Shown piece by piece: positions 1 through 41,514 of a stretch of 41,514 bases of DNA. A program made the translations under genes and the position numbers. The stretch covers positions 1 to 41,514 of the forward strand of contig DATLZI010000187.1 of NCBI GenBank assembly GCA_035574075.1, read 5' to 3'. The DNA comes from a bacterium. GTDB lineage: Bacteria; Sysuimicrobiota; Sysuimicrobiia; Sysuimicrobiales; Kaftiobacteriaceae. A model generated the notes under the pieces. That model did not search any database and was not told the DNA's origin. It worked only from the letters and a program-made list of their open reading frames with translations. How positions within the stretch are numbered: the first letter of the stretch is position 1; every line of letters begins with the position of its first letter.

Positions 1-31
1 CGGAAGTGCGCGCGCAGCCGGCGCTGCGCGA

Positions 32-793
32 TCAGACGGCCCACAGCGGGCTGCCGGCGTTGGCCCGGACCGCCTCGATCCGCACCGCGCCGAGGCCCTC
101 CCGCTCCAGCGTCCAGCGCACGGTGTCGCGAGCGAGCGACGTGAGGTTGTTGATGTCGCTGAGGTGCAACAGGACGATCGTGCGCGCGCCGGCGGCGGCG
201 GCGTGAGCGGCGAGCCGCGCCGCGGCGTCGTTGCTGAGATGACCGGTCGGGCTGAGGATGCGGTTCTTGAGGAACCAGGGATAGGGGCTGACGCCCAGCA
301 GCGCGAGGTCGTAATTGGCCTCGACCAGCAGCACGTCGCAGCCCGCGGCGCGAGCGTAGACCTCGTCGGTGCCTTCGCCGAGATCGGTGACGACGCACAG
401 GCGAGTGCCGTTGCCAGCGAGGGCGAACCCGACGGGCGCCGCGGCGTCGTGCGGCACCGGGAACGCCTCGACCGCCAGGGCCCCGACGCGGAAGGGGCGG
501 CCGGCGGTGAACCCCTCCACCGGCGCGTCGGCGAGCAGCGGACCGGCGGCGCGATGCGTGCCCTCGTTGGCGTAGACGGGAATTTCCAGCGCCCGGGCGA
601 GGGCGGCGGCCCCGCGCGCGTGGTCATCGTGCTCGTGCGTCAGCAGGATGGCCTGGGGCCTGTGGCCCCCGGCGCCCAGTTCGCGGAGCAGAAGCTCAGC
701 CGACACCCCGGCGTCGATGAGCACGGCGCTGCCCCCGCTCTCCACCAGCACGGCGTTCCCGCCGCTGCCGCTATGCAGGACCCGGATCTTCAT
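32..793 (-). CDS. MBL-fold metallo-hydrolase (253 aa)
   Basis: Taken from the internal ATG (cat at 791-793) of track ORF 32..1237. Begins MKIRVLHSGSGGNAVL and carries the HxHxDH motif (LLTHEHDDH). The upstream 148 codons of the ORF are R/G/P-rich and overlap sppA. Confidence 0.85.
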   Translation of the reverse strand: MKIRVLHSGSGGNAVLVESGGSAVLIDAGVSAELLLRELGAGGHRPQAILLTHEHDDHARGAAALARALEIPVYANEGTHRAAGPLLADAPVEGFTAGRPFRVGALAVEAFPVPHDAAAPVGFALAGNGTRLCVVTDLGEGTDEVYARAAGCDVLLVEANYDLALLGVSPYPWFLKNRILSPTGHLSNDAAARLAAHAAAAGARTIVLLHLSDINNLTSLARDTVRWTLEREGLGAVRIEAVRANAGSPLWAV

Positions 794-882
794 GCGAGGC
801 GGATGGACATCGTCGGCGAACTGCGGCGCCCGCGGTGCACGCGCCGTCCGACGTAAGAAGTTAGGCGCACCGCGCGGACATC

Positions 883-2568
883 CTACCAAACGGCCAGCAG
901 CAGAGCCGGCTCGGCCAGCAGGCGAGCGGCCGCCTCGAGCGCGTCCATCCAGGAGCCCTCCGGCGAGCCCGGGATGCCGGCGGCGCGCGGGGGCCTGATC
1001 GTGACCACGCGCGTCGGTGCCTCCGCGGGGATGCCGGCCAGCGCCTTCGCCCTGCGCACGGCGGTGTCGAAGCTCCCCACCTCGTCGATCAGCCCGAGGG
1101 CCAGCGCCTCGCGCCCAGTGTAGACGCGGCCGCCGGCCATCCGCCGGACGGCCGAGGGATCCTTCCGCCGGCCCTCGACCACCCGGCCGATGAAGCGGGC
1201 GTAGACCTCCTCCATCCAGCCCTTCAGGATCTCCCACTCGCGCTCCGTGAAGTCCATGAAGGCGGAAAACATCGCCGCCGTCTCTCCACGCGAGACGATC
1301 TCGCGCCGCAGGCCGGCCCGCTCGAGTAGCCCGCGCAGGTTGAGCTTGCCCGCCACCACGCCGATGCTGCCGGTGATCGTCGTCGCGCCGGCGACGATGT
1401 GGTTGGCCCCGCAGGCCACGTAGTAGCCGCCCGAACCGGCCACGTTCCCCATCGCGACGACGACCGGTTTGCGCTCCCGCAGGCGCGCCACCTCGCGCCA
1501 GATCATCTCCGAGGCCACCGCCGATCCGCCGCCCGAGTCCACGTGGAACACCACCGCCCGCACCTCGCGCCGGCGCGCCGCGGCGCGGAGAGCGCGGACC
1601 ACCGTCTCGTGACCGGCGAGGTGCTGACCGAGCAACGGCACCGGCACCGGCAGGTCCCGGCTCTCCCCGGGGACGATCGCGCCGATGAGCTGCACGACTC
1701 CGATGGCATCAGGCCGCGACGGCATCCGGCGATACGGCACCTCGAGGCGGCTGCGGGCCAGCTCCCAGGGCAGGATCACCGCTGGATCCCCGGCCTCGCC
1801 CAGCAGGGCGGGCAGCTCGTCCTCGAACGCCAGCGCGTCGGCCAGGCGCCGGGCCTTCGCCTGCAGACCTCCCATGAGCCCGGCGTCGATGGCCGACCGC
1901 ACCAGCGCGGCGCTGATCCCCCTGGACCGGCCGATCGCCGCGACCATCTCCTCGTACTGACCATCCACCAGCTCCTGGACCATCCGCCGCTGCGGCTCGG
2001 TCATCGCCGGGTAGAGGAAGCGATGGGCGGCGGTCTTGTACTCCGCGATATGGTGGTAGGCGGGCGCGATCCCGAGGCGGTCGAGCGCCCGCCGCAGGAA
2101 GGTGACCTCGGCGCGGGGCCCGTGCAGCGCCAGCTCGGCCGCCTCGGGGAGGACGACCTGATCGGCGCTGCTCGCCAGGTAGTACGCCGCCAGATCGGCC
2201 GTCGTCAGGTAGGCGATCAGCCGCTTGCCGCGGGCCCGGAAGGCGTCGAGCGCGGCGCGCAGGCTCTCCAGCGCCGCCGTCCCGGCCCGCAGCTCACCCA
2301 CCTTCAGCACGACCCCTCGCACCCGGCGCTCCCCGGCCAGCCGGTCGAGCCGCTCCCGCCACTCTTCCAGGCTCTCCTGTGGAGCGGGCCCTAGTGACCG
2401 GGTTACCAGCCGGGCCAGCCGACCGCGCGGGGCCGGCCGGCGTTCGGGGAGGGAGCCTGCGGCGACGAGCACGACGTAGTCGGGGGCGGCGGCGAGACGG
2501 ACCAGCAGGTTCCGCACGGCGCGCGCGGCGTTGACGATCAGATCGGCCGTCAGCCGCAACAGCAACAT
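883..2568 (-). CDS. sppA: Signal peptide peptidase SppA, long two-domain (67K-type) S49 peptidase
   Basis: 561 aa with ATG at 2566-2568. Two S49-like halves; the second carries GNVAGSGGYYVACGANHIVAGATTITGSIGV, typical of the SppA serine site. Confidence 0.85.
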   Translation of the reverse strand: MLLLRLTADLIVNAARAVRNLLVRLAAAPDYVVLVAAGSLPERRPAPRGRLARLVTRSLGPAPQESLEEWRERLDRLAGERRVRGVVLKVGELRAGTAALESLRAALDAFRARGKRLIAYLTTADLAAYYLASSADQVVLPEAAELALHGPRAEVTFLRRALDRLGIAPAYHHIAEYKTAAHRFLYPAMTEPQRRMVQELVDGQYEEMVAAIGRSRGISAALVRSAIDAGLMGGLQAKARRLADALAFEDELPALLGEAGDPAVILPWELARSRLEVPYRRMPSRPDAIGVVQLIGAIVPGESRDLPVPVPLLGQHLAGHETVVRALRAAARRREVRAVVFHVDSGGGSAVASEMIWREVARLRERKPVVVAMGNVAGSGGYYVACGANHIVAGATTITGSIGVVAGKLNLRGLLERAGLRREIVSRGETAAMFSAFMDFTEREWEILKGWMEEVYARFIGRVVEGRRKDPSAVRRMAGGRVYTGREALALGLIDEVGSFDTAVRRAKALAGIPAEAPTRVVTIRPPRAAGIPGSPEGSWMDALEAAARLLAEPALLLAVW

Positions 2569-2578
2569 CCTGCACCTC

Positions 2579-2953
2579 TCAGTCGTAGCCCAGCTCGCGC
2601 AGACGCTCGTCGCCGATGCCGAAGTGGTGCGCGACCTCGTGCACGACGGTGCGCCGCACCTCCTCGGCGATCTGCGCTTCGCTCTCGCAGGCCGCCTCGA
2701 GGGGGCCCTTGAAGATCGTGATCTTATCCGGCAGGAGCGGGTCGGCCGTGACGCCGCGTTCGAGCAGCGAGGTCCCCTCGTACAGACCGAAGAGCCACTC
2801 GTCCGGCTCCAGGCCGAGCGCCTCGTACTGCTCGGACGTCGGCCAGTCTTCGATCACCACGTCCACGTTGCGCATCCGCTCGGCGATGAACGGCGGGATG
2901 GCGTCGAGCGCCTGCGCCACCAGCGCCGCGAACCGCCGGCGCGAGAGCTTCAT
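2579..2953 (-). CDS. Small zincin-like metallopeptidase family protein (DUF1025-type)
   Basis: 124 aa with an HExxH motif (VVHEVAHHFG). Lies 10 nt upstream of sppA on the same strand. Confidence 0.75.
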   Translation of the reverse strand: MKLSRRRFAALVAQALDAIPPFIAERMRNVDVVIEDWPTSEQYEALGLEPDEWLFGLYEGTSLLERGVTADPLLPDKITIFKGPLEAACESEAQIAEEVRRTVVHEVAHHFGIGDERLRELGYD

Positions 2954-3031
2954 CCAGCAGGGTATTCACAGATCCGACGGGCATCCCCTGCGGGAAATAG
3001 GCCGCCCGGCGGGCCTCGTTTATACGCAGTG

Positions 3032-3355
3032 ATGCGGATCGAGTTCCTCTACTGGGAGGAGTGTCCGTCGCACGAACAGGCGCTGGCCCGCCTCCGCGAG
3101 GTCCTCGCCGAAGAAGGCATCCGCGCGCCGATCGAGATCGTGCGCGTGGACACCGAGGAGGAAGCCCGGCGCCTGCGCTTTCCCGGCTCGCCGACGATCC
3201 GCGTCGACGGCACCGACATCGCGCCCCCGCCGGACCAGCCCACGGGGCTGAGCTGCCGTGTCTACCTCACCGAGGACGGCCGGGTGACGCCGCTGCCGAC
3301 GAAAGCGATGATCCGCCGCGCGCTGCGCACATTACGTGCTCGAGGAGGTGCCTGA
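3032..3355 (+). CDS. Thioredoxin-fold small protein with a single-Cys CPxH motif
   Basis: ATG at 3032 in frame with track ORF 2531..3355. Reads MRIEFLYWEECPSHEQAL...FPGSPTIRVDG, a glutaredoxin/thioredoxin-like pattern. The upstream part of the ORF is antisense to the peptidase gene. Confidence 0.65.
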   Translation: MRIEFLYWEECPSHEQALARLREVLAEEGIRAPIEIVRVDTEEEARRLRFPGSPTIRVDGTDIAPPPDQPTGLSCRVYLTEDGRVTPLPTKAMIRRALRTLRARGGA

Positions 3356-3897
3356 TGCCGCTGACCCTGGCCTCGCGCCTGATCCCCTTCGCCCTTCCCG
3401 ACACCGAGGGACGGCTCGTGCGATCCGAGGACTTCGCCGCGTACCCGGTCTTTGGCGTCATCTTCACCTGCAACCATTGTCCCTACGCCCAGGCCTGGGA
3501 GGATCGGCTGATCGCCATCCAGCGGGACTACGGCGCCGCGGGCGTGCGCTTCGTCCTGATCAACCCCAACGATCCGGCGAAGGTCCCCGCGGACAGCCCG
3601 GAGCAGATGCGCGAGCGCGCGCGGGCGAAGCGCTACCCATTTCCCTATCTCGTCGACTCCACGCAGGAGGTGGCGCGGGCCTACGGCGCCACCCGCACCC
3701 CGGAGATCTTCCTCTTCGACCGGGACCGCCTGCTGCGCTATCACGGCGCCCCCGACGACAACTACGAGGATCCGGCGGCGGTGCGCCATCACTACCTGCG
3801 CGACGCGCTGGACGCCCTTCTGGCCGGCCGCCCGCCCGCCGTCGCCGAGACGAAGCCGGTGGGCTGCACCATCAAGTGGCGAACCACGCCGTCCTGA
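3355..3897 (+). CDS. Thioredoxin/redoxin (AhpC-TSA-like) family protein with a CxxC motif
   Basis: ATG at 3355 with GAGGAGG 6 nt upstream. Its A is shared with the preceding TGA (3353-3355). Contains FTCNHCPYAQAW (CxxC). Confidence 0.8.
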   Translation: MPLTLASRLIPFALPDTEGRLVRSEDFAAYPVFGVIFTCNHCPYAQAWEDRLIAIQRDYGAAGVRFVLINPNDPAKVPADSPEQMRERARAKRYPFPYLVDSTQEVARAYGATRTPEIFLFDRDRLLRYHGAPDDNYEDPAAVRHHYLRDALDALLAGRPPAVAETKPVGCTIKWRTTPS

Positions 3898-3936
3898 CCG
3901 GCGACCGCCGGCCGGGCGCTGGGCGGCCGGGCTCCC

Positions 3937-5394
3937 CTACGTGTCGAAGTACAGGAAGAACTCCGCCGGATGCGGCCGCATCCGCACGAAGTCCACTTCC
4001 TTCTTCCGCTTGTAGGCGATCCAGGTCTCGATGAGATCCGGCGTGAAGACGTCCCCCTCCAGCAGGAAGGCATGGTCGGCCTCGAGGGCCGCCAGCGCGG
4101 CGTCCAGCGAGCCGGGAACCTGCCGCACCCGCGCCGCCTCGGCCTCCGACAGCTCGTACAGGTCGATGTCCATCGGATCGCCCGGATCGATCCGGCGGCG
4201 GATGCCGTCGAGCCCGGCCATCAGCATCGCGGCGAACGCGAGATAGGGGTTCGCGCTGGCGTCCGGCGGCCGGTACTCGATGCGCTTGCTGCGCGGGCTG
4301 GTCGAGTAGACCGGGATGCGCACCGCGGCGCTGCGGTTCCGCATCGAGTAGACGAGGTTCACCGGCGCCTCGTAGCCCGGCACCAGCCGGCGGTAGCTGT
4401 TGGTCGTCGGCGCGACGAGAGCCATCAACGCGTCGGAGTGCGCGAGCAGCCCGCCGATGTAGTAGCGCGCCGTCTCGCTGAGCTGCGCGTAGCCGTGCGC
4501 GTCGAAGAAGAGGTTCACCCCATCCTTCCACAGGCTCTGGTGACAGTGCATCCCCGAGCCGTTGTCGCCAAAGATCGGCTTGGGCATGAAGGTCGCCGTC
4601 TTGAAGTGCTCCCGGGCGTACATCTTCACCAGGTACTTGTACAGCTGCAGCCGGTCGCCCATCGCGGTGAGGGTGGAGAAGCGCAGGTCGATCTCACACT
4701 GTCCGGCGGAGGCCACCTCATGGTGGTGCACCTCCACGTCCACGCCGGCCTCGAGGAGCTTGAGGACCAGGCCGGAGCGGAAGTCCTGCAGGCTGTCCGC
4801 CGGCGGCACCGGGAAGTAGCCTTCCTTGTGCCGCGGCTTGTGGCCCAGGTTGGGCTTCTCGTCGCGGCCGGAGTTCCAGATCGCCTCGGCCGAGTCGACG
4901 CTGTAGAAGGCGCTGTGCTGGCTGAGGTCGTAGCGCACGTCGTCGAAGACGAAGAACTCCGCCTCCGGCCCCCAGTAGCTGGTCGTGGCGATCGCGGAGG
5001 CGGCGAGGTAGCGCTCCGCTTTCTGGGCGATGTAGCGGGGATCGCGGCTGTACCGCTGCCTTGTCACGGGGTCGTAGACATCGCAGGTCAGCAGCAGCGT
5101 GCGCACCCTGAGGAGCGGGTCGAGCGTGGCCGTGGCGGCGTCGGGGAGCAGGATCATGTCGGACTCGTTGATGTGCTGGAAGCCGCGGATGCTGCTGCCG
5201 TCGAAGCCCACCCCCTCGACGAACATGCTCTCGTCCAGCTCGCCGACGGGCACCGAAAAGTGCTGCCAGGTCCCCAGCAGGTCGGTGAACCGGAAGTCGA
5301 CGATCTGCACGTCCTGGGCGCGACAGAACTCGATGACCTGCGAGGGGTTGGCGATCGTGCGCTCGGAGATGTGGTTGCGAACCTCTTCTTTCAT
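3937..5394 (-). CDS. glnA: Type I glutamine synthetase
   Basis: 485 aa with FDGSSIRGF and the ATP-site signature KPIFGDNGSGMHCHQSLW. ATG at 5392-5394 is preceded by GGGAGGCGGAG. Confidence 0.95.
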   Translation of the reverse strand: MKEEVRNHISERTIANPSQVIEFCRAQDVQIVDFRFTDLLGTWQHFSVPVGELDESMFVEGVGFDGSSIRGFQHINESDMILLPDAATATLDPLLRVRTLLLTCDVYDPVTRQRYSRDPRYIAQKAERYLAASAIATTSYWGPEAEFFVFDDVRYDLSQHSAFYSVDSAEAIWNSGRDEKPNLGHKPRHKEGYFPVPPADSLQDFRSGLVLKLLEAGVDVEVHHHEVASAGQCEIDLRFSTLTAMGDRLQLYKYLVKMYAREHFKTATFMPKPIFGDNGSGMHCHQSLWKDGVNLFFDAHGYAQLSETARYYIGGLLAHSDALMALVAPTTNSYRRLVPGYEAPVNLVYSMRNRSAAVRIPVYSTSPRSKRIEYRPPDASANPYLAFAAMLMAGLDGIRRRIDPGDPMDIDLYELSEAEAARVRQVPGSLDAALAALEADHAFLLEGDVFTPDLIETWIAYKRKKEVDFVRMRPHPAEFFLYFDT

Positions 5395-5429
5395 CGACTC
5401 CGCCTCCCGGCCTATGGTCGAAATGCGAA

Positions 5430-5458
5430 ACGGCGCCCCCCCGGGTGGAGGGCGCCGT
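5430..5458 (-). promoter_or_regulatory. Strong GC hairpin in the glnA 5' region (attenuator, or terminator of the upstream gene)
   Basis: Arms ACGGCGCCC (5430-5438) and GGGCGCCGT (5450-5458) form a perfect 9-bp stem. On the minus strand it is followed by TTCGCATTTCG. It lies between the candidate promoter and the glnA ATG. Confidence 0.4.
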
Positions 5459-5488
5459 GGCCCGACCGTCTATGGAAAACTTGGCCAC

Positions 5489-5517
5489 ATGATAACAGGG
5501 GGCCGCGCTCCGGTCAA
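5489..5517 (-). promoter_or_regulatory. Candidate sigma-A-type promoter for glnA
   Basis: Minus strand reads TTGACC (5517-5512), a 17-nt spacer, then TATCAT (5494-5489). TG sits one base upstream of the -10 (extended -10). The -35 overlaps the stop codon of the DUF488 gene. Confidence 0.45.
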
Positions 5518-5879
5518 GCCCGGGCGCGGCGGTTGCGCAGCCGTTGCCGGAGGTAGTCGCGCAGGACGAGGGCGCTGTTCCGCTCGGGATCGCGGGCGCT
5601 GTAGAGCAGGGTGAGCGGGCGGCGGCCAGCCAGTTCGAGCAGCGGGCGCCAGGCGCCGCTGCGGTTGAGCTCCGCGATGTAGCGGCGCCTGAACGCCGCC
5701 CACTTCGCCGGCTCGTGGCCGTACCAGGCGCGCAGCGCCGGGCTGGGGGCCACCTCCTTCATCCAGCGGTCCAGGACCAACGTCGCCCGGCTCATCCCGC
5801 GCGGCCACAAGCGCTCGACGAGGACACGCGTACCGTCGTCGGGCGACGGCGCCTCGTAGACCCGCTTGATCCTGATCAC
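5514..5879 (-). CDS. DUF488 (YeaO-like) family protein
   Basis: Only the C-terminal 121 codons of track ORF 5514..8000 look real. GTG at 5877-5879 gives VIRIKRVYEAP...RLWPRG...WMKEVAPS..LR.W, the DUF488 pattern. An alternative GTG lies at 5889-5891. Confidence 0.75.
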   Translation of the reverse strand: MIRIKRVYEAPSPDDGTRVLVERLWPRGMSRATLVLDRWMKEVAPSPALRAWYGHEPAKWAAFRRRYIAELNRSGAWRPLLELAGRRPLTLLYSARDPERNSALVLRDYLRQRLRNRRARA

Positions 5880-6017
5880 CGGGCCGGCCACAGGATCTCC
5901 TCTGCCGTCAGGATACGGCCGCGGGGACCGCGCGGCAACGGCCGGGATGGAATCGCCACTGGCACGGACGGCGTTGTGCTGGGAGGATTGGGGAGAACGG
6001 CCGCAGGAGGGGGCGCC

Positions 6018-7193
6018 ATGCCGCACTACACGTACCTCATCGTCGGCGGGGGGATGGCCGGCGATGCCGCGGTGCGCGGCATCCGGGAGGTGGACGAACG
6101 GGGGAGCATCGGGATGCTCTGCGCGGATCGCCACCCGCCGTACAACCGGCCGCCGCTGAGCAAGGGGCTGTGGAAGGGGCAGCCGGAAGAGCAGATCTGG
6201 CGCCGGACCCACGAGCAGGGCTGCGAGGTGCACCTGAACCGCCGGGCCGTGGGCCTCGATCCCGCGGGCCGCACCGTCGCCGATGAGCGGGGCGAGACGT
6301 ATACCTACGAGCGGCTCCTCCTCGCCACGGGGGGCTCCCCCCGACGGCTGCCCTTTGGCGGCGAGCAGATCATCTACTTCCGCACCTACGACGACTACCG
6401 CCGCCTGCGCGAGCAGAGCGGTCCCGGCCGGCGGGCGGCGGTCCTCGGCGGGGGCTTCATCGGCTCGGAGATCGCGGCCGCCCTCGCCATGCAGGGCACG
6501 TCGGTGGTGATGCTCTTCCCCGAGGAAGGGATCGGGGCCCGCATCTTCCCGGCGTCGCTGAGCCGCTTCCTCAACGACTACTACCGCGAGCGGGGGGTGG
6601 ATGTTCGTCCCGGGACGACCGCCGCGGGGTTCGAGCCGAAGGGCCGCGGCGGCGTGCTGCACACCCAGGATGGGCAGCGGTTCGAGGTGGACGTCGTGGT
6701 CGCCGGCATCGGCATCACGCCGAGCACCGCGCTCGCCGAGGCTGGTGGGCTGCGCGTGGACAACGGCATCGTCGTCGACGAGCAGCTGCGCACGAGCCGG
6801 CCCGACATCTTCGCCGCGGGCGACGTGGCGAACTTCCCCAACCCCGTCCTGGGACGCCTGCGCGTGGAGCACGAAGACAACGCCAACACGATGGGCACCG
6901 CGGCGGGGCGGAACATGGCGGGCAAGGGCGAACCCTACCGCCACCTGCCGTTCTTCTACTCCGACCTGTTCGACCTGGGCTACGAGGCGGTGGGCGACCT
7001 CGACAGCCGCCTGCAGACGGTGGAGGACTGGAAGGTACCTTACCGTGAGGGGGTCGTCTACTACCTGCGCGACGGGCGGGTGCGCGCGGTGCTCCTGTGG
7101 AACGTCTGGGAGCAGGTGGACCACGCGCGGGCGCTGATCGCCTCGGCCGGCACGGTGACGCCGCAGGACCTGAAGGGACGCCTCCCCGCCTGA
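6018..7193 (+). CDS. FAD-dependent pyridine nucleotide-disulfide oxidoreductase (ferredoxin-reductase/AIF-like)
   Basis: ATG at 6018 with GGAGGGGG upstream. Two dinucleotide folds (LIVGGGMAGDAA and AVLGGGFIGSEIAA) plus AAGDVA. Confidence 0.9.
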   Translation: MPHYTYLIVGGGMAGDAAVRGIREVDERGSIGMLCADRHPPYNRPPLSKGLWKGQPEEQIWRRTHEQGCEVHLNRRAVGLDPAGRTVADERGETYTYERLLLATGGSPRRLPFGGEQIIYFRTYDDYRRLREQSGPGRRAAVLGGGFIGSEIAAALAMQGTSVVMLFPEEGIGARIFPASLSRFLNDYYRERGVDVRPGTTAAGFEPKGRGGVLHTQDGQRFEVDVVVAGIGITPSTALAEAGGLRVDNGIVVDEQLRTSRPDIFAAGDVANFPNPVLGRLRVEHEDNANTMGTAAGRNMAGKGEPYRHLPFFYSDLFDLGYEAVGDLDSRLQTVEDWKVPYREGVVYYLRDGRVRAVLLWNVWEQVDHARALIASAGTVTPQDLKGRLPA

Positions 7194-7196
7194 GCC

Positions 7197-8492
7197 GTGG
7201 CCCAGGCCTGGCTTCAGCCCGATCGACCGCGCCTGACCGCCTCGGGCCTCTTCATGGCCGCGGCGGTGCTGCTGTTCCCGCTCGTCGCGGCCTTCGTCGC
7301 CGCCGCGGCCCCCCGCCTGGCCGCGCTGCAGCACCGCACCGCGGTGGTGCTCGCCGCCAACCACCTCGTCACCGTGGGCTGGGGCACGCTGATCGCGCTC
7401 GGCGCGCTGCACCAGCTCCTTCCTGCCGCGGCGGGCGTCCGCCACGAGCCGGGACGCGTCGTGGCCGTCCAGTTTGTCGTGCATCTCATCGGCACAGCCC
7501 TCCTCGCCGCCGGCTTCTGGTGGGCGCAGCGGGTCGTCCTCATCGCCGGCGGCGCGGCTGTCGCGCTCAGCGTGCTGGCTAGCGCGGCCACCGCCGTCTG
7601 GGTGCTGCGGCGGCGCCGCCGCTTCGAGGAGCCGCTCTGGTTCGTCACCGGGGCTCTCGCCGGCCTGGTGCTCGTCGTGCTGTGGGGGCTCACGTTGGGC
7701 GTGAACCTGCGCTACGCCTTCTGGCCGGCGCTGCTGCATCCGATGGGGTTGATCGTCCACCTCAGCCTCGGCCTGGTGGGCTGGTTCGGCCTGCTCGTCA
7801 CCGGGGTCTCGTACTACCTGCTGCCGCGTTTTGCGACCCGGCGATCGCTGCAGGGATCGCATCCGCGATTGGTCTTCAGCCTCCTCGCGACGGCGGTCGT
7901 CGCGCTGCTCAGCGGCGCGTTCGCCGCGCCGCCGCTCGTCCGCGTCGGGCTGGCCCTGGCCGCGGCTGCCGGCGGCGTCTACGCCGCGGATGTCCGCCAT
8001 TTCATCGCCGCCTGGAACCGGAGGCGCGACATCACGCGCCTCTACTGGCAGCTGCTCCTCGCCGAGACCGTGGTGCTGAGCGCGGGCGCGTTGGCCTACG
8101 CCGCCGGCGTGCTGCCCGGCGCGGACGCGCGCTGGGCGGTCGCCGGCGTGACCCTGTTCCTGACCGGCTGGATGACAGGCGCGATCACCGGCCAGGCCTA
8201 CAAGGTCACCCCGTTCCTGATGTGGTACTACCGCTTCGCGCTGGGGATGCCAGCCTACGATGTGCCGCGCCTCGAGGCGCCGTACTGGCCGCGCGGCGCG
8301 CTGCCCGCGGCGGTGCTGACGATGGCCGGCGGCCCGCTGATCAGTCTGGGTGTCTTGCTCTCCGCGCCAGGCCTCGCCGCCGTGGGGGGCGGGGCCTACT
8401 TCGCCGGCGCCTGCGGGTTCTCGTACCTGCTCGGCTACTCGTGGCTGCCGCGGCTCTGGCGGCTCAGGGGAGGTCCCGCAGGAAGCCGGTGA
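7197..8492 (+). CDS. Polytopic (about 12 TM) histidine-rich membrane protein of unknown function
   Basis: GTG at 7197, 3 nt after the reductase stop. 431 aa and hydrophobic throughout. Intramembrane His residues and repeated H-x(n)-GW motifs (NHLVTVGWG, HLSLGLVGWFG) plus YYLLPRF. Confidence 0.7.
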   Translation: MAQAWLQPDRPRLTASGLFMAAAVLLFPLVAAFVAAAAPRLAALQHRTAVVLAANHLVTVGWGTLIALGALHQLLPAAAGVRHEPGRVVAVQFVVHLIGTALLAAGFWWAQRVVLIAGGAAVALSVLASAATAVWVLRRRRRFEEPLWFVTGALAGLVLVVLWGLTLGVNLRYAFWPALLHPMGLIVHLSLGLVGWFGLLVTGVSYYLLPRFATRRSLQGSHPRLVFSLLATAVVALLSGAFAAPPLVRVGLALAAAAGGVYAADVRHFIAAWNRRRDITRLYWQLLLAETVVLSAGALAYAAGVLPGADARWAVAGVTLFLTGWMTGAITGQAYKVTPFLMWYYRFALGMPAYDVPRLEAPYWPRGALPAAVLTMAGGPLISLGVLLSAPGLAAVGGGAYFAGACGFSYLLGYSWLPRLWRLRGGPAGSR

Positions 8493-9249
8493 GGGCCTGG
8501 TTGAAGGCGTCGGGCTGCTCGATGTTGGCGACGTGCCCGGCGCCGGGGATGATCACCAGCTGCGCCCCCGGGATCGCCGCCGCCATCGCCCGCGCGCTCT
8601 CCACCGGCGTGGCCCGATCGTCCTCGCCGACCACGACGAGGGTGGGCAGCGACAGCTGCGGCAGCAGCGGGGTGCTGTCCGGGCGCTCCGCCATCGCCCG
8701 CAGGCCGCCGATCAGCGTCTCCGCCGGCGTGCCCTCCATCAGCCGGCGCACCTCGGTGACCACTTCCGGCCTCGCCTCGGCGGTGCGCGGAGAGACGAGC
8801 AGCCTGGCGAAGTCGTCGAGGAATCCGGCCGGCCCTTCGCGCCGGATGCGCTCGATGCCTGCGTAGCGGCGCTGCCTGGCCTCCGGCCCGTCCGCCTCCG
8901 CGCGCGTGTCGAGCAACATCAGGGCGCGCACCGTTCGGGCGTGCGCCGCGAGGTAGCGGAACGCGACGTAGCCGCCCATCGAGAACCCGGCGAGCACGAA
9001 GGGCGGCAGGCCGAGCGCCTGCACCAGGGCGTGGACGTCCGCCGCCAGCTGCTCCATGCTCTCCGGCACCCCGGTCGATTCCCCGAACCCGCGGAGATCG
9101 ATGGTGATGACGCGCGCCTGGCGGGTCAGCGCCGGCAGCTGCGCGGACCACATCCGGCGCGAGAAGGGAAAGCCGTGGAGCAGGACGACCGGGATCCCCT
9201 GTCCCTGATCGTCGTAGGCCAGGGAGACGCCGTTCACGGTGTGACGCAT
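8464..9249 (-). CDS. Alpha/beta hydrolase
   Basis: 261 aa with HGFPFS, the nucleophile elbow GFSMGGY and a C-terminal GAGHV. Its 3' end overlaps the convergent membrane-protein gene by 29 nt. Confidence 0.9.
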   Translation of the reverse strand: MRHTVNGVSLAYDDQGQGIPVVLLHGFPFSRRMWSAQLPALTRQARVITIDLRGFGESTGVPESMEQLAADVHALVQALGLPPFVLAGFSMGGYVAFRYLAAHARTVRALMLLDTRAEADGPEARQRRYAGIERIRREGPAGFLDDFARLLVSPRTAEARPEVVTEVRRLMEGTPAETLIGGLRAMAERPDSTPLLPQLSLPTLVVVGEDDRATPVESARAMAAAIPGAQLVIIPGAGHVANIEQPDAFNQALTGFLRDLP

Positions 9250-9307
9250 CGTGAGGCCTCTTCCCCCCTCCCCGCCCCGGGCCCTGCTCCGCTCGGTCCA
9301 AGACGGC

Positions 9308-10900
9308 CTAGCGCCGGCTCCAGAGGAAGCCCACCAGGCTGAGGCCGGCGGTGAGGACGATCGCGTACCGTCCCGTCAAGCGCATCACCTCGCCCTCGCG
9401 GCCGGCCAGCCCGGTCGTGGCGGTGGCCAGGACCACTTTCGCCGGCGCGACCATCGAGCCCAGGGCCCCGCCGGCGGACTGCAGGGCGGCCATGAGGATC
9501 GGATCCATCCCCAGCAGCTGCGCCGCGTCGCGCTGCAGCGGGCCGAAGAGGACGTTGGAGTTGGTGTTGCTGCCGGTGATGACCGTGCCGAGCAAACCGA
9601 CGAGCGGCGCGGCCAGTGGATAGAGCGGGCCGACGAGGGCGGCGAGCGCCCGCGCCAGCGTGATGGTCATCCCGCTGTAGGCCATCACCATCGCCACCCC
9701 GACGAGCGCCAGGATCGTGGCCGTCGTCGGAATCCCCTGCGCGCGAACAGGCGGCCAGAGCTCGCGCCAGCGCAGCACGCGGCCCCGGATGAGCCGGAAC
9801 AGCAGCGCGGCGATGGCCGTCGTGTAGGCCAGCAGGGCGCCCGGATGGCCGAGCAGGGCCAGCGACACCTCAGCCTCGCCCGTCCGCCAGCGCAACGCGG
9901 TGGCGACGGCGGGGAAGTGCACCGTCAGTTCCACCCGGCCCAGGGCGCGGTGCACCGGCCCGATGAAGGTGGCCAGGGCCACGACGGCGATGAGCGTGTA
10001 GTACGGCAGGAAGGCGAGGTGGAACGACATCGCCGGAGAGCCCTCGGGCGCGGGGCGCGGAGGCTCCCGCCGGCCCGCCGGGGGCGGCCACTCGGGCAGA
10101 AGTCCCAGATAGCCCGGACGCCGTCGGGCCAGGTGAGCGAGCCCCATGCTCACGGCCAGGCCCACCATGCCCGCGCCGAACGAGGCCACGATCCAGTGCT
10201 CGGTTATCGCCAGCAGCAGCTGCGTGCCGCCCATGGCCAGCCCCAGGGCGAGGATCGCGCCGGAAGTGCGGCGCAGCGCCCGCCGGCCGGCGTGGATGTG
10301 GGCGACGGCGAACCCACAGGCCACCGCGGCCAGCCCCAGCAGCGCGGCGATGGCGATGCCCAGCGGCCGCGCCGGCAGCCCCGTGACCGCGCGCAGCGCC
10401 TGGAACGACGACGCCATATCGCCCATCGTCACCGCCCAGGCGTGGCCCACCAGCGGCACCGCCGCGGCCTCCAGCGGCCGGAAGCCCAGGCCGAGCAGCA
10501 GCGGCGCGGTCACCGCCACGGGCACGCCGAAACCGGCCACGCCCTGCAGGAAGGCACTGAAGGCGAAGCCGATGATGAGCAGCTGCAGGATATGGTCCTC
10601 GGTCAGGCGCGCCACGGCGTCGCCGATGCTGCGGATCGCGCCCGTCTGCTCGGCGACGGCGTAGAGAACGAGGGCGCCCCAGATGATGTACAGGACGTGC
10701 AGGCTGAGCAGCACCGCCCGCCCCAGCGCCAGGGCCAGCCCCCTCAGGGGGAGGCCGAAGATGAACCCGCCGAGCGCCGCGGCGACGACGAGAGCGGCGG
10801 CGCCAGCTCGGGCGCCAGACCAGCGCCAGCGCAGGAGCGCGGCGAGGAGGACCAGGATCGGCAGACCGGCGATCCCGGCCCGCCACGCATCAACGGGCAC
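9308..10900 (-). CDS. L-lactate permease (LctP family)
   Basis: 530 aa, polytopic. The LctP-like N-terminal half reads ...IIGFAFSAFLQGVAGFGVPVAVTAPLLLGLGF.... GTG start at 10898-10900 has no clear SD, so the start is uncertain. Confidence 0.8.
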   Translation of the reverse strand: MPVDAWRAGIAGLPILVLLAALLRWRWSGARAGAAALVVAAALGGFIFGLPLRGLALALGRAVLLSLHVLYIIWGALVLYAVAEQTGAIRSIGDAVARLTEDHILQLLIIGFAFSAFLQGVAGFGVPVAVTAPLLLGLGFRPLEAAAVPLVGHAWAVTMGDMASSFQALRAVTGLPARPLGIAIAALLGLAAVACGFAVAHIHAGRRALRRTSGAILALGLAMGGTQLLLAITEHWIVASFGAGMVGLAVSMGLAHLARRRPGYLGLLPEWPPPAGRREPPRPAPEGSPAMSFHLAFLPYYTLIAVVALATFIGPVHRALGRVELTVHFPAVATALRWRTGEAEVSLALLGHPGALLAYTTAIAALLFRLIRGRVLRWRELWPPVRAQGIPTTATILALVGVAMVMAYSGMTITLARALAALVGPLYPLAAPLVGLLGTVITGSNTNSNVLFGPLQRDAAQLLGMDPILMAALQSAGGALGSMVAPAKVVLATATTGLAGREGEVMRLTGRYAIVLTAGLSLVGFLWSRR

Positions 10901-10933
10901 GGATGGGATATTCGCCGGGCCGCCGGGCCGGGC

Positions 10934-12460
10934 CTAGCCGGCCGCCTCGGTCTTCGCCACCGACCGCGCGTAGCGCCCCTGGCGGGCCGCGCGGATCAGC
11001 GGCAGGGCGAAGAGGAACAGGCTGAGGACGATGAAGACCAGGGCGATCGGCCGCGTGACGAAGATCAGCGGCGACCCCTGGCCCATGATCAGGCTCTGCC
11101 GCAGCGCCTGCTCGGTCATGTCCCCCAGGACGAGGGCGACGACCAGCGGCGCCAGCGGGTAGCGCAGCTTGCGGAAGATGTAGCCCAGGACACCCGAACC
11201 GAGCATGATCCACAGGTCGAGAACCTGGTTGTTCACGGAGTAGGCGCCGATGCTGGCCAGGATCACGATCAGCGGGGCCAGGACGCCGAACGGGATGCGG
11301 TTGATGGCCGCGAACACCGGCACGAGCGTGAGCACGAGCAGCACGCCCAGCACGTTGGCCACGTACATCGAACCGATCAGGCCCCAGACGAACTCGCGCT
11401 GCTCGACGAACAGCAGCGCCCCGGGATTGAGGCCCCAGATGAAGAAGCCGGCCAGCATCACCGCTGCGGTGGGCGAGCCGGGGATGCCCAGCGTGATCAT
11501 CGGCAGCAACGAGCCGATGCCGGCGGCGTGCGCCGCGGTCTCCGGAGCGACGATGCCCTCCACCTCGCCCCGGCCGAAGCGCTCGGGGTGGCGGCTGAGC
11601 TGCTTGGCCAGGCCGTAGCTCATGAACGACGCTGGCGTCGCCCCGGTGCCGGGGAGCACGCCGATCCAGAAGCCCAGCACCGTGCCCCGGAGGATGGTCA
11701 TCCAGTAGCGGGGGAACATCGTCCAGGTCTCCCAGAGATCGCGGAAGCTGATGCGTCCCGGGATGCCGCGGATCCGCAGCCCCTCCTCCACGGTCAGGAA
11801 GATCTCGCCCAGGCCGAACAGGCCGATGGCGATGACGATGAAGTTCACCCCGCTCTGCAGCTCGACGAACCCGAAGTTCATGCGCGGGCTGCCGCTGACG
11901 ACGTCGAACCCCACCGTCGCCAGCAGCAGGCCGAACAGCGTCATGAAGATCGTCTTCGCCGGGTCGCCGCCTCCCAGACCGGTGAACGTGCCGAAGGCCA
12001 GCAGCAGCACGGCGAAGTTCTCCGGGGGACCGAAGCGCAGGGCGAACTCGGCGAGGGGCGGGGCGAAGAGGCTGAACAGCACGATCGACACCGCCGCGCC
12101 AAGGAACGACGAGGTGAAGGCGGCGGTGAGGGCCACGCCCGGCTTCCCCTGACGGGCCAGCGGATGGCCGTCGAACGTCGTGGCCACCGACCAGGGCTCC
12201 CCCGGGATGTTGAAGAGGATCGAGGTGATCGCCCCGCCGAACAGCGCGCCCCAGTACACCGAAGCCAGCAGGATGATCGCCGCGGTCGGTCCCATCCGGA
12301 AGGTCAGGGGCAGCAGCAGCGCCACGCCGTTGGTGCCGCCCAGCCCGGGCAGCACGCCGATCGCCGTGCCGAGCAGCAGCCCGATGAAGGCGACCGTCAG
12401 ATGCTCGGGGGTGAGCGCGACGCCCAGACCGTAGAAGAGGTTGTCGAAGACCGACAGCAC
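10934..12460 (-). CDS. tctA: Tripartite tricarboxylate transporter permease TctA (system 1)
   Basis: 508 aa. TctA-like N-terminus with GVLPGLGG and ...YWGALFGGAITSILFNIPGEP. GTG start. Confidence 0.9.
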   Translation of the reverse strand: MLSVFDNLFYGLGVALTPEHLTVAFIGLLLGTAIGVLPGLGGTNGVALLLPLTFRMGPTAAIILLASVYWGALFGGAITSILFNIPGEPWSVATTFDGHPLARQGKPGVALTAAFTSSFLGAAVSIVLFSLFAPPLAEFALRFGPPENFAVLLLAFGTFTGLGGGDPAKTIFMTLFGLLLATVGFDVVSGSPRMNFGFVELQSGVNFIVIAIGLFGLGEIFLTVEEGLRIRGIPGRISFRDLWETWTMFPRYWMTILRGTVLGFWIGVLPGTGATPASFMSYGLAKQLSRHPERFGRGEVEGIVAPETAAHAAGIGSLLPMITLGIPGSPTAAVMLAGFFIWGLNPGALLFVEQREFVWGLIGSMYVANVLGVLLVLTLVPVFAAINRIPFGVLAPLIVILASIGAYSVNNQVLDLWIMLGSGVLGYIFRKLRYPLAPLVVALVLGDMTEQALRQSLIMGQGSPLIFVTRPIALVFIVLSLFLFALPLIRAARQGRYARSVAKTEAAG

Positions 12461-12470
12461 GGGAAGCCCC

Positions 12471-12953
12471 CTATCGCCCGTAGAGCAGGTACTCGAGCAG
12501 CAGGCCCTTGGGCATCGGCATCAGGAACCACCGCTCGAAGATGAAGAACAGGGCCAGCGGGATGAGGATCGCCACAGCGGCGACCGTCAACCCGTGGTGC
12601 CGGCCGACGAAGAGCATGTAGCCGGCCAGGTACAGCGCGCCCCCCAGGTACAGACCGAGGTAGTGGAGCGTCCCGATCACGGCGACCATCGGCAGAAAGG
12701 CGATGAGCAATGGCTTGAACGCCTCGCGCTCGATGAACGGCGCGGCCCGCCCCGCGGGCGGGGCGGGCGCGCGCAAACTGCGGACGAGCACGATGACCGC
12801 CTGCAGCGAGACGCCGACGGCCAGCCAGAACGGGAAGAAGCCCACGCCCGGGCCGATCGCCGTCCAGGCGATGGGCAGGCGGAGCGCCTCCCGCAAGAGG
12901 ATTCCCGCCGCCAGGAGCAGGAACGCCGCGAACACCGTCTCGGCGGTGCGCAT
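12471..12953 (-). CDS. tctB: Tripartite tricarboxylate transporter TctB family small membrane protein (system 1)
   Basis: 160 aa with 4 hydrophobic segments. Sits between tctC and tctA with gaps of 13 and 10 nt. Confidence 0.8.
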   Translation of the reverse strand: MRTAETVFAAFLLLAAGILLREALRLPIAWTAIGPGVGFFPFWLAVGVSLQAVIVLVRSLRAPAPPAGRAAPFIEREAFKPLLIAFLPMVAVIGTLHYLGLYLGGALYLAGYMLFVGRHHGLTVAAVAILIPLALFFIFERWFLMPMPKGLLLEYLLYGR

Positions 12954-12966
12954 CGCCAGCTCCGGC

Positions 12967-13977
12967 TCAGGGCGCGGACAGACCGCCCTTGCGCATCAGC
13001 TCGCGCACGGTGCGGTCCTTCTGCTCCAGCCAGCGCACGTAGTCGGCTCCGGTGAGGAAGGCCTTGGTGAAGGCGCCGCGCTCGATGAAGTCGGCCATCT
13101 CCGGCGTCTCCATCAGCTTGGCGAAGACGTCGCGGTACCAGGCCGCGGCCTCCGGCGGCATGTTCGCCGTCCCGAAGATGCCGCGCAGCATCTGGTACTC
13201 GATGGGATAGCCCTGCTCCCTGACCGTCGGCACATCCTTCCAGCGGCCGAATTGAACGCGCTCCGCGGCGAAGATGCCCAGCGGGCGCACGCGGCCGGCC
13301 TCCCAGTGCCCGATCATCTCCAGCGGGTTGTTCACGCTGAAGTCCACCTGCTTGCCGACCACGGCCGCGGCCACCGCGCCGCCGCCGGGGAACGGCACGT
13401 AGGTGAAGTCCACGCCCCAGGCCTGCTCGAGGAGGACCATGATGATCTCATCCTCCTGCTTGCTCCCCGTGCCGCCCATCTTGATGCTCCCGCGGGGCGC
13501 GGCCTTGGCCGCCCGCTCGAAGTCAGCCAGCGTCTTCCAGGGCGAGTCGGCGTGCACGGTGACGACGAAGTTGTCGAGCAGCAGCCGGGCGATCGGGGTG
13601 AGGTCCCGCCAGGTGAAGCGGCCGCCATCGCGACGCCGGATGAACTGCGCCTCCGGCGTGGCGAACAGGTTGTCCAGGGTGATCAGGATGGTGTGCGGGT
13701 CGCCGGATTTGTCGATCATCCAGAGGAAGGCCTGCGCCCCGGCGCCCGCGGGGCGGTTCACCGGGATGAATGGCTGCGGCGACAGGTTGTGCTTGGCGAT
13801 CAACGGGGCCATGAAGCGGGCCTGTTGATCGGCCCCGCCGCCCGTGCCGGCGGGGATCGTCCATTCGATCGGGCGCCGCGGCACGAAGCTCGGAGCGCTC
13901 GACGCCGGAACGGCGGCGATGAGCAGCAGCACCAGCCAGGCCGGCGCGGCCGCCCGCGCGCGTTGCCACCATACCAT
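12967..13977 (-). CDS. tctC: Tripartite tricarboxylate transporter substrate-binding protein TctC (Bug family, system 1)
   Basis: ATG at 13975-13977 gives signal peptide MVWWQRARAAAPAWLVLLLIAAVPASS. Followed by Bug-like IPAGTGGGADQQAR and YVPFPGGG. The rest of track ORF 12967..14553 is a 5' shadow. Confidence 0.85.
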   Translation of the reverse strand: MVWWQRARAAAPAWLVLLLIAAVPASSAPSFVPRRPIEWTIPAGTGGGADQQARFMAPLIAKHNLSPQPFIPVNRPAGAGAQAFLWMIDKSGDPHTILITLDNLFATPEAQFIRRRDGGRFTWRDLTPIARLLLDNFVVTVHADSPWKTLADFERAAKAAPRGSIKMGGTGSKQEDEIIMVLLEQAWGVDFTYVPFPGGGAVAAAVVGKQVDFSVNNPLEMIGHWEAGRVRPLGIFAAERVQFGRWKDVPTVREQGYPIEYQMLRGIFGTANMPPEAAAWYRDVFAKLMETPEMADFIERGAFTKAFLTGADYVRWLEQKDRTVRELMRKGGLSAP

Positions 13978-14055
13978 ACGCTCACCCCCACACGATGCGA
14001 AGTTCCCTCTCCCTCCCTGCCCTTCTGGTGGCGGAATTCTTGACGGTGTAGGTCC

Positions 14056-14094
14056 AGAAATACCGCGGGCCCGCGGCGCGAGGAGATCTCGCGC
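14056..14094 (-). terminator. Candidate intrinsic terminator after the por genes (two adjacent hairpins)
   Basis: A 7-bp stem pairs GCGCGAG (14076-14082) with CTCGCGC (14088-14094). Next comes the perfect 14-nt palindrome CCGCGGGCCCGCGG (14063-14076). On the minus strand this is followed by TATTTCT. Confidence 0.45.
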
Positions 14095-14126
14095 GCAGGC
14101 CCGGCGGGCGGATCGCCGAAGACGGT

Positions 14127-15161
14127 CTAGGCCGGCGGTTGATCGCGATTGAGCTCCGTGTGGAATGGGATCACTCCCGGGATGAGCCATTTCGTCCACA
14201 TCTCGTCGATCTTCGCCTGGAAGTAGTCGATGTCGTCGTCGGTGAAGTGCGCGAACCGCCCCTGGCGCAGCAGGAAGTCGCGCACCGGCTTGCGCTTCGC
14301 CCGCTTCTCGGCGATCTGCTTGGTGCGGCCGTAGAGCTTCAGGACGCCGTTCTCCACCTCGTACAGCGGCCACACCCCGGTCTCCACGGCCAGCTCGCCA
14401 AGCTCGTGGCTGAGCATCGGGTCGTAGTCCCAGCCCTTCGGGCAGGGGTCGAGGGAGTGGATGAAGGTCGGGCCGCCGATGCGCAGCGCCTTGCGCACGC
14501 GGTTCATCATCTCCACGGCGTAAGAAGCGTCCACCGTGGCCACGTAGCGGCACTCCGGATGGCCAGCGGCCAGCATCCCGGCGACGTTCTTCTTCCAGCG
14601 CCGGTGCAGGATGCGCTTGGCCTTCCCTGGCGGGCTGAACGTCGTGTGCGCGCCGTAAGGAGTGAGCCCGGAGAGCTGGATGTCGGTGTTGGCGTACGAC
14701 TCGTTGTCGTAGAGGAGGATGAGGAAGTTGTACTGGGGGTGGGTGAGCGCGGCGGAGATCGCCGACAGCCCCATGTCCGCTCCCCCGCCGTCGCCGCAGA
14801 AGGCGATGACGTTGATCGGCTCCTCCTTCAGCTTGCCCTTACGCATCAGGGCCTTCAGCGCCGCCGCGGTGCCGAGCCCCGCCGAGCCCGAGCTGCCGAG
14901 CTGGGTGTGCATCCAGGGCACGACCCAGGAGGTGCTGTAGTACGTCGTGTTGGCCACGTACATGCAGCCCGTGCTGCCCAGGACGATGGTGCGGGGCCCC
15001 GCGGCCTTCACCATCAGCTTCATGACCAGGGCCGACTCGCAGCCCTGGCACGTGCGGTGCCCGGAAGTGAAGAACTCTTCGAGGGGGACCTTCTTGACCC
15101 CCTTCATCTCCTCCAGCGCTTGCATCGCTGGAGAGGTCTCGGTCTCGATGGCGTCCGCCAT
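14127..15161 (-). CDS. porB: Pyruvate/2-oxoacid:ferredoxin oxidoreductase beta (TPP-binding) subunit
   Basis: 344 aa with CQGC near the N-terminus and the TPP motif FCGDGGGADMG...LLYDNESYANT. SD GGAGGAG lies 6 nt before the ATG. Confidence 0.9.
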   Translation of the reverse strand: MADAIETETSPAMQALEEMKGVKKVPLEEFFTSGHRTCQGCESALVMKLMVKAAGPRTIVLGSTGCMYVANTTYYSTSWVVPWMHTQLGSSGSAGLGTAAALKALMRKGKLKEEPINVIAFCGDGGGADMGLSAISAALTHPQYNFLILLYDNESYANTDIQLSGLTPYGAHTTFSPPGKAKRILHRRWKKNVAGMLAAGHPECRYVATVDASYAVEMMNRVRKALRIGGPTFIHSLDPCPKGWDYDPMLSHELGELAVETGVWPLYEVENGVLKLYGRTKQIAEKRAKRKPVRDFLLRQGRFAHFTDDDIDYFQAKIDEMWTKWLIPGVIPFHTELNRDQPPA

Positions 15162-15192
15162 GGCCGTCTCCTCCGTTACGGTCGGATGCCCG

Positions 15193-16419
15193 CTACTCCC
15201 GAATCCCGATCCAGGTCGTCAGTGGTTGCGTCGTACCAGCGGCCGCTGACAGGAGCATGTCTGCCATGCGCTGCACGTCCGGCACGGTCACCTCTCGACC
15301 GCCCAGCCCGCAGATGAACCCCAGCACCGGCGGCCGCTGCGCCGCCGGGTACAGGGCCGCACGGACCTCCGTCGCCAGGACGCCGCTGGTGTAAGGCGAG
15401 CCCAGCGAGAAATCTCGATCGATGACCCCGACCGCCTTGAACCGGCTGAGCGTCCGGGCCAGCTCCTCGGCGGCGAAGGGCCGGAACCAGCGCATCCGCA
15501 CGAAGCCCACCTTCTTGCCCTCGGCCCGCATCCGCCGGATCGCCACCTTCACCGGCATGGAGAGGGTCCCCATGCCGACGAGCACGACGTCGGCGTCCTG
15601 GGTCTGGTACTCCTCGAAGAACGGGTTGCCGTAGTCGCGGCCGAAGATCTCCGCGAACTGTGCGTAGGCCTCCTGGATCACCGTCTTCGCCCGCTTCATC
15701 GCCTCGTCGTTGTGCTTGCGGATCTCCATCAGCCAGTCTTCGTTGACCTGCGGAGCGACGGTGATCGGGTTGTCCGGATGGAGCAGCAGGTCGCCGCGGT
15801 TGTAGGGCGGCAGGAAGCGGTTCACCCACTCCTGCGGCGGGATGCGCACATGGGCCTGGGAGTGCGTCAGGAAGGCTCCGTCGCAGGCGATGGCGCAGGG
15901 CAGGAAGACCCGCCGGTCCTCCGCCACGCGGTAGGCGATCAGCGCGGTGTCGAGCGCCTCCTGCGCGGTGTCCACCCAGACCAGCTGCCAGCCCAGGTCG
16001 CGCACGGCCAGGGCGTCGTTGTGCTCCACGCCGAAGGCGCCGGGGTCGTCGAGCGCCCGGTTGCCGACCATGGCCACCATCGGGATGCGCAGCGCGGGGG
16101 TGACGGTCAGCGCCTCGAAGGCGTACATCCAGCCCACGCCGCTGCTGCCGCAGAAGACGCGGGCGCCGGCGGCGGAAGCGTGCTTGACGATCTCGAACTG
16201 CGAGTGCTCGCTCTCCGCGACGATGTACTCGCAGTCCAGCTCGCCGTTGGCGACGAGCTTGGCCACGTACTGCATCACGGTATCGTAAGGTCGGATCGGA
16301 TAGGCGGTGATGACGTCGACGTCGGCGAGCTTACAGGCGACGGCGATCGCCTCGCTGCCGCTGATCAGCGCGTCCTGCTCCCGGGGCGCGGTGGCGACGT
16401 GCTCGACGGCTCTGGCCAT
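15193..16419 (-). CDS. porA: Pyruvate/2-oxoacid:ferredoxin oxidoreductase alpha subunit
   Basis: 408 aa. Sequence from the N-terminus (SGSEAIAVACKLADVDVITAYPIRP...) onward is typical of PorA/VorA. Confidence 0.9.
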   Translation of the reverse strand: MARAVEHVATAPREQDALISGSEAIAVACKLADVDVITAYPIRPYDTVMQYVAKLVANGELDCEYIVAESEHSQFEIVKHASAAGARVFCGSSGVGWMYAFEALTVTPALRIPMVAMVGNRALDDPGAFGVEHNDALAVRDLGWQLVWVDTAQEALDTALIAYRVAEDRRVFLPCAIACDGAFLTHSQAHVRIPPQEWVNRFLPPYNRGDLLLHPDNPITVAPQVNEDWLMEIRKHNDEAMKRAKTVIQEAYAQFAEIFGRDYGNPFFEEYQTQDADVVLVGMGTLSMPVKVAIRRMRAEGKKVGFVRMRWFRPFAAEELARTLSRFKAVGVIDRDFSLGSPYTSGVLATEVRAALYPAAQRPPVLGFICGLGGREVTVPDVQRMADMLLSAAAGTTQPLTTWIGIRE

Positions 16420-16422
16420 GGC

Positions 16423-17628
16423 TCACTGACCCTCCTTGCCCGGTTCGTCCTCGGTTCCGGCGCCGCCCGCGATCTCCAGCATCGGCGGCAGCTCCTGCTC
16501 GTACTGGCCCCGGAAGCGGAAGCCGTGGGTCCGCTCCGGGCGGTGCGCGATCTTCTCCCGCAGCCAGGCGGCATAGGCCGCCTTGTCCTGCTTCCACATC
16601 GCCCACTGGCTGGCGTTGTCGCTGAAGGCGGTCTCGTTGACCATGGTCACGCAGTGCTCGACCGGGCAGACGGCCTCGCAGACGCCGCAGCCGCAACAGG
16701 CCTCCATGTTGGCGTCGTAGAGGCCGTCCGGCGTGACGTCGAAGCAGGAGTCGGGACACTGCAGCCAGCACAGCGTGCACTTCACGCAGGTGTCGAAGTT
16801 CACCACGGGGCGCATCGTGCGGGTGGTGAACTTCTTGAAGGTCGGGTTGCGCGCCGGCCGGAACCCGCCGACCTGCTGGGTGACCGGGTCGGCGATCGCC
16901 GCGCCCCGGGGAATCGAGGGGATGGCGATCCCCTCGCGCATCTCGTGCCACTTCGGCAGCTCGAACTGGAACGGCTTCTCGGGATTGCCCTCGGCGGGCG
17001 TGACCACGCGCGTCGTCAGCCGCTCGTAGGCCTTCCGCGCCGAGGTCACCTTGAGGGGCGCGCGCCACTCCTCGAGGATCGCCTGCTCGACATCGTCCAG
17101 GCTGAACAGCTCGGGCAGGACCTTCGCGATCGCGCCCAGGATCCGCACGTCGGTGTGATCGTCCTTGTAGACCCACAGCCCGGAGAAGCTCGGCGTGCCC
17201 TTCAGGACCGCCAGCTGGTAGGGGGCGTCCTTGCGGTGGGCCATCGGGATCAGCGTCTCGGCGTCGTGCATCGAGGTGACGATCAGCGTGCCGCCGGGGC
17301 GCAGGAGGCGGTTGATGGGCTGCAGCCCGTACCAGGCCCAGGACTCCACGCCTTTGAGCAGCGTGTCGTCCACGGCGATGGTGACGTCTACCTCCTTGGG
17401 CTCGTACTTGGCCATCCCCTCCTCGAGCGTCTCGGGGTCGGTGCCGATCACGGCGAAGCTCTTGGCGGGGATGCCGTTCCGCTCCGGGCTGTCGCCGTAC
17501 CGGCCGAACGAGATGCCGTGCTTGCCGGCGTGATGCGCGGCGAGCACCACGCCGCGGCTGATGTTCTTGGCCAGGGTCTTCTGGAAGATGCCGCGGTAGA
17601 CGATCTCCACCGCGAAGAGGCGGCCCAT
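16423..17628 (-). CDS. 2-oxoacid:ferredoxin oxidoreductase gamma subunit fused to a delta-type 2x[4Fe-4S] ferredoxin domain
   Basis: 401 aa. The N-terminal half is gamma-like (GISFGRYGDSPERNGIPAKSF). Two cluster motifs follow (CVKCTLCWLQCP and CCGCGVCEAVCP), then about 70 further residues. Confidence 0.85.
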   Translation of the reverse strand: MGRLFAVEIVYRGIFQKTLAKNISRGVVLAAHHAGKHGISFGRYGDSPERNGIPAKSFAVIGTDPETLEEGMAKYEPKEVDVTIAVDDTLLKGVESWAWYGLQPINRLLRPGGTLIVTSMHDAETLIPMAHRKDAPYQLAVLKGTPSFSGLWVYKDDHTDVRILGAIAKVLPELFSLDDVEQAILEEWRAPLKVTSARKAYERLTTRVVTPAEGNPEKPFQFELPKWHEMREGIAIPSIPRGAAIADPVTQQVGGFRPARNPTFKKFTTRTMRPVVNFDTCVKCTLCWLQCPDSCFDVTPDGLYDANMEACCGCGVCEAVCPVEHCVTMVNETAFSDNASQWAMWKQDKAAYAAWLREKIAHRPERTHGFRFRGQYEQELPPMLEIAGGAGTEDEPGKEGQ

Positions 17629-17629
17629 G

Positions 17630-18262
17630 CTACCCCTCCGGTTGTGACTTCAACAGCACGTCTTCGATCTCGGTGAGGTGCTGGCGCATCGCGCGCTCGG
17701 CGCCGGGGGCGTCCCGGCGCTTGATGGCCTCGAGGATGCGCCGGTGGCCCTCCAGGGAACGCTGGACGCGACCCGGCACCTGCAGGGAGCGCTGGCGGCT
17801 CTCCAGCAGCAGGTCCATCAGGACGTCGAGGACTTTCAGGGCGACGCGGTTGCGGGCAGCCTTCGCCAGGGTGTAGTGGAACTCGGAATCCTCGGCGATG
17901 GCCACCTCGCCGCGGGCGCTGCGCGCGATCTGGCGGGCCAGGATCTCCTCCAGCGCAGCGATGTCCTGGGGTCCGGCCAGCGTCGCCGCGCGCGCCGCCA
18001 GCGGCGGCTCGAAGAACTTGCGCACGTCGAGCAGCTCGGCGAGCAGCGCCTGGTTGTGGATGAGGATCGTGGCCAGGGGTTGGGCCAGCGACTCCGGGCT
18101 GAGCTCCCGGACCACGGTGCCGTCGCCCTGGCGGGGCTCGAGCAGGCCGATCAGTTCGAGAACGCGGATGGCGTCGCGGACAGAGGTGCGGCTGACCCCG
18201 AAGCGCTCGGCCAGCTCCCGCTCAGGCGGCAGGCGGTCCCCCGCCTGGAGGCGGCCCTCCAC
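17630..18262 (-). CDS. GntR-family transcriptional regulator, FadR/PdhR/LldR-like (FCD C-terminal domain); true start probably upstream
   Basis: HTH reads ERELAERFGVSRTSVRDAIRVLE, followed by an FCD-type helical domain. Coordinates use the first canonical start (GTG 18260-18262). The open frame continues to 18373 and encodes the missing first helix (RTKVYEEVADRIRRLI). Stop lies 1 nt before the por ATG. Confidence 0.8.
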   Translation of the reverse strand: MEGRLQAGDRLPPERELAERFGVSRTSVRDAIRVLELIGLLEPRQGDGTVVRELSPESLAQPLATILIHNQALLAELLDVRKFFEPPLAARAATLAGPQDIAALEEILARQIARSARGEVAIAEDSEFHYTLAKAARNRVALKVLDVLMDLLLESRQRSLQVPGRVQRSLEGHRRILEAIKRRDAPGAERAMRQHLTEIEDVLLKSQPEG

Positions 18263-18378
18263 GATGAGCCGGCGGATCCGGTCCGCGACCTCTTCGTAAA
18301 CCTTGGTCCGGCGGACCGGCTCCAGCTCGCTGATGACCGGAGACGACGGTGTCGAGATTGTTGACCCGCCCGGTCAGA

Positions 18379-18441
18379 ATTGGTCCATTGGTCCAACAAC
18401 TAACCAATGCCCAATCTGCCACGGGCAGACCGCCATGTCAA
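18379..18441 (-). promoter_or_regulatory. Candidate promoter with ATTGGT/ACCAAT operator half-sites for the regulator-por operon
   Basis: Minus strand reads TTGACA (18441-18436), a 17-nt spacer, then CAGATT (18418-18413). Plus strand carries ATTGGTCC twice in tandem (18379-18386, 18387-18394) and ACCAAT at 18403-18408. Confidence 0.45.
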
Positions 18442-18444
18442 GGG

Positions 18445-18468
18445 AAAAAATCGCCGGGAACCTGGCGG
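18445..18468 (-). terminator. Candidate intrinsic terminator directly after the small ORF
   Basis: Minus strand after the TAG stop reads CCGCCAGG-TTC-CCGGCG (6 bp with one bulge), then A and TTTTTT (18450-18445). The stem is short, so confidence is moderate. Confidence 0.4.
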
Positions 18469-18687
18469 CTACGCCCGGTACCGCCCGGACCAGTGAGCCC
18501 TCCGCAGATTCTCCTCCACCGACGCCGCCTCGTCGGCGTACTCTGAGACCCGCGCCAGCTCGGCCCACAGCGCGCCGAGCACCTTCGCCATTCGCGCGCC
18601 CAGCGACCGCGCGGCCTGCGCCGCCGGCCGTGCCACCGCCCGCGCGGGGCGTCCCGCGGCTTGCCCGTGCAATGCCGCCCTGGTCAT
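18469..18687 (-). CDS. Small hypothetical protein (72 aa), Ala/Arg-rich N-terminus and acidic helical C-terminus
   Basis: ATG at 18685-18687 with GGGAGGGA 6 nt upstream. 65 of 73 codons end in G or C (counted by hand). A hairpin plus T6 follows the stop directly. No recognisable domain. Confidence 0.55.
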   Translation of the reverse strand: MTRAALHGQAAGRPARAVARPAAQAARSLGARMAKVLGALWAELARVSEYADEAASVEENLRRAHWSGRYRA

Positions 18688-18769
18688 TATTCGTCCCTCC
18701 CTGGCTGCACGGTACGCTGGGCGCTCCGGGGAGGCGAGGATCGCCGTTACACCGCCGCTGTCGCCGCCA

Positions 18770-19792
18770 TCACAGGCCGGCCGCCGGGATCCGCTCGGCC
18801 AGTCGGCCGCGGCGAACGAGGTAGTCCGCCAGGACGGCGTAGGGATCGAACCCCACGATCCGGACCGCGTCGGTCACGAAGTTCGACAGCGCGTTCACGT
18901 CGTAGTAGTAGATCTCGCCGTCGCGGTCGTTGACCAGGTACTCCACCCCGGCCAGGTCGAGGCCGCCGGCCCGGGCGATCGCCAGCACGTCCTCGATGAC
19001 GCGCCGGGGAGGCGTCACGGCCTCGATCCGCAACGCCGTCCGGGGCAGATCCACCGGGCACAGATCGGCCGCTGGCAGCGGCGGGGTGGGCGGGGCGCCG
19101 CGCTGCGCCCGGGGATCGTCGGGTCGGCAGATGTCCGCCGGGCAGAGGTTGAAGCCGGCGTTCGGGTCGGGATAGACGGCGATGGCGTAGAGGTACTGTC
19201 CGTCCAGGACCTCGACCCGGACGATGTGCCCGTCCCGCGGCGGCAGGAACTCCTGGACGAGGGCGACGCCCTCCACGCCCAGGTCGATGGCGCCGGCGCG
19301 GACCGCCTCCCGCAGGGCCGCGGGCGTCTCGAAGCGCTGGATACCCGCGCCGCTGCCGCCGATGTTGGGCTTGACCACCACAGGGAAGGCGAGGGCCTCC
19401 GCCGCGGCCGCGGCCTGCGCTGGGTCGTTGATCACCCGCGCCCGGGGGGCGCGCAGCCCCAGCGACCGCAGCAATCGCAGCTGCGCGACCTTCGAGGTCT
19501 CGAGCGCGAAGGCACGGCTGCCGTTGATCACGTCCACCCCCGCGGCCTCGAGATGGCGCAGCAGCTCGCGCGTGTACGCGATGGCCCGGCCGTGGCCCCG
19601 CAGGGAGGCGGACGGGCTCATCCGGTTCAGGACGACCGTCCAGCGGCTCTCCCCGACCTGGGGATCGAAGAAGTGGCTGCTGACGTCCGCCCGATCGAAG
19701 CGGACCCCACGCTCTTCCAGCTGCGCGAACAGGGGGATGAACCACTGCGGATGCTCGTACACAATGCCCAGGTTCGGCTCCCGGGACGGCAT
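18770..19792 (-). CDS. ATP-grasp domain protein (RimK/glutamate-ligase-like)
   Basis: 340 aa with VVVKPNIGGSGAGIQRF, ALVQEFLP and EYLVNDRDGEIYYYDVNALSNF, the ATP-grasp nucleotide/Mg motifs. SD GGAGGGG lies 6 nt before the ATG. Confidence 0.85.
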   Translation of the reverse strand: MPSREPNLGIVYEHPQWFIPLFAQLEERGVRFDRADVSSHFFDPQVGESRWTVVLNRMSPSASLRGHGRAIAYTRELLRHLEAAGVDVINGSRAFALETSKVAQLRLLRSLGLRAPRARVINDPAQAAAAAEALAFPVVVKPNIGGSGAGIQRFETPAALREAVRAGAIDLGVEGVALVQEFLPPRDGHIVRVEVLDGQYLYAIAVYPDPNAGFNLCPADICRPDDPRAQRGAPPTPPLPAADLCPVDLPRTALRIEAVTPPRRVIEDVLAIARAGGLDLAGVEYLVNDRDGEIYYYDVNALSNFVTDAVRIVGFDPYAVLADYLVRRGRLAERIPAAGL

Positions 19793-19977
19793 GCGAGACC
19801 CCTCCTCTAGACTCGGCTCCGAATTGGCACCGCTAGTGACGATCGGGCGGAAGCCCAGATAGAGCGCGCGGCTCTACCGGGCTAGGGACAGATGCAGCCC
19901 CGAGGCCGTTGCAGGAGGAGCCAGGCGGCGATATCCATCACGGACAGTATAGCCGACGGCGGCCGCCGCGCCAGGCC

Positions 19978-20823
19978 CTAGACCACGCCCTGCGCCTCGC
20001 GCAGGGCGGCCCGCCCGTCGCGGACGATCTGGAAGAAAGCCGGATCCTCCTTCAGCGCCAGGGCGCGCGGCCGAGGGAGGTCGACGGGGATCTGCCGCAC
20101 AACGCTGCTGCCGGTGCGGGCCGATGCGCCCCGGCCCATCACCACGACGCGATCGGAGAGGAAGACCGCCTCCTCGATGGAGTGGGTGACGAACACCACC
20201 GACAGCCGCCGCTCCGCGGCCAGGGCGAGCAGTTCGAGGTTCATGCGGTCCCGCGTCAGCTCGTCCAGAGCGCCGAAGGGCTCGTCCAGGAGCAGGACCT
20301 GGGGATCGAGGGTGAGCGCGCGGGCGATGGCCACGCGTTGCTGCATCCCGCCGCTGAGCTTGTCCGGGTAATACCGGCCGAACTGGTCGAGCTCCACGGT
20401 GCGCAGCAGCCGGCGCGCGGTCTCGCGGTAGCGGAAGCGGCGTGCCGGCCACCACCACCAGCGCGGATCGCGCAGCCGGAGCGGTAGGAGCAGGTTCTCT
20501 TCGGCGCTCAGCCACTCGAAGAGCACCGGCTGCTGGAAGATGACGCCGCAGCGACCGGCGCGCACCGCCGCGCGAGGGGACATGCCGCAGACCTCGATCG
20601 TCCCGCGGCTGGCCTCGCGCAGTCCCGCCAGCAAGAACAGCACGGTGGTCTTCCCGCATCCCGACGGCCCGATCACCGAGACGAATTCGCCGGGCGCCAC
20701 CGCCAGCGAGACGTTGACCACCACGTCCAGGGCGCGCTCGGCGCGCGGCCGGCCGAACAGGTCTCTGCCGCGGGCCACCTCGTAGGCCTTGCTGACCCCC
20801 GCCATGCGGATGACCGGCTCCAT
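19978..20823 (-). CDS. ABC transporter ATP-binding protein (NitT/TauT-type)
   Basis: ATG at 20821-20823 ([14 protein letters not shown]). Walker [10 protein letters not shown], signature LSGGMQQRV, Walker B LLLDEP. The rest of track ORF 19978..21420 is a 5' shadow. Confidence 0.9.
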
Positions 20824-20885
20824 GCCCGCTCCGGGGTCTGGGGCCCGGGCCGCCGACGTCCCGGGCCCCCGTCCCGCCTCAGCGC

Positions 20886-21866
20886 CTACGGCTTGACCCC
20901 GCTCTTGAACTGCGTGGTGTACGCCGCGCGCACGTTCGGCGGCGCGGCGAGGACGCCGATCGTCACGAGGTCTGCGGCCATGCGCTCCCACCCCGCCGGG
21001 TCGATGTACCCCAGGCCGTTCGCCCGGCTGGCGGGGGTGACGATGATCGACTGCAGGAAGTCCATCCCCTCCAGTTCGTGGGCCCGGTCTAGGTTCTTGT
21101 TGTACTTGAGCAGGATGGCCGCCGCTTCCGCGCGGTGCTTCAGCGCGTAATCGAGCCCCCGGTAGTGGCCGGTGACGAACTGCTGCACGATCTGCGGGTA
21201 CTGGCGCACGATCGCTTCCGTGGTGAAGACGACGTTCTCCGGCCAGTCCGGGCCGAACTGCGCGATCGGATAGACGTAGTACGTCTCCTTGACCAGCCGC
21301 TTGGCCACGAGCACCTCGTTGTAGCCCATGGCGTGCGCGAACTGGTACTGCTTGCGCATCCAGGCGCCGATCGTCGCCGGATCGCCTTGCTGGTTGACGA
21401 TCTTGATGCGCTTCGCCCAATCCGCGCCGATCGCCGCCTTGATCTGCTTGTCGTAGCCGATCCAGGTCGCCACCGTGCCCTGGATGTCGCGCGCCGAGCG
21501 CAGCGGCTTCCAGGAGAGCAGGTGCACCGCGGACTTCTGGAAGTCGTGCGCCACGACGACCAGCGGCAGCTTCTGCTTCTCGCGCGCCTCCAGGATGTTG
21601 TACGGGTAGTCCACCCCGAAGACGATCTCCCCGGCCCGCGCTTTGGCCATAACGCGGTCGATCGGCGAGAGCCCGGGGCCGCCGCCGACCACCTGCACCT
21701 GGAGGGCGCCGAAGAACCCCTTCTCCACGGCCACGGGATCGCCCATGGACTCGTTGTGGATGAACCAGGCCTCGATGATCGAGACCTTCTGGCCCTGCCC
21801 CAGCGCCGCGCCGGAACCCAGCAGGGCCAGGACCAGCGCTAGCGTGATGACGCGGTGGATCCGCAT
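20886..21866 (-). CDS. ABC transporter substrate-binding protein (NMT1/THI5-SsuA-like)
   Basis: ATG at 21864-21866 with GAGGAGG upstream. Signal peptide MRIHRVITLALVLALLGSGAALG, then a periplasmic-binding-fold sequence (VVAHDFQKSAVHLLS...). Confidence 0.85.
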   Translation of the reverse strand: MRIHRVITLALVLALLGSGAALGQGQKVSIIEAWFIHNESMGDPVAVEKGFFGALQVQVVGGGPGLSPIDRVMAKARAGEIVFGVDYPYNILEAREKQKLPLVVVAHDFQKSAVHLLSWKPLRSARDIQGTVATWIGYDKQIKAAIGADWAKRIKIVNQQGDPATIGAWMRKQYQFAHAMGYNEVLVAKRLVKETYYVYPIAQFGPDWPENVVFTTEAIVRQYPQIVQQFVTGHYRGLDYALKHRAEAAAILLKYNKNLDRAHELEGMDFLQSIIVTPASRANGLGYIDPAGWERMAADLVTIGVLAAPPNVRAAYTTQFKSGVKP

Positions 21867-21906
21867 CGTCCTCCTCACCCCCCCGAGTGCTGTGTGCACC
21901 AGCCGC

Positions 21907-22695
21907 CTAGCTGCGTTCCCGCGTCAGGCTGACGTGCCAGGGCAGCAGCCACCGTTCGGCGACGGTGACCACCCCCAGCAGCACCCAGCCGATCAGCGTG
22001 CAGAACACCGCCGCCAGGAAGACCCGCACCGTGTTGCCCACGTAGCGGCTGTCCAGGATCATGTAGCCCAGCCCCTCGAACGCTCCGAACAGCTCGCCGA
22101 CGATCGCGCCGTTCACCGCGGCCATCACCCCGCCCTTCAGGCTGGTGAAGATAATCGGCAGGGCGCTGGGCAGCCGCAGCAGGAGCAGCCGCTGCAGCCA
22201 GGTGGCGTTGTAGACCTCCATCAGGTGCTCGCGCATCGGATCGATGGAGATGAACTCCTTGTGCGTCGTGTAGAGCACGGCGAAGAAGGTGTACAGGCCG
22301 GCGATGATCACCTTGCTCGTGATGCCCAGCCCGAACCAGACCACGACCAGCGAGGCCAGGGCGACGAAGGGCGTGCTGTTCAGCGTGACGACGATGCGGT
22401 AGAGGAAGTCCTCGATCGCCCGCGGCAGCCAGATGAACAGCGCCGCCCCGGCCAGGGCCGCCGCGGCGCCCAGGGCGAAGCCCAGCACGGTCTCCTGCAT
22501 CGTCACCCGCGCGTAGTAGAGCACGGTGGCGGCGTCCTCGCGGAGGGCCTGCACGATCTGCGACGGCGCCGGCAGCAGGTAGGGCTGGGCGTACCACCGC
22601 GCGGCGACCTCCCAGGCGGTGACCACGACCGCGGCGAAGATCGCCCACGAGATGAGGTCGGCGGCCGGGGTGCGGGGAGGGCGGGACACGGCCAT
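21907..22695 (-). CDS. ABC transporter permease
   Basis: ATG at 22693-22695 shares its A with the TGA of the amidohydrolase gene. 262 aa, about 6 TM, with a BPD-type permease core (...LNSTPFVALASLVVVWFGLG...). Confidence 0.9.
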   Translation of the reverse strand: MAVSRPPRTPAADLISWAIFAAVVVTAWEVAARWYAQPYLLPAPSQIVQALREDAATVLYYARVTMQETVLGFALGAAAALAGAALFIWLPRAIEDFLYRIVVTLNSTPFVALASLVVVWFGLGITSKVIIAGLYTFFAVLYTTHKEFISIDPMREHLMEVYNATWLQRLLLLRLPSALPIIFTSLKGGVMAAVNGAIVGELFGAFEGLGYMILDSRYVGNTVRVFLAAVFCTLIGWVLLGVVTVAERWLLPWHVSLTRERS

Positions 22696-23963
22696 CAGGG
22701 GAGGAAGCGGACCTCCTCTTCCCGTCCCTGCCAGCGCACCGTGGCCCGCGCCGGATGGGTCTCGGCGACGAGGCGGCCGCCGGCCACGACGTAGCGGCGG
22801 GCGGCCAGCGTGCGCAGGGCGTCCACCGCGGTCGGGGCGTCGAAGACGACGAGGTCGGCGCGCGCGCCGGGCACCAGCCCGTAGTCCTCCGCGCCAAAGC
22901 AGGCCGCAGCCCGCGTCGTCACCAGCTCGAGCAGCGTCTCCAGCTCCGCGCGGCCGGACATCTGCCCGTAGTGCACCATGACGAAGCAGGCCTGCAGCGG
23001 ATCGCCCACGCCCAGCGGGTACCATGGATCCATGATCGAGTCGTGGCCGATGCAGACGTTGATCCCTTCGGCGAGCAGCTCCTTCACCCGCGTGAAGCCG
23101 CGGCGCACCGGATAGCTGTCGAAGCGGCCCTGCAGCACCGCGTTGTCCAGGGGGTTGGTGATGATGTGCACGCCGGCGTGGCGCATCCAGCGCAGGAGGC
23201 GGTAGGCGTACGCGTTGTTGTACGAGTGCATCGCCGTGGCGTGGCTGGCCGTGACGCGGCCCTGCAGGCCGAGGCGCACCGTCTCCGCCGCGACCAGCTC
23301 CAGGAAGCGGCTCTGGTCGTCGTCGGTCTCGTCGCAGTGCAGGTCCGCCCGGAGACCGCGTTCCGCCGCGAGGCTAAGCGCGGTCTTCACATCCCGTTCT
23401 CCGTACTCTCTCGTCCACTCGTAGTGGGGGATCCCGCCCACCACGTCCGCCCCCATCTCCAGCGCGCGGACCACCAGAGCCTCGCCGTCCGGGAACGAGT
23501 ACATCCCCTGCTGGGGGAAGGCCACGATCTGCAGGGCGAGGAGATCGGAGACCTCCTCCCGGACCTCGAGGAGAGCCCGCAGGGCCGTCAGCTTCGGATC
23601 GCACACGTCCACATGCGTGCGCACGCGCGTCACGCCGTGCGCCAGCATCCACTTCAGCGCGGTGAGGGCCCGCCGCTTCACGTCCTCGAAGGTGAGGGAT
23701 CGCACGCGCTCGCCCCAGATCTCGATGCCCTCGAACAGCGAGCCGCTGCGGTTGTGGCGGGGCTGGCCGACGGTGAGCACGGCGTCGAGGTGGATGTACG
23801 TCTCAACGAGCGCGGGGGTAACCAGACAGCCGGAGGCGTCCAGCTCCAGCGGCGCCCGTTCGGCCAGATGGGGTCCGACGGCGGCGATGCGGCCCTCCCG
23901 CACGCCGATGTCCTGCGGACCCTCGCGTCCCTGGATGGCGCCGCCCCGGATGATGAGATCCAT
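22695..23963 (-). CDS. Amidohydrolase of the cytosine-deaminase (CodA) family, divergent active site
   Basis: 422 aa with CodA-like blocks VAFPQQG, LHCDETDDDQSRF, ASHATAM and GHDSIMDPWYPLG. The first metal motif reads ETYIHLD rather than the HxH of the family. Confidence 0.85.
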   Translation of the reverse strand: MDLIIRGGAIQGREGPQDIGVREGRIAAVGPHLAERAPLELDASGCLVTPALVETYIHLDAVLTVGQPRHNRSGSLFEGIEIWGERVRSLTFEDVKRRALTALKWMLAHGVTRVRTHVDVCDPKLTALRALLEVREEVSDLLALQIVAFPQQGMYSFPDGEALVVRALEMGADVVGGIPHYEWTREYGERDVKTALSLAAERGLRADLHCDETDDDQSRFLELVAAETVRLGLQGRVTASHATAMHSYNNAYAYRLLRWMRHAGVHIITNPLDNAVLQGRFDSYPVRRGFTRVKELLAEGINVCIGHDSIMDPWYPLGVGDPLQACFVMVHYGQMSGRAELETLLELVTTRAAACFGAEDYGLVPGARADLVVFDAPTAVDALRTLAARRYVVAGGRLVAETHPARATVRWQGREEEVRFLP

Positions 23964-24022
23964 GAGAGGTGACCGCGGAGACTTCCAGGAAGATTCGCTG
24001 GGCGGCGGGGCGGTCCTCCCCG

Positions 24023-24451
24023 TCAGGAGCCCTCCGGCCGGAGGTGGGTCCGCAGGTGCGCCCAGATCAGCGGGCGTGCACTTTCCGGCTCGAAGGCCGG
24101 ATCGTACACCAGCTCGCGATCGAACGCCAGCGGCACCGCCAGCCGCCAGGGGCCGGCGAGGTCGGCGCGGATGGTCCGCGCGTCTTCCTCCAGCTGCACC
24201 GAGGCGCCCGGCGCCAGCTCGCCCGCCACCTCGACGACGATCTCCTGGAGGCGCTCGATACCGAGGAGGTTGTGCGCCACCTCCAGGGCGCGCTGCCAGG
24301 CGTCCGAGGCGCTGCGGCCGCGCACGGGCGCGCGGGTGAGGAGCCGTCCCGTGGCGATCTCGCGGATCGTCGCGCTGTAGCGCCGGTCGGCGTCGGGCCC
24401 CTCCACCGTCACCGTGAAGCGGCGGCCGAAGACGACGACCTCGTCAGCCAT
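24023..24451 (-). CDS. Hypothetical protein (142 aa), no recognisable domain
   Basis: ATG at 24449-24451 (MADEVVVFGRRFTVTVEG...). Overlaps the stop of the upstream gene by 8 nt (ATGGCTGA), suggesting translational coupling. Confidence 0.6.
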   Translation of the reverse strand: MADEVVVFGRRFTVTVEGPDADRRYSATIREIATGRLLTRAPVRGRSASDAWQRALEVAHNLLGIERLQEIVVEVAGELAPGASVQLEEDARTIRADLAGPWRLAVPLAFDRELVYDPAFEPESARPLIWAHLRTHLRPEGS

Positions 24452-25520
24452 GCGCGGACTCGAGCAGCGTGCGCAGGCGCTGACCGGCCTCGCGGTACAG
24501 GGCCTGCAGCTCGGGGAGGACGGCCCGGGCCGCGGCCAGGGCGGAGGGCCCGCCGTCAGGCCGCATCCGCACGGAGACGCGCGTGCCATCCGCCCCGGAG
24601 GGGCTCAGCTCCGTGGTGAAGAGCATGGCGCCGATCGCCCCGCTAGAACGGTCGGTGAGGTAGCGGAACGGCTTCCAGTCGAGGATCTCTTCGGTGATCG
24701 TGTGACTGCCGTGAACGCAGTGGTTGACCGTGCCGACGCCGCGCACGCCGCCGGGGGACCGCTCCTCCACCCGCACGGTGTCCGGCTGCCACACCATCCG
24801 CAACCGCGGGGTGGTGAGGTAGTGCCAGACGAGCGCCGGGGGAGCGGGGAGATCGATCTCCGCCACCGACAGCCCCTCGCCAGGCGCGAGGTAGACGGCG
24901 CGGCGGTCCTGCTCCCGGCGCCAGCGGGCCTCGAGATCGATCACCGCGCCGCGCACCTCGCCGACGTCGTCGAACGTCTCCACGTGCTCGATCGCCTCCA
25001 GCGCCCAAAGGTCCAGGGCGAACCGCTGCAGGCAGGGCGCCGTGAACAGCGCGTATCCGCGCCGGGCGGTGCGCGCCGTGACGGCGTTCTTCAGGAGCCG
25101 GTGCACGAGGATGACGTCGCGCCCGAGCAGCTCACTGCGCCCCGCCACCTCATGCACCACGAACGCGCCGTGGTGCACCAGGAACTTGAGGTTGAGGGTG
25201 GGGATGAGACGGCAGGCGGCGCACTCGCAGGTGGTGTGACGGTCGATCAGCCTCAGCCGCCGGGCGAACGCGTCGTAGGCCGCCTCGAGCATCGCCAGGA
25301 GCGTGCCGCCGTCCGCCGCGCCTTGCCCGGCCCGCTCGTAGCAGAAGACCGCGTCACCTTCCAGGTTGGCCAGCTGCAGCAGCCCCTGCATCTGCCCGAC
25401 CAGCACCGTCATCAGGTCAGCCAGAACGTCCTGGGAGTGCTCCAGCTCCACCCCCGCGACGTACCGGGAGTAGCCGCTGATGTCGCCGATCACCAGGCAG
25501 CCCTGCTGCACCGCGGCCAT
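24444..25520 (-). CDS. DUF2652 (nucleotidyl-cyclase-like) domain fused to an SRPBCC/START-like ligand-binding domain
   Basis: ATG at 25518-25520. N-terminal half has CLVIGDISGYSRYV, LEGDAVFCY and the Cys cluster CECAAC. C-terminal half has PALVWHYLTTP...EEILDWKPFRYL, typical of SRPBCC. The upstream 345 codons of track ORF 24444..26555 are antisense to pdxA. Confidence 0.7.
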   Translation of the reverse strand: MAAVQQGCLVIGDISGYSRYVAGVELEHSQDVLADLMTVLVGQMQGLLQLANLEGDAVFCYERAGQGAADGGTLLAMLEAAYDAFARRLRLIDRHTTCECAACRLIPTLNLKFLVHHGAFVVHEVAGRSELLGRDVILVHRLLKNAVTARTARRGYALFTAPCLQRFALDLWALEAIEHVETFDDVGEVRGAVIDLEARWRREQDRRAVYLAPGEGLSVAEIDLPAPPALVWHYLTTPRLRMVWQPDTVRVEERSPGGVRGVGTVNHCVHGSHTITEEILDWKPFRYLTDRSSGAIGAMLFTTELSPSGADGTRVSVRMRPDGGPSALAAARAVLPELQALYREAGQRLRTLLESAHG

Positions 25521-25571
25521 CGTGGCTGACTCCGTTCCACGGGGGCCGGGGAGGCCCCTGCCCGGCGGAGC

Positions 25572-26564
25572 GTGAATCCCTTCCCTGTGCGTGACCATCC
25601 GACCGTGGCCGTGACGATCGGCGATCCGGCGGGGATCGGACCGGAGATCGTCGTCCGGGCCATCGCCGAGGAGGCGGTGCGCCGGTCGGCCGCGCTCGTC
25701 GTCGTCGGCGACGGCGCGATCCTCGAGCGGGCGGCGACCGTGGCCGGCGTCGCCCTGGGCCTCGATGATCGGACGACGCTGATCGATCTCGCCAACGTGC
25801 CGGCGGACCTGCCCTGGGGCCAGGTCCGGCCGGAAGCCGGTCGCGCCGCCGCGCAGTACGTCGAGCGGGCGGTGGCGGAGGCTCTGGCCGGCCGGGTCGA
25901 CGCCATCGCCACGGCGCCCCTGAACAAGGAGGCGTTGTGGGCCGCCGGCTACGCCGTGCCCGGACACACCGAGTTGCTGGGGCAGCTGACCGGCGTCGCC
26001 GATCCGCTGACGATGTTCCAGGTACGGGGACTGCGCATCTTCTTCCTGACGCGCCACCACTCCCTCCGGGAGGCACTCGCGCGCATCACCCGCGAGCGCC
26101 TCATGGAGCGGCTGCCCCGGATCGACGCGGAGCTGCGCCGGCTCGGCTTCGACCGGCCGCGCCTGGCCGTCGCCGCGCTCAACCCGCACGCGGGCGAAGG
26201 CGGAGCGCTGGGGACGGAGGAGCGCGACATCATCGCTGTGGCTGTGCGCGAGGCGCGGGCCCGCGGCCTGGACGTCAGCGGTCCCGTTCCCGCCGACGCC
26301 GTTTTCGCCCAGGCGCTGGAAGGCCGCTACGACGCCGTGCTGTCGCTCTACCACGATCAGGGGCACATCGCGGCGAAGACGTTGGACTTCCACGGCACGG
26401 TGAGCGTGACGCTCGGCCTGCCATTCATCCGCACCTCGGTGGACCACGGCACCGCCTTCGACATCGCCGGCCGGGGGATCGCCCGGGCGGACAGCATGGC
26501 CGCGGCGATCATCGCCGCGGCCGATCTGGTGCGTCGCGGGCGCGCCGCAGGGCACCTCGCCTGA
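25572..26564 (+). CDS. pdxA: PdxA-family NAD(P)-dependent 4-hydroxythreonine-4-phosphate (or 4-phospho-threonate/erythronate) dehydrogenase
   Basis: 330 aa with GDPAGIGPEI, GHTE, NPHAGEGG, YHDQGH and TSVDHGTAFDIAG. GTG start is uncertain by a few codons. Family assignment is firm; the exact substrate is not. Confidence 0.85.
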   Translation: MNPFPVRDHPTVAVTIGDPAGIGPEIVVRAIAEEAVRRSAALVVVGDGAILERAATVAGVALGLDDRTTLIDLANVPADLPWGQVRPEAGRAAAQYVERAVAEALAGRVDAIATAPLNKEALWAAGYAVPGHTELLGQLTGVADPLTMFQVRGLRIFFLTRHHSLREALARITRERLMERLPRIDAELRRLGFDRPRLAVAALNPHAGEGGALGTEERDIIAVAVREARARGLDVSGPVPADAVFAQALEGRYDAVLSLYHDQGHIAAKTLDFHGTVSVTLGLPFIRTSVDHGTAFDIAGRGIARADSMAAAIIAAADLVRRGRAAGHLA

Positions 26565-26792
26565 CCGTCCACACCCGCCCCGTCCGGCTTCTCCCTTGCC
26601 TGCCCGCAGGGCTGGACGATCACCACCGCAGGAGGGCCGATCGCGGTGCCGGGCGAGGCATCCCTTTCTGGATGAACCGGAGCAGGATTGTCTCGATGGC
26701 TGCAGAATGGTGAGACGGTTAGTTCCTACGCTGACACCTCGACTCCGGCCCTCGCTCCACCCTGTCGGAGATCACCTTCAGGAGGGATTCCA

Positions 26793-27782
26793 GTGAAACG
26801 GATCGGCCCGATCGCGCTCTGCGTCACGCTGGTCATGCTGTCCATCGCCGCGCTCCCCGCGCGGGGAGCCGGCCGCACGTGGACGGTGATCGTCGGCGGC
26901 GGCACGAAAGACGGCACCGTCTTCCTGAACGCCTTCTTTCCCCGCACGCTCGAGGTCGCCACGGGTGATACCGTGCGCTGGCAGTTCGAAGGCTTTCACA
27001 ACGTGGCGTTCCTGGGCGGCACGCCCATGCCGCCGCTCGTGCAGCCCGCGGGCAACGACATGGTCATCAACCCGAACGTCGTCTTCCCGGTCGGCGGAGG
27101 CGCCTACGCCGGAGAGGGCTACATCAACTCGGGGATCGCCCTCGATCCGACCAAACCGCATGCCTACTCGGTCACCTTCACCAAACCGGGGACCTACCGG
27201 TACGTCTGTGTCGTGCACGGACCCGCCATGGGGGGGACCGTGGTGGTAAAGGACGCCGTGACAGGATCGCCGGCAGCCCTCCTGCGGGAGGCGCGGCGGC
27301 AGCAGGCCGCGGCCGTCGCCGGCGGGCAGTCGATGTGGAAGCGCTTCCGCGTCATCCGCCAGGGTCGCGACGTGGCCATCCCGCTGATCGGCGACGCGCG
27401 GGTCGGCGCCTCGATCTTCCGATTCACCCCGGCCCCCCTGCGCGTGACGGTCGGCACGACGGTGACCTGGCAGATGGCGGATCCGTTCGAGATCCACACC
27501 GTGACGTTCACCAGCGGCAAGCGGCCGCCGACGTTCGAGCTGATCCGGCCGCAGCAGCAGGGCCCGCCGAAGGTGCTCCTCAACCCGGTGGCGGCGAGGC
27601 CCTCCGGGCACCGCAACTACGACGGCACGGGCTTCGTGAACTCCGGCATCCTGTACCCCCCGCAGGCGCCGGCCGGCCTGCCGAAGAACTACAGCCTGAC
27701 CTTCCTCAAGGCGGGGCGCTACGAGTACTGGTGCATCACGCACGCCCCGTACGGGATGAAGGGCGTCATCATCGTCGAGTAA
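26793..27782 (+). CDS. Secreted two-domain cupredoxin (plastocyanin/azurin-like blue-copper protein)
   Basis: GTG at 26793 with GGAGGG 6 nt upstream. Signal peptide VKRIGPIALCVTLVMLSIAALPARGA. Two type-1 Cu ligand sets: FHNV...CVVHGPAM and IHTV...CITHAPYGM. Confidence 0.8.
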   Translation: MKRIGPIALCVTLVMLSIAALPARGAGRTWTVIVGGGTKDGTVFLNAFFPRTLEVATGDTVRWQFEGFHNVAFLGGTPMPPLVQPAGNDMVINPNVVFPVGGGAYAGEGYINSGIALDPTKPHAYSVTFTKPGTYRYVCVVHGPAMGGTVVVKDAVTGSPAALLREARRQQAAAVAGGQSMWKRFRVIRQGRDVAIPLIGDARVGASIFRFTPAPLRVTVGTTVTWQMADPFEIHTVTFTSGKRPPTFELIRPQQQGPPKVLLNPVAARPSGHRNYDGTGFVNSGILYPPQAPAGLPKNYSLTFLKAGRYEYWCITHAPYGMKGVIIVE

Positions 27783-27824
27783 GCCGCGGCGTCTAGGCGG
27801 CCGGGGCGCGGGCACGGATGAGAT

Positions 27825-28997
27825 GTGTCCCGCGCCCTGACCGCCGGTTTCGCCGCCGCCGTCTCCCTGGCCGCGATCGCCGCCGGCCCCTGGATCCTCA
27901 GCGCGCCCGGCCCGGCCAGCAGCGAAGAGCCTCCCCGTCCCGCGGAGGAGGCGGCCCCGCCGTCTCCAGCCCGGCCGCCCCGCCCCGACGTGATCAAGGC
28001 GATCTACCTCACCTCCTGGAGCGCGGCCACCCCCAGCCGGGTGGCCCGGGCGCTCGAGCTCCTCGAGACCACGGAGCTCAACGCGGTGGTCATCGACGTC
28101 AAGGACTACACCGGGGCCGTCGCCTTCCGCACGGGGTCCCCCGCGGTCGCGGCGATGGGCGCGGAAGTGGGGCGGCTCGACCTCGGGGCGCTGGTCCGGC
28201 GCTTCCACGACGCGGGCGCGTACGTCGCGGTGCGGATCGCCGCCTTCCAGGACCACCACCTCTCCCGGCGCCGCCCCGACCTCGCCGTGCGCGATGCGCA
28301 GGGCGCGGTCTGGCGGGACAATCTCGGCATCGGGTGGGTGGATCCCGCCGCGCGGGAGGTGTGGGACTACCTGGTCGCGGTCGGGCGGGCGGCCGCGGCG
28401 GCGGGCGTGGACGAGCTGAACTTCGACTACGTCCGCTTCCCCTCGGACGGCAAGCTGGACGGCCTGCGCTACCCGTTCTTCGACGGCACGGTCGGCCGGC
28501 GGCGCACGCTGCAGCGCTTCTTCGAGCACCTCACCGTGGCGCTGCGCCCCACCGGCGCCGTGCTCTCCGCCGATCTGTTCGGCCTGACCACCGTGGCGGC
28601 GGACGACATGGGCATCGGACAGATCCTGGAGGACGCGCTGCTCTACTTCGACTATGTGGCGCCGATGGTCTACCCCTCGCACTACGCCCGGGGCTTCCTG
28701 ACCTTCGCGAACCCCGCCGCGCACCCCTACGCGGTGGTGCACTACTCGCTGCTGCGGGCGCAGGAACGCCGCCTGCGCCTGCGGCGGCAGCTGAGCGCGC
28801 TGGCCGCCGGCGGAGACGCGGGCGAGGTGACGCTCGCCCGGCTGCGGCCGTGGCTCCAGGCGTTCGACCTGGGAGCCAGCTATCCGCCCTCGGCGGTCCG
28901 GGAACAGATCCAGGCCGTGTACGACGCCGGCGGGGCCTCCGGCTGGTACCTCTGGAGCCCCGCCAACGTCTACGCCGCCGCCGCGCTCGAGAAGTGA
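27825..28997 (+). CDS. Putative glycoside-hydrolase-like protein (DUF4015 / GHL-type TIM barrel) with N-terminal signal or anchor
   Basis: 390 aa with NAVVIDVKDYTGAVAF, GWVDP, DELNFDYVRFPSDG and MVYPSHY. N-terminal hydrophobic segment, then a Pro/Ala-rich linker. Confidence 0.75.
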   Translation: MSRALTAGFAAAVSLAAIAAGPWILSAPGPASSEEPPRPAEEAAPPSPARPPRPDVIKAIYLTSWSAATPSRVARALELLETTELNAVVIDVKDYTGAVAFRTGSPAVAAMGAEVGRLDLGALVRRFHDAGAYVAVRIAAFQDHHLSRRRPDLAVRDAQGAVWRDNLGIGWVDPAAREVWDYLVAVGRAAAAAGVDELNFDYVRFPSDGKLDGLRYPFFDGTVGRRRTLQRFFEHLTVALRPTGAVLSADLFGLTTVAADDMGIGQILEDALLYFDYVAPMVYPSHYARGFLTFANPAAHPYAVVHYSLLRAQERRLRLRRQLSALAAGGDAGEVTLARLRPWLQAFDLGASYPPSAVREQIQAVYDAGGASGWYLWSPANVYAAAALEK

Positions 28998-29001
28998 CCC
29001 G

Positions 29002-29460
29002 CTAGCTCGCCCCCGCCAGCTTCGCGAAGAGCTGGATCTGGCCGTGGTGGTAGGCCGTGTGCATGAGCGACGTCGTGACGGCCCACTGCCGGGGTACCGC
29101 GCGGGCGCTGCCGCGGAACGGCACCTCCACGGTCTGGGCGAGATCGTCCGCCGTCAGGCTGGCCAGCACGCCGCGCGCCTCGGCCTGCGCGGCGCGCAGA
29201 TCGCTCACCAGCGGCGCTTTCGCCAGGCGCTCCCGTTCGAACTCGGCCGCGCGGTCGCGCATCACCGCCCGCCCGCCGACCACCTGCACGATCCAGTAGC
29301 GCTCCGAGCCCGCGATGTGGCGCAGCAGGATGCCGACCGTGTTCGCCAGGTTGGGGTGCCACCAGTTGATCGTCTCGTCGGTCATCGGCTCGACGAGCTG
29401 GTAGATGTCGTCGTGCACGCGGTCCAGCGCCTCGGCGAACGGAGCCACGAACGGGTCCAT
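29002..29460 (-). CDS. DinB-family protein
   Basis: ATG at 29458-29460 with AAGGAGG upstream. 152 aa with a DinB-like His triad context (LLRHIAGSERYW ... HTAYHHGQI). Confidence 0.85.
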   Translation of the reverse strand: MDPFVAPFAEALDRVHDDIYQLVEPMTDETINWWHPNLANTVGILLRHIAGSERYWIVQVVGGRAVMRDRAAEFERERLAKAPLVSDLRAAQAEARGVLASLTADDLAQTVEVPFRGSARAVPRQWAVTTSLMHTAYHHGQIQLFAKLAGAS

Positions 29461-29636
29461 GGAGACCTCCTTGACCAGGATGAGGAGAGAGTTCGCACCT
29501 CGCGGGCGGGCGCTCCTGTCCCGGTTGCGCCAGGGGCACCGGCGCTGGCCGAGACGCGCGCGCCCTCGCCGGGCGCCGGCCCGCCGGGCGCTTCTGTTAC
29601 CCCGTGAAGCGGACGCGGGGCCCAGGCGGCCGGCCT

Positions 29637-31085
29637 TCAGGGCTGGTAGCCGAGCAGGGGCCAGTAGACGATCGCCGCGAGCCAGGTGAGGGCGAGCAGG
29701 ACGAGCGAGGCGGGGATCCCCGACCGGAAGTAGTCGGCGATGGTGTAGTACTCGTACCCCATCGTGATCATCCCGGTCGGCGTCTGGGTCGGCAGCAGGA
29801 ATCCGGGCCCGGCTGTCATCACCACGACCATCCCGGTCCACACCGGGTTCAGCCCCCAGCCCTTCGCCAGCGTGAAGGCCAGCGGCAGCGCGGCGGCGAT
29901 CATCCCCAGGTTGTTCACGAAACCGACGCGGATCAGCAGGACGAGCGGCGCGATGACGAGCGCCACGACCTGCGGCGAGGGGCGGGCGATGACCCCCAGC
30001 GCTTCACGCGTCAGCCAGGCCCCGGCGCCGGAACGGTCGAGCGCGTTGGCCAGGGCCAGCGAGACGCCGAACAGGATGATCACGTTCCAGCGCACGGAGC
30101 CCAGGGCGCGCTCCCAGGAGAGGACGCGGATCCCGGGCAGCAGGAGGGCGAGCGCGCCGATCATCCCGGCCTGGGACGTCGTGATCCCCCAGCGCGGTCC
30201 CGCCACCCAGAGGAGGAAGATCACCGCGAAGACCGACAGCATCTTCCACTCGGGAACGGAGAGCGCCCCCAGGCGGCGCAGTTCCGCGGCGACGTAGTCC
30301 GCGCCGGCGGCCAGTTCGCCGCGCTCGGGCGGGAACTGCCACAGCAGCAGCCGCCAGATGGCGAGGGTGAAGACCACGACCAGCGGGTAGAACGCGGCCA
30401 GCCAGGCGAGGTACGTCCAGCGCGCGTCGATCAGGGTCCCGAAGGCGCCGGCCGCGTACACCGTGGCGCCGGCGGCGGTCATCAGCCCGATGCCGACCAT
30501 GATCGAGACGTGGGAGATCCCGATCAGCAGCGCCTTGGCGAAAGGCGACGAAGGCCGGATGCGCGCGGCCTCGATGATCCCGAGCACGACGGGCAGGATC
30601 ATCGAGGTGCGACCGGCCGCGGTCGGCACCATGAAGGCCAGGATGAGGACGGTGCCGAGCACGGCGAGGAGCACGAGGGGCGGACGATCGCCCGCGCGGT
30701 GCAGCAGGGCCAGGGCGATCCGGCGCCCGAGCCCCGTGTCGGCCATGGCCTGGGCCAGGATGAACGTCACGACCAGCAGCCAGACGAACTCCGTGCCGAA
30801 CCCGGCGACCGCCTCCTCGAACGGCATGACGCCCAGCACGGAGAGCACGGTGAGCAGCAGGAGCCCGGAGAGCGACGGATCCTGCACGCCGCTGGCCCAG
30901 AAGGCGACCGCGGCCAGGAGCCCCGCCAGGGCGAACGCTCCCTGGCGGGACAGCGCCGCGGGCAGCGGCGCCAGCGCGGCGACGAGGAAAGCCGCGCCGA
31001 AGACCGCCCACGGGATCCAGGCCAGCGAGGGGCGCGAGGCCGCCAGGTCATCCTGGAGCAGCGGCGATTGGGAACCCGTGGGCAT
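29637..31085 (-). CDS. DASS/SLC13-family anion (di/tricarboxylate or sulfate) permease
   Basis: 482 aa, polytopic. CitT/SLC13-like repeats (...MVPTAAGRTSMILPV... and ...VGFVNNLGMIAAALPLA...). ATG lies 16 nt after the stop of the preceding M29-like gene. Confidence 0.8.
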   Translation of the reverse strand: MPTGSQSPLLQDDLAASRPSLAWIPWAVFGAAFLVAALAPLPAALSRQGAFALAGLLAAVAFWASGVQDPSLSGLLLLTVLSVLGVMPFEEAVAGFGTEFVWLLVVTFILAQAMADTGLGRRIALALLHRAGDRPPLVLLAVLGTVLILAFMVPTAAGRTSMILPVVLGIIEAARIRPSSPFAKALLIGISHVSIMVGIGLMTAAGATVYAAGAFGTLIDARWTYLAWLAAFYPLVVVFTLAIWRLLLWQFPPERGELAAGADYVAAELRRLGALSVPEWKMLSVFAVIFLLWVAGPRWGITTSQAGMIGALALLLPGIRVLSWERALGSVRWNVIILFGVSLALANALDRSGAGAWLTREALGVIARPSPQVVALVIAPLVLLIRVGFVNNLGMIAAALPLAFTLAKGWGLNPVWTGMVVVMTAGPGFLLPTQTPTGMITMGYEYYTIADYFRSGIPASLVLLALTWLAAIVYWPLLGYQP

Positions 31086-31101
31086 CAGGAGCGGGCCGCC
31101 C

Positions 31102-32085
31102 TCACAGCCTGAGCTCGCCCTGCTCGAGGAGCACCGTCCGGTCGAGACGCAGGGTGGGCCGGAACATCATCCCGTCGAAGTGGGCCACCGCGCGTGTCGC
31201 GCCGCCGATGTTCGCGCTGGTCCCGATCCCGATGTGCACCGTCCCCAGCGCCCCGTGGTCCGTCCACCGTCCGGTGAGGGTGAGGATCGCGGGGTTCAGG
31301 CCGACCGCCAGCTGGGCGATGGTGTAGACCGCGGCGTCGCCCAGGGAAGCCCAGACCTTGCGGATCATCTCCGCCTCCGCCCCGCCCTCCACGCGCACGA
31401 TGCGGCCGGCCTCCACGGTGCAGACCACGGGGCTGCGCAGCAACCCGCCCAACCGCAGGTTCGGGATGCTGCCGTCGAAGACCAGGCGGCCTTCGACCTT
31501 CCCGTCCACGGGCGCGATGTTCGCCTCGATCCAGGGGAAGGCGGAGAACTTCCCGGGCCGGTCCAGGATGCAGTCGTGGGCGTTCCCCGTCCGGCCCCGG
31601 AGATCGAAGGCGCAGTCCGTGCCCGCCGGCGTGGTGAGGTGCGCGGTGGAGGCTCCCGTGAGCAGCTCGGCGACCCGCCGGCAGCGGGGCGACTCGGCCT
31701 CGAAGTCGGCCTCCGGCCCTCCGCGATAGAGCATCTCCGGCGTCACCATGGCGGGCAGCGAGAGCACCCGCGCGCCCTTCGCCAGCGCGTCGTGGACGGC
31801 GGCGGAGTGACTGATCGAGTAGCTCACGGGGGTGAGGACCACGTCCGCGGCCGCCATCGCCGCGGCGACCACCGCCGGGGGCTCGTCGCCGTCCACCTCG
31901 CGCGGCGTCATCACGGTGGTGACGACCTGGGGCGTCACCTCCAGGGCGGCCGCGGCCAGCGCCTCGCCTACGGTGAGGCTGACCTCGCCCGTGTCCGCGA
32001 CCACCACCACCTTCTCGCCGGACCGAACGCGCGCGCAGACCCGGATCACCTTGCGCGCGCCCTCGATCAACCCCGCGATCTGCAC
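31102..32085 (-). CDS. M29 aminopeptidase / NicX-like metalloenzyme, paralog 1
   Basis: GTG at 32083-32085 with AGAGGAGGG 6 nt upstream, 19 nt after the tctA stop. 327 aa with FPWIEANIAP, TVHIGIGTS and AHFDG (H...HxD). Confidence 0.75.
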   Translation of the reverse strand: MQIAGLIEGARKVIRVCARVRSGEKVVVVADTGEVSLTVGEALAAAALEVTPQVVTTVMTPREVDGDEPPAVVAAAMAAADVVLTPVSYSISHSAAVHDALAKGARVLSLPAMVTPEMLYRGGPEADFEAESPRCRRVAELLTGASTAHLTTPAGTDCAFDLRGRTGNAHDCILDRPGKFSAFPWIEANIAPVDGKVEGRLVFDGSIPNLRLGGLLRSPVVCTVEAGRIVRVEGGAEAEMIRKVWASLGDAAVYTIAQLAVGLNPAILTLTGRWTDHGALGTVHIGIGTSANIGGATRAVAHFDGMMFRPTLRLDRTVLLEQGELRL

Positions 32086-32104
32086 ACCGATCCCTCCTCT
32101 GGCC

Positions 32105-33619
32105 TCAGCCGCCCCCGCCGGCCATCTCCGGCGCGGCCGCCGCAAGGCGGCGGCGCAGGAACGAGGACAGCACCAGCAACAGCGTCAGACCAAGCAACGT
32201 TGCGGACAGCGGCCGCGTGACGAAGGTGAGCAGGCTGCCGTGCGAGAGCAGCAGCGCTTGCCGCGCGGACTCCTCGAGCGTGTTGCCGAGCACGAGCGCC
32301 AGCACCAGCGGCGCCGCCGGGTAGTCGAGCTTCATCATGATGTAGCCGAAGATCGCGAAGCCCAGCGCCAGCCAGGCTTCGAAGAGGTGGTTCTCCAGGC
32401 TGAAGGTGCCGATCACGGCCAGGGCGATGATCGAGGGGTAGAGGACCGGCTTGCGCAGGCGCAGGACGCTGACGAAGAGCGGGATGGCAAGCAGGTTGAG
32501 CAGGACCAGCAGGAAGTTGCTGACGTGCATGCTGGCGATGATGCCCCAGGCGAACTGCGGGTGTTGCTCGAAGAGCAGCGGGCCTGGCCGCAGCCCGAAG
32601 AGCATCAGGCCGCCCAGCATCACCGCCGTGGTGGCCGAGCCGGGCAGGCCGAGGGTCAGCAGGGGGACCATCGCCCCCACCGCCGCGGCGTTGTTGGCGC
32701 TCTCCGGGCCGGCCACCCCCTCGATCGCGCCCCGGCCGAAGCGGTCGGGATCGCGCGATGCGCGCTTCTCCACGGTATAAGAAATCATCGAGGCGGCCGT
32801 CGCCCCGGCCCCCGGCAGCATCCCCACGAGGAAGCCGATCACAGTGCCCCGCAGGATCGCCCATCGGCTGGCCAGCCAGTCCGCCGCCGCGGGCAACACC
32901 CCGCGCAGCGTGAACCGCGCGTCCGGCACCCGGTACGGGGCGACCTGATGCGCCGTGGCCAGGATCTCTGCGATCCCGAAGAGCCCGACCGCCACGGGGA
33001 TGAACTGCACGCCGTCGAGCAGCTTGAGCTGGCCGAAGGTGAAGCGGGGCAGCCCACTGATGAGATCGATGCCGACGGTCGACAGCCACAGCCCGAGCAG
33101 CACCGCGATGGCCCCCTTCAGCTTGTCCCGCCCCGTGAGGTAGACGGTCAGGCTGAACGCCAGGACGAGAAGGGCCGTGAACTCCGCCGGCCCGAAGGCC
33201 AGCGCCACGCGGGTCAGCGGGCGGGCGAGGAACATCAGGGCGGCGATGCCGGCCGTCCCGGCCAGGAACGAGCCGAAGGCCGCGATCCCCAGCGCCGCCC
33301 CGGCCCGCCCCTGGCGCGCCATCTCGTATCCGTCCAGCATCGTCATCACCGAGGACGACTCGCCGGGGATGCGCAGCAGCACGGAGGTGATCGTCCCGCC
33401 GTACATCGCGCCGTAGTAGATGCCGATGAAGGTGATCATCGAAGTGGCCGGGTCCAGGTCGAAGGTCACGGGCAGGAGGATGGCGATCGCCGCCGAGGGA
33501 CCGATCCCCGGCAGCACCCCGATCAGCTGGCCGATCACGACCCCGGTGGCCGCGGCCAGGAGGTTCACGGGCTGCAGCGCCACCTGGAAGCCGTTCAGCA
33601 GCAGGCGCAGGGTGTCCAC
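32105..33619 (-). CDS. tctA: Tripartite tricarboxylate transporter permease TctA (system 2)
   Basis: 504 aa with GVLPGIGP and YYGAMYGGTITSVLLRIPGE. GTG start lies 3 nt after the tctB stop. Confidence 0.9.
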   Translation of the reverse strand: MDTLRLLLNGFQVALQPVNLLAAATGVVIGQLIGVLPGIGPSAAIAILLPVTFDLDPATSMITFIGIYYGAMYGGTITSVLLRIPGESSSVMTMLDGYEMARQGRAGAALGIAAFGSFLAGTAGIAALMFLARPLTRVALAFGPAEFTALLVLAFSLTVYLTGRDKLKGAIAVLLGLWLSTVGIDLISGLPRFTFGQLKLLDGVQFIPVAVGLFGIAEILATAHQVAPYRVPDARFTLRGVLPAAADWLASRWAILRGTVIGFLVGMLPGAGATAASMISYTVEKRASRDPDRFGRGAIEGVAGPESANNAAAVGAMVPLLTLGLPGSATTAVMLGGLMLFGLRPGPLLFEQHPQFAWGIIASMHVSNFLLVLLNLLAIPLFVSVLRLRKPVLYPSIIALAVIGTFSLENHLFEAWLALGFAIFGYIMMKLDYPAAPLVLALVLGNTLEESARQALLLSHGSLLTFVTRPLSATLLGLTLLLVLSSFLRRRLAAAAPEMAGGGG

Positions 33620-33622
33620 CGC

Positions 33623-34078
33623 TTAGAACCCCCAGGGCCCCCGGGGGACGGGGACCGCCAGCCAGCGCACGAACATGAGGTAGAAGACCACCGGCACGAT
33701 AACGGCGGTCGACGCCGCGGAGCGCCACGACCCGCCGAGGAGCCGGACCAGCGCCAGCAGCAGGAGCGCCAGGCCGCCCAGCATCCCGACCACCGGGATG
33801 AGGAAGATCGCCGCCGCCGTGGCGGCGGCCGTCTCGAGCGCGACGGTCACCTCGCGGCGGGCGGCCGCGCGCTCCTCGGGCGCCGGATGCGCCGGCCCGG
33901 ACGCCGGCCGGGCCAGCAGCACAAGCGCGCAGAGGGCCAGGCCCGCGCCGATCCACAGCGGCGCGAAGCCCGGCCCGGGGATGCGGCCCATCCACAGGCC
34001 GAGCCGCACCGCCGTGATCATCGTGTAGACCGCAAACAGGAGGAGCAGCGCCCCCGTCAGATGATCCCACCGAGCCAC
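33623..34078 (-). CDS. tctB: TctB-family small membrane protein (system 2)
   Basis: GTG at 34076-34078 (VARWDHLTGALLLLFAVY...). 151 aa with 4 hydrophobic segments. The rest of track ORF 33623..35167 is off-frame shadow over tctC. Confidence 0.7.
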   Translation of the reverse strand: MARWDHLTGALLLLFAVYTMITAVRLGLWMGRIPGPGFAPLWIGAGLALCALVLLARPASGPAHPAPEERAAARREVTVALETAAATAAAIFLIPVVGMLGGLALLLLALVRLLGGSWRSAASTAVIVPVVFYLMFVRWLAVPVPRGPWGF

Positions 34079-34122
34079 GTCCGTCCCCCCGCCGCGTGGT
34101 CGCCGCGGTGCATCCTTCCGCT

Positions 34123-35097
34123 CTACTTGATCAGCCCGATCTCCCGGTAGAAATCGACGTACCGCTGGGCGACGGCTTCCACGGTGCGCTTCCACTCCGC
34201 CGGGCCCTGGCACATCGGGACGAGCATGTTGGCCTCGATGTACTCCTTCTGCCACTTCGGGCTGCGGCACAGCCGCTGGAAGGCGTTCCACATCGTCTGC
34301 ACGGCCTCGGCCGGCACGCCCGGGGGCATCGAGACCCCGCGGTACTGATCCCAGACGACGTCGTAGCCCAGCTCGCGGAACGTCGGGACGTCGGGCATGA
34401 TCGTCAGGCGCCGCGTCGAGGAGACGGCCAGGGCCCGCACCTTCTTCGCCCGGATCTGCTCGACCGCCTCCGCCGGGTTCAGCCACACCGACGAGACGTG
34501 GCCGCCGAGCATCGCCGTGAGGGCCGGGCCGCTGCCGCCGAACGGCACGTAGGTCATCTTGATCCCCGCGGCTTTCTCGAGCATCGCCGTGACGACGCGA
34601 TCGTCGGAGGCGATCGCCGAGCCGCCCACGCTGATCACCTCGGGCGTCGCCTTGCTCACCTTCACGATGTCCCCCACGGTGCGGTAGGCCGACTCGGCCC
34701 GAACGACGAGGAAGAACGTGTCCAGGGCCAGTCCGGCGAGCGGGGTGAAGTCGGTGACCTTGAACGGGGCCTGACTGACCAGGGGCGTGGTCCAGAAGCT
34801 GCCGCTGATCGTCGTCAGGACGTACGGGTCCCCCCGCTTGCTGAGGACGTAGCTCCACCCGACGGCCCCGCTGCCGCCGGGTTTGTTCGCGACGACGATC
34901 GGCACCGTGATGATCCGCTCCTCGGTCAGGATGCGGGCGATGGTCCGGGCCAGGATGTCGCTGCCGCCGCCCGCGCCGAACGGCACGACGAACTCGATCG
35001 GCTTGCTCGGGTAGGCCTGGCCGGACAGCGGAGCCGTAACCAGCAGGGCGACCAGCAGCCCCGCGACGGCGCCGCGGAGGATCCAGAAGACGCGCAT
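34123..35097 (-). CDS. tctC: TctC substrate-binding protein (system 2)
   Basis: ATG at 35095-35097 with GGAGGAGG 8 nt upstream. Gives signal peptide MRVFWILRGAVAGLLVALLVTAPLSG, then YPSKPIEFVVPFGAGGGSD. The alternative ATG at 35131-35133 overlaps the upstream stop (ATGA). Confidence 0.85.
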   Translation of the reverse strand: MRVFWILRGAVAGLLVALLVTAPLSGQAYPSKPIEFVVPFGAGGGSDILARTIARILTEERIITVPIVVANKPGGSGAVGWSYVLSKRGDPYVLTTISGSFWTTPLVSQAPFKVTDFTPLAGLALDTFFLVVRAESAYRTVGDIVKVSKATPEVISVGGSAIASDDRVVTAMLEKAAGIKMTYVPFGGSGPALTAMLGGHVSSVWLNPAEAVEQIRAKKVRALAVSSTRRLTIMPDVPTFRELGYDVVWDQYRGVSMPPGVPAEAVQTMWNAFQRLCRSPKWQKEYIEANMLVPMCQGPAEWKRTVEAVAQRYVDFYREIGLIK

Positions 35098-35129
35098 CGT
35101 GTCCACCTCCTCCGTGGTCTGCTCCCGCC

Positions 35130-36098
35130 TCATGGCACCTGGACGAGCACCTTGCGGCGCTCCACAAGGGTCCGGCCGTCCACGGTCACGGTCGGGTTGA
35201 GGATGATCGCGTCCACGTGGATCGCGCTCTCCACCAGCCCGCCGATCGTGTGGCTGTCGCCGATCCCGATGTGCACGACGCCGAGCAACACCTTGTCCTC
35301 GGCCATGTTGCCGCGCAGGCGCGACGCCGGGTTGGTGCCGATGGCGAACTCGGCGATGTTGCCCGCATTGGCGTCGGTGGCGATCAGCTCCCGGAAGACC
35401 TCGGCGCTGCGCCCCCCCTCCACCCGCACGATGCGCCCCCCGCGCACCTCGCAGCGGATGGGGGCGTCCAGGACGCCGACGTTGTCGATGGCGTGGTCGA
35501 AGACCACCACACCCTCGGCGGAGCCCTCCCGCGGCACGATGGGCGCCTCTCCGGTCGGGAAGGGCGTGAACGATCCCGGCTCGGTGGCGAAGCCGTCCAG
35601 GGTCAGCGCGGAGCGCCCGTCGATCCTGAGGTGCAGGTCCGTCCCCTCCGCGGAGGTGAGGTGCACGCTCGTCCCGGCGGTCAGCGCGGCGGCGATCTCC
35701 CTCGTCAGCCGGCGCACCGCGCGGTAGTCGGCGGTAGCCGCTCCCTCGGTCATGCTCTCCACGGTGACGCTGCGCAGCACCACGGCCCGCGCGCCCCGTG
35801 CGCTGGCGTCCCGCCGGGCGGTGGTGTGCGTGATGGAGTGCTTCACCGCCATCAGCATCACGTCGCTGGCCAGCATCGCGGCGGCCAGCACGCGGGGCGG
35901 ATCGTTCCCGTGCTGGGCGCGCGGATCCATGATCGCCAGGACGACGTCTCCGCCGCGCTCACGGGCCGCGTCAGCCAGCACGTCCGCGATCTCCCGGGTC
36001 GTCGTGTCGCCGATGACCAGGACGTGCTCGCCCGGCCGGAGGGCCACGCAGTGCTCGACCAGCATGCGGGCCGTGCGCATCATCGCCTCGCGGCTCAT
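35130..36098 (-). CDS. M29 aminopeptidase / NicX-like metalloenzyme, paralog 2
   Basis: 322 aa with FPTGEAPIVP, NIAEFAIGTNP, VVHIGIGDS and AIHVDAI (an E/E/H/H/D-like set). Confidence 0.8.
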   Translation of the reverse strand: MSREAMMRTARMLVEHCVALRPGEHVLVIGDTTTREIADVLADAARERGGDVVLAIMDPRAQHGNDPPRVLAAAMLASDVMLMAVKHSITHTTARRDASARGARAVVLRSVTVESMTEGAATADYRAVRRLTREIAAALTAGTSVHLTSAEGTDLHLRIDGRSALTLDGFATEPGSFTPFPTGEAPIVPREGSAEGVVVFDHAIDNVGVLDAPIRCEVRGGRIVRVEGGRSAEVFRELIATDANAGNIAEFAIGTNPASRLRGNMAEDKVLLGVVHIGIGDSHTIGGLVESAIHVDAIILNPTVTVDGRTLVERRKVLVQVP

Positions 36099-36103
36099 CC
36101 TCT

Positions 36104-36113
36104 CCCCCCCCCC
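36104..36113. repeat. C10 (G10 on the coding strand) homopolymer in the ribosome-binding region of M29-like paralog 2
   Basis: Minus strand reads TGA GGGACGTCC GGGGGGGGGG AGAGG ATG. Ten consecutive C at 36104-36113. Confidence 0.9.
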
Positions 36114-36122
36114 GGACGTCCC

Positions 36123-36902
36123 TCAGAGGACCCGAACCAGCCCTCCGTCCACCACGATCTGCTGCCCCGTGATGTAGCTGGCCCGCGGCGAGGCCAGGAA
36201 GACGATCACCGCCGCCACCTCCGCGGGATCCCCGTGCCGCCCCAGCGGCACCTCCGCGGCGTCGCGGGCCAGCGCCTCCTCCGCGGGCAGGCCCTGCCGG
36301 GCGGCTTCGGCGAGCAGGCGCGCCCGGCGGCGCTCGGAGAGCACCCGCCCCGGGGCGACGCAGTTCACCGCGATCTGCTGCGGGGCCAGCTCGTCGGCCA
36401 GGCTGCGGGTCAGGTTGGCGAGGGCGGCTTTCGCCGCGTTGCTCGGCGCCTGCCCGCGATGCGGCTGCTTCCCCGAGGCCGCGCCGACCAGGACGACGCG
36501 GCCGCCCGCGGGGATGAAGGGCAGCGCGCTGCGCACGAGGCGCACGGCCGAGAAGAAGTCGACCTCGAACGCCTCGCGCCACGTCGCCTCATCCACCTCG
36601 CGGAAGGTGCCGCGGAAGCTGCGGCCCACGGCGTCGATCACCGCGTCGAACTGCCCCAGGAAGTCGCGCGCCGCGCCGACGAGCCGCTCGACCTGCGCGG
36701 GATCGGTGATGTCGGCCGGGATCTCTCGCACCTCCCCGCCCCGCTGGCGCACCGCCTCCGCCGTCGCGCGCAGCGCCTCGGGATCGCGGCCGGCCACCGC
36801 CAGGCGCGCGCCTTCGGCGGCGAGCAGCTCCGCGGCGGCCCGGCCGATGCCGCGTGTCCCTCCCGCCAGGAGCACGCCCTTGCCGCGGAGGTGCAGCTCC
36901 AT
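36123..36902 (-). CDS. Short-chain dehydrogenase/reductase (SDR) family protein lacking the canonical catalytic Tyr
   Basis: 259 aa with the classical cofactor motif GGTRGIG and NCVAPG. The YxxxK position reads S-N-A-A-K. Confidence 0.85.
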   Translation of the reverse strand: MELHLRGKGVLLAGGTRGIGRAAAELLAAEGARLAVAGRDPEALRATAEAVRQRGGEVREIPADITDPAQVERLVGAARDFLGQFDAVIDAVGRSFRGTFREVDEATWREAFEVDFFSAVRLVRSALPFIPAGGRVVLVGAASGKQPHRGQAPSNAAKAALANLTRSLADELAPQQIAVNCVAPGRVLSERRRARLLAEAARQGLPAEEALARDAAEVPLGRHGDPAEVAAVIVFLASPRASYITGQQIVVDGGLVRVL

Positions 36903-36916
36903 TACGACATTACGAC
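36901..36916. repeat. Perfect tandem 8-nt duplication ATTACGAC x2 at the tctA/SDR junction
   Basis: Read directly from the sequence. The minus-strand copies GTCGTAAT-GTCGTAAT carry the tctA TAA stop and the SDR ATG respectively. Confidence 0.9.
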
Positions 36917-38421
36917 GGCGCCGACGCCGCGCTCACAGCCCGCGCCCGCCGGTCCTCGCGGAGCTGGCGGACGATCGGCCAGAGCAGGGTGAGGATGGCC
37001 AGGGCGAGCAGCGCCGCTGAGATCGGCCGGGTGAAGAAGACCCAGGGGTTGCCCAGGGCGATGAGCAGCGACCGGCGCAGGTTGACCTCGACCATGAAAC
37101 CCAGGACCAGCCCCAGCACCATGGCCAGGATGTTGAAGCCGTAGCGCCGCATCACGAAGCCCACCAGGCCCGTGGCCAGGACCACCCAGACCTCGAACAT
37201 GCTGTTGTTGATCGAGTAGGCGCCGACCAGAACCAGGCCGAGGATGCCGGCGTAGAGCAGCGGCGGCCGCACGTTGACCAGGGCGATGGAGGGCCGCAGG
37301 GCGAGGTAGCCGAGGACGAGCATCATGACGTTCGCCACCAGCATCCCAACGAACAGGCCGTAGACGATCTGCGGCGTGCGCTCGAACAACGCCGGGCCCG
37401 GCTGGATGCCGTGCAGCATCATCGCCGCCAGCATGATCGCCGCCGAGTTGCTGCCCGGGATGCCGAAGGTGAGCAGCGGGATCATCGCCGTGCCTGTGAC
37501 GACGTTGTTCGCCGTCTCCGGCGCGGCGACGCCTTCCAGCGCGCCGTGCCCGAACTCCTCGGGGGTCTTCGACCAGCGACGCGCCTCGTTGTACGAGATG
37601 AAGGCGGCGATGGCGCCGCCCCCGCCGGGGAGGAGCCCCTCGATCGTCCCCATCACGATCCCGATGAACGTCGCCACGCGCAGCTTCCACAGCTCGAGCA
37701 GGGTGGGCAGGTCGGTGCGGTACTTCCCGCGCACCTGCTCCCAGTTCGCGCCTTCGGCGATGCGGGTGAAGATCTCGGACACCGCGAACAGGCCGATCAT
37801 CCCGGCCACCAGGGCGACCCCGCCCAGCAGGTCGATCGTGCCAAAGGTGAAGCGCGGGGTGCCGGAGAACGGATCGGTCCCCGCGGTGGCCAGGATCAGG
37901 CCGAGCACCCCGGAGATCGCGCCCTTCACGAGGTCGCGGCCGACGAAGCTGCTGATCAGGGCCAGGCCGAAGACGCCCAGGGCGAAGTACTCCGGCGGCC
38001 CGAAGGCCAGAGCCACCCTCGAGAGGGGCACGGCCATGGCCACGAGGATGAAGACGCTGGCGATGCCGCCGATCGTGCCGGTGATCAGGGACACGCCGAG
38101 GGCCTTTCCGCTCTGGCCCTTCTTGTGCAGCTCGTAGCCGTCGATCACGGTGGCCGCGGCGCCCGGCGTGCCCGGCGTGCTGATCAGGATGGCGGTGATC
38201 GAGCCGCCGTACATCGCGCCGATGTAGACGCCGGCCAGCATCATCAGGGCCACCGCGGGATCCATGCCGAAGGTCAGCGGCAGGAGCAGGGCCATGGCGA
38301 TCGAGCCGGAGATCCCCGGCATCGCCCCGCCCAGGATGCCCCAGGCCACGCCGAGGAGCATCATCAGCAGGGACAGCGGCTGGAACGCGATCTGGGCGCC
38401 GAGGGCGAAGCGTTCGATCAC
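36910..38421 (-). CDS. tctA: Tripartite tricarboxylate transporter permease TctA (system 3)
   Basis: 503 aa with GAMPGISGS and YIGAMYGGSITAILISTPGTP. GTG start overlaps the tctB stop (GTGA). Confidence 0.9.
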   Translation of the reverse strand: MIERFALGAQIAFQPLSLLMMLLGVAWGILGGAMPGISGSIAMALLLPLTFGMDPAVALMMLAGVYIGAMYGGSITAILISTPGTPGAAATVIDGYELHKKGQSGKALGVSLITGTIGGIASVFILVAMAVPLSRVALAFGPPEYFALGVFGLALISSFVGRDLVKGAISGVLGLILATAGTDPFSGTPRFTFGTIDLLGGVALVAGMIGLFAVSEIFTRIAEGANWEQVRGKYRTDLPTLLELWKLRVATFIGIVMGTIEGLLPGGGGAIAAFISYNEARRWSKTPEEFGHGALEGVAAPETANNVVTGTAMIPLLTFGIPGSNSAAIMLAAMMLHGIQPGPALFERTPQIVYGLFVGMLVANVMMLVLGYLALRPSIALVNVRPPLLYAGILGLVLVGAYSINNSMFEVWVVLATGLVGFVMRRYGFNILAMVLGLVLGFMVEVNLRRSLLIALGNPWVFFTRPISAALLALAILTLLWPIVRQLREDRRARAVSAASAPS

Positions 38422-38864
38422 CGCAGCACCCCCATCGGCAGCAGGACGTGCAGGGCCCGGGCGAAGACGATGTACAGCACGGCGGTGATCCCCAGCGCCG
38501 TACCGACCAGCGTCAGCCAGGCGCGCAGCCCCAGGGCATAGATCACGCCGCCCAGCAGGATCGGGGTGGCGAGGAGGAAGCCGACCCGCGGCATGAGCAG
38601 GGCGTAGGCCACGAGCAGGCCGAGCACCGCGGCGAACGGCCCGCCGCGGATGGCAGGCGGGCGGGACGGGTCCGACCGTCCCGCCAGCGCCCGCACGACG
38701 AGGAGCACGGCCAGGACGCCGAGGGTCAGCGCCAGCAGGCGCGGGAAGGCCGCCGGCCCCAGCCGGTCGGAGGCGAAGCCACGGCGGATCAGGAACGACT
38801 GCTGCGCGTACAGCGCCGTGAACGCCAGCAGCGCCAGCCCGGTGATGAGATCCGCGCGCCGCAT
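38418..38864 (-). CDS. tctB: TctB-family small membrane protein (system 3)
   Basis: 148 aa with 4 hydrophobic segments. ATG lies 13 nt after the tctC stop, preceded by GGAGGCGG. Confidence 0.8.
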   Translation of the reverse strand: MRRADLITGLALLAFTALYAQQSFLIRRGFASDRLGPAAFPRLLALTLGVLAVLLVVRALAGRSDPSRPPAIRGGPFAAVLGLLVAYALLMPRVGFLLATPILLGGVIYALGLRAWLTLVGTALGITAVLYIVFARALHVLLPMGVLR

Positions 38865-38877
38865 CCGGAGCCGCCTC

Positions 38878-39837
38878 CTACTGGATCACGCCGATTTCCT
38901 TCATGTAGCGCCGCAGCGTCTGGTTCATCCGGTGCAGGTAGGCGTTGTACTGCTTGCTGTCCATGTAGGCCGGCAGCAGGTAGACGGAGGTGTAGTAGGC
39001 GCGGTAGGCGGGCTTGGCCAGAACCTGTTTGATGGCGTTCTCCCAGTACGCCACCGCCGCCGGGTCCATGCCCTTCGGCCCGAGCAGGCCGCGGAATTTC
39101 TCCACCACGATGTCCACACCCTGCTCCTTCGCCGTGGGGATGGTGGTGCCGGGCAGCCGCTGCGCGGTGAAGGAGTTCACCACCCGCACCTGGCCGGCCT
39201 GGACCTGGGCCGCCACCTCCGCGTACTCGCCGACACCCAGGTCGACGTGGCCGCCGAGCACGGCGAGCAGCAGGTCGCCGCCGCCCTCGAACGTCACTGG
39301 CTGCACCTGCACCTTGGCTACCTTCTGCAGCTGGTGGGCGATCATGTGCTCGACGGAGCCCGGCGTGGCGGCGCCGAAGCGCACCGTCCCGGGCCGCTGC
39401 TTGGCCGCGGCGATGATGTCGGTGAGCGTCTTCCACGGCGAGTCGGCCTTGACGTAGAGGATCATCGGGTCGAAGAAGACGTTGGCCACGGGCTGCAGGT
39501 CGAGGAAGGAGTGGGGCGTCTTGGTCAGGATCGGCGTCTGCAGCATCGTCGGCGTGCTGCCGTAGAGGATGTAGCCGTCCTTCGGACTCGTGGCGACGTA
39601 GGTCACGGCGCGCGCCGACGACCCGCCGCTGCGGTTCTCGACGACGATCGGCACGGGAACGATGCCCTCCAGGTGCTTGGCGAGGTTGCGCAGGAAGATG
39701 TCGCCCCCGGCTCCCGGACTGCTGTGCGTGACCAGGATGATAGGCTTGGTCGGATACGATCCCTGGCCGAGCGCGCCCACGGCGAGCACCAGCACGGCCG
39801 CGAGCGCCAGGACTGCCGCTGATCCCTTCACGGTCAT
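38878..39837 (-). CDS. tctC: TctC substrate-binding protein (system 3)
   Basis: 319 aa. Signal peptide MTVKGSAAVLALAAVLVLAVGALG, then YPTKPIILVTHSSPGAGGD. SD GGGGGAGGG upstream. Confidence 0.85.
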   Translation of the reverse strand: MTVKGSAAVLALAAVLVLAVGALGQGSYPTKPIILVTHSSPGAGGDIFLRNLAKHLEGIVPVPIVVENRSGGSSARAVTYVATSPKDGYILYGSTPTMLQTPILTKTPHSFLDLQPVANVFFDPMILYVKADSPWKTLTDIIAAAKQRPGTVRFGAATPGSVEHMIAHQLQKVAKVQVQPVTFEGGGDLLLAVLGGHVDLGVGEYAEVAAQVQAGQVRVVNSFTAQRLPGTTIPTAKEQGVDIVVEKFRGLLGPKGMDPAAVAYWENAIKQVLAKPAYRAYYTSVYLLPAYMDSKQYNAYLHRMNQTLRRYMKEIGVIQ

Positions 39838-39868
39838 GACCCTCCCCCTTTCGATGATGCTGCCCCCC

Positions 39869-40849
39869 TCATCCGTCCTTCGCGAACACCGGCTCCCCCC
39901 TATCGAGCACGACCTGATCGTCCAGCGTCACCGTCGGCCGCAGCAGGACGATGTCCAGGTGGATCGCGCTGTCCACCGTACCGGCCAGGCTGAGGTTGTC
40001 GCCGAGGGCGACGTGGGCCTGGCCCAGTTTCTTCTTGATCTCCCGGGACTTCGGGATCAGGCGGCAGGCCGGATTCGTGCCGAGGGCCAGCTCCGCCGCG
40101 AAGTTGCGGGCCCCCGGATCTTTGCGGGCCAGGATCGCGGCCAGCTGCTGGGCCTGCGCGCCGCCCTCCACCCGGGTGATCTGGCCGGCGCGGGCCTCCA
40201 GATGGAACGGCTCGGTGACCGGTCCGATCTTCTCGATCAGGTATGGGTTGACCAGGACGCCCTCCGTGCGCCCCTCCAGCGGGGCGATCGCCGCCTCGCC
40301 GTCCGGCAGGCCGGAGAAGGTGCCCGGCTCGCGGGCGAACCCGGAGAGGGCGAAGGCCGGCCGGCCAGTGAGGTCCAGGGTGAGGTCGGTGCCCTCCGGC
40401 GTGGTGATCCGCGCCCGCCGGGCGGCGGTGAGCAGGGCCACGCCCCGGCGCGTGATGCGGTCCACTTCGTCGTAATCGGCCGTCATCCCGCCCCGGACCA
40501 TCATCTCCTCGTCCACCTCGCGGATATTGCAGACCCGTGCGCCAGCGCGCAGGGCCTCCCGCTCGGCGTTGGTGTGGGTCATCGAATGGGACGTCTGCAC
40601 GATGATGCAGTCCGCTTCGCGCATCGCCGCGGCCACCGCCGCCGGCGGCTCCTCGCCGCCCATCTCCCGCGCCGGCATCGTCACGACCACGGTCTGCAGG
40701 CCGTACACCGCCGCCGTCGTGGTGAGCAGATCGGTGATCGTGCGCGGGCGCTCGAAGTCGGTGACGATGACCAGCCGCTCGCCGGGCCGCACGGCGAGAA
40801 CCTGCTCCATCATCCGGCGGGCGGTGCCGGCCATCGCTGCAGGGTTCAT
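39869..40849 (-). CDS. M29 aminopeptidase / NicX-like metalloenzyme, paralog 3
   Basis: 326 aa with LPDGEAAIAP, NFAAELALGTNP, AHVALGDN and AIHLDIV. ATG overlaps the regulator's stop (ATGA at 40846-40849). Confidence 0.8.
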   Translation of the reverse strand: MNPAAMAGTARRMMEQVLAVRPGERLVIVTDFERPRTITDLLTTTAAVYGLQTVVVTMPAREMGGEEPPAAVAAAMREADCIIVQTSHSMTHTNAEREALRAGARVCNIREVDEEMMVRGGMTADYDEVDRITRRGVALLTAARRARITTPEGTDLTLDLTGRPAFALSGFAREPGTFSGLPDGEAAIAPLEGRTEGVLVNPYLIEKIGPVTEPFHLEARAGQITRVEGGAQAQQLAAILARKDPGARNFAAELALGTNPACRLIPKSREIKKKLGQAHVALGDNLSLAGTVDSAIHLDIVLLRPTVTLDDQVVLDRGEPVFAKDG

Positions 40850-41514
40850 CGGGCCCTCCGCAGCCCGCCGTTGCGGCGCTGCTCGATCAGCTGGGCGCGC
40901 GCCGCGCGCCAGGCGTGCATGATGTGCTCCTCCACGGCGGCGCGCGCGCCCGCCGCGTCGCCGCGCTCGATCAGGCGGACGATCGTCTTGTGCTCGGCGA
41001 TGGACCGCGAGCGCCGACCGGGGTAGGAGAGCGACTCGACGCGCAGCAGGACAATGCGGTCGCGCAGGTTGGCGATCAGCGTCTGCAGCAGGGCGTTGCC
41101 GCAGCCCGCGGCGATCTCGTCGTGGAAGGCGTTGTTCGCGGAGAGCACGGCGGCCGGCTGCCGGCGGGCCAGGGCGCGCTCGGCCTCGGCGATCTGCGCG
41201 CGCAGCCGCTCCACCGCCGCCTCGGTGGCGCGCGCCGTGAACAGCGCCGTGGCCTGGCCTTCCAGGGCGGCGCGGGTCTCGTAGAGCTGGCGCGCGCCGT
41301 CCAGGGTGGGCCGCGTCACGGTCGGCCCCTTGTAGGGCACCGTGGTGATCAGACCCTCCAGCTCGAGCTTGCGCAGCGCCTCGCGGATCGGCGTGCGGCT
41401 CACCCCCAGGCGGCTGACCAGCTCGCGCTCGCGCAGCCGCTGGCCGGGCTGGAAGCGCCCGATGAGGATCGCCTCGCGCAGCTTGCGGAAGACCAGCTCC
41501 CGCGCCGGCAGGTT
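40846..41514 (-). CDS. GntR-family regulator with FCD domain, 5'-partial (runs off the right edge)
   Basis: The frame is open to 41514. It reads NLPARELVFRKLREAILIGRFQPGQRLRERELVSRLGVSRTPIREALRKLE, then an FCD-like domain. The track start at 41403 is an internal GTG inside the HTH. Confidence 0.85.
   Translation of the reverse strand, partial: NLPARELVFRKLREAILIGRFQPGQRLRERELVSRLGVSRTPIREALRKLELEGLITTVPYKGPTVTRPTLDGARQLYETRAALEGQATALFTARATEAAVERLRAQIAEAERALARRQPAAVLSANNAFHDEIAAGCGNALLQTLIANLRDRIVLLRVESLSYPGRRSRSIAEHKTIVRLIERGDAAGARAAVEEHIMHAWRAARAQLIEQRRNGGLRRAR

Follow-up and report, generated by a model that had tools for sequence, protein, structure and literature searches.

A conserved gene array joining M29/NicX-fold proteins to carboxylate importers, probably part of an operon for imported polycarboxylic acids

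Introduction

What could be the role of a gene array in which three related proteins of the M29/NicX fold, here called M29L-1, M29L-2 and M29L-3, are encoded among importers for carboxylates? The question is raised by one end of a 41,514-nucleotide stretch of bacterial DNA (the window), where such genes are combined with two tripartite tricarboxylate transporter (TTT) systems, a DASS/SLC13-family symporter, a dehydrogenase and a regulator. The initial annotation of this DNA knew of no characterised pathway that pairs the enzyme family with TTT or DASS transport, and in the literature we likewise found no paper describing such a pairing. The array and the recurrence of this pairing in other genomes appear to mark an unstudied acid-degradation pathway.

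Organization of the array

Profile searches and open reading frame coordinates place twelve tightly packed genes on the minus strand between positions 29637 and 41514, in the order GntR, M29L-3, TctC_b, TctB_b, TctA_b, SDR, M29L-2, TctC_a, TctB_a, TctA_a, M29L-1, DASS (Table 1), which agrees with the co-directional series described at first. The junctions, reported then as 4-nt overlaps or gaps of 3 to 44 nt, also stand. Overlaps join GntR to M29L-3 (ATGA) and TctB_b to TctA_b (GTGA), and short gaps follow M29L-3 (31 nt), TctC_b (13 nt), TctA_b (7 nt), SDR (24 nt), TctC_a (44 nt), TctB_a (3 nt) and M29L-1 (16 nt). The two remaining junctions depend on the start codon. M29L-2 and TctC_a either share an ATGA overlap (ATG 35133) or lie 32 nt apart, if TctC_a begins at ATG 35097, which its strong Shine-Dalgarno sequence makes the more likely start. 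The frame of M29L-1 is open to 32145, and its longest version (TTG 32145) would overlap TctA_a by 41 nt; a start at GTG 32085, with GGAGG upstream, leaves a 19-nt gap and yields the length seen in the orthologues. Terminator-like and promoter-like sites in the array interior were not above shuffled expectation, and a single transcript probably spans the array. At the other end, the GntR gene is cut at its 5′ end by the window edge: the frame is open to base 41514, and the 222 codons present are about six fewer than in the 228-aa orthologue of a related genome (L001).

Table 1. Features of the array, listed in the direction of the minus strand
Gene	Product	Position	Strand	Profile evidence
GntR	GntR-family regulator with FCD effector domain, partial ORF	40846..41514	-	PF07729 FCD 99.7 bits; PF00392 GntR
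M29L-3	M29/NicX-fold metalloenzyme, 326 aa, H-E-E-H-H-D	39869..40849	-	PF02073 36.0 bits
TctC_b	periplasmic substrate-binding protein of TTT, 319 aa	38878..39837	-	PF03401 140 bits
TctB_b	small TTT membrane subunit, 148 aa	38418..38864	-	PF07331 76.5 bits
TctA_b	large TTT membrane subunit, 503 aa	36910..38421	-	PF01970 481.5 bits
SDR	short-chain dehydrogenase/reductase, 259 aa	36123..36902	-	PF13561 187 bits
M29L-2	M29/NicX-fold metalloenzyme, 322 aa, H-E-E-H-H-D	35130..36098	-	PF02073 73.3 bits; precomputed PF26233
TctC_a	TTT substrate-binding protein	34123..35133	-	PF03401 129 bits; solved relatives
TctB_a	small TTT membrane subunit, 151 aa from GTG 34078	33623..34078	-	PF07331 61.5 bits
TctA_a	large TTT membrane subunit, 504 aa	32105..33619	-	PF01970 516.8 bits
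M29L-1	M29/NicX-fold protein, 327 aa	31102..32085	-	PF02073 17.2 bits; precomputed PF26233 only
DASS	DASS/SLC13-family anion:cation symporter, 482 aa	29637..31085	-	PF00939 199 bits

The two TTT systems are distinct, with 31% identity between the TctC proteins and 42% between the TctA subunits, and the best solved relatives of TctC_b are TctC/Bug proteins. The DASS permease scores 200.8 bits with TIGR00785 (cut-off 198.6). The SDR matched none of the NCBIfam models at its cut-off, and its closest solved structures are generic SDR/FabG proteins. The window as a whole holds three TTT systems in 41.5 kb, in a host genome with many TTT genes.

Related arrays

The same 12-gene order is found in three related MAGs (L001, L005, L006). 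Upstream of the M29L-3, TctCBA array, and co-directional with it, at least ten related genomes carry an IDS-epimerase/CAD-like MmgE/PrpD gene and at least nine a tartrate dehydrogenase (TDH) gene. The closest matches of the PrpD-like protein are IDS epimerase (E 3e-58) and cis-aconitate decarboxylase, and TDH reaches the equivalog cut-off of TIGR02089 (530 vs 470 bits). In most relatives with these upstream genes, GntR lies between TDH and M29L-3, with a 4-nt overlap from the upstream genes into GntR; in L045 the PrpD-like gene directly precedes M29L-3, with no match to TDH or GntR. The initial annotation placed GntR at the head of the array, but these relatives show that it is not the first gene.

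A shorter form, M29L-3, TctCBA, SDR, DASS, occurs in L045, L069 and L072, so M29L-2, TctCBA and M29L-1 look like an insertion. The 12-gene form probably arose when this block entered between the SDR and DASS genes of a shorter ancestral operon. Moreover, members of the M29L-1 clade usually follow TctA (L093, L094, haloarchaea), which together with the short form indicates that DASS was not the ancestral partner of M29L-1 and makes the original parse into three enzyme-plus-importer modules doubtful.

Recurrence of the enzyme-importer pairing

A neighbourhood survey with small purpose-built HMMs, made on the 78 top-ranking of 200 confirmed genome hits, where many loci are phylogenetically related, reveals that the pairing of M29-like and TctC genes recurs widely. 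TctC or TctA lies within 300 bp of the M29L gene in 45 of 111 homologues. Among 77 genome loci with a homologue, 29 have a TctC gene midpoint within 1 kb (1.99 per 10 kb), against a TctC density of 0-0.22 per 10 kb at 3-10 kb, a peak which shows that the pairing is more than chance. At least nine lineages, bacterial and haloarchaeal, show adjacency to TctC or TctA, Ancylobacter, Neorhizobium and several Desulfobacterota-type MAGs among them, and all three paralogue clades include TTT-adjacent members (about 15 loci for that of M29L-3, including Gracilibacter). Other homologues adjoin TRAP (Salipiger) or DASS/SLC13 carboxylate importers. This recurrence in many bacteria and salt-loving archaea argues for the marker of an acid-degradation pathway rather than a chance arrangement.

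The genes around the homologues would indicate what is degraded. MmgE/PrpD proteins (for the family see PMC9875883) are found in 13 loci, TcuA and PrpF in eight haloarchaeal loci, enolase-superfamily proteins in seven, SDRs in 23, and aconitase-family subunits with malate dehydrogenase in L040. Taken with TDH, the PrpD-like, TcuA, PrpF, aconitase-family and enolase-superfamily neighbours suggest that the compounds are di- and tricarboxylic acids in free form.

The M29L proteins and their metal site

The three M29L proteins share 38-41% identity and fall within an extensive branch with no characterised member (Pfam PF26233 ‘NicX’), which comprises about 2,500 clusters at 50% identity and to which an orthologue of M29L-3 is also assigned. 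In the profile search that had been proposed against PF02073 and NicX, M29L-2 and M29L-3 exceed the PF02073 cut-off of 27 bits and M29L-1 falls below it, and the profile match to NicX has an E value of 1.7e-34. With Foldseek, the AF2 model of M29L-2 (pLDDT 96.3) matches NicX with a TM of 0.83 and M29 aminopeptidases with 0.63-0.75.

The set H-E-E-H-H-D is present in 92 of 111 homologues, at positions that align to PepS and AmpT and correspond to the M29 metal ligands Glu/Glu/His/His/Asp, where NicX has Phe194, His265, Ser302, His318 and Asp320. The family keeps His105, His318 and Asp320 of NicX, whereas two of the four iron ligands are changed (His265 to Glu or Gln, Ser302 to His), neither of the substrate-positioning residues Glu177 and His189 is retained, and the Phe of NicX gives way to a conserved Glu, which forms the second metal site in M29 enzymes. 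Members are common in strict anaerobes (Atribacterota, Methanosarcinaceae, Desulfobacteraceae, Thermodesulfobacteriota, Halanaerobiaceae), which argues against an obligate O2 chemistry. The retained dinuclear ligands, the altered iron site and these hosts suggest that a non-oxidative, probably hydrolytic step is likelier than ring-cleaving dioxygenation, although the type of chemistry is read from ligand conservation and the His/His/Asp(+Glu) set could instead hold a single Fe(II).

M29L-1 carries the variant H-E-Q-H-H-D in alignments, where Gln replaces the second, bridging-type Glu. Having lost one carboxylate ligand, it may be catalytically different or inactive. Its clade keeps at least 70% identity across NC10, Bacillota and Armatimonadota MAGs, a sign of strong constraint.

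Proposed function and alternatives

We propose that the twelve genes make up most of a single conserved and probably polycistronic operon for the catabolism of imported polycarboxylic acids. The two TTT systems and the DASS symporter would import carboxylate-bearing substrates, and each M29L protein of about 325 aa, genetically coupled to a TTT system, would most likely be the first to act on the compound once it is in the cytoplasm. This step would be metal-dependent and probably non-oxidative, most likely a hydrolysis that uses a dinuclear site of the M29 type to cleave an amide, ester or lactone bond of a conjugate containing a di- or tricarboxylate. The released acid would then pass to the SDR and to the PrpD-like protein and TDH, encoded in relatives just beyond the window end, and the FCD domain of GntR would sense a carboxylate effector. 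The substrate class and this effector are what we infer from gene content, and for the reading as a whole we put the chances somewhat above even.

Clearly less probable, if the strongest of the alternatives, is that the M29L proteins are M29-type aminopeptidases or dipeptidases, in an array that imports and hydrolyses small acidic peptides or amino-acid conjugates (for example, Asp/Glu-rich, gamma-glutamyl or peptidoglycan-derived peptides). The complete M29 ligand set and the PF02073 scores of M29L-2 and M29L-3 would fit such a role, as would homologues located next to ABC systems of the Opp/Dpp type (about 10 loci), to an OPT transporter or to M24/M20/M19 peptidases, and one with a fused formiminotransferase domain, whose substrate is N-substituted glutamate. 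The enolase-superfamily neighbours could likewise be dipeptide epimerases, but their best scores, none of which reaches the cut-off, are with models for acid-sugar dehydratases or cycloisomerases. Also against this role, the genes that recur around the homologues encode enzymes for polycarboxylates rather than for peptide metabolism, and the M29L proteins are shorter than M29 peptidases. Moreover CgnB, a relative that likewise derives from M29 and has its dinuclear site intact, is without aminopeptidase activity (PMC10070186).

We regard as improbable that the three are Fe(II) ring-cleaving dioxygenases of the NicX type, opening hydroxylated N-heterocyclic carboxylates (nicotinate-, picolinate- or dipicolinate-like) taken up by TTT and DASS. 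NicX is the best solved match in sequence and fold, and the closest M29L-2 relatives without TTT (about 50% identical; L083, L004) adjoin molybdenum hydroxylases of the xanthine-dehydrogenase family, a cyclase/formamidase-type protein, a CN-hydrolase and an amidohydrolase, neighbours which resemble a route of ring cleavage, deformylation and deamidation and are suggestive of N-heterocycle catabolism. However, hydroxylase, deformylase and amidase are absent from the array and its relatives, which have PrpD-like, TDH and SDR genes instead, and the metal site and anaerobic hosts described above also weaken the idea of dihydroxypyridine-type N-heterocyclic carboxylates as substrates. Of the first interpretation, the GntR head falls and the three-module parse is doubtful, whereas the compact, conserved array and its widespread importer linkage stand.

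Very unlikely, finally, is that adjacency is meaningless (three unrelated units packed in a TTT-rich host) or that at least one M29L is a non-catalytic binding protein like CgnE: the TTT density of the window, the ligand lost in M29L-1, the inserted look of the middle block and the CgnB/CgnE precedent speak for it, but adjacency keeps a fixed geometry in distant phyla and haloarchaea, the M29L-1 clade is highly conserved and no junction exceeds 44 nt.

Comparison with known systems

As candidates for a non-oxidative first step on imported polycarboxylates, the M29L proteins combine features of two known enzyme types. In fold and sequence they are closer to the dioxygenase NicX than to M29 peptidases, than which they are about 85 residues shorter, and their ligands are those of the M29 site. 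A short M29-derived pair has been described in CgnB and CgnE, which are without much of the N-terminal dimer-interface region of the peptidases; the latter, a paralogue with a degraded metal site, offers a precedent for M29L-1 (PMC10070186).

Gene organization of the array

The array is probably a substrate-specific uptake and catabolism operon of a familiar kind, organized around an uncharacterised branch of enzymes with the M29/NicX fold (M29L-1, M29L-2 and M29L-3). In the window (41.5 kb, ~72% G+C), third-position G+C and Pfam scans bear out the twelve minus-strand genes and the order proposed by the initial annotation, and start-codon analysis does the same for its tight junctions, which are either 4-nt overlaps or gaps of 3 to 44 nt. 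Two overlaps are certain: ATGA at GntR/M29L-3 and GTGA at TctB_b/TctA_b (the suffixes b and a denote the tripartite tricarboxylate transporter, TTT, sets after M29L-3 and M29L-2, respectively). The M29L-2/TctC_a junction can be read as an ATGA overlap, or as a 32-nt gap with TctC_a starting at ATG 35097, which has the better Shine-Dalgarno sequence. M29L-1 almost certainly starts at GTG 32085, preferred over the longest-ORF start TTG 32145 because of an upstream GGAGG and a length of 327 aa like that of its orthologues. Consensus scans of the array gave no terminators or promoters above shuffled expectation; with junctions of at most 44 nt and no terminator signal above chance, the sequence would be compatible with a single operon.

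Coordinates of the features in the window and in two of the compared loci
Feature	Coordinates	Strand	Context
GntR/FCD, M29L-3, TctC_b, TctB_b, TctA_b, SDR, M29L-2, TctC_a, TctB_a, TctA_a, M29L-1, DASS (in this order)	29637-41514	minus	array
Short ORF	28970-29539	minus	downstream of DASS
DUF4015 (putative glycosyl hydrolase) gene	27822-28997	plus	convergent, beside the short ORF
PdxA-like gene	~25530-26564	plus	
775-aa ORF	24444-26771	minus	rejected
Second array, entire	9308-18373	minus	
GntR/FCD	17630-18373	minus	second array
4Fe-4S-domain protein	16423-17649	minus	second array
2-oxoacid:ferredoxin oxidoreductase alpha-like subunit	15193-16422	minus	second array
2-oxoacid:ferredoxin oxidoreductase beta-like subunit	14127-15218	minus	second array
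Further TctC	12967 to ~13990	minus	second array
Further TctB	12471-12995	minus	second array
Further TctA	10934-12520	minus	second array
Lactate-permease-family gene	9308-10933	minus	second array
Haloarchaeal layout (L091, Haladaptatus pallidirubidus plasmid)	317-9960		other genome
TTT-less layout (L083)	8001-16383		other genome

Both TTT sets of the array are complete, with subunit order C-B-A and every subunit above its Pfam cut-off. The permease of the DASS (SLC13) family scores 200.8 against a cut-off of 198.6 for TIGR00785, and 199 against 27 for PF00939, and NCBIfam has no match for the three enzymes or the two TctCs. The regulator combines an FCD domain (99.7 bits) with a GntR HTH domain that is partly present and cut by the window end; it thus carries both the N-terminal winged helix and the C-terminal FCD that define the GntR/FadR subfamily. 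GntR regulators of the FCD type typically sense carboxylates. For the short-chain dehydrogenase/reductase (SDR), solved structures provided distant or generic relatives only, from which no substrate can be transferred. That the three enzymes arose by recent triplication was rejected, since they share 38-41% identity and belong to three separate clades. TctC_a and TctC_b are 31% identical, and TctA_a and TctA_b 42%; paralogues as old as these likely belong to systems with different substrates.

The placement of GntR at the head of the array had to be abandoned. The window ends within this gene and hence cannot reveal which gene comes first, and in relatives GntR is preceded by PrpD-like and tartrate dehydrogenase (TDH) genes. 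The closest contig (L001) carries the same twelve genes, with an M29L-2 orthologue 81% identical. Upstream of its GntR are co-directional genes of the MmgE/PrpD and isocitrate dehydrogenase families, with a 4-nt overlap into GntR, and a PdxA-like gene divergent from both. The dehydrogenase reaches the NCBI equivalog cut-off for TDH, and the nearest solved structures to the PrpD-like protein are iminodisuccinate epimerase and cis-aconitate decarboxylase. By tblastn, a PrpD-like gene lies upstream of the M29L-3, TctCBA array in at least ten related MAG loci and TDH in at least nine; most of these loci also have GntR between TDH and M29L-3. In L045, the PrpD-like gene directly precedes M29L-3, and no TDH or GntR match was found.

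This last locus, together with L069 and L072, also shows a short form of the array. Because DASS directly follows SDR in these loci, the block of M29L-2, TctCBA and M29L-1 looks, from gene order, like an insertion between SDR and DASS. The initial division into three enzyme-importer modules therefore stands only in part: M29L-3 and M29L-2 each precede a TctCBA set, but M29L-1 and DASS are probably not an ancestral pair. Elsewhere, members of the M29L-1 clade lie immediately downstream of TctA (L093, L094) or adjoin TctC (haloarchaea).

At the other end, the DUF4015 gene probably marks the 3′ limit of the array, since L005 and L006 likewise have it downstream of DASS. The short co-directional ORF, ~100 nt downstream of DASS, appears DinB-like by eye and has no Pfam match.

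A second array of like architecture occupies another part of the window; with this further TctCBA, the window holds three TTT systems in 41.5 kb. The 775-aa ORF was discarded as a high-G+C artefact with Pfam matches (DUF2652 and an SRPBCC/polyketide-cyclase-like domain) in its C-terminal part only. The PdxA-like gene shares 41% identity with the PdxA gene next to the array in relatives.

Family and fold of the M29L enzymes

Precomputed annotation assigns the three enzymes to the PF26233 ‘NicX’ family: M29L-2 and M29L-1 are matched as the identical window proteins (P0001 and P0259, respectively), and M29L-3 through its orthologue in L001. With PF02073 (Peptidase_M29; gathering score 27 bits), M29L-2 scores 73.3 and M29L-3 36.0, while M29L-1 remains below (17.2). 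When 24 homologues are combined into a profile, NicX aligns from end to end (E 1.7e-34), and the peptidases PepS, AmpT and AmpS over the C-terminal half only (E 1e-11 to 1e-15). Foldseek aligns the AlphaFold2 model of M29L-2 (pLDDT 96.3) best with NicX (7CN3; TM 0.83, E 1e-27), followed by M29 peptidases (0.63-0.75) and CgnE (0.56).

The PF26233-type family comprises 2,477 clusters at 50% identity (E<=1e-30). Within it, the M29L-1 clade (P0259-P0377) is unusually well conserved, with identities of 70% or more between members from MAGs that bear the labels Armatimonadota, NC10/Methylomirabilota and Bacillota, and these members are inconsistently annotated among sources as ‘hypothetical’, ‘aminopeptidase T’ or ‘2,5-dihydroxypyridine 5,6-dioxygenase’. 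Domain fusions among the longer family members were uninformative save one: P0109, a metagenomic protein of 555 aa, carries a formiminotransferase FTCD_N domain at residues 271-443, a possible Rosetta-stone hint to N-substituted glutamate-type substrates. Tandem M29L pairs occur in L057, L058, L061-L065, L077 and L079 (Atribacterota, Caldatribacterium, ‘Profundicultor’), the upstream copy scoring ~90-130 bits against ~290 for the other; such a duplicated and diverged partner recalls the CgnB/CgnE pair.

Active site: NicX versus M29 ligands

NicX holds a mononuclear Fe(II) through His265, Ser302, His318 and Asp320, and positions its substrate with Leu104/His105, Glu177 and His189 (PMC7910607). 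In alignments, position 265 corresponds to Glu in the window proteins (Gln in M29L-1), position 302 to His and positions 318/320 to His/Asp, and a further conserved Glu, from a PxGE motif, falls at Phe194 of NicX. At these aligned positions the mononuclear Fe ligand set of NicX is not matched. The substrate-positioning set as a whole is not kept either: His105 is conserved, in an ‘HT’ motif, and in the family Glu177 aligns to Leu and His189 to Pro or Ala.

The dinuclear ligands of M29 peptidases (Glu/Glu/His/His/Asp), on the other hand, are all five present in M29L-2 and M29L-3, position by position with PepS and AmpT; in M29L-1, Gln replaces the second Glu. Among the 111 homologues from the compared loci, 92 have the pattern H-E-E-H-H-D and 17 have H-E-Q-H-H-D, the latter being the M29L-1 clade. 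Strict anaerobes (Atribacterota, Methanosarcinaceae, Desulfobacteraceae, Thermodesulfobacteriota, Halanaerobiaceae) often carry homologues, which makes an O2-dependent reaction unlikely as the general function of the family. By analogy, an intact dinuclear site should not be taken as proof of peptidase activity either, since CgnB has a dinuclear Zn site and yet no aminopeptidase activity, its paralogue CgnE having lost ligands (PMC10070186).

Recurrence of the enzyme-importer pairing

A scan of one genome per GTDB species with a ten-sequence alignment gave 200 confirmed matches, the best 78 loci of which were kept; the narrow alignment biases this sample toward M29L-2- and M29L-3-like sequences. 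Loci were annotated with HMMs built from the window’s own proteins, and ORFs of the Neorhizobium and Niallia plasmids were called in this analysis. Among these best 78 of 200, TctC or TctA lies within 300 bp of 45 of the 111 homologues. The TctC midpoint falls within 1 kb in 29/77 loci, or 1.99 per 10 kb, compared with 0-0.22 per 10 kb at distances of 3-10 kb. TctA density peaks at 2-3 kb, because the order M29L, TctC, TctB, TctA is fixed.

The pairing of M29L with TctC recurs across Bacteria and haloarchaea. In a neighbour-joining tree, each of the three clades that hold the window paralogues has TTT-adjacent members from other taxa. Independent lineages with this adjacency include the window’s own group (CSP1-3, ‘Armatimonadota’ and Sysuimicrobiota-labelled MAGs), many haloarchaea, a Neorhizobium plasmid, Gracilibacter, an NC10-related MAG, several Desulfobacterota- or Pseudomonadota-type MAGs, and Ancylobacter, with a minimal module of TctCBA, M29L and GntR. 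Other importers also occur beside M29L homologues, such as a TRAP system (Salipiger plasmid) and SLC13 permeases. The haloarchaeal layout of L091 is repeated in L034, L038, L039, L042, L044, L046 and L049: one strand carries an SLC13 permease, TctA, a TctB-like gene, TctC and a Gln-type M29L, and the divergent strand TcuA (tricarballylate dehydrogenase), a PrpF-like isomerase, a Glu-type M29L and an IclR regulator.

Linkage with TTT is not universal. Some clades adjoin Opp-type ABC transporters, and others sit in clusters with a cyclase-type protein, a CN-hydrolase and molybdenum hydroxylases. One TTT-less clade, ~50% identical to M29L-2, is represented by L083, with similar loci in L014, L015, L018, L019, L025-L029 and L033. 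Its conserved gene run starts with M29L and continues with a kynurenine-formamidase-type cyclase, a glyoxalase-fold protein, a CN-hydrolase, an SDR and two xanthine-dehydrogenase-family molybdoenzymes, often with an M24/creatinase-like gene and an Opp-type ABC system upstream.

Proposed function

Clustering covered every gene up to 5 kb from a homologue, with assignment through Pfam, NCBIfam and record annotation. Recurrent neighbours are SDRs (23 loci), DASS permeases (16), MmgE/PrpD proteins (13), enolase-superfamily proteins (7) and tartrate/isocitrate-dehydrogenase-family proteins (6). In eight haloarchaeal loci, TcuA (above its equivalog cut-off) and the PrpF-like isomerase lie between two divergent M29L genes; Gracilibacter has aconitase-family subunits and malate dehydrogenase, and two delta-type MAGs a fumarase/aspartase-superfamily lyase and an amidase. 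The MmgE/PrpD family consists of dehydratases, decarboxylases and epimerases of non-CoA-activated acids (review PMC9875883). The recurrent neighbour enzymes work on free di-/tricarboxylic or aminopolycarboxylic acids.

The most economical reading is that M29L enzymes would act on an imported polycarboxylate or its conjugate in a metal-dependent, non-oxidative reaction, and the minimal modules of TctCBA, M29L and GntR would be in keeping with a hydrolase yielding two common metabolites. A broader proposal, which we put forward tentatively and consider rather doubtful, is that the E-E-H-H-D branch (most of PF26233) could be an unrecognised class of cytoplasmic enzymes whose substrates are polycarboxylic acids or conjugates of these, and that it could have evolved together with the TTT, TRAP and DASS importers of Bacteria and haloarchaea. 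Such enzymes might, for instance, hydrolyse amides or lactones of the citryl, aconityl, tartryl or succinyl type, or catalyse a step like that of a hydratase or decarboxylase. If so, the window would encode a new catabolic pathway of the tricarboxylate type in a version with three enzymes, the Gln-variant M29L-1 being a specialised partner.

Among the alternatives, true aminopeptidases acting on acidic peptides would be compatible with the M29 ligand set, and the ABC, OPT and peptidase neighbours of other clades, together with the formiminotransferase fusion, would also fit this role; the polycarboxylate neighbours do not favour it. A NicX-type dioxygenase, the basis of the initial suggestion of N-heterocyclic substrates, keeps some support from the closeness of the fold and from the L083-type clusters around M29L-2 relatives, a TTT-less layout that resembles N-heterocycle catabolism by analogy. 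However, both the ligands and the context speak against it: the ligands diverge, and no hydroxylase, N-formylmaleamate deformylase or maleamate amidase of pyridine catabolism was found in the window or in the arrays of relatives. Chance packing of enzyme and TTT genes in a TTT-rich genome is contradicted by a pairing that recurs across domains.

The array represents a good lead for enzyme discovery and TTT deorphanisation rather than a categorically new phenomenon. Most TTT systems lack a known substrate, and PF26233 (~2,500 clusters) has one characterised member, NicX, with an active site that most of the family does not share. Through the conserved cross-domain coupling, the enzyme is linked with carboxylate importers as well as with PrpD-like, TcuA, PrpF and TDH partners, which offers a handle on both problems: ligands of the linked TctCs would nominate enzyme substrates, and the enzyme product would reveal a new entry of di-/tricarboxylates into central metabolism. 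The automatic labels ‘aminopeptidase’ and ‘2,5-dihydroxypyridine dioxygenase’ on M29L genes are probably wrong.

Comparison with known systems

Among solved structures, the best sequence match of M29L is NicX, the 2,5-dihydroxypyridine 5,6-dioxygenase of Pseudomonas putida (PDB 7CN3, PMC7910607), although identity is only ~20%. They share a two-domain fold, a similar length, PF26233, His105, His318, Asp320 and a GxR motif, but differ at His265/Ser302/Phe194 (Glu or Gln/His/Glu in the window proteins) and in context, the array having no nic-type genes. M29 peptidases (AmpT 2AYI, AmpS 1ZJC, PepS 4ICQ) have the C-terminal catalytic domain and the dinuclear ligand set in common with M29L. They are, however, ~410 aa long, the window proteins (322-327 aa) being ~85 residues shorter, and sequence alignment with their structures covers only query residues ~149-310; M29L-1 departs further, with its sub-threshold Pfam score and Gln for one Glu. 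The crocagin biosynthesis proteins CgnB/CgnE (PDB 6ZSU, PMC10070186) are likewise short (~300 aa) and M29-derived, with the N-terminal dimer-interface region partly lost, and their degraded-site paralogue beside an intact one is reminiscent of E-type and Q-type M29L in one cluster. They are much more distant than NicX, though, and work on a RiPP precursor peptide in a biosynthetic cluster, whereas M29L adjoin carboxylate importers.

The window TctCs match solved TctC/Bug structures (Bug27, BugD, BugE, AdpC, TphC). Because TctC_a and TctC_b are distant from every ligand-known TctC, no ligand can be transferred to them. That no known pathway pairs this enzyme family with TTT or DASS transport agrees with the searchable literature: queries on M29 with TTT, NicX with TctC, ‘NicX-like’, and TcuA with PrpF and aminopeptidase returned nothing relevant, and the pairing is not described for published TTT systems in searchable papers. 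The tricarballylate TcuA system has its counterpart in haloarchaea, where TcuA and PrpF stand between two M29L genes. Published MmgE/PrpD polycarboxylate clusters do not include an M29/NicX-fold enzyme, and the array in turn lacks their CoA-transferase, hydratase and lyase genes. Nevertheless, the itaconate/methylsuccinate cluster PA0878-0886 of Pseudomonas aeruginosa, with its putative PA0884-PA0886 transporter, resembles the array in combining an importer set with an MmgE/PrpD protein like iminodisuccinate epimerase, and clusters of this type, like the array, contain small accessory enzymes by which the range of substrates is extended (PMC9875883).
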